32,000 nucleotides of DNA from Nostoc punctiforme PCC 73102 (lineage in GTDB: Bacteria; Cyanobacteriota; Cyanobacteriia; Cyanobacteriales; Nostocaceae), in assembly GCF_000020025.1 (NCBI RefSeq), contig NC_010628.1, positions 4,110,001-4,142,000 of the forward strand. The letters are read 5' to 3'. A program made the position numbers and the translations under genes. Numbering within the stretch: position 1 is the first letter of the stretch; the number at the start of each line of letters is the position of its first letter. The notes under the pieces were generated by a model. It searched no databases. It was given only the letters and a program-made list of their open reading frames with translations, and was not told the origin of the DNA. Shown piece after piece: positions 1 to 32,000 of the stretch.

Positions 1-2
1 CA

Positions 3-860
3 CTGCTGAATTTACTCTATTTTCGGTTTGGCAACTCTTTTCTCGAACCCATCTGGAATCGCAACTATGTTGAAAGCATCCAAATTGTGATGGCAGAGGA
101 CTTTGGCATTCAAGGAAGGGGACGCTTCTATGAGGAGACTGGTGCAATTCGGGATGTGGTGGAAAACCACATGCTGCAAGTATTGGCTTCAGTGTGCATG
201 GATGCTCCCGCTAGTACGGCGGCCGATTCCATTCGAGATGAAAAAGCACGTATTCTCAAAGCTATACCTTCACTGCAACCCGATGATATTATTCGCGGTC
301 AATTTTCTGATTACCGCAACGAAGAAGGCGTTTCTCCTGATTCTCAAGTAGAAACTTTTGTTGCCGTGCGGTTATTTATTAATACGTGGCGGTGGTCAGG
401 AGTTCCCATCTACATCCGGGCTGGAAAGAAATTACCTGTTAAAACTACTGAGGTGATGGTCAAGCTCAAGTGTCCACCTTTAGATGTGTTCCAGGAGGGA
501 GGAAAAGAAAACGCTAATTATGTTCGTTTTTTACTAGATCCAGAGGTAATTGTGGGATTGGGCGCTCGCACTAAAATCCCTGGAGAAGATATGAGTGGCT
601 CTGCGGTTGAACTCCTGGCTTTTTACGGAGGTGGCGACGAGATGGAACCCTATGAGCGTCTATTGGGTGATGCCATGCGGGGCGATCCCACCTTGTTTGT
701 ACGAGAAGATACCGTAGAAGAAGAATGGCGGATTGTTCAACCAATCCTTGATAACGTCACACCCGTTTACGAGTATGAGCCAAATACATGGGGCCCACCT
801 GAGTCAGATAAACTGCTCTCGCCAATAGATGATTGGTACAATCCCTTGGGTAGAGAGTAG
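3..860 (+). CDS. zwf: Glucose-6-phosphate 1-dehydrogenase, C-terminal part (5' end lies outside the window)
   Basis: The frame of ORF 87..860 stays open back to the window edge ([61 protein letters not shown]). The EPxWNR and RDxxxNHxLQ blocks are hallmarks of the G6PD C-terminal domain. Confidence 0.85.
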
Positions 861-906
861 GATATATTACAATACGGTTCATTTAAGGGCTACTGGCAAA
901 AATTTT

Positions 907-950
907 GGGTTTTTGAGACGCGATAAATCGCCGTCTCTACAAGTGTTTTG
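907..950. repeat. Copy 1 of a ~45-bp dispersed palindromic repeat (GGGTTTTGAGACGCGATAAATCGCCGTCTCTACAAGTGTTTTG), terminator-like
   Basis: Near-identical to 7489..7533 in the same orientation. The core GAGACGCGAT-AA-ATCGCCGTCTC can form a hairpin with one bulge and is followed by GTTTTG. It lies 47 nt after the zwf stop. Confidence 0.7.
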
Positions 951-1042
951 CTCTTATCTGAACTATATTGGGATATATTACTCGCAGACTTGGCAATATA
1001 ATATCGGGGCTTCACCAATTAATAGCAATGGTAAGCAAGTTC

Positions 1043-1068
1043 GTAGTAAGAACTTTAGTCCTTACTAC
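1043..1068. terminator. Candidate hairpin between convergent zwf and pgm (GTAGTAAG-N10-CTTACTAC)
   Basis: Perfect 8-bp inverted repeat about 30 nt beyond the true pgm stop codon (1097..1099, minus strand). There is no clear U-run, so the call is weak. Confidence 0.3.
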
Positions 1069-1096
1069 AAACCTCAAAACTAGCGGGAGCAAAGTA

Positions 1097-1249
<153 letters not shown>

Positions 1250-1272
1250 TTATGTAAAAATAAATTGAACAA

Positions 1273-1851
1273 TTAACTGACTACTTTGGGTTTGATAATA
1301 TAGTTCCACTCACCATGAAAAGAATTTCGTTCGATTGCGATAGTATCAAGCTCTTGGTCTGTAACCTTGATTCCCGTTTTGTAGAGATTTGGATCTAATC
1401 TAGCTTCAACTTCTAATCCTTGTGTGGTGGTAGTATTGCGAATTAGATTAATCACAACTTGCAAGCTAGTTAATGGTCTGCCTCGCCAGTTTTGGGTAAT
1501 GTGACAAAACAAGCGATGCTCAATCTTATTCCATTTACTTGTGCCTGGAGGAAAATGACACACATGAATAGTTTTACCAGTATCAGTTGCTAATTCTTGT
1601 AACTTCAATTTCCACAATCGTGAGCGATAACTATTGCTACCACCGCAATCAGCCGTAATCATTATATGCTCACTGCTGGGATAAACTTGTTTACCCATTG
1701 AGTACCACCAATGACGAATAGACTCGACTGCAAACTCTGCGGTATCGTGGTCAATGCCAACATTTACCCATCCTTGATTTGAGGTTAAGTCATAAATTCC
1801 GTAGGGAATTGCCTTGCCCAACTTGGGGTCAACAAAATCATGCATTTTCAC
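1273..1851 (-). CDS. ISAzo13-family transposase, downstream ORF (DDE catalytic region), in the -1 frame relative to the upstream ORF
   Basis: The frame is open upstream to the A-run, reading KKKELIGDFKNSGTEWCEKEQPIEVKMHDFVDPKLGKAIPYGIYDL... This is the expected continuation of the upstream ORF after a -1 shift. Confidence 0.8.
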   Translation of the reverse strand: MKMHDFVDPKLGKAIPYGIYDLTSNQGWVNVGIDHDTAEFAVESIRHWWYSMGKQVYPSSEHIMITADCGGSNSYRSRLWKLKLQELATDTGKTIHVCHFPPGTSKWNKIEHRLFCHITQNWRGRPLTSLQVVINLIRNTTTTQGLEVEARLDPNLYKTGIKVTDQELDTIAIERNSFHGEWNYIIKPKVVS

Positions 1852-1907
1852 CTCAATTGGCTGTTCCTTTTCACACCACTCGGTTCCAGAATTTTTAAAA
1901 TCTCCAA

Positions 1908-2504
1908 TTAATTCTTTTTTTTTGTATCAACTGAAATTACGGGTTCGTTCTGGGATTGAAAGTGCAAGACTTGGTTGGAAATATGTAAAAACTGATCATC
2001 TCTATCTGGATGAGATGAGCCATCACGGGTTTTACGATTTGATTGTAAGCTGTAGCCAAGCGATTCAAGTAAGTTATAAACACTTTTAGGACTAGTCCTA
2101 TGTCCCCCAATGTTTAATGCCGCAGCCAGTTTCACAACACTTTTAGAAGTCCATTTTAGAGGAGATTCTGGGTCTCCCAGTGTCACTGGTTCAATCAGCG
2201 ATTCTAAATCTGATAGCAGCATTGCGTCTTTTTCTTCAAGTAGTTTACGTCCAGCACCTGACGAACGAATTCGATTACTATCATCATTCGAGGTTTTTTC
2301 CCCCGAAGCGTCTAACAATAACCGTATCCCAGCATGGATTGTAGTCCGGGATAGTCCAGTTGCGAGCGCAACCTGACTCACGCCTCCCCAGCCCAGGCTT
2401 CGGGCTTCAATTGCTGCCCAAATACGCCGTGTTTTCTCATTCAAATAAGGCGATAACGAATCGTACTTGTCTTGAATGCTTTCTACTACCTGCTTATCAG
2501 ACAT
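1908..2504 (-). CDS. ISAzo13-family transposase, upstream ORF (N-terminal HTH region)
   Basis: MSDKQVVESIQDKYDSLSPYLNEKTRRIWAAIEARSLGWGGVSQVALATGLSRTTIHAGIR... is the N-terminus I recognise for ISAzo13-type (Rhodopirellula-type DDE) transposases. It ends ...VDTKKKN* inside an A9 run. Confidence 0.8.
   Translation of the reverse strand: MSDKQVVESIQDKYDSLSPYLNEKTRRIWAAIEARSLGWGGVSQVALATGLSRTTIHAGIRLLLDASGEKTSNDDSNRIRSSGAGRKLLEEKDAMLLSDLESLIEPVTLGDPESPLKWTSKSVVKLAAALNIGGHRTSPKSVYNLLESLGYSLQSNRKTRDGSSHPDRDDQFLHISNQVLHFQSQNEPVISVDTKKKN
1914..1923 (-). promoter_or_regulatory. A9 run containing the slippery heptamer A_AAA_AAG at the junction of the two transposase ORFs
   Basis: The minus strand reads GAT ACA AAA AAA AAG AAT TAA. 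A -1 shift on A AAA AAG joins ...DTKKK to ELIGDF... Confidence 0.4.
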
Positions 2505-2556
2505 ATAAGCCTTTAATTCGGTTACATTCTGATCATCTTACCATTCAGCAAATTGT

Positions 2557-4077
<1,521 letters not shown>

Positions 4078-4192
4078 TTATTTAACAAGGCATTTTCTTT
4101 TTACAGCTTTACATAAGTTTGTTACAAAAAATTGCCACGTATCATGTACCAAATGACAGGCGTAAATCCCTAATATCACTTTTTAGGGGTGG

Positions 4193-4303
4193 GGTTACAA
4201 TACTTGTCAGGTTTTGGGGGAAAGGGACTCATGTTAAAGGGGAAAAAACTTGATGTATCAAGCCTTCCACTCCTTTTCCCTTTAACCTACAAGTATTGTA
4301 ATC
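4193..4303. repeat. ~111-bp imperfect palindromic element (MITE-like or large hairpin) between the regulator gene and pgm
   Basis: Left arm GGTTACAATACTTGTCAGGTT (4193..4213) pairs with right arm AACCTACAAGTATTGTAATC (4284..4303). G-rich and C-rich inner arms partly pair, and the centre holds the palindrome CTTGATGTATCAAG (4248..4261). The right arm overlaps the stop codon of the 4302..4934 gene. Confidence 0.5.
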
Positions 4304-4934
4304 ACAGCATAATCAAACCCAGTCGCACACCCACAGCAACAGCCTCGGTACGGCTGGAGACACTGAGTTTTTGAAAAATAGATGAGAGATGAAATTTGAC
4401 GGTATGCTCAGAAATCTGCAAACGTTTAGCCATCGCTTTATTCCCCAACCCAGAACCAAGCATACCTAAAACTTCTATCTCGCGTGGTGTCAATGTTTGT
4501 ACAGGATTTGCCACCACTTTTTCTCGAATAGACAGTAATTCTATAGCATCCGGGTGCAGCACCACTAAACCAAAAGCGATCGCCTCCACAGCCGCGACAA
4601 TTTCTAACTCTGTGCTAGTACTGGGCAATATCCCCCGGATACCAGAACGTAATGCCGTCTCTAAGTCGATGCTATCGAGTTCCTCAATAATGGCGATCGT
4701 TCCTAATGGGTATTGCTGTTCTTGAATAAGCAGTAATTTTTCCCACACCGATTGTTGAAGGTTAGCGCTCAAATCTATCAGCACCACATCTGGTTGTAAT
4801 TGCCCAACTTCCCTTGCCAATTCATCCAAATCGGATGCACTCCCCACAACCGTCAGCCGAGGATTGGTAGTCACCACAGCTGATAACCCTGCCCGCACAA
4901 CAGGGGAAGTGGCAACTACCATTACTCGAATCAC
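4302..4934 (-). CDS. LuxR/NarL-family response regulator with a degenerate receiver domain
   Basis: The C-terminal HTH is TPREIEVLGMLGSGLGNKAMAKRLQISEHTVKFHLSSIFQKLSVSSRTEAV. The N-terminal receiver keeps the acceptor-position Asp (PDVVLIDL). The acidic pair is replaced (VMVVATSPVVR instead of DD), and no Lys is seen at the conserved position (GILPSTS). Confidence 0.85.
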   Translation of the reverse strand: MIRVMVVATSPVVRAGLSAVVTTNPRLTVVGSASDLDELAREVGQLQPDVVLIDLSANLQQSVWEKLLLIQEQQYPLGTIAIIEELDSIDLETALRSGIRGILPSTSTELEIVAAVEAIAFGLVVLHPDAIELLSIREKVVANPVQTLTPREIEVLGMLGSGLGNKAMAKRLQISEHTVKFHLSSIFQKLSVSSRTEAVAVGVRLGLIML

Positions 4935-5776
4935 GTTGCCTCCACAGCAGTTTTTCCAGACTGCACTGCAACATAAATCACTAATTGCTGCCCGCCGCGT
5001 AGGAGTTGTAGCGGCACAGATCCTTTACTGTCATAGAGATATTTAGTTAAATCATTCACGGTAGTGAATAATCGCCCCGAAACTCCAATTAAAATATCGC
5101 CGATTTGCACACCAGAAGTTTCCGCAACACTACCAGGTAAAATTGACAACACCAATAAACCCAAGCTACGCCTACCTAAAAGCACAGGTTGCAGCGTGAC
5201 TCCTAGTTGCGGACGACTATTTCCCTGTAAAAAACGCTCAACGGTGTTGCTGGGAACTGCTACAGCCAAACCATTAACAATCATGGTGTTAATTCCCACG
5301 ACTCGGCCTTGACAATCGGCAAGTGGTCCTCCAGAGTTTCCAGGATATAGTTGCAAATCAGCCATAACAGCCCGCGAATTATTTGCATAGATAATTCCAG
5401 TTGTCACAGCACCACTGTCAGCAAAGGGATTACCCACCGCCAAGATTAATTCACCTACTCGTAGTGCCTCAGAATTGCCAATAGTTGCAGCAGTTAAATC
5501 AGTGGCGACAATTTTCAGGGCTGCTAAATCCTGCTGTGGATCAAACTGTGTACGCACCGCATCAAATACTCTTCCATCTGCCAATTCCACAGTTGCACGG
5601 TTGCTGGTTGCGACATGGGCATTAGTGATAATTAGTCCGTCAGTTTGCCAAATTACACCGGAACCGATTCCTAGAGAGCCACTTTTCACTTTAACAGTGC
5701 GTAGGCGTAGTTTAGCAGCTACCTCTGTCAATTCAGCAGCAATATTAGTTAATGTTGTGTTTGCCATGTTATACAA
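4931..5776 (-). CDS. S1C (HtrA/DegP-like) trypsin-fold serine protease with one C-terminal PDZ domain; catalytic triad intact
   Basis: The motifs are TNAHV (His), DLAALKI (Asp) and PGNSGGPL (Ser). The PDZ-like tail is GLLVLSILPGSVAETSGVQIGDILIGVSG. I see no obvious signal peptide. Its stop overlaps the start of the regulator gene by 4 nt. Confidence 0.85.
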   Translation of the reverse strand: MYNMANTTLTNIAAELTEVAAKLRLRTVKVKSGSLGIGSGVIWQTDGLIITNAHVATSNRATVELADGRVFDAVRTQFDPQQDLAALKIVATDLTAATIGNSEALRVGELILAVGNPFADSGAVTTGIIYANNSRAVMADLQLYPGNSGGPLADCQGRVVGINTMIVNGLAVAVPSNTVERFLQGNSRPQLGVTLQPVLLGRRSLGLLVLSILPGSVAETSGVQIGDILIGVSGRLFTTVNDLTKYLYDSKGSVPLQLLRGGQQLVIYVAVQSGKTAVEAT

Positions 5777-5892
5777 TTTTTCCCCATGTCAAAGTAGAAT
5801 CTGTTAGCTGACAATAGTTTTTAGTCGGGTTGGGATAATTGAGAATGCTGCAAGATATCAGTCAACCCAACTTTGGAAAGCAAATTTTGACA

Positions 5893-6162
5893 GTTTCGAG
5901 TTCAGAGGCTCAACGTCCGAGCAAAAAGGTCGAAGTTCCGAGTTCAGAGGCTCAACATTCGAGCAAAAAGGTCGAAGTTCCGAGTTCAGAGGCTCAACGT
6001 CCGAGCAAAAAGGTCGAAGTTCCGAGTTCAGAGGCTCAACATTCGAGCAAAAAGGTCGAAGTTCCGAGTTCAGAGGCTCAACGTTCGAGCAAAAAGGTCA
6101 AAGTTCCGAGTTCAGAGGCTCAACATTCGAGTAAAAAGCTTGAAGTTCCGAGTTCAGAGGCT
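5893..6162. repeat. 42-bp tandem repeat, ~6.4 copies, built from six heptamers
   Basis: The unit is GTTCCGAGTTCAGAGGCTCAAC(G/A)T(C/T)CGAGCAAAAAGGTCGAA. Copies alternate between CGTCCGAGC and CATTCGAGC variants. The heptamer sub-periodicity is TTCCGAG/TTCAGAG/GCTCAAC/GTCCGAG/CAAAAAG/GTCGAAG. Confidence 0.9.
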
Positions 6163-6265
6163 TGAATGAATAGAAAATCTAGATAAATCTTCTTGACAGA
6201 GCTAGTTAAGGAATTTCCAGAAATTAAATGATCCAATTTTTAGAGCAAAGATGACATCGGATTCT

Positions 6266-6351
6266 TCCCCCCTGCCCCCTGCTCCCCTGCTCCCCTGCCT
6301 CCCCTGCTCCCCTGCCTCCCCTGCTCCCCTGCCTCCCCTGCTCCCCTGCTC
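6266..6351. repeat. C-rich (G-rich on the minus strand) tandem repeat (CCCCTGCT/CCCCTGCCT)n, about 11 C4 tracts
   Basis: Read directly from the sequence: ...CCCCTGCTCCCCTGCCTCCCCTGCTCCCCTGCCT... It begins 5 nt downstream of the stop codon of the 6356..7267 gene. Confidence 0.85.
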
Positions 6352-6355
6352 ACAC

Positions 6356-7267
6356 TTATTCCTCCTTAGTAGGTCGTTCGCCAACTGCGATCGCTAACTC
6401 AATTAACACTCCACCCCGGATAACTTGCAGGTTGACGGTTTTACCAATGCGATCGCTACTATTGAGCAGCGCCAACACATCACCTGTATCGCCTACAGTT
6501 ACGCCATCAAACGTTACCAAAATATCGCCAAGCAACACGCCTGCATTATCAGCAGGCCCAGAAGACTCAACATTAACGACAATTACCCCAGTTGCAGAAG
6601 TTAAATTGAGGGCTGTTTTTAGGTTTTTTGGTAAGCGTACAGGTTGCATTCCCACACCCAAGTAGCCTTTTGAAATGCGTCCTTTTGCTACCAATTGGTC
6701 AACCACACGATCGACTGTAGCAGTGGGAATAGTCAGAGCAGTACCACGCCGCCCCGATGTATTCATACCTACCACAAAACCAGCAGCATCTACGAGCGGC
6801 CCACCAGCAAAACCAGAGTAAAGGGTGATGTCTGGGCGGATGAATTGGTCAATATTCCCGCCATTCATACTGCGCCAAGCACCGCTAACTACACTTACCG
6901 CACCCATCGCTGCCCTTAAGTCACCTTCGCTACCTCTTGATAGTCCCAACACCAGATGACCAACTTTGAGCGTTTTGGCATCGCCAATTTTTGCCACAGG
7001 TATTTCTACATTTTCTAGTTTAAAAACAGCTATATCGGTGCTAGAGTCATGACCAACAAGTGTTACTGGTACAGTGCTACCATTTGATAGAGTAATGGTG
7101 ATGTCGTCATAGCGCTGGAGAGACTCATCAGAGGTAACAATGATGCCATTACGCCAGTGAATACCACTTGGGGAAACACGAGTACCCCCATTCACAGCAA
7201 CCACAGCACTTCCAGCTTGTTCTACGGTGTCAGCTAAACTGTTGGACAAAGCCACTAATGAAGACAT
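6356..7267 (-). CDS. S1C/HtrA-like protease homologue with PDZ domain, predicted catalytically inactive (His->Glu, Ser->Ala)
   Basis: It aligns with the neighbouring paralogue. IITNAHVA corresponds to IVTSDESL, and YPGNSGGPL corresponds to YSGFAGGPL. The Asp block is kept (TDIAVFKL). PDZ: GVIVVNVESSGPADNAGVLLGDILVTFDG. Confidence 0.8.
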   Translation of the reverse strand: MSSLVALSNSLADTVEQAGSAVVAVNGGTRVSPSGIHWRNGIIVTSDESLQRYDDITITLSNGSTVPVTLVGHDSSTDIAVFKLENVEIPVAKIGDAKTLKVGHLVLGLSRGSEGDLRAAMGAVSVVSGAWRSMNGGNIDQFIRPDITLYSGFAGGPLVDAAGFVVGMNTSGRRGTALTIPTATVDRVVDQLVAKGRISKGYLGVGMQPVRLPKNLKTALNLTSATGVIVVNVESSGPADNAGVLLGDILVTFDGVTVGDTGDVLALLNSSDRIGKTVNLQVIRGGVLIELAIAVGERPTKEE

Positions 7268-7384
7268 AAGATTTTTCCAAAAACATTCTTAGATGTTCAT
7301 ATCGTGTCCTTTTCTCAACACAGATGACATCGGAAAAATGGGGAGAACTCATCCTAGAAAAATGGCTAGGATCGTTGACATACT

Positions 7385-7405
7385 CCCCGGAATTGAATTC
7401 GGGGG
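7385..7405. other. Short palindrome CCCCGGAATT-G-AATTCGGGGG upstream of the pseudoprotease gene
   Basis: 10-bp arms with one mismatch, about 120 nt upstream of the ATG at 7267. The function is unknown. Confidence 0.25.
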
Positions 7406-7488
7406 ATTCTAGCTTCAAACAGCAATTGCAGTCATAGACTGTCTAACATCACCTAAGCCAACAGTCGATGCCCTATTTGTACAAAATC

Positions 7489-7533
7489 GTGGGTTTTGAG
7501 ACGCGATAAATCGCCGTCTCTACAAGTGTTTTG
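7489..7533. repeat. Copy 2 of the ~45-bp dispersed palindromic repeat
   Basis: GTGGGTTTTGAGACGCGATAAATCGCCGTCTCTACAAGTGTTTTGG is near-identical to 907..950. It abuts the stop codon of the TenA-family gene. Confidence 0.7.
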
Positions 7534-7534
7534 G

Positions 7535-8164
7535 TTATTTATTACCATCAATCCACGCAGCTTGAAAAAATTCATGCTCACAAAACATCGCATAACGGTA
7601 GGTTGAATTCACTACAGCATTGTTAGTGGCATAATTCTCAACTAAACTTTCTAATTGTTTTGCTAGTGATTGAAAGTCTGTGCTGCTGTAAGTACGAATC
7701 CAGTCTGCATATTGATGATTAGGAATACCATGAAGAGCCAACTGTTCTCCCAAGAAGCCATACAAACGCATACAAGGAGACATCGCCGCAGCAGTTAAAC
7801 CCACATCTCCACTCCAAGCAGTTGCTAACAAAAAATCAGTATAGCGGCGGGTGGCATAGCCAGCTTCCACAGAATCTAAATTCACTCCCCACTGGGAAGC
7901 ATAGCTACTATGCAGCCGTAGTTCTTCTAAAACTCCACTCGCTAAGTTATGAAATGTGGTAAAACCTAACCAGTCTGGTGCTTTAGCTGCGGCGATACTG
8001 TACGCCCGCGCAAAAGCTTCTAAGAAAAAAGCATCTTGCCCCACGTAGTAAGCAAATTTTACCGACTCAAGAATACCATTGCCAATGCCTTGAACGAAAG
8101 GATGCTCTAGGCAAGCTTGGGCTAAGTCTTGATTTGCTGCCCATAATTCATTAGATAAAGCCAT
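7535..8164 (-). CDS. tenA: TenA/thiaminase-II family protein (haem-oxygenase-like fold)
   Basis: The N-terminal pattern LWAANQDLAQACLEHPFVQGIGNGILESVKFAYYVGQDAFFLEAFARAY matches the family block HPF..G...G.L....F..Y..QD..Y. Confidence 0.75.
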   Translation of the reverse strand: MALSNELWAANQDLAQACLEHPFVQGIGNGILESVKFAYYVGQDAFFLEAFARAYSIAAAKAPDWLGFTTFHNLASGVLEELRLHSSYASQWGVNLDSVEAGYATRRYTDFLLATAWSGDVGLTAAAMSPCMRLYGFLGEQLALHGIPNHQYADWIRTYSSTDFQSLAKQLESLVENYATNNAVVNSTYRYAMFCEHEFFQAAWIDGNK

Positions 8165-8262
8165 TTGTTAAAAGTCATTTGTCAACTGTTATTAATGGTA
8201 TAGGAATGCGGTTTGATTTCTGTTCGCGCAGCGTGGCGTAGCCATATTTGCTTGCGTGGGAA

Positions 8263-8299
8263 GGCAAGAGGCAAGAGGCAATAGGCAATAGGCAATAGG
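8263..8299. repeat. Heptamer tandem repeat (GGCAAGA/GGCAATA)x5, STRR-like
   Basis: Read directly. An inverted counterpart lies at 11962..11985, on the other side of lanM. Confidence 0.8.
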
Positions 8300-8380
8300 A
8301 AAGAAGGGATAGATCCATACTGAGTTTTGTTCAAAAATCAAATAGGAGTTCTATATCAGGAAGCCGAAGCCAAAAAAGAA

Positions 8381-8420
8381 GAAAAACGAACCGCAAAGAA
8401 CGCAAAGGACACAAAGAAAG
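8381..8420. repeat. Dispersed repeat GAAAAACGAACCGCAAAGAACGCAAAGGACACAAAG (copy 1)
   Basis: Matches 16728..16767 with a few substitutions. It is embedded in an A-rich tract that produces the spurious Lys-rich ORF 8327..8533. Confidence 0.7.
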
Positions 8421-8475
8421 AAAAAAAGAAAGAAGAAGTTAAAAGGGTTTGGCGCAAACTCACAAAGAAATGGTA

Positions 8476-11400
8476 TTACTCCCACAACAATACACAGGGT
8501 AAGTCATTGTTTGCTAAACGTAACAGCTCGTAGCCAATGCCAGCAGTTCCTTGGAATAAACCAGGGTTAAATACGGAACTTGGCAAGTTAGCAAATAGTT
8601 GATAAGCTCCAGTTCGGTTGGCTCTAGCTACGACATTCGTCGCATTTTGGAGAGCAATTTGATGCCAATCGGAGCGATCGCAACGTTGAGCGCCCACTAA
8701 CAATACCTCAACTCTACCCATATTGCCACAGCAAAGATGATCGATGGCTTCTAAGCCAAAGTTCTCAGTGGTTCGCAATGCAATTTCAATTTCTTGCTGA
8801 ATTTCTGCTGTGTTCAAAATCTCCAAACTACCCAACCGCGCCAAGCCAATCCCGGCTGCACCATGACACCACTGGCTAGGAAAGGTAACTTTTCCTCCTG
8901 TTCGTTCTGCTTTGTGAGAAACTGGCCAGTTGCCCCTAGACTCAGAAAAGACAGTGCGTTCATACTCAATACCTTCTTGAGCAGCTGCCAAATAAGATTG
9001 ATCTTGGGTAACTGTGTAGAGTCGCAGCAGTGCATAGGCAATTCCTGCGGCTCCGTGAGAAAAACCTGCCAAGGGGATTTTACCAAGGGTTTGCCATGCT
9101 CTGGTTGCACCTGTCTCACTGTAGCGATAAGCTAGTAAATGTTGTCCGCAGGCGATCGCCTTCAGTAAAATATTTTCGTTACCTGTGGCTTGATAAAGGG
9201 ACAATAACCCTAAAATTGCTCCAGCAGATCCGCCAATGATATCCAATTTTTTATCCCCAGCAATCAGTTCTGATGTTATCCAACTGGCTAATGCTTGGGC
9301 ATCTTGTAATAGTGTTTCATCACCCAGAAATTGACTAATTTTCACTAAGGCATAGATCATCGAACCCAAGCCAGTTGCACCACCGATTCCTGCAAAGCTA
9401 GCCATTCGTTGCCGAGATTCTAAATCAAGGGTTTGGATTTGCTGACGCAAGGGTTGTAAACTTTTTAATGCCAACTCGTATGAGCGTGGATCGTCAGTTA
9501 TTTGAGCAAGTGCTGCAAAAAACAGAGCAATCCCACAACGTCCTTCATAAAAACTGTGGTCCAACACTTGCAACCGAAATCGCTCTGCTTCTGGCACCGA
9601 GACTAAGCCAATCCAGTTGATGCTACCATCAAAATCCATAATAGCTCTGGTTTCTAGTTGAGTAGCGATCGCTTGTGCTTCTGCAATCAGTTGTTCTGTG
9701 GTGAGTAATGGTAGTGACTCGGCTTGCCATTTCTCATGTTCTCCAGTTGAGGTTTGCGCTAACTGGGCATAAAAGGAACCTTGAATGATTGCTACTTGTC
9801 GAGCCAAGTCTGTTTCATCCATAGCCAGCAATTGAGCGAGAGTTTGTTGATAACTAGGTTGTTTGAAATACCCAGGAATTGAGAGATGCTCTCCTACACA
9901 CAACTCATCACTAGCAGCACTAGCACTAAAGTAAGGAATATCCAATTGTTCCATCGCTTGCACTTCTGCATTGAATATAGGCCAGGCATTCGGTTTTTCT
10001 TGAGCCACCAAAAATGCACGACTGAGTTGCTCTAGTTCAATACTGTAGTCAACGCCACACTTCAGATAATCCGGTGTTAATACTTTTTGCAAAATTGTCC
10101 CGTAGAGCCGAGTGTGGCGGAAGATAAAACGTACTTGCTGCTTCTGCATAACTCCTAGTGGACTATTGGGCGCTAGTAAAACTTGCTTGTGCGCCATCAA
10201 GAAGCGATACATCTGCTCGAACCCGGCAACAATTTGCGCCTGATAATCATGGGGAGATAAGACGGTATCACCTATGCGTGGGACATTCTTCTCTATAGGT
10301 AAAGTGACAGACTCATAGCGCAAGTACATATCATCGGTATTAATTAGCTGCCAACGAGGAACTTTCCGGGGTGACTGCTGGAGAGCTGTACTACCTAAGC
10401 CACTAATATCGTAAGCAACAGTGCGATCGCTACTCAAGTCCCAACGTGGCAAAAATCCTGTGCGGAGTACGGAGTTCCAAAACTGCTGCATCGCAATTGT
10501 TTCCCACTCTTGAGCATCGGGTGAATTTTCGATCGCCTTAGCTTCATGGTGTAACAAAGTTTCCATGTCAAGTAACACCAGATGTTCACCACTGGCAATT
10601 AAGTTTTCGTAGTGACAGTCTGTTCCCCGTAAAACATAAATCACACACAACAACATTCCAGCTCGTTGATAAAACCTGGCGGCGGCGGCTTCATCAACAC
10701 AGGGCTGATGCTCGACATATTCTACCCAACCGTAATCATCTCGGTTAATAACTTGGATCGCTTTGAAATCTAATAATTGGCTGTGGTGATTGCACCAAGT
10801 CAAAAAGTTGTTAAAAGCTGCTTCTAGTTTTAAATCTTTGGGTTTGTAGACAAGTTTTAACCCAGACTCAAAGGTAAGTAAAATAACGCCTCGTCCTCGC
10901 TTGTGAGGATCGGAAAGAGAGGTTTGAACAGCAGCAACTTTGTCTTTAGCTGATGTTGAGCCAAAAATTTGTTGAATGTCTTTTGTGTCGTGAGCTAGGC
11001 GTTCGATAAATTCGCCAGTGGACTCTACCCAAAAATTTACCGTCGTTGCCACTAACCGACCAAGGACGGGATACTTTTGAAAGAATGTCAGCAATCCATC
11101 TTGCAGGAGTTGATTGACAAATTTTGTGTACTGTGTATTATTGCCGCTCTTTGTTTTCAGTTCCAACAAATTAAGCAAGTTCCTACCAAACGAGCGTACC
11201 TGGGAAAATTCCAAATCCAGTGTCTTACTACAAAGTCTTGCTAATTGTTGTAGCAAACTGCGTTCCAAAGAGCGGTAAGCTGCTTCTGTAAAAATCGATA
11301 ACGGAAGAGAGTCGTGTGTAAGTTGCACAAAACCTAGGCGAGACAATAATTGCTCTCTAGCAACCTGAATAGCTGGTAACAGAAGGTCTTCAAAAGGGAT

Positions 11401-11793
11401 AGAATTTTGTGATTCGATTGGTAAAAATGCTTCTCTTACTGGGATAAATTCTTTAGCAGTTTGGATGATTTGCCCCAAAGTTTCTGCCCAGTCTGGCAAT
11501 AATTGCTTGGCAAGCCGCACACTTCCTAATCGGGGACGAATGCTATCAAGCTCTAACCCATCCCACTGTAAGCGTTTATGCAACATATCCCAACTGCCTT
11601 GTGCCACAACTTGACCCCAGCGATCAATCCTATGGTTAATTTCCTGTTCATGGATGCGATCGCCATCCATGACAAATTGTTCTGTCTGGAGGCGTTCCCC
11701 AAGAAAGCTGGCATTGGCAACGATAATTGCTAGGTCGTGTGGTGTAATCTGCTGAGATGGAACAAGCTGTTGGGTTATGGCTAAATTCTTCAT
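8476..11793 (-). CDS. lanM: Class II lanthipeptide synthetase (LanM), ProcM-like CCG subtype
   Basis: The N-terminal dehydratase (DUF4135-type) blocks are YKPKDLKLEAAFNNFL and DCHYENLIASGEHLVLLDMETL. The C-terminal LanC-like cyclase motifs are SHGAAGIAYAL, WCHGAAGIG and HLCCGNMG. The start is placed at ATG 11793 (MKNLAITQQ...), because the upstream extension to 11871 looks non-coding. Confidence 0.9.
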   Translation of the reverse strand: MKNLAITQQLVPSQQITPHDLAIIVANASFLGERLQTEQFVMDGDRIHEQEINHRIDRWGQVVAQGSWDMLHKRLQWDGLELDSIRPRLGSVRLAKQLLPDWAETLGQIIQTAKEFIPVREAFLPIESQNSIPFEDLLLPAIQVAREQLLSRLGFVQLTHDSLPLSIFTEAAYRSLERSLLQQLARLCSKTLDLEFSQVRSFGRNLLNLLELKTKSGNNTQYTKFVNQLLQDGLLTFFQKYPVLGRLVATTVNFWVESTGEFIERLAHDTKDIQQIFGSTSAKDKVAAVQTSLSDPHKRGRGVILLTFESGLKLVYKPKDLKLEAAFNNFLTWCNHHSQLLDFKAIQVINRDDYGWVEYVEHQPCVDEAAAARFYQRAGMLLCVIYVLRGTDCHYENLIASGEHLVLLDMETLLHHEAKAIENSPDAQEWETIAMQQFWNSVLRTGFLPRWDLSSDRTVAYDISGLGSTALQQSPRKVPRWQLINTDDMYLRYESVTLPIEKNVPRIGDTVLSPHDYQAQIVAGFEQMYRFLMAHKQVLLAPNSPLGVMQKQQVRFIFRHTRLYGTILQKVLTPDYLKCGVDYSIELEQLSRAFLVAQEKPNAWPIFNAEVQAMEQLDIPYFSASAASDELCVGEHLSIPGYFKQPSYQQTLAQLLAMDETDLARQVAIIQGSFYAQLAQTSTGEHEKWQAESLPLLTTEQLIAEAQAIATQLETRAIMDFDGSINWIGLVSVPEAERFRLQVLDHSFYEGRCGIALFFAALAQITDDPRSYELALKSLQPLRQQIQTLDLESRQRMASFAGIGGATGLGSMIYALVKISQFLGDETLLQDAQALASWITSELIAGDKKLDIIGGSAGAILGLLSLYQATGNENILLKAIACGQHLLAYRYSETGATRAWQTLGKIPLAGFSHGAAGIAYALLRLYTVTQDQSYLAAAQEGIEYERTVFSESRGNWPVSHKAERTGGKVTFPSQWCHGAAGIGLARLGSLEILNTAEIQQEIEIALRTTENFGLEAIDHLCCGNMGRVEVLLVGAQRCDRSDWHQIALQNATNVVARANRTGAYQLFANLPSSVFNPGLFQGTAGIGYELLRLANNDLPCVLLWE

Positions 11794-11961
11794 GGTAGTA
11801 GCTAAACAGGAGCAGAAACAATTTGAGTGGACGCTATATTTGTGGGAATAAATACTAATAGCCTGAAACAAACCTTAAGTTTAAATATCAATAAATACTT
11901 GCCATATATATATAATAAGTAAGTTGGCACAATCAGAACAAACTAGACTAGAATCCTTATG

Positions 11962-11985
11962 CCTATTTCCTATTTCCTATTGCCT
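11962..11985. repeat. Heptamer tandem repeat (CCTATTT/CCTATTG), inverted relative to 8263..8299
   Basis: Read directly: CCTATTTCCTATTTCCTATTGCCTTA. Confidence 0.7.
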
Positions 11986-12140
11986 TATCCCAACGACAAT
12001 TATTTACGCCCACTTATTTAGATGCATATAAATGTAATCCCCCCAGCCCCTCTTGCAGAGAGTAAGGAAGGGGAGATATGTTACTAAGCACCACTATTTA
12101 TTAAGTCCTGGTGCAAGGTATCAAAATTGCCTAATTTTAC

Positions 12141-12422
12141 CTAGGCGCAACCTGCTGTACAATGCCAGTCAATATCCTTATTGGTATGATTAGCAGACAT
12201 CATAGCTCCACTAACACTGAGTAATTCCTCTTCACTCAACTCGTAGGATTCTACAGAATTTAAATCTGTCAGTATTTGAGAGATAGCTTCAGTTGTGAAG
12301 TTGTAGCCCTTTTCTGCACCCGCAGCCATAATCAATTTGATGGATTCTGCTAGGTTAGTTGCTTCTTCAATCTTTTGTTGCAGTTGAGCATTTGACAGTA
12401 GTTCTTTGATTTGTGATAACAT
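12141..12422 (-). CDS. lanA: Lanthipeptide precursor with a Nif11-type leader (prochlorosin-like). Predicted core: MMSANHTNKDIDWHCTAGCA
   Basis: The leader MLSQIKELLSNAQLQQKIEEATNLAESIKLIMAAGAEKGYNFTTEAISQ...ELSEEELLSVSGA fits the Nif11 leader pattern. It has a double-glycine-type cleavage motif (E-8, L-7, V-4, G-2, A-1). The core has 2 Cys and 3 Ser/Thr. A strong SD lies upstream. Confidence 0.85.
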   Translation of the reverse strand: MLSQIKELLSNAQLQQKIEEATNLAESIKLIMAAGAEKGYNFTTEAISQILTDLNSVESYELSEEELLSVSGAMMSANHTNKDIDWHCTAGCA

Positions 12423-12430
12423 AAAATTTT

Positions 12431-12435
12431 CCTCC
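12431..12435 (-). promoter_or_regulatory. Shine-Dalgarno GGAGG, 8 nt upstream of the lanA ATG
   Basis: The minus strand reads GGAGGAAAATTTTATG. Confidence 0.6.
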
Positions 12436-12938
12436 GTTCTTGTTGATTTAGTATTTAGCTACATTTGATTTGATTTAGACAGTTCCAGCAGGGAATTTGC
12501 ATTTGTCCGGTGCAGCTTTCTCTGCTGAACTGGTTTTAATGTAGAGATAAATCGGGGAGAACTAGGGGAGATAATTTAGAAAATGTTTGAAAAGTTGAAG
12601 AGAAGCAAAAATCATGCAAGCCGCACGATCATAATACTTATCATTGCAATATAAATAAAAGTGGCGTTGCGGAATCATTGAATGATTTCGCCCAATTAAG
12701 AACTAATTTTCAATGGTTTTGACTGCCAATTCACCGCGCAAGCAAATTTTTGTAAGACACCGATATTGAAAACATCCAACTAACATCTGTCAAAATATTA
12801 GAGGTCGTTCTATCAAAGGCCAAAATCTTGCTGAGGAAAATGTATTTCTAATTATTCTCGAATTCAATCAGAAGAATCTACCAATCTAGTATACTGCGGA
12901 GCAAGTTTGCCTATCTTTAACCGGTTGCTCAGAGCAAC

Positions 12939-13712
12939 TTATTTTCCTTTAAGGTAGAGGAACTGATTGATCGTATTTACAATGATTTGGCACTGCTGGC
13001 GTGAGCGAGTGGGTGCTGATAGAGAAATTGGTTTAGCTGATATCAATTCCAGTTGTACTAAATACCACGGAATTCGAGTCTTTATGGGTATATGAATCAC
13101 TTGAGCTTGCTGAACTGAAGTTAGCTCTTTTTGTGTGGTAAATGTACCAAACAATTGGTAGCGTTTCTCTAACGTCATCTGCCCTGAGATTTTGTCAAAA
13201 TCACACAAGATTTGCATTGGTATTGTTAGAGACTGCAAAATGACTCCAATTCCAGGCAAAAAGAATACAACTCCATTAAAAAATCCTGCCCAACGATCGT
13301 CCTGTTGAATTTCTAGCCCAGGTTGTTGAGGGTTATGGATGAAAGCGTTGATTTTGTCTGCAATTTGCCTGTGTTTTTCGCTCACAGTTACTCCGTAGTT
13401 AACTAATTTTACCTCGTGAATATTAGAAGTATGCAGGACAACTCCAGTCCCATGTGTTGTCTTGACATAGGCTGCCGTTAGCTTCCCAGGAATTAAGGTT
13501 GTCTGTGTTCTTAGTAAGCCGACAGTTGTTTGTTGACAGCTCATTTGGGCAGGCTTAATTCGCTGACATTTCAATGTAGTGACATTGCCTGTCACAATAG
13601 CTATCCCCAATCCAACTGTCACAAAAGGAATACCAAATAATACTCCCCAGAGCCATTGTTCATCGTGACCTTGAAGTTTTAATCTAGTCGATGTTTGCTC
13701 AATAATATTCAT
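12939..13712 (-). CDS. Hypothetical membrane protein with an apparent internal duplication (two TM-plus-small-domain modules)
   Basis: There are two hydrophobic segments (WLWGVLFGIPFVTVGLGIAIV and FFNGVVFFLPGIGVIL). Each is followed by ~100 aa ending in a similar helix (IADKINAFI / IIVNTINQFL). No family was recognised. Confidence 0.5.
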   Translation of the reverse strand: MNIIEQTSTRLKLQGHDEQWLWGVLFGIPFVTVGLGIAIVTGNVTTLKCQRIKPAQMSCQQTTVGLLRTQTTLIPGKLTAAYVKTTHGTGVVLHTSNIHEVKLVNYGVTVSEKHRQIADKINAFIHNPQQPGLEIQQDDRWAGFFNGVVFFLPGIGVILQSLTIPMQILCDFDKISGQMTLEKRYQLFGTFTTQKELTSVQQAQVIHIPIKTRIPWYLVQLELISAKPISLSAPTRSRQQCQIIVNTINQFLYLKGK

Positions 13713-13856
13713 TTGATAACAAATCTAGCTAATACCCGTGACAAATCACCAGGTTTAAAGTTCCCCTCAGTAGGTTGCCGATTTTGGTAGGCTGGTTCCA
13801 GATAAAGATATTTACAATAAATATTTGTGAATTGGGTATGAGGTTGAATTGCCCAG

Positions 13857-14297
13857 TCAAAAATACAGGCTCCAGTTAATAATGGCAAGGGAAAAATCTC
13901 TATTTTGCACCTCGGAATGACTAAAATCAGCATCAGTTAAGTTCGCTTTTCTAAAAGATGTTCCAGGATTGCTCTGAATAGATTGAATTATCCATTTGAA
14001 AATACGAAAGGTGATGATTGTAGAAATGACCATCAGCAGTAAAAGGAAAAATCCCTGGACACTGCTTCCATCACTGAAACTAGAAGTGCTAATCATGGCA
14101 AGCCCAACCGTAAAACTGCTCATTACCGCAAACAGTATAGTAATGACTCCAATACCTAAGAAATTTGTGACTTCTGGAAAGTTGGAAGTAATACTATCTT
14201 GGATAAATATCTGGAATATTAGAGCCAATAGCGGCATAGAACCCAAAAAGAAGTTAAATATTTTATCAAAGCGATCGCTAAATAAGACACTTGACAT
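13857..14297 (-). CDS. Hypothetical 3-TM membrane protein with a short pentapeptide-repeat-like C-terminal stub
   Basis: Three hydrophobic stretches are followed by RKANLTDADFSHSEVQNRDFS. The tail is too short for a normal pentapeptide-repeat domain, so the gene may be truncated. Confidence 0.4.
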   Translation of the reverse strand: MSSVLFSDRFDKIFNFFLGSMPLLALIFQIFIQDSITSNFPEVTNFLGIGVITILFAVMSSFTVGLAMISTSSFSDGSSVQGFFLLLLMVISTIITFRIFKWIIQSIQSNPGTSFRKANLTDADFSHSEVQNRDFSLAIINWSLYF

Positions 14298-14385
14298 CTG
14301 GCCTACAATCCAGGGCTATTTCATTCTAAATGTAGACGCGATATGGTAAGATGCAGCGCCAGTTCTACTTCAAGCATCTATTACC

Positions 14386-14460
14386 GTGTCTGAAATCGAA
14401 ATTATCAAAGCTTTTGCAGGTCTAAAAGACCCCCGTCAACATGAGCGCCTCGAAATATAA
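14386..14460 (+). pseudogene. Possible relic of an ISAs1-family transposase N-terminus (24 codons)
   Basis: It translates to VSEIEIIKAFAGLKDPRQHERLEI*. The xxFxxLxDPR pattern resembles the N-terminal domain associated with ISAs1 DDE transposases. It is followed by a palindromic repeat, GGACGGGCAAGATGCCCATCC. Confidence 0.25.
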
Positions 14461-14585
14461 AGGACGGGCAAGATGCCCATCCCACAAAACAAACAAAATC
14501 ATCCCGCAAATATGCAACGCCAAATGTTTCTATCAATCAACAGGTTGTCCTTGGTATGCTGAGATGCGTCTAAATTATATAAATC

Positions 14586-14630
14586 GTTGATGGTTGACGG
14601 TTGACAGTCATCAGTCAACAGTCATCAGTT
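14586..14630. repeat. STRR-type heptamer repeat (TTGATGG TTGACGG TTGACAG TCATCAG TCAACAG TCATCAG)
   Basis: Read directly. It ends 16 nt before the ATG at 14647. Confidence 0.8.
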
Positions 14631-14646
14631 AAATGCGTAATAGTTT

Positions 14647-15867
14647 ATGATAGCGGCAATTCGGCAAAAAATTCGTAGTGCTTACGCGGATAATCCACAC
14701 TTAGCACTATGTCACTGGTTTCATGAGTTCGACAATTATGTGGATAGTGACAACTTTGCAGTGTGTGAAGGATTACTTAGCGAAATCTGCAAGGAAGCTT
14801 ATCCTCCACTTGCTGCAAAAGAACAAGCTTATGTAGATAGTCGTGAAGGTGTCCTGTGGCTAAAAAAAGGCATTGAGCATCATAAACAGAGTCGCTTTGA
14901 AGAAGCGCAAAATTACTACCAAAAGAGTCTAAAAATTCAGCAGCGTGTCCAATGCAGAGATGCTCAAACTAATGTGAAGGTATTTCAAAGTGTGTTGGCA
15001 GAGGATTGTCTGAATGGCACACCATCGTACCTAAAATTAGACAGTTTTGCTCAAGAGTTGCATGTGCTAGGAGGTAGTGAATCGCTGTTGTGCGATCGCC
15101 TCAGCACATCTACCACACCAGAGGAGCGTTCTCAAATCCTGTTTGCAGCCGTGCAAGCTCGTCTGACTAAGCCACTTGTACAAGCCTTTAGATCGCCAGA
15201 CGAGCAGACGCGGATGATGGGTATAGCAGGATTAGGACGTTTTAAACAAATCAATGAGACGCAAGTTCTTCTAGAAGGTTTGTACGACTCTAACTGGTTT
15301 GTGCGTTGGCGAGCTGCTGAAGCACTGGCACACCAAATAGTTATCTGTTCAGCCTGTAATAGTGAAAACCCAATTGGGATAAAGTCTTGTCAAGCCTGTC
15401 CAGCAGATATCAACTTACCTGAAGTTACTACAGACTTATTTATTCAAAAATTATGTGCAGTGCTAGATCGAGAAACATCTCCAGATGTCCGCCGGGTACT
15501 GGTGATGCTGTTGGGACAAACAAACAACACTGGTGTAACTCTAACATTGCTAGCAGCACTCGACGATTCCGATGCAGATGTAAGGATTGCTGTGATTGAA
15601 GCATTGGGAAAAATTGGTGTTCCCTCTGGTACAATCGAGAAGCTTCGGAATGTAAGTGATGGCAAAAGCTTATTAGGCGGTAGCATCAAGGAGACGTTGG
15701 AAAAAATTATCGGCACGATCGCAGACCAGTCACTTCGTTCCGAAACGGCGATAGCCACGTACATCGTTTCTCAAGATGGAGATGGCGATTATGGCACCAT
15801 TAGTAAGGCGATCGCCAGTGTGCCACCAGGCAGCCGTATCCTTGTGCAGCCTGGTTTATACAACTAA
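14647..15867 (+). CDS. TPR-like/HEAT-repeat protein with an internal zinc ribbon; N-terminal part of a gene interrupted by an in-frame TAA
   Basis: PBS-lyase-type HEAT repeats are present (LYDSNWFVRWRAAEALAHQ, LDDSDADVRIAVIEALGKIG), as is a CxxC-x11-CxxC zinc ribbon (ICSACNSENPIGIKSCQACP). It ends ...DGDGDYGTISKAIASVPPGSRILVQPGLYN*, which is the usual first strand of a beta-helix domain. Confidence 0.75.
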   Translation: MIAAIRQKIRSAYADNPHLALCHWFHEFDNYVDSDNFAVCEGLLSEICKEAYPPLAAKEQAYVDSREGVLWLKKGIEHHKQSRFEEAQNYYQKSLKIQQRVQCRDAQTNVKVFQSVLAEDCLNGTPSYLKLDSFAQELHVLGGSESLLCDRLSTSTTPEERSQILFAAVQARLTKPLVQAFRSPDEQTRMMGIAGLGRFKQINETQVLLEGLYDSNWFVRWRAAEALAHQIVICSACNSENPIGIKSCQACPADINLPEVTTDLFIQKLCAVLDRETSPDVRRVLVMLLGQTNNTGVTLTLLAALDDSDADVRIAVIEALGKIGVPSGTIEKLRNVSDGKSLLGGSIKETLEKIIGTIADQSLRSETAIATYIVSQDGDGDYGTISKAIASVPPGSRILVQPGLYN

Positions 15868-15957
15868 GGACTAATTATCAATAAGCCACTAGAAATTATT
15901 GGTGCAGGTCCGATTACAGATATTATTATCGAGAGTCATAGCTCCAGTTGTATTTTA

Positions 15958-16770
15958 ATGCAGACGAAATACGCTCTCGTGCGTGGCTTTACATTGCATG
16001 GAAAAGCGGAAAAATGCTACGTGGTAGATATTCCCCAAGGACAGATCGTCTTAGAGGATTGCGACATTACTAGTGATTATCTTTCTTGCGTGGCCATTCA
16101 TGGTTATACAGCCAATCCTGTTATCCGTCGCTGTCAAATTCACGATGGCAAAAACAGTGGTATTTATTGTTGGGAAAATAGCCAAGGGATAGTCGAAGAC
16201 TGCGATATTAGAAACAATGCCACAGGTGAGGTGACAATTGAACAGGGAGCTAATCCGACGATTCGCCATTGTCGTATCTATGATGGTAAACAGTGCGGCA
16301 TTCTGATCCGCGATCGGGGTCGAGGAACGGTAGAAAATTGTGAGATTTTTGGTAATAGCTTCGCAGGAATAGAAATTAATACGGGATCTGACCCGAAAAT
16401 TCACAAATGTCGCATTTACGCTAGTAAGGCGAATGGTGTCTCTGTTTATCAGCAAGGACGAGGCACTATTTTTGATTGTCAAATTTTTGATAATGCAAAT
16501 GCGGGGGTGGCAATTGCAAAAGCTGCCGACCCCACAATTTACCAATGCCTAATTAATCAGAATCAATATCAGGCAGTTTGGGTATATGACAATGGTGCAG
16601 GTAGAGCAGAAAATTGTGATTTAACTCGCAATGGTGATGGTGCATGGAACATTGGTGCCAACTGTGAGGTATACCGTAGGGTAATCAAGAATAAAAACGA
16701 ATTAGTTCAGGACTTACGCAAAATCACGGAAAAACGAACCGCAAAGGACGCAAAGGACACAAAGGAATAA
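15958..16770 (+). CDS. Right-handed parallel beta-helix (PbH1/CASH repeat) protein; C-terminal part of the same interrupted gene
   Basis: It is in the same frame as 14647..15867, and the frame is open from 15868 (GLIINKPLEIIGAGPITDIII...). Repeats of about 23 aa follow the pattern C.I.dn...GI.......I..C.I. The last ~25 codons are encoded by a dispersed repeat element. Confidence 0.75.
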   Translation: MQTKYALVRGFTLHGKAEKCYVVDIPQGQIVLEDCDITSDYLSCVAIHGYTANPVIRRCQIHDGKNSGIYCWENSQGIVEDCDIRNNATGEVTIEQGANPTIRHCRIYDGKQCGILIRDRGRGTVENCEIFGNSFAGIEINTGSDPKIHKCRIYASKANGVSVYQQGRGTIFDCQIFDNANAGVAIAKAADPTIYQCLINQNQYQAVWVYDNGAGRAENCDLTRNGDGAWNIGANCEVYRRVIKNKNELVQDLRKITEKRTAKDAKDTKE

Positions 16771-16796
16771 GGTTTCAGAGAGTTATTGCGTAAGTC
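16711..16796. repeat. MITE-like small element: 11-bp terminal inverted repeats (GACTTACGCAA / TTGCGTAAGTC) flanking dispersed-repeat copy 2
   Basis: The inverted repeats were read directly. The core at 16728..16767 matches 8381..8420. The element supplies the stop codon of the beta-helix ORF. Confidence 0.5.
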
Positions 16797-16934
16797 TTAT
16801 AGTTAACAAAGTTTAGTGCTTTAATTCGGCTACCTAACGACGGCAGAACGTTTTGGGTCGGGGTCTAAATCCCCGTCACAAAACTTAATTACGTTAGCGT
16901 AGCGGGGCGCAGCCCATTACGAATTACGAATTAT

Positions 16935-19250
16935 TTAACTGGCTTGAGGAATTCTCAGTTTCTCCATACTCCAAGGGTCTTGTTTTTCCTCTCCCAGGTA
17001 AATATTTACAGATTTAATTTCTTCTTGCAATTGATTGGTTGCCAGTTGTTCTGCGTTTTCCTTAAACTCTTCTTGCATTGCCTCTTTCAAATCATTTAGT
17101 TCCAGACCAAGTTGCTGACTACCACGAGTAGCAATCTGCCGTTTCAAAGCTATCTTCTTGCCTCGAGAAACAATGCTCACTAAAACTGCTCCACTAATGA
17201 AAATGCTGAGAGGAAATTTGTAATACTTCCCTGCTTTTGTTACCGCTTCTAAGTAACTATTAACTGAAAAGAGGAATTCTACTGTATCTACAATTATTTC
17301 CTCTGCTAGCTGCTCTCGTAGTGCTACTTCCTCAATAAATTTTCTGACTTGCTCATCTGCACATAAATTAATTAAATTCTGGCTTTCTTGCTTTGCCTTA
17401 CGAACATCAAATTTATGAGGAATTGCGGCAATTATTTGGTCTAGTAATCTAGTCAGATTTTCACCCAACTTGTTGAGTGTTTTTTGCACAACATGAGGTT
17501 TAAAGGTCAAAACCGGAACAGTAGAAACTGTTGAATCGGTAAAGTTTGTTAAACCGTAGGGCTGTAGTGGCAAATCAGGTGTTAAGTGAAGCGCCAAAAT
17601 TGCTATTGCTGAATCACGCGAAGGCAGATCAATCTTAATTTTAATATCTAAGCGTCCAGGTCGTTGAATAGCTGGATCAATCATGTCTGGTCGGTTACTA
17701 GCTCCGATAATCACTATATTTTCTGTGGCTTCAACTCCATCCATCTCAGCCAAAAATTGAGGCACAATAGTTGTTTCTACATCAGATGAACGTCCTGAAC
17801 CCCTAGTGCGAAACATTGCCTCCATTTCATCAAAAAAGATAACTACTGGCGTATAGAAAGTAGCACGGCGTTTTGCTTCTGCAAATATTTTGCGGATGCG
17901 GTTTTCTGTTTCACCAACATACTTGTTGAGAAGTTCTGGTCCTTTGACATTTAAGAAAAAACTGCGGATTCCATCCTCACGTCGTAGGATATTCTGAATT
18001 CGTTCTAAAGAGTTATTGATATCTTCCAAATCGATATTACTCAGGCGTAAATCTGCTACTAATTGCTGCTGTGTCTCCTCTGGAGAAATATTGTTTTGGA
18101 TCAGAGCAACGGTTTCTGGCGATCGAGAATTATTGGCGAGTTGTTGATAAGCAACTAGAGCATCCTGATTATCAGGATTTTTGCTGAGTTCTTGATAGAG
18201 AATAATTTTTTGTTCTACCTCCTGAAGATGGCTGCGGATGCTTTGCGTCAAACTATTAGCTACTGCCTTGGCAATCATGGTTTTACCACAGCCAGGAGGT
18301 CCATATAATAAAATTCCTTTGGGACGGACAAGTTGATATTCCTCAAACAACTTTTGGTAGACGTAGGGTAGTTCGATCGCATCCTTAATTGCTTCTGTCT
18401 GATCATCTAGTCCCCCGATGTCTTCGTAAGTAACATCTGGCACTTCTTCCAAAGTTAAGCCGCCAGTTTGATAGCTTGGCAGTTTTTCAAAAGCAAACTG
18501 TAGCCTTGTATCTACCCGGATCAAGTCCCCAATTTCTACACCTTCTTGAAAAAGACGATCGCTAATTTCTACGACAATACCGTCATTCCCACCACTACGA
18601 ATATGTAGGCGAGGCTTAACTTTAGCTATTGCCAATGTCTGACTTTCATCAAGTTGTACTATGTTTCCTGGATGCAGGGACTTACGCAAAGATAGCGCAC
18701 AATTAACCTCAAACTTATTACCATCTAGCGACTGTACTCGCACTGGCTTATCATCTGTGGGAACATTCATCACTCTGGCTGTGCCAACCGGACTAATCAC
18801 GTTAACGACTTCTGCCGTTTCCCCACGCATAACCTGTTCATTGTCTACCCCTACAACGTTTAAAACTTTGTTCAAAATTAGTTGTTGGCCTTCAGATAGT
18901 ACTTCTACCGGAACCTCTTCCGTAGCCAGTTTGACTTCAAATCTTTGTCCACGCACACCAACAACTATCTCACGTTCATTTTCGCTACTAAATTGAGTAG
19001 ATCTAGTTGGGCATTTACCGAGAAAGACCCCATATTCCAAAGGAGGTTCTATTAATTCGGCGCTCTGTTTTTGCAATTCGTCAATTTTTGACTTCAAACG
19101 GGGAAACTCTTCTAGTGGTGTTCGGATTTTATCCAAAAACTGTTGGAGTTTTATCAGTGAACTACGCTCTTCTGGCAGACTATTATTTTTGATTATCTGT
19201 AAAATAAGAGTTTTCCAACTGTCAAGGTTCTGTAAATCAATATCGTCCAT
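16935..19250 (-). CDS. Mpa/ARC-like (proteasomal-ATPase-type) AAA+ ATPase: coiled coil, OB region, one AAA module, C-terminal domain
   Basis: Recalled from memory, Mycobacterium Mpa contains [76 protein letters not shown] and RPGRLDVKIKIERP. This ORF has [76 protein letters not shown] and [14 protein letters not shown]. The start is placed at ATG 19250; the ORF-track start at 19271 is a TTG that overlaps the IS terminus. Confidence 0.85.
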   Translation of the reverse strand: [771 protein letters not shown]

Positions 19251-19286
19251 TTGTGAACTCGCTGACTTCAAGGGGCGACAATGGAG

Positions 19287-20093
19287 CTAAAGTGCTTTCT
19301 GTATAAGCTTCATAGCCCTTAAACCCCTGAGATAAAAGCTCTGCTTATTGCGAATGGAAGCGACCAGTTCCTCAACCCATGCTTGACATTCATTCCAAGC
19401 GACTATCCAATTTTGACCATATAAACCTATCCAAAAATTACTATGTCGTTTAGAAGTTCGACTTTTTTCTTGAGTGCGACAAATATAAGATTCTTGTTTT
19501 TGCAATTTAGTTCTTTGTCCGTGTAACCAAGCACTTGTCATGGCTAAAGCAATTAAGAAAATTAAACGCACAAGTCTATCAGGATTAGCTTTAGAACCTT
19601 CGAGATTATAACCACCTGTTTTACAATCACGGAACATAGCTTCAATGCCGAAACGCGCTCCGTAGATTTGAGCAGCAGTTTCTAAATCAGGCAGATTAGT
19701 TAATAAATACCAAGGTTCTGGTTCCTGTTTATTGCGATATTTTCTTTTCCAATATACTGCTAAATTAAATCTGCCAAACCCTCGTTTTTGAGTCAAATTG
19801 ATACCCAAATAAAACTGGCGGATTCCTGGATAAATATCAATGCTGCTTCAAGGCTGAAATTTTTGTCTTTTCTCTCGGAAGGTTGTGTCCTTTTTTTGAC
19901 GGAATACAAAGCTGAGATTCTTCCTGTGTAACCACTCCGCTAATTCTATACTATGAAACTCTCTATCGCCAATAATCACTATTTTGTAATTTTTTAACAA
20001 GCGAATCACTGGGCGTAAAACTTTTTGTTGCTCTTGGAAGTTACTGCAACCATCTTTTTCTAACAAGCACCAATATACCTGAAGGGGCGACAT
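19287..20093 (-). pseudogene. IS4-family transposase pseudogene: 5'-truncated copy with an internal in-frame TGA (19848..19850)
   Basis: ORFs 19848..20093 and 19287..19808 are in the same frame. They align with residues ~115-382 of the intact neighbour (DREF, FGIEAMFRDCKTGGYNLE, RHSNFWIGLYGQNW). The first ~5 codons of the upstream ORF derive from the terminus of the adjacent IS. Confidence 0.8.
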
Positions 20094-21285
20094 GAAGCCT
20101 ATAAAGCTGACTGTATAAGCTTCATAGCTCTCATCCCTTGTAAATAATTCTCTAGTTTATGACGACTTAATCGCATTAAATCTTGAACTAAACTCCAACA
20201 ATCACCAATGAAATTAACCCAGTTCTGTGCATAAAGACCGATATAAAAGTTACTATGCCTTCTGTGAGAACGTCCATATTCTTTGGGACGTGCCACATAT
20301 TTTGCAATTCCTTTACTCTTAATATTCTGACCTTGTAATGTAGCAATAGTGTAAACTAATGAGATGATTAAAACTAAAGCAATAAACCGCTTACCTTCCA
20401 CATTTGTCTTCTCTAAATTGTAACCGCCACTTTTAAAATCTCTAAACATCTCTTCTATATCAAAGCGCTTTTGATATGCCGGAATCGCCGTTATTTTACT
20501 ATTCATGTTAGTTAAAATAAACCATCCTTCTTTGGCTTTGTTTTGACGGTAATTCTTTTTCCATTTGCAAGCCACATTAAATCCCTTCACTTGTTTAGTT
20601 TTTGTTAGCGTTGCATCTGATACAAAAAAAGATGTTCCTGGTTTTAAACCTAAATCTTTTATTTCGCACCATAAATGAGCTTTCAACTCAATATTCTCAT
20701 TTTTCTTGAGTCTCAAACAAAACTCAAACCCTTGTTCATCAAGCCATTCCGCCAAGCTCACTGAACAAAACTCTCTATCTCCTAACACTACCGTTTTATA
20801 GTTTTTAAATAAGGGAATTATCTTTGATAATGCCTTAGTTTGTTCTGATAAGTTACTACTACCTAATTTTGCTAAAAGCTTAAAGTATATCGGTATAGCT
20901 CTTTTTTGAAAAATTACACTAATCATTAGTAGATTTTTTCTTTTCCAATTCGTCCTATCAATTGCTAAATAGATTCGGTGATTTCCGAGGAAAGTTTGAG
21001 CTAACCATCGTTCAATTATGGGAAACCATAATTCTTCTATATTCAATATTGGTAATGATAGAAACCTTTGTAACTTCTTCCGTCTCGACTGGCATTGAAT
21101 GAATAATGGTCGCGACTCTGATATTTTCTCTAGTTTCACATCTTTGATATTTTGTACTACGTTAATCACCAGCGTCAGAAATATTAATTCGGACTGTGAA
21201 AGTAAACTTTGTAGATGCTTCTGGTATAATTCAGGTAACATTTTCAACAGATAGGTCTTATTGACAATACTGACCTATCTTTTTT
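20082..21285 (-). mobile_element. IS4-family insertion sequence (intact transposase); right end defined, left end approximate
   Basis: The 11-mer AAGGGGCGACA lies exactly 6 nt beyond the transposase stop in both IS copies (20082..20092 and 19270..19280), which marks the shared terminus. No convincing matching inverted repeat was found at the other end. Confidence 0.5.
20099..21241 (-). CDS. IS4-family DDE transposase
   Basis: DREF block, and the exact IS4 Y(2)R(3)E(6)K signature in AYQKRFDIEEMFRDFK. The start is placed at ATG 21241 (MLPELYQKH...). Confidence 0.85.
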   Translation of the reverse strand: MLPELYQKHLQSLLSQSELIFLTLVINVVQNIKDVKLEKISESRPLFIQCQSRRKKLQRFLSLPILNIEELWFPIIERWLAQTFLGNHRIYLAIDRTNWKRKNLLMISVIFQKRAIPIYFKLLAKLGSSNLSEQTKALSKIIPLFKNYKTVVLGDREFCSVSLAEWLDEQGFEFCLRLKKNENIELKAHLWCEIKDLGLKPGTSFFVSDATLTKTKQVKGFNVACKWKKNYRQNKAKEGWFILTNMNSKITAIPAYQKRFDIEEMFRDFKSGGYNLEKTNVEGKRFIALVLIISLVYTIATLQGQNIKSKGIAKYVARPKEYGRSHRRHSNFYIGLYAQNWVNFIGDCWSLVQDLMRLSRHKLENYLQGMRAMKLIQSAL

Positions 21286-21298
21286 TACCATAATTCGC

Positions 21299-21670
21299 TC
21301 AACTTAATACAGCACAAAGGCTTTCGGGTGCTTGTCCCCCCTTCAGATATTGACCTTCTATTAATAGATCGGGCATGAACACAATATTAGTTTCTTGATT
21401 GCTTTTTATACTTTGGCTGGTTAAATCTACCTTTTCCCATTTATACGCACCAGGGGCAGATTCATCAGGTACAAGATTGTAAATGTCTTTACCAACTTCA
21501 ATTGCGATTTTACTTGCTTCTTGAGCTTCTTTGAGTTTTTCGAGAATTACTTTAGTTATCTTAGTAAGTGCATTGATGAGGGTTTTACTTAATTCCCGAC
21601 TTGTTTTAATTGCAGTATCGGCTGTATTTAAATATGATTCATTAATTTGAGTGTGTCTGGAGTCAAACAT
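21299..21670 (-). CDS. Hypothetical protein, last gene of the T4SS operon before the IS block
   Basis: An ORF of 123 aa on the operon strand. No family was recognised. Its 3' end is about 15-50 nt from the IS, so truncation cannot be excluded. Confidence 0.4.
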   Translation of the reverse strand: MFDSRHTQINESYLNTADTAIKTSRELSKTLINALTKITKVILEKLKEAQEASKIAIEVGKDIYNLVPDESAPGAYKWEKVDLTSQSIKSNQETNIVFMPDLLIEGQYLKGGQAPESLCAVLS

Positions 21671-21756
21671 ATATTAATTGTGGTGAAAATAATCTATCAA
21701 CTCTAACAGTCTGATTATGCTTTACAAAAACCAGTTGACTATCAAACTTAAAGTTT

Positions 21757-23625
21757 TTAGAAAAAGCTCTTGTATGCATCAACAGGTAACGGTGCATTGC
21801 CTGCTTGTACGGGTGCTTGTGGGATAGGAAACTTCCGATCTACTTCCTTGACTCGCAAATCTAAATCTTCCTGTGTGGGCTTTTTCTGGGTACTTTTCCT
21901 AGCAAGCTCCTTAATGACTTTATCCCACTTAGTATCGTTTTCTTGTTCGAGTTCGATAATATATTTCGGGATTTTGATATTTTTTAAGATTGGTACTGAA
22001 CCCTCATTTTTATTACTATAAGCTGGGTTAATAAATAGACATTTACCAGGTGGTAATTTTAGGAATTGGGCAGGCTCAAGTAGCTTCCGAGTCCGTTCTT
22101 GTTCGCTGATAGATGTGCTGGCTTTACCCCCTCCAGTTGAGCGAGATTTTTGTTTATATTTAATTTCCTCTTCACCTAAATATGCAGAAAATAATCTAGC
22201 AGATTCTTCTTCACCAGGATTAAAAACAAATTTTGTGCCGCACGCACCGAGGATGGCTTTAGAGATTTCTTTACCATAAATCTTTTCAAGCTGACCCATA
22301 TTTTGCCAACCCAGGATACCGCAGAATCCTTCGGAACGAGATTCGTTAAGCCATTTAAATAAATCTGGAAGGAAGATACTTGGCAACTCGTCAAGACATA
22401 CTACTAATGGGCCATCTTCCTTGCCTTTTTTGGCGATACTGCGGGAAACTACCATGTGGAGAATGCTGGTCATCAGGGGGCTGACAGCATCGCGGCGTTC
22501 GCGGTCTAACCCGAAGATAATCATCTGTTTGCGTTTTACCTCCAGGGGAAGGGTTGTTTTACCGACAAAGCATCCCAATGTACCCCTTGCCATGAACCGG
22601 GTGAACATCAATGAAGCGCTACCAGCGATACCCGCCACGGTTTTTTCGGAGCCAGCCGAACTAAATAATTGACCAAAAGCTATCTTAATCCAGGGGTTTA
22701 ATGCTGCTGCCATCAAGCGTTCGACCATCTTCTCGCTGGAAAGTATTGCCGCAGCTGTCATAATATCAGCGCGGTCGCCAAACTCCTTGGTTAACATTAA
22801 GATAGCCTGCGTCAGCTGATCGCCCGCAGGGCCAAAGAATGCATCCTCAGACGCATTACCTAACAGGCGGAAGTTCTTGTTAATAACCGTAGCTAACTGC
22901 CGTGCGGTTTCAGCATCAGAGGAATCGCGCAAGAAATCGATGGGATTACATACCTCCGATTCGGGAAATCCCGGTGCAAAGATATGTACGTCATACCCCT
23001 TTGATTTGGCATAACTGGCGATTTTGGCAAGACTTGCATACTTGAAGTCATATAGTACGATACCAAAACCTTGGTCAATTGCTGAGTAAATCATCGGGTT
23101 GATAGCCGAGAATGATTTACCGCTACCAGGTGCGCCAATTACAGCAGTTCCGCGTTGGACATCAGGTACATAAACTGGAACTCCCCCACTCCCCTTGGGT
23201 GATTTTTGACCCTTGTATTTGTGTATCCCGATATACAGACTAGCACTATCACACTTAGGAGCTAAGATTTGCTTCAAGGCTTTTTTCTTAGCTTGGGCGG
23301 TTTCCTTTGCTCCACCCCAATAGCTAGTAGCAAGCTTGCCTTTTTTACCATTACTAAAAAGCTGTAAAAGCAACAATAAGCCAATTCCACCCGCAAGTGC
23401 CAAACCTTGAGGTGACATGAGCTTATCTGTATATTTACTAAAGTCAGTATTGCTATTTTTATGAGTAGCTTTTACTTCTCTAACAGTCTTAGTTTTAGCA
23501 GTTAAAAACAGATAATTATTCATATTAATCTGTGTTAATTTGGCATGAGGAAATCGAAGAAATATGCGATGAAGTGAAGCTGCATATTTCTCCGTTATTT
23601 GTGTGGTGTGTCCTCTCCAAGTCAA
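21757..23625 (-). CDS. Type IV secretion coupling protein (VirD4/TraG/TraD-like T4CP)
   Basis: N-terminal TM segment (LALAGGIGLLLLLQLF), Walker A (GAPGSGKSF) and Walker B-like (LVVCLDELPSIF). The true start is uncertain; an ATG at 23523 (MNNYLF...) is plausible. Confidence 0.85.
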   Translation of the reverse strand: MTWRGHTTQITEKYAASLHRIFLRFPHAKLTQINMNNYLFLTAKTKTVREVKATHKNSNTDFSKYTDKLMSPQGLALAGGIGLLLLLQLFSNGKKGKLATSYWGGAKETAQAKKKALKQILAPKCDSASLYIGIHKYKGQKSPKGSGGVPVYVPDVQRGTAVIGAPGSGKSFSAINPMIYSAIDQGFGIVLYDFKYASLAKIASYAKSKGYDVHIFAPGFPESEVCNPIDFLRDSSDAETARQLATVINKNFRLLGNASEDAFFGPAGDQLTQAILMLTKEFGDRADIMTAAAILSSEKMVERLMAAALNPWIKIAFGQLFSSAGSEKTVAGIAGSASLMFTRFMARGTLGCFVGKTTLPLEVKRKQMIIFGLDRERRDAVSPLMTSILHMVVSRSIAKKGKEDGPLVVCLDELPSIFLPDLFKWLNESRSEGFCGILGWQNMGQLEKIYGKEISKAILGACGTKFVFNPGEEESARLFSAYLGEEEIKYKQKSRSTGGGKASTSISEQERTRKLLEPAQFLKLPPGKCLFINPAYSNKNEGSVPILKNIKIPKYIIELEQENDTKWDKVIKELARKSTQKKPTQEDLDLRVKEVDRKFPIPQAPVQAGNAPLPVDAYKSFF

Positions 23626-23661
23626 AAGTTAAAGAGGATAAATTCTTCTATGATTGCCTTT

Positions 23662-25074
23662 TTACTTTTTAGGGACTGTGAGAGGTGTACCAAGAATAAT
23701 TGGGTCTATTTCGCGGTAGGTGAAGAAGGGAACAGGGCCAATGAAGTAGGGCGAGCAGCCCAAGTCAACCCATCCTCGCTTGCAAATACGGAAGAACATC
23801 GCGGTGGTGATACTGCCGTCAGCTTCGTTAATATCCCAGATGACTTGTTTAAATGATTTCCCAAAGGGATGACGGCCTGTGGGTTCTTTCCCACCGTTGA
23901 GGCTGCCCAAGATGCCGAATCCGCCTTTAACGTTTTGGTCTTTGCCGGACATCCACTGTGCGCCAGTAACGGTATCGCTACCCGAAACTTCGATGTGACC
24001 GCACTTTTTCTCGCACGGAACATTAAACTCAGCTTGATAGCTACCGCTTATTGACTTCCAGCGTCCGCTTTCAAGCGAACCGAGGGGTAAGTCTACTTTG
24101 CCGATAAAGCTAACATCGGGAATTGGTACACTGGGGAACTGGTCAAATGGAACATCAGCCAATCCCGGAACCTTACTAATTGTTGTGTTTTGCCAGTTAG
24201 TAAAGTCCTTTAGCTGTGCATCCTCAATACCGGGGATGCTGGTTAGTTTATACTTATCGAGTTTGACGTACTTACCGAGTTCCACTTCTCCCAGTTCGGG
24301 ATAATTGTCTAGCACTTCACCAACAGTTTGGTAGCTTGCGGTGCTGCCTGTTACTTTGGTCACTAGTTCTTTAATTGGTGGGATGGCTCCAACTTCTGAA
24401 TCTTCAAGCTTGGGAATTGCTTCGGTGAGGTCTTCGAGTGTTTGCCACTCTAGTGTCTCAAAATCTGACAGTTTGAGATTTTTGAGTTGAACGCCCGTGA
24501 TGTTGGCGATATCTTCAAGCGTGAAATCTTCAATATTGAACTCAGTTGCTTCAAAATCACCTAATTCCATGACTTCGGAAAGGCTTTGTCCTGCGCTCCA
24601 GGTGCGTGTCTCCTTCATCCCAGGGTTTTTGATATTAGGAAATTCGGCGCTGCCAGCACCGCCAAATTTCATATTTTTGAACGTGATACTACTCCAGTCA
24701 GGAGTAGGTGCGCCGTTGACGTATTTAGTTGCAACGGGCTGTGGCTGTTTGGTTTGTTTTGTTTTATCTATCGAAGTGTTCAAATTTGAATACTTCGATG
24801 GAACTGTTTGAGCTACTGCTTTCTCACCGAATAGGAGACTGCCGATATTGTAGCTACCTCCAAACCGGATTAACCCGTGTAGGGCAAGTCCTGCAATAAG
24901 TCCTGCAACCATCAGGTAGCGTAAGTTATTAAATTTTTCCATCCGATACTCAAGCGCTCGGTTGGTTTTGTTGTGAGTGGTTTCTTGACTTGCAGCTCTC
25001 ACTGGTACAATCGCAGTTACCTCGGTTGTGGTATCTAAAATTTGGTTGTTAGAGGTCAGATTTTCGTTATACAT
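23662..25074 (-). CDS. Membrane-anchored T4SS-operon protein of unknown function (470 aa)
   Basis: It has a single N-terminal TM (YLMVAGLIAGLALHGLI), an acidic repeat-like middle and a Cys-containing C-terminal domain. No family was recognised. Confidence 0.5.
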   Translation of the reverse strand: MYNENLTSNNQILDTTTEVTAIVPVRAASQETTHNKTNRALEYRMEKFNNLRYLMVAGLIAGLALHGLIRFGGSYNIGSLLFGEKAVAQTVPSKYSNLNTSIDKTKQTKQPQPVATKYVNGAPTPDWSSITFKNMKFGGAGSAEFPNIKNPGMKETRTWSAGQSLSEVMELGDFEATEFNIEDFTLEDIANITGVQLKNLKLSDFETLEWQTLEDLTEAIPKLEDSEVGAIPPIKELVTKVTGSTASYQTVGEVLDNYPELGEVELGKYVKLDKYKLTSIPGIEDAQLKDFTNWQNTTISKVPGLADVPFDQFPSVPIPDVSFIGKVDLPLGSLESGRWKSISGSYQAEFNVPCEKKCGHIEVSGSDTVTGAQWMSGKDQNVKGGFGILGSLNGGKEPTGRHPFGKSFKQVIWDINEADGSITTAMFFRICKRGWVDLGCSPYFIGPVPFFTYREIDPIILGTPLTVPKK

Positions 25075-25255
25075 CACTGTTATTTAAAAATTATTGATTC
25101 AAGAGAAAGTTTGTTTTATCTGTAGTTGGTGTTATTAGAGGGTTATTGCGCTGTGGTGGTATTTCTAAGAAGCGCTTTCCACCCAGCAGCATGAGTTTTT
25201 CAACCAACTGCATTGATACTCCGGTGCTGCTGGCGGCGACAACAAGTTCCTCTCC

Positions 25256-25924
25256 TTACGATCGCAACTCAACAAGTTGGTTCAGACGCTTCCAAAGCTT
25301 GCTATCTGTAGTAACCCACTGATTTTTAAGGGCAACTTGCATTCCTTTAGCGATATGTCTGCTATCAGATAATGCCGTGTAACTGACCTTTGGTTTTACT
25401 TCTTCAGGTTTGCTGGGAGTATCGCCAATAATTTCAATTTGGCTGTACTCTGGTGTGCCACTGCCCGCTAGAATCCGAAAGTGATAGCTTTTCCTTGTTG
25501 ACCCAGATTCGGTAATCACCGTCATGTGCGCCCCGTAAGAAGCTTGTGGTAAACCGGGGATTTTGACTGTCTCGATGCGGCGAATGTGAATTAGTCCAGC
25601 ACCCGTACTGTTGCTAGAACACTTACCCAAGCCTTCAAGACATCCGTCTACATCAAAAACAAACCTAGATGGGTCATCTAGCCAGATTTTCTTGATGATT
25701 TCTCTGGTGTTGTAGAACGATATTGATACCCCATGTCCAGGCCAGACCTTAACTGTCTGCAATTGGGCATTTTCCCCTGACACCTGGGACGCTGCAACTT
25801 GACGGATAGTATTTGCCAATACAAGTTGGCTTGGTGCAAGCACGGAGGCAATGGTGAGGCACCCGCCAAAGGCGATCGCGCAGGGCATCATTAAACTAAA
25901 GTCGGCTATATATCTGAATTTCAC
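25256..25924 (-). CDS. VirB9/TrbG-like periplasmic T4SS component (tentative)
   Basis: It has a signal-peptide-like N-terminus (MMPCAIAFGGCLTIASVLAPSQLVLA). The beta-sandwich pattern VKVWPGHGVSISFYNTREIIKKIWLDDPSRFVFDVDG...YHFRIL resembles the VirB9 N-domain. Its GTG start overlaps the upstream stop (GTGA). Confidence 0.5.
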   Translation of the reverse strand: MKFRYIADFSLMMPCAIAFGGCLTIASVLAPSQLVLANTIRQVAASQVSGENAQLQTVKVWPGHGVSISFYNTREIIKKIWLDDPSRFVFDVDGCLEGLGKCSSNSTGAGLIHIRRIETVKIPGLPQASYGAHMTVITESGSTRKSYHFRILAGSGTPEYSQIEIIGDTPSKPEEVKPKVSYTALSDSRHIAKGMQVALKNQWVTTDSKLWKRLNQLVELRS

Positions 25925-26448
25925 AGTTTGATTGACCTATCGACTTTGATTGTGATTTTGGTGTCTTTAGGCACATACCAGACATTGGGACGGCGGTTGA
26001 TTTCGTCGGTGGCACGTTCTGTCCGCTTGCTGACTGTTTCGCCAAGTTTGCCAAAGGCACCTTCAATAAAGGCAGCTCCCAGGTTGCGGTTGTTATTGCG
26101 GCTGCGGGTTCTTGTCCCACCTAAAGGCAAATCTTCTGTGACTTCTTCATCCGGCTGGTTGATAATTTCCCCTACCTTGGCAAGACCAGCTATTGTCCCC
26201 AAGGTGGCATCATACTTGGCAATTTCAGATCCCTTGTTGTCGTAGGGTCTGGCGGCTAGGGGGGAACCTGCTTCTCCCAGGACTGATATCGTTCCGGGTG
26301 ATATGGGGTATTCAGTTCCGTCTTTGAGAATAGCCGTGACTTCGGCACGCACGCCTGATGTGCTATCAACCGAAATCATGGCGATAGTTACCTGCGATCC
26401 CTGCTCAATGGTAAAGTTGTGTGGTGGCAGATAACCTCGATCATCCAC
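25921..26448 (-). CDS. VirB10/TrbI C-terminal-domain-like protein, lacking the usual N-terminal TM/Pro-rich region (tentative)
   Basis: The C-terminal RPNVWYVPKDTKITIKVDRSIKL resembles the VirB10 terminal strand pattern (PTI.V..G..V.I.V..DL). It has a GTG start, and an in-frame stop lies 9 codons upstream. Confidence 0.5.
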   Translation of the reverse strand: MDDRGYLPPHNFTIEQGSQVTIAMISVDSTSGVRAEVTAILKDGTEYPISPGTISVLGEAGSPLAARPYDNKGSEIAKYDATLGTIAGLAKVGEIINQPDEEVTEDLPLGGTRTRSRNNNRNLGAAFIEGAFGKLGETVSKRTERATDEINRRPNVWYVPKDTKITIKVDRSIKL

Positions 26449-27223
26449 CGATAACTTCTGTACCTTCCTTTCCGTTTAGTTGACTCAAACGCAAAACTAT
26501 ATCTTCTAATTTGTATACATGGCTGTCAAAGTCGTTTTTCAGTTTGTCATATTTTCCTGATGACAATGATTTAATGACCACTTCAACGTTTTCTTGGTAA
26601 AGCTTGTTAGCTTTTTCTATTGCCTCTTGCCTCTGATTCAGTCCCTTTAAAACATGACTTGCTATTAAATCCTGTGTTTCTTTATCAGGCAACGGAATTA
26701 GTGTTTTATTGACATCACTGTCTAGTATGGCAGGATAACTAGATCCAGTCGAAAATTTCCTAAACTGCTCCAGCGTACTAGCTAAACGAATCGCAAAGTG
26801 AAGATAAAATGGGTTAACCTCTTTTTTAGGGCGTATTACACTAAAACCAGTTGAGCATATTTGGTTATGATAAATTTCGGGTATAACTGCAATCGCTCCT
26901 CTAGTTGGTCGGCACGTAGAAATAATTAAATCGTAAGCGTTTACTACTTTTCTGGCTCTAGAAGGAGCTTCACTTCCTAAAAGTTCTTGAGGTGAAACAA
27001 TAACTCCAGTGCTTACATCTACGCTCGAAATATCAATATAGATAAACTCTTCATCTGGTTTCTTGGTTGGATCTCTTTTTGTCTGGACTATATTAGCAGC
27101 GTAAGAGATTGGCTTTAAGCTATCTGGATGGAGCTGCTTGATTCCTTCTGGTGGTAAGTGATAGTCAATATCCCAACGCCCCTCTGAGTGAAGAGCAAGT
27201 AAACTTTCTAGTCGATACTTCAT
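26441..27223 (-). CDS. HsdS-like DNA specificity subunit with a single target-recognition domain
   Basis: Typical Methylase_S pattern: FIYIDISSVD...APSRARKVVNAYDLIISTCRPTRGAIAVIP...STGFSVIRPK...YLHFAIRL...GSSYPAILDSDVNKTLIPLPDKETQDLIA, followed by a coiled-coil tail. Its ATG overlaps the methylase stop (TAATG). Confidence 0.85.
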   Translation of the reverse strand: MKYRLESLLALHSEGRWDIDYHLPPEGIKQLHPDSLKPISYAANIVQTKRDPTKKPDEEFIYIDISSVDVSTGVIVSPQELLGSEAPSRARKVVNAYDLIISTCRPTRGAIAVIPEIYHNQICSTGFSVIRPKKEVNPFYLHFAIRLASTLEQFRKFSTGSSYPAILDSDVNKTLIPLPDKETQDLIASHVLKGLNQRQEAIEKANKLYQENVEVVIKSLSSGKYDKLKNDFDSHVYKLEDIVLRLSQLNGKEGTEVIGG

Positions 27224-29067
27224 TACCAACCCACCTGATTATGAAATTCTTGTATTGCCAAGCTTATTTCGCTACCAGATTTAGCTCGACCAGTAGCATC
27301 AAATCCTATATTTTCTAATTCACAAAGAAACACTTTCGATTCTTTATCCCTCTTCTCACCATTCTTATATTTTTGAAATACGCATAATGAGGTTTTAACC
27401 ATTGCTCCGTATGGGTTGAATGCCTCTTCAGGCAAGCTGATTACAGCTTTTATCTTTGCAACATTCTCAACCCAATCACGAACAAATATAGAACTCTTAT
27501 TCTTTAAAAGCCCATCTGGAAGAACGATAGAAAGTTTTCCTCCAGGCTTCAAAAACTGAAAACATCTTTCTAACCCTAGAATTTCTAATGGCAAAGATTT
27601 TTTCTTGTGTCCTAATTGGAATCTCCCCACCATTTCCATTACCTCTTGTCTCATTATCGAGCCAAAAGGTGGATTAGTAAGAATCATTGAAAAAACTTCT
27701 GGAGTATCATCTTCTGAGTCATTTAATGCAACGATATCTGGGTAATTCTCAAAACTAAGTAAAGCATCTAAATTCCTAATATTAGTGTGTCCATCATCGT
27801 GTAGCATCATATCTGTCATGGCAATTCTAACCATTCTTTCGGATTTTTCTATGCCATGAAGATGAAAAAACTTAAACTGATGTAAGGTATAGGAATCAAG
27901 AGTAGCTCCTTGATGCTGAACAACATAATCCAAACAACGACTCAAAAAATGACCCGAACCGCAAAACGGATCAAGTATCATATCTGAAGCAGTAGGTTTC
28001 ATAATGCCTACAGCTAGATCAACAATAGGAGGTGGCGTAAAATACTGACCCATACCTGCACGTATAGCTGAACCTAAAACAGATTGAAATGCAGAACCTT
28101 TAATATCAGCTTTACTATCAATGAATGAAAATTCTTGAAGCTTTTCTACTATTTTAAAGAGTGCAACATCACTTAACTTGATAGGTGTTTTGAATACACC
28201 TCTGGATCTTTCGTAGCCTGGTATTCTTTGGTTGTATATCTCAATTTCCTTATTTCTAGCATTTTGATATAGTTCCCGAATAATCGAAGCTGCTTCTGAA
28301 GGATTACTAGCTCCATAAGTTTGAAAATTAAATTCTGCGCCCTCCTCTTTTTCCACAGTAGAGCGTTCATCAAATATTTTTACATAGATTATTTTTGCAA
28401 GTTCATCTAAAGCTTCATCATCATGTAGACCATCAACATCACGCACGATATTATGACATTCAACAAGAAGCTTACTATATTTCTCTGTAATAGGCTGAAG
28501 CCCAGTTTTTCTTGAAGGATCTGATTTTGGTATCTCTCTAATGAGTTTAACTTTAATTGAAGAGCCGCCACCAAAAGCAGGAATATCAGCTATGTATTCA
28601 AAGTCATTAGGATCAATTTTCTTTCTGATACAGCGAACTTCTTTACCGTCTGTTACCAACCCAATAGTTGCTGTATGAGTAGATGCCAAGTACGTTTCTA
28701 ATTGTCTTTCGGCTTCTTGAAACTCCTGTGATAAGACATTTTTCTTTTTTGTTTCAACATACAGAAATGGTCGGCGATTTGAGTTTTTGATTGCAATGTC
28801 CGCTTGTTTTTCGGAAGAACCCATTTTTACAGGTTCTTCTATTGTCAGCCGTTCCCCAATCCAACTTTCTGGATAACCATATTCAACTATCAGTTGATAT
28901 AAAGCCCATTGGCGAACAAACTCTTCTATAACTTCTTCAGCCCCTTCATAAGTTCCGTTTTTAGCGTGCCACTCTTCGGCTCTCTTTCTAGCCGATGCAA
29001 CGTCTCCACGACTAGAGAATTTCCAGTTACTTGGAGGTATGAGAAAAAATTCGCCTAGTTTAGCCAT
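27223..29067 (-). CDS. N6-adenine DNA methyltransferase (gamma class) fused to an N-terminal PD-(D/E)xK / HsdR_N-like domain
   Basis: Motif I is ILDPFCGSGHFL and motif IV is LTNPPFGS, in that order. The N-terminal block QADIAIKNSNRRPFLYVETKKK fits D...ExK. An SD (AGGTGG) lies 6 nt upstream of the ATG. Confidence 0.85.
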   Translation of the reverse strand: MAKLGEFFLIPPSNWKFSSRGDVASARKRAEEWHAKNGTYEGAEEVIEEFVRQWALYQLIVEYGYPESWIGERLTIEEPVKMGSSEKQADIAIKNSNRRPFLYVETKKKNVLSQEFQEAERQLETYLASTHTATIGLVTDGKEVRCIRKKIDPNDFEYIADIPAFGGGSSIKVKLIREIPKSDPSRKTGLQPITEKYSKLLVECHNIVRDVDGLHDDEALDELAKIIYVKIFDERSTVEKEEGAEFNFQTYGASNPSEAASIIRELYQNARNKEIEIYNQRIPGYERSRGVFKTPIKLSDVALFKIVEKLQEFSFIDSKADIKGSAFQSVLGSAIRAGMGQYFTPPPIVDLAVGIMKPTASDMILDPFCGSGHFLSRCLDYVVQHQGATLDSYTLHQFKFFHLHGIEKSERMVRIAMTDMMLHDDGHTNIRNLDALLSFENYPDIVALNDSEDDTPEVFSMILTNPPFGSIMRQEVMEMVGRFQLGHKKKSLPLEILGLERCFQFLKPGGKLSIVLPDGLLKNKSSIFVRDWVENVAKIKAVISLPEEAFNPYGAMVKTSLCVFQKYKNGEKRDKESKVFLCELENIGFDATGRAKSGSEISLAIQEFHNQVGW

Positions 29068-29720
29068 TAGCTACCACCTAAAATTGCTAAACTTGAATAT
29101 AACACGAATTGTGTAAAATACATTTTTTTATTTACACAAATTGTGTAAATATTGCGTTCCTGGCAGGCTTCTCCTTTGAATAGATCGGGCGCAGAGGTTT
29201 TGAGTTCTGCTTCTGCTTGTTGCAAGCAGGTGATTGAATCTTGCGTGTTACCAGGGATTGAGCGGCATCTTTCCATTGCTGCCCCTACTTGCTGCTGGAG
29301 GGCAATATTGCCGACTGCGCGGTTGAATGCTACTTCTAGGTTGGCTCCGGCAGCGGTAAATTCAAGAATGTCACTATTGACAGTATTAATGTATCCTCGT
29401 ATAGCGAGTGTTCCACTTCTGAGTAAAGTGCCATTGTTAGCTAGTAGCCCGATAACCAGGATGGGCCATATCCAACTGGAGAGAGCTTTCATATCCTCTT
29501 GATTTATCCAGTTTTTGCCTAACTCAACCATAAAAAGGGTGAGTGTGGCGATCGCAAAAAACTGACCAACTTTGCACATTGAGCCATACAAGCTACCGTT
29601 GAGGGTTTCTTGCCAAAGTTCATTGAAACCTTCAGCTACTAGTTGCGCTCCGGCTGCGGCATTTTCTAAAATGTCTTGTCCAAAAAATGGGTCAGTTGCA
29701 ATTATGAGGTGTTCTAACAT
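29067..29720 (-). CDS. Hypothetical integral membrane protein of the T4SS operon (VirB6/TrbL-like role possible); 3' end probably remodelled by the R-M cassette
   Basis: Hydrophobic segments include VGQFFAIATLTLFMV and WIWPILVIGLLA. The last ~30 codons run through the AT-rich repeat region assigned to the R-M promoter. Confidence 0.45.
   Translation of the reverse strand: MLEHLIIATDPFFGQDILENAAAGAQLVAEGFNELWQETLNGSLYGSMCKVGQFFAIATLTLFMVELGKNWINQEDMKALSSWIWPILVIGLLANNGTLLRSGTLAIRGYINTVNSDILEFTAAGANLEVAFNRAVGNIALQQQVGAAMERCRSIPGNTQDSITCLQQAEAELKTSAPDLFKGEACQERNIYTICVNKKMYFTQFVLYSSLAILGGS
29068..29153 (-). promoter_or_regulatory. AT-rich putative promoter/operator of the R-M cassette
   Basis: The 9-mer TTGTGTAAA occurs three times (29109..29117 forward, 29131..29139 reverse, 29141..29149 forward). 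The last two form a perfect 19-bp palindrome, TTTACACAA-A-TTGTGTAAA. On the minus strand there is also a -10-like TATATT and the SD AGGTGG. Confidence 0.45.
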
Positions 29721-29789
29721 AGTACTTGGTTAACAGGCGTGAAGGTTTGGTCATCTCAATTGCAGAGATGACCAACTAATTAGGGTGAA

Positions 29790-30521
29790 TTATTGCCCAG
29801 CAGTAGTTTTGAGACTACTAAACCCGCTGATTTCGATGTACTGGGCGCTGATACCGTCCATCATCAGGTTTTGACGACGGCGATCGCTTGCCCCCTGTTC
29901 GGCAAGTTGACTTAGCATCAGGTTAGTTTGCTGGACATCGTGCCGTGCTTGCAGTCCGTCGGTGCGGGATTGCCCCAACATTGAGACAATTTGCGAGTTT
30001 TGGGCAGCAATGACCTTGAGGATGTTTTGTGAAGCATCCATTGCTTGTGCAGATTCCGCGAGTTCTTTGGCCTCAGCTACAGTTTGTTCAGTTGCTTCTA
30101 TTTCATTTTTGGTACGTTCCTGACCGACTTCCCCTAAGACGCTTTCGACTGTGGCGCGGGTGGTTTCTCTCTCCAGTTCGTTAGCTGCTGATACTGCACC
30201 CTCGACAGTGTTACTTTCATTCCAGTTACCCTTGCTCTTGAGTTGCTCTTTGAGCTTTTCGGCTGAATTTACTGGGTCTGGCATATCCATACTGCCAGTC
30301 TGAATAGCAGTTTTAGCTTCGCTTTTCATCCCACCCCAATTATTAGCTGCTGCGGTGAGTTCGTTTTTGGTTTCCTCAAAATAGTTATTGAATTTGCCTA
30401 AAACCTTGAAGAAATCGTCAATTGAAAAGGCATAACTGGGTGCTGTACCGAGTAAAGTAACCAGACCAATTATTGACCCGATTATTACCCCTTTCTTAGT
30501 AAACTTGAACTTTTGTTTCAT
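29790..30521 (-). CDS. Secreted coiled-coil protein of the T4SS operon (TrbJ/VirB5-like role possible)
   Basis: The signal peptide is MKQKFKFTKKGVIIGSIIGLVTLLGTAPSYA. The rest is Ala/Glu/Gln-rich and helical. No family was recognised with confidence. Confidence 0.4.
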   Translation of the reverse strand: MKQKFKFTKKGVIIGSIIGLVTLLGTAPSYAFSIDDFFKVLGKFNNYFEETKNELTAAANNWGGMKSEAKTAIQTGSMDMPDPVNSAEKLKEQLKSKGNWNESNTVEGAVSAANELERETTRATVESVLGEVGQERTKNEIEATEQTVAEAKELAESAQAMDASQNILKVIAAQNSQIVSMLGQSRTDGLQARHDVQQTNLMLSQLAEQGASDRRRQNLMMDGISAQYIEISGFSSLKTTAGQ

Positions 30522-30559
30522 ACTTTTGGCGGATAAAATAACCAATGTGGCAATTAAAT

Positions 30560-32000
30560 TTAAGCCACTTGTTTATGATTTATTGATTCTTCCTTTTCCA
30601 AACCCAGGTTATCTGTTAGTTTTTCTTCTATAATTTTTGCTGGCTTGAATTGCTTATTGTTATTGTTATTGTTATTGTTATTGTTATTGTTATTGTTATT
30701 GTTATCCAGTAATTGTTGTGCTTCTTCGCTTAACTCATCTCCCCGAAGCATTTGTATGTATGCCTCAGAAAATCTCACCATACCCAGCATTGGATTATCG
30801 GCATATTTATTGAGGAAGAGAGTGCGTAATTCTTGCTCGTTCGGGTTATTTGCTACGGCTGCAAGCAAGCAATAAGCAGGGTAATACCTACAGAAAGTAA
30901 GTTTGCCATTATCGTCAAGTAACCACTGCGAGTAAATACTTTCACGTTTTGGGAAGAATGCTTCGGTACTATTACGCGAGATAATTTCATAAGGATATTT
31001 AAACCTGTTAACAAATGGGTCAACTGCCGATGTTTGAATCCGACCGATAAGGCGGGTTGTGATGTTAGCAAATATCTTGAAAGCAGACTTACTTTGGAAA
31101 ATACTTTCTGGTTCTTGGGCAGATAAAATTACACGTATACCTGCTTTTGCACCGTTGGCGCAGAGTCTACCAATTAGCTCGGCTATGCTGTCAAAATTGA
31201 ATAAAATCGGCGCTTCGTCTAAGAAAAATATTGATACTTTAGATGATAAAGCTCTACGTAATGCTGCGGAATAGGCGCTAAGGGCAAGAACTGCGGCATC
31301 AGCTTCGCTCCCAAGCGATCGCAGTGCGAATACCAGTAGTCGCGCATCAGTTCTAAAGCTAGATGGATTAGCGATTGATTGCCCAACTCGTGAATTTAGC
31401 CAAAACTTTAATCGCAATCTGATTTGGTCAAGAGCATTAAGAATTTCTTTACTATTATTGGTGATGGAATCGAGTTTGATAAACCCAGGCGAACAATAAT
31501 TGTAAAAATCTTTAAGTGTTGGAATATCTGCCCATTCCTGTGTTCCTAATCCATTTTCTAATGCTAGCTTATACCGAAGTTTGATATCTTCATCGTTGTA
31601 AAAAGTTTCAATTGTAATTGTAATGATACTCTCGATATTTGATATCATTGTTGGGCTTACCCCTACAGGGTTCGTCCCTAATACCATTATCATTAGTGTT
31701 GATTTCAAGAATTCCTTGAAATCGGTCATCCTTTCCTTAATAACTTCCGGCTCATACCCCCTTAAATCAGGTAATTCAAATAGGTTGTTCGACTCTTTAC
31801 TAATATCGAAATACGCCCCTTCTTCTCCCATAAATTTGGTATAGTCAGTAAACGTGCTAGTACCATCGGGTTTAGGATAATCAAGTGCAATTACAGGAAT
31901 GCCTTGAGCCAAGGCAGGTGTTAATAGACCTGCTACTAAGACAGATTTACCAGCACGGGTAGTACCAAAAATAGCGAGATTTTTGTGCTGTTTGTACAAG
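30560..32000 (-). CDS. VirB4/TrbE/CagE-like T4SS ATPase, C-terminal ATPase domain (5' end outside the window)
   Basis: Walker A is IFGTTRAGKS and Walker B is IFFLDEAPILF, followed by ILSAQEP. The ORF is open to the window edge. It carries a poly-Asn run near the C-terminus. Confidence 0.85.
   Translation of the reverse strand, partial: LYKQHKNLAIFGTTRAGKSVLVAGLLTPALAQGIPVIALDYPKPDGTSTFTDYTKFMGEEGAYFDISKESNNLFELPDLRGYEPEVIKERMTDFKEFLKSTLMIMVLGTNPVGVSPTMISNIESIITITIETFYNDEDIKLRYKLALENGLGTQEWADIPTLKDFYNYCSPGFIKLDSITNNSKEILNALDQIRLRLKFWLNSRVGQSIANPSSFRTDARLLVFALRSLGSEADAAVLALSAYSAALRRALSSKVSIFFLDEAPILFNFDSIAELIGRLCANGAKAGIRVILSAQEPESIFQSKSAFKIFANITTRLIGRIQTSAVDPFVNRFKYPYEIISRNSTEAFFPKRESIYSQWLLDDNGKLTFCRYYPAYCLLAAVANNPNEQELRTLFLNKYADNPMLGMVRFSEAYIQMLRGDELSEEAQQLLDNNNNNNNNNNNNNNNNKQFKPAKIIEEKLTDNLGLEKEESINHKQVA
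30654..30706. repeat. Hexanucleotide microsatellite (TTATTG)x8.8 inside the VirB4-like gene, encoding about 16 consecutive Asn
   Basis: Read directly. The minus strand has alternating AAC/AAT codons between GAT (Asp) and AAG (Lys). Confidence 0.9.

Follow-up and report, generated by a model that had tools for sequence, protein, structure and literature searches.

A non-canonical Mpa-like AAA+ ATPase of Nostoc punctiforme PCC 73102, probably the stranded remnant of a proteasome-less tagging system

The 32,000-nucleotide stretch of the Nostoc punctiforme PCC 73102 genome analysed here (the window) contains a gene for an Mpa-like AAA+ ATPase at 16935..19250 on the minus strand (771 codons plus a stop; ACC81756.1, WP_012409734.1, UniProt B2IZY5). 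The protein is probably the unfoldase of a rare tagging system that lacks a proteasome, and the PCC 73102 copy a leftover of that system. As read from the DNA of the locus (operon breakpoints, a GAA to TAA change in the neighbouring gene, a 5′ region replaced by an IS element, and a TAT to CCT change within the gene), it is a stranded remnant with a still intact ORF, not a stand-alone invention.

Counted from a TTG codon, the ORF extends over 16935..19271 on the minus strand and 778 amino acids; that TTG falls inside an IS junction, and the orthologous Nostoc locus reads TTA there. Starting from the native ATG at 19250, the gene encodes the 771 residues of ACC81756.1. All catalytic motifs are present, namely Walker A (GPPGCGKT, residues 317-324), the pore loop (KYVG, residues 443-446), Walker B (FFDE, residues 472-475) and the arginine fingers (RPGRLD, residues 530-535), and the ORF runs for 2.3 kb without an internal stop or frameshift. 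A Pfam search of the protein detects Prot_ATP_ID_OB_N, Prot_ATP_ID_OB_C and a split AAA domain, which form a single AAA module behind the OB domains; there is no peptidase domain.

Of the known families, Mpa is clearly the nearest, in sequence as well as in predicted fold. The NCBIfam profile pup_AAA (TIGR03689) is the top-scoring family by a wide margin, with 453.3 bits in four stretches, but its equivalog cut-off of 504.75 bits is not reached. The profiles of PAN (NF003069, 204 bits versus a cut-off of 500), CDC48 (197 bits versus 803) and FtsH (136 bits versus 600) also stay below their thresholds, which does not place the protein in PAN/Rpt or in either of the other two families. In a search of PDB sequences, the top match is Mpa of Mycobacterium tuberculosis (E 5e-93), and residues 659-742 weakly match the Mpa C-terminal domain. 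When an AF2 model was compared by Foldseek, ranks 1-30 were all M. tuberculosis Mpa (E 1e-29 to 1e-25), followed by Rpt subunits at E 1e-15 or weaker (PAN/Rpt 1e-12 to 1e-15), so that the E-values of Mpa are better than those of any other family by 10 orders of magnitude or more. The model, a monomer, was built from a 100-sequence alignment with a pLDDT of 86.7; a 17-sequence alignment gave 72.6 and a poor AAA core. In a neighbour-joining tree, midpoint-rooted and without bootstrap, ACC81756.1 falls in a group of ~800-residue proteins apart from the canonical Mpa group that ends in GQYL. With its score under the cut-off, three insertions and no GQYL tail, ACC81756.1 is a real yet non-canonical relative of Mpa.

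The domains, all encoded on the minus strand, begin with an N-terminal helical region (19050..19235), seen in the AF2 model and the alignment as residues 6-21 and a 42-residue helix, residues 26-67. This helix, which runs up to EPPLEYG, is predicted to be a coiled coil and to correspond to the one with which Mpa binds Pup. Tandem OB domains are characteristic of Mpa/ARC, and Pfam detects both of them: the first (residues 72-135, 18846..19037) scores 25.8 bits with Prot_ATP_ID_OB_N versus a cut-off of 23.4 and is matched by AF2 strands, and the second (residues 214-257, 18480..18611) scores 26.9 bits with Prot_ATP_ID_OB_C versus a cut-off of 23. Between the two lies a clade-specific extra beta-barrel (residues 144-210, 18621..18821) of six predicted strands (AF2), without counterpart in the canonical Mpa alignment, which accounts for a spacing of 248 residues versus 178 in canonical Mpa (~70 extra). 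Its matches in the PDB are weak ones to PAN/Rpt OB domains (E 0.05-0.5), and it is probably a third OB-type barrel.

The AAA module has the classical features (Walker A and B, an aromatic pore loop and arginine fingers) and is split after the Walker A helix by an insertion at residues of about 341-427 (17970..18230), which AF2 predicts as a longer helix alpha1 and three further helices. Since 109 residues separate Walker A from the NVKGPELL block versus 27-28 in canonical Mpa, 81 are extra. The third insertion, in the lid, is helical and clade-specific (residues 556-660, 17271..17585), with motifs LPxxxDxRxA and RExLAE; the spacing from RPGRLD to FxSGA is 148 residues versus 80 (~68 extra), the insertion reaches about 125 residues in other clade members, and a profile of the segment found only 25 representatives among 1.84 billion. 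Neither the Walker A nor the lid insertion has a meaningful match among PDB sequences. The remainder (16935..17270) is a C-terminal Mpa-type beta-grasp-like domain with its tail, recognised from the PDB match, the AF2 model and the alignment. The protein ends in ...KLRIPQAS and lacks a GQYL/HbYX docking tail; clade members have variable tails with a conserved tyrosine at least three residues from the end, whereas canonical matches end in GQYL or GAYL. In PCC 73102, this tyrosine, invariant in all other members compared, is replaced by P768 through two adjacent substitutions (Y768P, TAT to CCT). An earlier reading of the DNA without database searches (the sequence-only reading) had called the gene full-length Mpa/ARC-type, which is borne out by the predicted coiled coil, the OB region, the AAA module and the C-terminal domain. 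It was also right about some 80 extra residues past Walker A, an extended region after the AAA module and the absence of a GQYL-type tail, and the family searches and tree that it had suggested leave Mpa nearest, with no placement in another AAA clade. The insertion of ~70 residues between the OB domains was missing from it.

The neighbourhood of orthologues reveals a linked Pup operon. A Nostoc metagenome-assembled genome (MAG; locus L100) encodes an orthologue with 97.9% amino acid identity to ACC81756.1, and by blastn the nucleotide identity between L100 and the window is 97.9% in the AAA gene and 93% in the HEAT/beta-helix gene beside it. In L100, the AAA gene and the HEAT/beta-helix gene are convergent and follow a complete 13-gene operon with Pup, a YukD-type ubiquitin-like protein (Ubl) and SIR2-CHAT, in the order Dop-like, Pup, PafA-like, HEAT, RING, E1, E2, YbjN, YukD, JAB pair, SIR2-CHAT, Pepco. 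The Pup sequence ends in …AEDFVRSFIQEGGQ, and of the two Pup-ligase-family genes, one is closer to Dop and the other closer to PafA. In Nostoc sp. DedQUE07, an AAA gene of the same 90%-identity cluster and the Pup operon are on one 112-kb contig. This is a named strain in NCBI, not a MAG. The premise that Pup systems are absent from cyanobacteria is contradicted by the MAG orthologue, which shares one locus with Pup and two Pup-ligase-family genes. A pentapeptide-AAA protein that heads the Nostoc operon was considered as a stand-in for Mpa and rejected: it shares only generic AAA motifs with ACC81756.1, and the real Mpa-like gene is at the opposite end of the MAG locus.

The clade is rare (about 25 clusters at 50% identity), and in Chloroflexota, Acidobacteriota and others its gene heads an operon with the order AAA-(WD40)-Dop-like-Pup-PafA-like-Prok-RING-E1-E2-YbjN-YukD-JAB-(CHAT). 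Ten loci were inspected, eight of them from clade members (L084, L085, L086/87, L088/89, L095, L081-83, L090 and L100) together with a short variant (L096) and the DedQUE07 Pup operon (L098). Seven of the ten have an operon of Pup_ligase, small ORF, Pup_ligase, Prok-RING, ThiF and E2, whose small ORFs encode Pup, as judged by ends in GGQ, GGE, TGE, SGE or IGE and by alignment with a Pup that Pfam recognises. Linked Pup, Dop and PafA genes are found in L100 and six others, and the Prok-RING_1, ThiF, UQ_con, YukD and JAB operon accompanies the L100 orthologue and is also present in L084-L089, L095 and L096. The YukD proteins of these operons end in ...TAG(G) plus a short removable tail, and several of the loci include CHAT or SIR2-CHAT effector genes. 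At least 35 AAA clade members are on the same contig as a Pup-ligase match, as judged by longest contigs of identical length. Within 10 kb on each side, a 20S gene (PF00227) was found in none of the ten loci, versus two in the canonical control locus L097 (Mpa-Dop-Pup-PrcB-PrcA-PafA). The cyanobacterial contigs L081 and L090 have the AAA gene beside YukD, JAB and CHAT with no Pup genes within 10 kb, so Pup is perhaps not the only or main tag of the AAA protein. A search of genome contigs with back-translated clade motifs returned 80 loci, swamped by canonical actinobacterial Mpa and uninformative for the clade.

In PCC 73102, the locus is decayed on both sides of the AAA gene. The convergent neighbour (14647..16770, plus strand), conserved in the relative, encodes TPR/HEAT repeats, a zinc ribbon (C-x2-C-x3-N-x6-C-x2-C, encoded at 15346-15399) and a right-handed beta-helix, and is broken by one in-frame TAA at 15865-15867, where the Nostoc MAG has GAA. 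On the left, similarity to the intact operon gives out at 14522..14646, as shown by blastn and tblastn of L100 and by junction sequences; the 13 operon genes located left of this breakpoint in L100 are all missing at this locus. The reported absence of Pup, Dop/PafA and 20S genes from the window was confirmed: tblastn with the 13 L100 operon proteins gave no match to Pup, a Pup ligase or any other operon gene there, and a Pfam scan of window ORFs of at least 100 residues found no 20S gene (PF00227). No N. punctiforme protein is among the cluster representatives of Pup-ligase homologues or of a 90-member family of 378-residue JAB-like proteins. Between the convergent stops, where the MAG has 11 nt, there is ~216 bp of extra sequence (16708..16925) with short tandem heptamers and a GC-rich hairpin, which changes the C-terminus of the beta-helix ORF.

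Upstream of the AAA gene, homology to the intact Nostoc locus stops at 19268-19271, 18-20 nt from the ATG (the sequence-only reading had put the IS end at 19 nt), and IS-end sequence lies beyond. This is the end of a truncated IS4-type (DDE_Tnp_1) element (19269..20074, minus strand) with transposase fragments co-directional with the AAA gene; an intact related IS (20075..21350, minus strand; 25-nt inverted repeats, 382-residue transposase) is inserted into this older copy. A scan for promoters and terminators around the AAA gene found nothing above shuffled expectation. The suspicion that operon partners and promoter had been lost was thus correct in that the partners are gone and the native 5′ region has been replaced by an IS, but the lost genes had not been located beyond the upstream IS; their place was on the far side of the convergent HEAT/beta-helix gene, where operon homology ends at window position 14522. 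Carriage of the gene as cargo of a conjugative element, also suggested, may hold but gained no support: no clade member was found on PLSDB plasmids, where only canonical actinobacterial arc genes matched, and the GC content is not distinctive.

The complete Nostoc system comprises 13 genes from Dop-like to Pepco and, beyond them, the HEAT/beta-helix gene and, convergent to it, the AAA gene. One tag would be Pup, with two Pup-ligase paralogues; the other would be the YukD-type beta-grasp Ubl, served by a dedicated E1 (ThiF), E2 (UQ_con) and Prok-RING E3. Further components would be two JAB peptidases, the SIR2-CHAT effector, Pepco and the HEAT/beta-helix protein. Six AAA subunits would build a ring whose N-terminal coiled coils would grip tagged proteins by the helix-forming stretch of their Pup, three tiers of beta-barrels (OB-type) would guide the tag into the AAA pore (pore loop KYVG), and ATP hydrolysis would unfold or extract the substrate; hexamer formation, Pup binding, threading and independence of the proteasome are proposed by homology to Mpa/ARC. 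With an HbYX/GQYL tail lacking and 20S genes missing from every locus inspected, the substrate would be remodelled, inactivated, extracted or passed on to a different protease, much as in the proteasome-independent role of Corynebacterium ARC and eukaryotic Cdc48. The product of the neighbouring HEAT/beta-helix gene (a WD40 protein in other phyla) would probably be an adaptor or a substrate, and the target may be control of the SIR2-CHAT effector. A tentative and rather doubtful extension is that of a dual-tag pathway, in which Pup (handled by the Dop/PafA-like enzymes) and the YukD Ubl (conjugated by E1-E2-RING and trimmed by JAB) would converge on the Mpa-like ATPase as a proteasome-independent segregase that gates a SIR2-CHAT suicide or immunity effector. 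If so, the PCC 73102 copy may persist through a second, tag-independent use of the unfoldase.

It is possible, though less likely than not, that the PCC 73102 gene was orphaned recently and is already non-functional, a pseudogene-in-waiting still free of disabling mutations. The decay around it (the nonsense codon of the neighbour, the nested IS, the 216-bp insertion and Y768P) is consistent with this, as is a dS of only 0.058 to the intact MAG orthologue, which implies little time since the split; against it, 2.3 kb have stayed free of frameshifts and stops, and about half of the 16 amino acid differences from the MAG orthologue fall on the MAG branch, so there is no obvious excess of changes in PCC 73102. 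The intact ORF and a dN/dS of 0.16 to the same orthologue, a pairwise value that is not specific to the PCC 73102 branch, leave room for a retained function. To go further and see a stand-alone Mpa-like unfoldase, working alone or with new unlinked partners as had been suggested from the sequence, is unlikely to be correct for PCC 73102. In its favour, every catalytic motif is present in the intact 771-codon ORF, the pairwise dN/dS is 0.16, and the co-directional IS transposase fragments could give read-through transcription. However, the MAG orthologue adjoins a full operon that PCC 73102 has lost and the DedQUE07 orthologue shares a contig with one, the conserved neighbour is interrupted by a stop codon, the native 5′ region is lost with no promoter-like signal above chance, the clade-invariant tyrosine has become proline by two adjacent substitutions, and the dN/dS, being pairwise, covers more than the PCC 73102 branch.

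Two readings concern the family rather than the fate of the gene. A classical Mpa orthologue, docking on a 20S core whose genes lie elsewhere, would share the overall architecture of ACC81756.1, and solved structures of Mpa and of Mpa-20S complexes are the closest to that protein; this reading is nevertheless very improbable, given the lack of a GQYL/HbYX end, the clade tyrosine at least three residues from a variable end, the absence of PF00227 from the ten loci versus two genes in L097, and the score under the TIGR03689 equivalog cut-off. No 20S proteasome is known from cyanobacteria. Membership of another AAA clade (FtsH, Cdc48/Cpa, PAN or CbbX) with a superficial likeness to Mpa is almost certainly wrong: Cdc48/VCP chains are matched among PDB sequences with E-values down to 1e-88, because the AAA core is common to both, but pup_AAA scores 453 bits versus 204 for PAN, 197 for CDC48 and 136 for FtsH, the single AAA module is joined to both proteasomal OB domains of Pfam and a stretch that matches the Mpa-specific C-terminal domain, and the Foldseek gap separates Mpa from the next family. 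The unfoldase of a proteasome-less tagging system, stranded in PCC 73102, is therefore the reading preferred here.

In the usual description, pupylation feeds proteins to the 20S proteasome in Actinobacteria, as well as in Nitrospirae and a few other phyla, and has no chemical relation to ubiquitination. The Mpa-like clade is encoded in the same operon as genuine Pup, the Pup ligases and a complete E1-E2-RING-Ubl-JAB cascade, in Nostoc, Chloroflexota and Acidobacteriota, with no proteasome gene nearby in the ten loci. PADLOC returned only generic domain-level matches (AAA, E1, JAB, SIR2, CHAT) for the operon, so it is not a catalogued defence system. In the literature searched, pupylation is never joined with YukD or Prok-RING, nor Pup/PafA with Nostoc, and there is no sign that the family has been characterised in cyanobacteria; the combination of Pup with E1/E2/RING thus appears to be undescribed in that literature, which leaves out Burroughs et al. 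2011 and a 2012 ubiquitin review. Those two are the likeliest places for any earlier description. If the dual-tag reading is true, it would be a bacterial counterpart of ubiquitin-Cdc48 logic, uniting tagging chemistries thought to be alternatives. If both tags cooperate on one unfoldase, the role of Pup without a proteasome, the read-out of bacterial ubiquitin-like cascades and a contribution to immunity or to programmed cell death in multicellular bacteria would become testable, and Nostoc sp. DedQUE07 could be the experimental entry point. For the PCC 73102 window, the message is more modest: the AAA gene is a leftover of the system.

With Mpa of M. tuberculosis and ARC of Rhodococcus, the clade shares a predicted coiled coil ending in PPxxYG, tandem OB domains, an Mpa-type C-terminal domain, a single classical AAA module with the motifs KGPELLNK[FY]VGETE and RPGRLD, and genes, including the near-identical Nostoc orthologue, that adjoin Dop-like, Pup and PafA-like genes. 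It differs in a third barrel of ~70 residues, ~81 residues past Walker A and ~68 in the lid, in having no GQYL tail and no prcBA in the locus, in a score of 453 versus 504.75 bits, and in forming a separate neighbour-joining group. Corynebacterium glutamicum has pupylation without a 20S proteasome, and its ARC, a Pup-dependent AAA unfoldase, is said to disassemble pupylated ferritin; it is a precedent for the proposed mechanism because it acts without a proteasome, but it is actinobacterial, of canonical length, and has no E1, E2, RING, YukD, JAB or CHAT genes attached. The UBact/Pup-proteasome clusters of Nitrospirae, Verrucomicrobia and others, to which type L097 belongs, likewise combine a Pup-type tag, Dop/PafA paralogues and Mpa beyond Actinobacteria, but they retain PrcB/PrcA and an Mpa of ~600 residues with a GQYL or GAYL tail. 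The ubiquitin-like conjugation systems linked to defence, CBASS Cap2/Cap3 and Bil, also encode E1/E2 and JAB enzymes beside death-type effectors (SIR2, CHAT), and Cdc48/p97 follows a similar segregase logic, in which an AAA unfoldase acts on tagged proteins and is not a protease cap; all of these are without Pup or an Mpa-type ATPase. Burroughs, Iyer and Aravind reportedly predicted prokaryotic RING-E1-E2-YukD-JAB operons in 2011 (Mol Biosyst 7:2261). The Prok-RING_1, ThiF E1, UQ_con E2, YukD Ubl and JAB families are the same as in those predicted operons, but here the operon that holds them also encodes Pup, two Pup-ligase paralogues and an Mpa-like ATPase.

The Mpa-like AAA gene of the window is an uninterrupted orf on the minus strand (16935..19271), the mechanical start codon of which, TTG, sits within an IS-end junction and reads TTA in the orthologous Nostoc locus; the gene natively begins with the ATG at 19250 and encodes 771 aa. 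This product is identical to ACC81756.1 (WP_012409734.1, UniProt B2IZY5) of Nostoc punctiforme PCC 73102 (8.23-Mb contig), and all of its catalytic motifs are intact. Both proteasomal-ATPase OB domains exceed the Pfam gathering scores, and the AAA domain is split. The NCBIfam comparison clearly favours pup_AAA (453 bits) over PAN (204), CDC48 (197) and FtsH (136). In a sequence search of solved structures, Mpa of M. tuberculosis was the best match (E 5e-93) and residues 659-742 matched the C-terminal domain of Mpa. With a confident AF2 model (pLDDT 86.7, pTM 0.78) as the query, Foldseek placed Mpa chains at all of ranks 1-30 (E 1e-29 to 1e-25), with 26S Rpt subunits as the runner-up family from E 1e-15; the first AF2 model gave a comparable drop, from 1e-25 (Mpa) to 1e-12. 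The sequence-only reading had claimed a likeness to Mpa across the whole protein, and on this Pfam, NCBIfam, the solved-structure search and Foldseek agree, well above chance. The protein departs from Mpa/ARC in its score, which lies below the NCBI equivalog cut-off for pup_AAA (504.75 bits), and in its docking tail; the proteasome linkage that defines a Pup-proteasome is also absent.

Motif spacings, measured over 120 homologues and supplemented by alignment, distinguish the window protein from canonical Mpa, which is 603-610 aa long. The distance from Walker A to the NVKGPELL block is 109 aa (27-28 aa in canonical Mpa), that from RPGRLD to FxSGA is 148 aa (80 aa) and that from PPxxYG to Walker A is 248 aa (178 aa), while the C-terminal end is KLRIPQAS in place of GQYL/GAYL. 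Three of these four comparisons are longer, and therefore the window protein has three insertions, not two: the Walker-A insertion, the post-AAA extension and the non-GQYL end had been recognized before, but the insertion between the OB domains had been missed. The latter (residues 144-210), probably a third tier of OB type, is a beta-barrel in the AF2 prediction and, queried alone, gave only weak matches to OB domains of PAN and one Rpt subunit (E 0.05-0.5). AF2 predicts that the Walker-A insertion prolongs helix alpha1 and adds three helices, and that the lid insertion forms five helices; a search of solved structures by sequence found no likeness for either.

All three insertions are common to a clade of proteins of approximately 750-850 aa in which the YL tail is absent. 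The clade is rare, with only 25 representatives (50% identity clusters) found among 1.84 billion proteins by a profile of the lid insertion. In a neighbour-joining tree of the conserved core, midpoint-rooted and made without outgroup or bootstrap, canonical GQYL-tailed Mpa forms its own group and the ~800-aa proteins another, within which the Nostoc-type proteins (P0001-P0005) are nested near Anaerolineae, Thermofonsia and metagenome sequences. Canonical Mpa is joined by a small side group of Mpa-like proteins (P0095, P0098, P0099, P0100 and P0110), which have 187 aa between Walker A and the pore loop, with ~160 aa inserted, and retain a C-terminal RYL/RLL.

Outside cyanobacteria, clade members belong to a conserved operon with the order AAA - (WD40) - Pup_ligase - small ORF - Pup_ligase - (HEAT) - Prok-RING_1 - ThiF - UQ_con - YbjN-like - YukD - JAB - (CHAT). 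It is found at loci L084 (Anaerolineae), L085, L086/L087 (Pyrinomonadaceae), L088/L089, L095 and L096, where the AAA protein is a shorter relative of 650 aa; a small DZR/Zn-ribbon protein is encoded directly upstream of the AAA gene of L096. The small ORFs end in ...FVRRFRQETGE, ...FVRAFQQEGGQ, ...NRQKGGE and similar sequences, and align with Pfam-recognised Pup, having in common the (I/L)D(D/E)IL helix and the EEFVRxFxQxGG(E/Q) end, between which a segment of ~25 aa is inserted; they are identified as Pup. We infer that at least 35 clade members lie on the same contig as a Pup-ligase search match from the identical size of the longest contig, chance agreement on values such as 494,761 or 132,888 being negligible. 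No PF00227 proteasome gene is present at any of the ten related loci inspected (L081-83, L084, L085, L086/87, L088/89, L090, L095, L096, L098 and L100), while a control locus with a canonical 603-aa GAYL-tailed Mpa has the textbook order Mpa-Dop-Pup-PrcB-PrcA-PafA.

In two metagenomic relatives (L081-83 and L090; 65-69% identity), the AAA gene is convergent with a gene for a large HEAT/beta-helix protein, which has an extra Clp_N domain in one relative and WD40 propellers in the other. Upstream of the HEAT/beta-helix gene, on the same strand, are genes for Pepco, (SIR2-)CHAT, a 377-379-aa protein with a JAB-like C-terminus, JAB and YukD; Pup genes were not found within 10 kb in L081 and L090. 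The Pup ligase of L095 as a query retrieved "PafA2 family" proteins of a Nostoc sp. metagenome-assembled genome (MAG) and of Nostoc sp. DedQUE07. The DedQUE07 locus (L098) encodes Pup_ligase, Pup (…AEDFVRSFIQKGGQ), Pup_ligase, HEAT, Prok-RING and ThiF, and also UQ_con, YbjN, YukD, JAB, a 378-aa protein and SIR2/CHAT. Its YukD, JAB and 378-aa proteins share 61-66% identity with their AAA-adjacent counterparts in L081 and L090. The gene for the DedQUE07 AAA protein, a member of the window protein's cluster (P0001), shares a 112,340-bp contig with the strain's Pup-ligase gene. The YukD-type ubiquitin-like proteins (L081 20345-20656, L090 14460-14771, L098 18672-18962, L085 21129-21389) reach ...LVPEMTAG, at which the L085 protein stops and beyond which a few more residues (GGGVYNESNL, QGGRQ) may be added, a pattern to be expected of a precursor trimmed by the adjoining JAB peptidase.

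The Nostoc MAG (GCA_036916915.1, contig JBALFP010000043.1), reached via its 378-aa protein, has the complete locus (L100), with genes that encode, in order, Pentapeptide-AAA, Dop-like (562 aa), Pup (89), PafA-like (684), HEAT (124), Prok-RING (255), E1 (398), E2 (234), YbjN-like (317), YukD (96), JAB (191), the 378-aa protein, SIR2-CHAT (710), Pepco (116) and HEAT/beta-helix (682) proteins, and last, convergently with the HEAT/beta-helix gene, a 771-aa Mpa-like AAA. By NCBIfam scores that are below cut-offs, the first ligase paralogue is nearer Dop (418 vs 372 bits) and the second marginally nearer PafA (324 vs 317 bits). Ahead of the Pup operon in both Nostoc loci is a gene for a Pentapeptide-repeat/AAA fusion, 689 aa long and not Mpa-like, which in L098 is itself preceded by a DO-GTPase1/DO-GTPase2/vWA cluster; these flanking genes occupy L098 1-9919 and L100 1-514. 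With Pup and Pup ligases at both the MAG and DedQUE07 loci, Pup genes do occur in cyanobacteria, a group from which the sequence-only reading knew of no described Pup-proteasome system.

Two segments of L100 correspond to the window: 16008-18353 to 16926-19271 (97.9% of nucleotides, the AAA proteins being 97.9% identical) and 13841-16018 to 14522-16707 (93%). The other 13 operon proteins gave no tblastn match to the 32-kb window, in agreement with the lack of Pup and Dop/PafA genes remarked on earlier. The left homology limit, 14522, lies in the relative just past the Pepco stop codon, and PCC 73102 lacks the 13.2 kb that span the genes from Dop-like through Pepco. At the right limit (19268-19271), with 18-20 nt of homology left ahead of the ATG, a truncated IS4-type element starts, much as the sequence-only reading had placed it; the nested elements (19269-21350) comprise an older copy, ~75% similar, whose end abuts the AAA start, and inside it an intact copy (20075-21350; 25-nt inverted repeats, 382-aa transposase). 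The 310 bp upstream of the relative's AAA gene were not found anywhere in the window, so the event exceeded a simple IS insertion. No N. punctiforme protein is among the Pup-ligase homologues listed (cluster representatives) or the 90 members of the 378-aa family, the PCC 73102 proteome being in the source of each.

The HEAT/beta-helix gene of PCC 73102 (14647-16770, plus strand; TPR/HEAT, zinc-ribbon and beta-helix) is a single frame broken by one TAA stop at 15865-15867, GAA in the MAG; by tblastn, 14650-16569 is the same gene as that of L081-83 and L090 (47-49% identity). Its motif CSACNSENPIGIKSCQAC (15346-15399) has RanBP2/NZF-type spacing (C-x2-C-x3-N-x6-C-x2-C), lacks the Trp and TF residues of ubiquitin-binding NZFs and has no Pfam match. 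Between the two convergent stops lie ~216 bp of repeat-containing sequence, compared with 11 nt in the relative. This extra sequence (16708-16925) alters the C-terminus of the HEAT/beta-helix protein, contains tandem heptamers (GCAAAGGAC-like, three times; ACGAATT, twice) and, at this one place in the window, the GC-rich hairpin GGGTCGGGGTCTAAATCCCCGTCAC; it possibly represents a dispersed repeat of small size.

In the AAA protein itself, Tyr768, invariant across nine other clade members compared, has become Pro (TAT>CCT). Between PCC 73102 and the MAG, dS of the AAA gene is 0.058 and dN/dS 0.16, so purifying selection acted on the orf during most of the brief period since the two diverged; this value and the 16 amino-acid differences, shared about equally between the two lineages, argue against advanced decay. 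The higher dS of the HEAT/beta-helix gene (0.155) may indicate that the two genes differ in history (recombination) or that the HEAT/beta-helix gene is less constrained. With its partner operon missing and its neighbour gene broken, the PCC 73102 copy is judged to be a stranded remnant and not the self-contained, stand-alone novelty once raised as a possibility; the sequence-only reading was sound in its observation and partly borne out in its interpretation.

Elsewhere in the window are a class II lanthipeptide synthetase (DUF4135 and LANC_like; 8476-11871, minus strand) and, near it, a 93-aa orf ending in ...HCTAGCA (12141-12422, minus strand), which has no Pfam match and the N-terminal half of which resembles a Nif11-type leader. 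At 21757-31999 (minus strand), genes for conjugative transfer (T4SS coupling protein, TrbI-like) are intermingled with those of a restriction-modification pair, an N6_Mtase/HSDR_N fusion plus a specificity subunit. A C-terminal fragment of glucose-6-phosphate dehydrogenase (87-860) lies at the window edge, and an ISAzo13-type transposase (1273-2504) is split over two orfs.

Domain architecture, motifs, nearest structural relatives and linkage to Pup and ligase-family enzymes are established here; by analogy with Mpa/ARC, a hexameric ring would form, its paired coiled coils would bind Pup, the disordered N-terminus of Pup would enter the OB pore, and pore loops would move the chain through. The tag read by the ATPase may be Pup, the YukD ubiquitin-like protein, or both. 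There being no docking tail and no nearby 20S genes, tagged proteins are likely to be unfolded, extracted or inactivated, as reported for the proteasome-free ARC of Corynebacterium glutamicum. The constant companionship of WD40 proteins in other phyla, or of the HEAT/beta-helix protein in cyanobacteria, suggests an adaptor or substrate of the AAA protein. A role in conflict or cell death is suggested by the SIR2-CHAT effector and Pepco; the PADLOC catalogue has no entry for this system.

A study of Dop/PafA evolution (PMC7947786) names the further phyla in which homologues occur, and nowhere in its text are Cyanobacteria, Chloroflexi or Acidobacteria to be found; a 2008 pupylation analysis (PMC2588565) is likewise silent on all three. 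The literature searched contains no link of pupylation with YukD or Prok-RING, nor of Pup/PafA with Nostoc. The clade and its operon system appear to be without earlier description in the searched literature and may have been described elsewhere. The observation itself holds and opens onto a system of interest, though the window copy is a remnant. Operons of E1, E2, RING, YukD and JAB genes were reportedly predicted by Burroughs, Iyer and Aravind in 2011, and it is these that the E1/E2/RING/YukD/JAB part of the present operon matches.

Follow-up and report, generated by a model that had tools for sequence, protein, structure and literature searches.

Genome comparisons from the Kobayashi laboratory reportedly show that gene complexes of restriction-modification (R-M) systems are mobile and give rise to substitutions and deletions where they insert. 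Some type II R-M systems are controlled by a C protein or by promoter methylation, and in such systems paired palindromic operators overlap the R-M promoter, as in the C.PvuII and C.AhdI operators and the CfrBI promoter site. The type IIB ‘RM + S’ group, to which BcgI, BsaXI, BaeI and BveI belong, combines a nuclease-connector-methyltransferase polypeptide with a separate HsdS-like subunit and works without an ATPase motor (PMC11997821). Half-size HsdS subunits, such as EcoR124I(NT), the EcoDXXI derivatives and the CC398-1 half-S, contain a single TRD and one conserved helix, and dimerise to specify a symmetric bipartite target (PMC3320862, PMC6158711). For the type I M2S1 core M.TteMI of Caldanaerobacter subterraneus subsp. 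tengcongensis (3okg, 5ybb), the target is listed as CAC-N7-TGC in a review whose table gives mistyped spacer lengths for some other enzymes (PMC10073500). The two-gene locus described here shares features with all of these systems, and its best overall explanation, to which we assign a probability of about 75%, is that a mobile R-M cassette, probably of the type IIB class and with the predicted target CAC-N5-GTG, replaced T4SS genes.

Replacement of Transfer Genes by the Cassette

The cassette lies in a T4SS operon of the window, i.e., the whole 32-kb stretch of DNA analysed, where the following features were located by tblastn, blastn and translation.

29166..29720, minus strand: surviving native 5' part (codons 1-185) of a T4SS-operon gene of 383 aa
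26406..29165, minus strand: foreign cassette of 2.76 kb (promoter/operator, RM gene and S gene)
25921..26409, minus strand: VirB10/TrbI 3' remnant, residues 453-614 of 614 aa
25256..25258, minus strand: premature stop at codon 223 of 277 in the T4SS gene after VirB10

The cassette edges were set by blastn breakpoints against two relatives (L001 and L002) together with junction alignments, and both junctions are ambiguous by about 15-20 nt, a left edge at 29149 or a right edge at 26390 being possible as well. In blastn comparisons with the plasmids pC052_E and pCC7120beta, homology breaks off at 29166 and picks up again near 26405-26409, and between these breakpoints the plasmids carry 2893 or 2758 bp of T4SS DNA, as against 2760 bp of cassette; in the relatives, annotated genes of 383, 261 and 614 aa (the last TrbI/VirB10) fill that stretch. 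The cassette is absent from all 11 close Nostocales plasmids, which match the flanks only (53–54% of the query). Within this T4SS operon, which is conserved among Nostocales plasmids, the cassette took the place of about 2.8 kb of central sequence, and this was a replacement rather than a plain insertion, because the 11 related plasmids have three T4SS genes there instead. The earlier note on this DNA, which was made from the letters alone, had proposed that the cassette inserted secondarily, altering the end of the upstream membrane protein and perhaps removing the N-terminal part of the VirB10-like protein; it was right in this, but understated an event that was a like-for-like-sized replacement and also eliminated the 261-aa gene.

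Both truncated genes can still be read at the cassette margins. By tblastn, residues 1-185 of the 383-aa protein of pC052_E correspond to 29720-29166 with 100% identity, while the called 217-aa ORF runs on to 29067, its last 32 codons being foreign DNA. The VirB10 remnant gives a partial Pfam TrbI match of 33.8 bits against a curated cut-off of 35, the protein is of full length (614 aa) in L001 and L002, and the GTG ‘start’ of the remnant at 26448, inside the cassette, is probably not native. The replacement thus cost 198 codons of the 383-aa gene, the whole 261-aa gene, and all of VirB10 but its final 162 codons; at the premature stop of the following gene, L001 and L002 have Gln. Since genes were truncated or removed by the replacement and the next gene carries a nonsense mutation, the gene content indicates that the mating-pair apparatus is very probably non-functional, in line with the earlier suggestion that the cassette is the lesion that inactivated this T4SS, although another element may complement the T4SS in trans. 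It is also possible, as had been proposed, that the cassette is cargo co-expressed with the mating apparatus, but it brings a putative promoter of its own.

The GC content of the cassette is 37.0% (RM gene 36.8%, S gene 38.1%; GC3 25–29%), and that of the immediately flanking T4SS genes 46–51% (GC3 42–55%). A local compositional step therefore exists on proper calculation, including the 25% GC noticed earlier at 29101-29160 and the flanks of about 50%, but the hand counts of 32–35% for the two genes were slightly low. Among same-sized pieces of the window (mean 42%) the cassette ranks no lower than the 5th percentile, and the nearby VirB4 gene has 38% GC; composition alone is thus weak evidence for foreign origin. 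The overlaps at the gene junctions are TAATG, TAATG and GTGGATGA, as previously read. No DNA match to the cassette was found among 72,556 plasmids, and its closest DNA relative is a metagenomic cassette (L003) on a non-T4SS contig, with 87% identity over 29090-26469. Neither terminal repeats nor a transposase were found at the cassette, and illegitimate or microhomology-mediated recombination would be the most likely route of the replacement.

The Nuclease-Methyltransferase and Specificity Subunits

The two cassette proteins were characterised by Pfam searches, phmmer searches and alignments against PDB entries, and an AF2 model with Foldseek.

27223..29067, minus strand: RM subunit, 614 aa
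26441..27223, minus strand: half-size specificity (S) subunit with one TRD and one conserved helical region

The RM subunit consists of an N-terminal PD-(D/E)xK nuclease domain (about residues 48-163), a helical connector, a gamma-class N6-adenine methyltransferase (337-587) and a short C-terminal helix. Pfam assigns HSDR_N_2 to residues 48-163 (E 8.6e-20) and N6_Mtase to 337-587 (E 8.5e-28), so that the fusion of a nuclease block with a gamma N6-MTase noticed in the earlier note is borne out. Across 41 RM homologues, 65–94% identical, D90, E105 and K107 (QADIAI...YVETKK), E72, E77, DPFCGSG and NPPF are invariant. The best phmmer match in the PDB is the BsaXI RM protein (E 1.3e-33). In the Foldseek search with the AF2 model, which is of moderate quality (pLDDT 74.7, pTM 0.59, with parts of the methylase core below 50), BsaXI chains rank top (E 3e-24, about 620 alignment columns), whereas for type I HsdM the E value is about 1e-13 and the alignment spans some 455 columns. 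D90, E105 and K107 of the RM subunit align with the residues of the same numbers in BsaXI, which mutagenesis has shown to be essential there (PMC11997821); for the first catalytic Glu of BsaXI (E73) the alignment is not clean, and its candidate counterparts are E72 and E77, both invariant. Because of the HSDR_N_2 match, this alignment and the Foldseek ranking, the N-terminus is assigned as a PD-(D/E)xK nuclease domain, which agrees with the expected similarity to such nucleases.

The S protein has 260 aa when read from the ATG at 27223, which overlaps the RM stop codon by one base (TAATG), or 262 aa from a TTG at 27229, and contains one Pfam Methylase_S domain. Its residues 47-218 align to TRD1 and CR1 of the T. 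tengcongensis HsdS (3okg/5ybb; E 1e-42) and, weakly, also to TRD2; as the same region matches both, the protein has one TRD, as the single-TRD HsdS-like reading had held. The five DNA-contact loops of TRD1 named in PMC3047542 are all conserved. No helicase or HsdR gene is present anywhere in the 32-kb window, as already noted, and no HsdR gene adjoins the module at those homologous loci for which called genes are listed.

Architecture, predicted fold and conservation thus point to a motor-less type IIB-class enzyme in the style of BcgI and BsaXI, the better supported of the two classes that had been considered, the other being an R-less type I derivative. The 614-aa subunit would carry both the nuclease and the N6-adenine methyltransferase, and two such subunits would assemble on a dimer of the half-size S protein. 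The symmetric complex would recognise a palindromic bipartite site, methylate one adenine per half and, by analogy, cleave unmodified DNA to either side of the site at set distances.

The two-gene module recurs in about 150 loci in all; the family is widespread, its members in different phyla being 65–94% identical, and it invariably consists of two genes, which as a rule lie on mobile elements. In Bacteroides, the same cassette immediately follows traQ in a CTnDOT-like tra operon, on the operon strand. This breadth of the family, the retention of promoter dyads in other phyla and the dyads' likely role as the enzyme's own recognition site are points that go beyond the earlier note.

Promoter Dyads and the Predicted Recognition Site

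The region upstream of the RM gene contains the following elements, of which the first was found by repeat search and the last two were read from the sequence.

29129..29151: distal dyad, perfect 23-bp palindrome TATTTACACAA-T-TTGTGTAAATA (11+1+11)
29135-29145: distal-dyad core CAC-N5-GTG, inside the 23-bp palindrome
29102..29114: proximal dyad ACAC-AATTC-GTGT, 32 bp downstream of the distal dyad
29096..29104, minus strand: extended -10-like element TGnTATATT (TATATT at 29101-29096)
29079-29074, minus strand: Shine-Dalgarno sequence AGGTGG

The operator-like array described earlier within the 3' end of the 217-aa ORF is therefore real, as are its TATATT and AGGTGG, but it is larger than described, the perfect palindrome being 23 rather than 19 bp long, and it includes a 16-nt direct repeat (29102-29117 and 29134-29149). 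ACAC-N5-GTGT occurs twice in the window, both times at the cassette promoter, against 0.3 expected, and at least two matches arose in 4 of 100 shuffles. A simple sigma-70 scan returned only a weak -35/-10 pair (29149-29122); TGnTATATT, which directly adjoins the 3' half of the proximal dyad, is the putative -10 element of the cassette promoter.

Dyads of the form TTACAC-N5-GTGTAA also precede homologous RM genes in hosts from the Cyanobacteria, Bacteroidota, and Gamma- and Betaproteobacteria. Of 148 loci, 21 have such promoter sites, 27 distinct ones in all, and the CAC-N5-GTG core does not vary among them; ahead of RM genes, 34 matches have the N5 spacing, as against at most five at any other, and paired dyads 32–33 bp apart recur in L005-L010, L055, L057, L058 and L153. 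About 85 of 106 loci of the same TRD type have no dyad in the 200–260 nt searched upstream, and regulation through an own site is thus not general in the family.

CAC-N5-GTG is put forward as the recognition site because of three indirect lines, namely the likeness of the TRD to TteMI TRD1, the core of the promoter dyads, and depletion in flanking DNA. Assigning CAC rather than GCA to TteMI TRD1 follows convention. De-duplicated flanking DNA totalling 361 kb contains 24 CAC-N5-GTG sites where about 46–50 are expected, a roughly 2-fold depletion (phase-matched Poisson p 1.3e-4 to 3.5e-4; bootstrap ratio 0.45, 95% CI 0.26–0.66), which ranks 2nd by ratio among 576 palindromic 3-Nx-3 motifs. The avoidance signal is modest, and since other motifs, e.g., CCC-N6-GGG, are similarly depleted, its empirical significance is about 0.01 rather than 1e-4. 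GCA-Nx-TGC shows no depletion in the flanking DNA, and within the window no CAC-N5-GTG lies outside the promoter. Two copies of the putative site would thus sit in the enzyme's own promoter, the proximal one against the -10 element. From this position, the enzyme, or its methylation, could set cassette expression without a separate C protein, and self-regulation through the dyads is plausible.

Alternative Explanations

The dyads could instead be operators of a separate dimeric transcription factor, encoded by the host or elsewhere on the mobile elements that bear the cassette, which we regard as possible, if doubtful. Half-sites of 5–6 bp with a 10-bp centre spacing, and operators three helical turns apart that overlap the -10 element, are classic for HTH repressors and C proteins; the conserved T-A/T-A-A beyond CAC/GTG makes the consensus TTACAC-N5-GTGTAA exceed the usual length of a 3+3 type I/IIB site, and most same-TRD homologues lack the dyads. 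However, no conserved regulator (C) gene accompanies the dyad-bearing cassettes, whose upstream neighbours differ at every dyad locus and whose hosts span the phyla named above; the core is the half-site expected from TteMI TRD homology and is depleted in flanking DNA, and the demands of the -10 element and an AT-rich promoter can explain part of the flank conservation. An improbable reading of the enzyme itself is that the pair only methylates, as an R-less type I derivative or orphan methyltransferase with a vestigial or structural nuclease-like domain, serving in epigenetic marking or in protection against restriction by other elements. At NCBI and JGI, homologues indeed go under ‘N-6 DNA methylase’ or ‘type I restriction enzyme M protein’, PADLOC gives as its best profile an MTase_II model, matched from residue 114 onwards, HSDR_N_2-MTase fusions are found in MAD2 of MADS as well, and an engineered nuclease-HsdM fusion methylated without cutting (PMC6158711). 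Yet the invariance of E72, E77, D90, E105 and K107 at 65–94% identity in many phyla is hard to account for without selection on catalysis, the full chain, nuclease domain included, best matches BsaXI, and the depletion of CAC-N5-GTG implies a cost of having the site.

Two further readings concern the origin of the genes. Derivation from a larger multi-gene defence system such as MADS or BREX is very improbable: NCBIfam does match MAD2 (E 2.9e-69), MAD5 (E 7e-10) and, weakly, PglX, but the scores are far under the curated cut-offs (234 vs 720 bits; 38 vs 400 bits), the window holds no other mad or brx genes, and the module keeps to two genes across many contexts. That the two genes were an ancestral, regular part of the T4SS operon, lost by the relatives, has next to no probability and is refuted by synteny. 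The Bacteroides cassette after traQ does show that association with transfer operons recurs, but the 11 related plasmids have intact 383-aa, 261-aa and 614-aa VirB10 genes at this position, in-frame fragments of two replaced genes persist in the window, the closest DNA relative of the cassette is not in a T4SS context, and GC3 differs from that of the flanking genes.

Comparison with Known Systems

The preferred reading, a mobile cassette of probable type IIB class, can be placed beside the systems introduced above. BsaXI is the best match by sequence and fold, with the catalytic D/E/K at equal positions, but the cassette RM subunit is only about 24% identical to it, lacks its knob and its 800-916 ‘paddle’ (614 vs 916 aa), and is paired with an S protein of one TRD rather than two, for which a homodimer and a palindromic site are therefore expected. 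The TRD and the methylase domain are homologous to TteMI TRD1 and type I HsdM, respectively, whereas the nuclease is fused to the M subunit, S is of half size and the predicted spacer is N5 rather than N7. Known half-HsdS systems use type I HsdM and HsdR, while the partner of the cassette S protein is a nuclease-methylase fusion. Compared with C-protein-controlled R-M systems, the cassette has no C gene, and its dyad core matches the predicted site of the enzyme. With the R-M units reportedly described by the Kobayashi laboratory, it shares the lack of a transposase and the presence of other genes at the same place in relatives, but it went into the interior of a T4SS operon and replaced a stretch of almost equal length.

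Replacement of Conjugation Genes

Every gene between 21.7 and 32 kb of the window lies on the minus strand, and only two of them, RM (a nuclease-methyltransferase fusion subunit) and S (a half-size HsdS-like specificity subunit), stand between the two junctions of the cassette with the surrounding type IV secretion system (T4SS) operon.

Genes of the cassette locus, in 5'-to-3' order of the minus strand
30560–31999, minus strand: VirB4-like ATPase, first in this order
between the VirB4-like gene and the 217-aa ORF, minus strand: 251-aa gene
29067–29720, minus strand: 217-aa called ORF
27223–29067, minus strand: 614-aa ORF (RM), Pfam HSDR_N_2 and N6_Mtase
26441–27223/27229, minus strand: 260/262-aa ORF (S), Pfam Methylase_S, one domain
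25921–26448, minus strand: 175-aa ORF, partial TrbI/VirB10 match
after the 175-aa ORF, minus strand: 222-aa ORF
after the 222-aa ORF, minus strand: 471-aa ORF
21757–23625, minus strand: VirD4/TraG coupling protein, last in this order

The earlier note had described a restriction-modification cassette inside a conjugation operon and had likened it to the BcgI-like type IIB systems; the observation is confirmed, and synteny, domain content and fold support the interpretation. The gene overlaps and the promoter repeat array that it reported are present as described, although the palindrome within the array, given there as 19 bp, is in fact 23 bp long (29129–29151). The GC content of the cassette is 37.0% (GC3 25–29%), against 46–51% (GC3 42–55%) in the adjacent T4SS genes. 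Because this value reaches no lower than the 5th percentile within the window (mean 42%, sd 2.7%) and the VirB4-like gene is comparably AT-rich, composition was dropped as the chief evidence for foreign origin, and synteny decides instead.

When positions 25000–31000 were compared by blastn with 72,556 plasmids, 11 Nostocales plasmids matched at 90–95% identity, among them pC052_E of Nostoc sp. C052, pCC7120beta of Nostoc PCC 7120 and plasmid C of Trichormus variabilis. Each match falls into two pieces with 53–54% query cover and an about equal total span, and nothing in the plasmid collection matches the cassette DNA itself. By pairwise blastn the breakpoints lie at 29166 and ~26405, so that 2760 bp of unrelated DNA replaces 2893 bp (pC052_E) or 2758 bp (pCC7120beta), which in these two plasmids hold the 3' part of a 383-aa gene, a 261-aa (or 258-aa) gene and the 5' two-thirds of a 614-aa (or 608-aa) TrbI/VirB10 gene. 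By tblastn, residues 1–185 of the 383-aa protein (100% identical) and residues 453–614 of VirB10 survive in the window, where the 261-aa protein has no match. The 217-aa ORF therefore consists of 185 native codons followed by 32 codons through the cassette promoter region, and the 175-aa ORF is a C-terminal fragment of VirB10 with a GTG start inside the foreign DNA. The next T4SS gene (277–283 aa in the relatives) has a stop at codon 223 (25256–25258), where the relatives encode Gln, and the frame downstream of it is still 94–95% conserved. Set against the relatives' syntenic genes, typed there as MPF_T by MOB-suite, the operon is incomplete, with the 383-aa gene truncated, the 261-aa gene absent, VirB10 reduced and the 277-aa gene interrupted. 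From this gene content, we infer that the mating-pair apparatus encoded in the window is a relic. Mobility calls made from a VirB4, VirD4 or TrbI match would then be wrong here, and the event would neatly illustrate how a defence cassette can destroy the machinery by which its host element transfers. The T. variabilis plasmid C locus (L135) has the same operon with a TnpB gene (1006–2301) and a four-helix-bundle gene (4479–4844), both intergenic, and every T4SS gene there is intact.

There is no transposase, and transposon-like ends were rejected because the segment is flanked by neither terminal inverted repeats nor a clear target duplication. Both junctions are ambiguous over ~15–20 nt. The first bases of the insert, TGC-CAGGAACGCA-ATATTT (~29163–29146), include the 10-mer CAGGAACGCA, which the relatives have in VirB10, right on the 3' junction (GCAGGAACGCAGGTAAC). 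At its own 3' junction (26386–26409) the window reads CAGGGATCGCAGGTAAC, and its copy of the 10-mer there has diverged (CAGGGATCGCA). This repeat could be the trace of two steps, namely an insertion into VirB10 with a short duplication and then a 2.9-kb upstream deletion, or it could reflect the use of microhomology; chance would account for it with a probability of roughly 2e-4 by our own crude estimate.

Other Features of the Window

The VirB4-like gene contains a hexanucleotide ATTGTT repeat (30649–30705, 9.3 copies on the plus strand), which translates into 17 consecutive Asn close to the C-terminus, where pC052_E and pCC7120beta have only 4. Insertion sequence (IS) debris, comprising an ISAZ013-family transposase broken up over two ORFs, together with DDE_Tnp_1 transposase fragments, occupies 1273–2504 and 19287–21247, and synteny with the T4SS plasmids stops at ~21348, next to the second of these sets. 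A further part of the window, which bears no relation to the T4SS plasmids, encodes a 1131-aa class II lanthipeptide synthetase-like protein (8476–11871; DUF4135 and LANC_like) and, further on, Trypsin/PDZ proteases, a LuxR-type response regulator, a phosphoglucomutase and a G6PD fragment.

The RM Subunit and the Enzyme Class

The 614-aa protein matches Pfam HSDR_N_2 over residues 48–163 (E 8.6e-20) and N6_Mtase over residues 337–587 (E 8.5e-28). Its top match in a sequence search of the PDB is RM.BsaXI, a type IIB enzyme (8w0p, E 1.3e-33), and a second, weak alignment to the same protein spans the nuclease domain and places D90, E105 and K107 on D90, E105 and K107 of BsaXI, residues that, together with E73, are essential by mutagenesis and conserved throughout the type IIB enzymes (PMC11997821). 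With 41 homologues as input, AlphaFold2 gave a model of mean pLDDT 74.7, with 80–95 in the nuclease domain. Searched against the PDB by Foldseek, this model retrieves three BsaXI entries first (E 3e-24 to 8e-22, ~620 aligned columns), followed by type I HsdM proteins, which align over the methylase part only (E ~1e-13, ~455 columns). E72, E77, D90, E105, K107, the DPFCGSG motif (motif I) and NPPF (motif IV) are invariant in the RM alignment.

An N-terminal PD-(D/E)xK nuclease and an N6-adenine methyltransferase thus share one chain, as in type IIB enzymes, and no ATP-dependent translocase accompanies them in the window or beside the cassette in those loci whose genes were listed. A type I system would comprise HsdR, HsdM and HsdS; here HsdR is missing, the M subunit carries the nuclease domain as a fusion, and no helicase, ResIII or HsdR-type gene occurs anywhere in the 32-kb window. 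HsdR likewise does not adjoin the cassette in any locus whose called genes were listed, and a separate, complete type I system lies ~4 kb from the cassette in one locus (L142). Type IIG and IIL enzymes carry nuclease, methylase and TRD (target recognition domain) in a single chain, and S is a separate ORF in the window. Membership of MADS or BREX was rejected, since the NCBIfam scores fall far below the curated cut-offs (MAD2, 234 vs 720 bits; MAD5, 38 vs 400 bits), and no other mad genes are found in the window. Judged by its architecture, the cassette enzyme is of the type IIB RM+S class, and it is predicted to cut both strands on either side of a bipartite site and so release a short fragment.

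The Specificity Subunit

The S gene is translationally coupled to RM. Residues 47–218 of its product align to TRD1+CR1 of T. tengcongensis HsdS (3okg/5ybb; E 1e-42), and the same residues also align, weakly, to TRD2 of that protein; S therefore has only one TRD. A complex with two of them would need dimerisation of S, and a dimer is predicted. Five loops of TRD1 (D41-S43, P64-R66, T81-R82, S101-T102 and S141-A144) have been named as DNA contacts in T. tengcongensis HsdS (PMC3047542), and they are kept in S as DIS, PSR, (C)R, ST and SYPA.

The TRD is conserved alongside RM: in almost all loci with an RM at least 60% identical to that of the window, S is 50–85% identical to the window S, a few loci (L029, L035 and L097) having a different TRD. 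Such conservation together with the RM gene is unusual for HsdS proteins. In the clade with RM identity below 58%, TRDs are varied.

Distribution of the Cassette Family

A word-indexed protein search with RM gave 1725 matches at E <= 1e-20, of which the best 120 are 64–94% identical and 579–683 aa long and come from Vibrio, Photobacterium, Yersinia, Providencia, Pantoea, Bacteroides, Pirellulales, a Nanoarchaeota MAG and many metagenomes. At 65–94% protein identity, the 2.7-kb module is found in Cyanobacteria, Bacteroidota, Proteobacteria, Planctomycetes and candidate phyla, and source names are generic only ('N-6 DNA methylase', 'type I restriction enzyme M protein'). The closest relative, on a metagenomic contig, is 94% identical in protein and 87% in DNA over 29090–26469. 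An overlapping S gene of ~225–285 aa directly follows RM in the ~150 fetched loci. Nine loci (L045, L046, L047, L049, L119, L121, L128, L131 and L132) encode 52–59% identical single chains of 806–857 aa, in which RM and one S/TRD unit appear to be joined; the family thus also includes a type IIG-like arrangement.

The contexts of the cassette are usually mobile elements. In Bacteroides (L136–L141, ~9277–13786), RM and S come immediately behind traQ of a CTnDOT-like tra operon and share its strand, with RM 68% identical to that of the window, the tra genes intact and an ardA anti-restriction gene ~0.6 kb downstream on the opposite strand; 203 blocks of the collection list the protein. An integrase stands beside the cassette in L010, L024, L153 and L160, and a relaxase-like gene adjoins it in L011. 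In Yersinia aldovae (L155, 9037–13924), a P2-like prophage remnant that is without capsid and early genes has the cassette between a 123-aa fragment of a portal gene and the integrase, which may be another case of the cassette standing in place of a mobile element's essential genes.

Promoter Dyads and the Predicted Recognition Site

Two palindromes with a CAC-N5-GTG core lie upstream of RM, the distal one at 29129–29151 and the proximal one at 29102–29114, and a 16-nt direct repeat occupies 29102–29117 and 29134–29149. An extended -10-like element, TGnTATATT, follows directly 3' of the proximal dyad. The dyads, with the consensus TTA-CAC-N5-GTG-TAA, occur in one or two copies upstream of every homologue with an RM at least 73% identical, and also upstream of the more distant L024, L037, L039, L077, L079, L104, L153 and L155. 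The 27 different sites, spread over 21 loci, all keep the CAC and GTG cores and show no conservation of the spacer; paired dyads are mostly 32–33 bp apart, and in the closest homologues the proximal one stands 44–51 nt before the ATG. Promoters with the window-type TRD contain 34 matches to CAC-N5-GTG, against at most 5 at any other spacing from 1 to 14, and TACAC-N5-GTGTA is found 22 times in them and 0 times elsewhere in 730 kb. At the RM start, a 12-bp inverted repeat (29057–29093) would fold in the mRNA so as to pair the start codon and leave the Shine-Dalgarno sequence in the loop (-16 kcal/mol for the -45..+24 segment); as a start-codon-sequestering element it was rejected, being window-specific and not conserved in 10 close homologues.

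Homology of the TRD, geometry and site avoidance suggest, indirectly, that the dyad core is the enzyme's own recognition sequence. The S TRD is homologous to TRD1 of TteMI, and the target of M.TteMI is CAC-N7-TGC in a review table citing Liu et al. 2017, a table that mis-states the spacers of EcoKI and EcoR124I (PMC10073500); CAC is assigned to TRD1 by convention. A TRD that reads CAC, acting in a homodimer, would specify CAC-Nx-GTG. By our own count, the target adenines in CAC-N5-GTG are 8 bp apart, which is their spacing in the BsaXI site, AC-N5-CTCC (PMC9159934).

To assess avoidance, duplicates were removed from the DNA around 81 cassettes that have the window-type TRD, which left 361 kb. 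Counts of CAC-Nx-GTG for x = 1–14 are 50, 50, 50, 55, 24, 45, 62, 40, 59, 61, 46, 58, 51 and 54, with the minimum at N5. An all-spacings statistic was dropped as inflated by codon periodicity (TCG-N5-CGA is stronger by it), and was replaced by phase-matched controls and an agnostic ranking of motifs. Against spacings of the same codon phase, the Poisson p for N5 is 1.3e-4 to 3.5e-4, and the ratio from bootstrapping over loci is 0.45 (95% CI 0.26–0.66). Among 576 palindromic 3-Nx-3 motifs (x = 3–11), CAC-N5-GTG ranks 5th by p and 2nd by ratio, and its depletion has an empirical significance of about 0.01. The first 180 kb held 7 sites against 22.5, and the DNA added later shows a weaker effect in the same direction. 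GCA-Nx-TGC is not depleted in the same flanking DNA. The window has 0 CAC-N5-GTG sites outside the promoter, and 3–5 at each of the other spacings from N4 to N7. As an anecdotal observation, three relatives have CAC-N5-GTG at ~24604 (CACCTGGAGTG) where the window has CACCTGGAGCG, the sole homologous site uniquely lost; a second site mutated in the window is also mutated in pC052_E. A search of the available papers found no mention of CACNNNNNGTG as a methylation motif. We put the chance that CAC-N5-GTG is the specificity of the enzyme at about even.

The dyads might instead be operators for a separate regulator. A controller gene was rejected, since the ORFs upstream in eight dyad-bearing loci are unrelated (an integrase, a relaxase-like gene, a UvrA fragment and others), with no conserved small ORF of the kind that would encode a helix-turn-helix controller (C protein) in those eight, and dyad-bearing cassettes reside in hosts of several phyla with no conserved adjacent regulator gene. 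Covariation of dyad and TRD type was dropped as evidence: loci with a different TRD (L029, L035, L097 and L042-type) have neither TACAC dyads nor a consistent alternative dyad. Against the idea of self-sites stand a promoter consensus longer than 3+3 and the fact that most homologues with the same TRD are without dyads in the 200–260 nt searched upstream. Under self-regulation, binding of the enzyme, its adenine methylation, or both, at its own promoter sites would set its own transcription without a controller protein, and occupied dyads would block RNA polymerase at the adjoining -10-like element. Autoregulation through the promoter dyads is a tentative proposal, to which we give somewhat less than even odds. 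The full reading, of a widely travelling type IIB-like enzyme family with a homodimeric half-S that recognises CAC-N5-GTG and regulates itself, controller-free, through two promoter sites, has in our judgement a probability of about 0.35. If it is true, such a self-site lock could explain why the TRD stays conserved (50–85% identity) where those of ordinary type I systems diversify.

Comparison with Known Systems

The overwriting of part of one element's transfer operon by a mobile restriction-modification unit is an event of known kind. Unlike MmeI, BpuSI and DrdV, the single-chain RM enzymes of type IIG/IIL with which it was compared, the window enzyme is encoded on two ORFs. The 'RM + S' group of type IIB enzymes, with BcgI, BveI and others (PMC11997821), fits it in the 614-aa size, the R-H-M order and the short C-terminal helix, whereas BsaXI has a knob and a paddle and the window RM is without both. 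What is new is that a large, uncharacterised and highly mobile clade whose S subunit is half-size has been recognised, that CAC-N5-GTG (m6A) is predicted as its specific target, and that its promoter is a candidate for controller-free self-regulation. Since REBASE lists only 28 type IIB enzymes (PMC11997821), a large new clade whose members read a symmetric site would aid annotation and provide a useful reagent.
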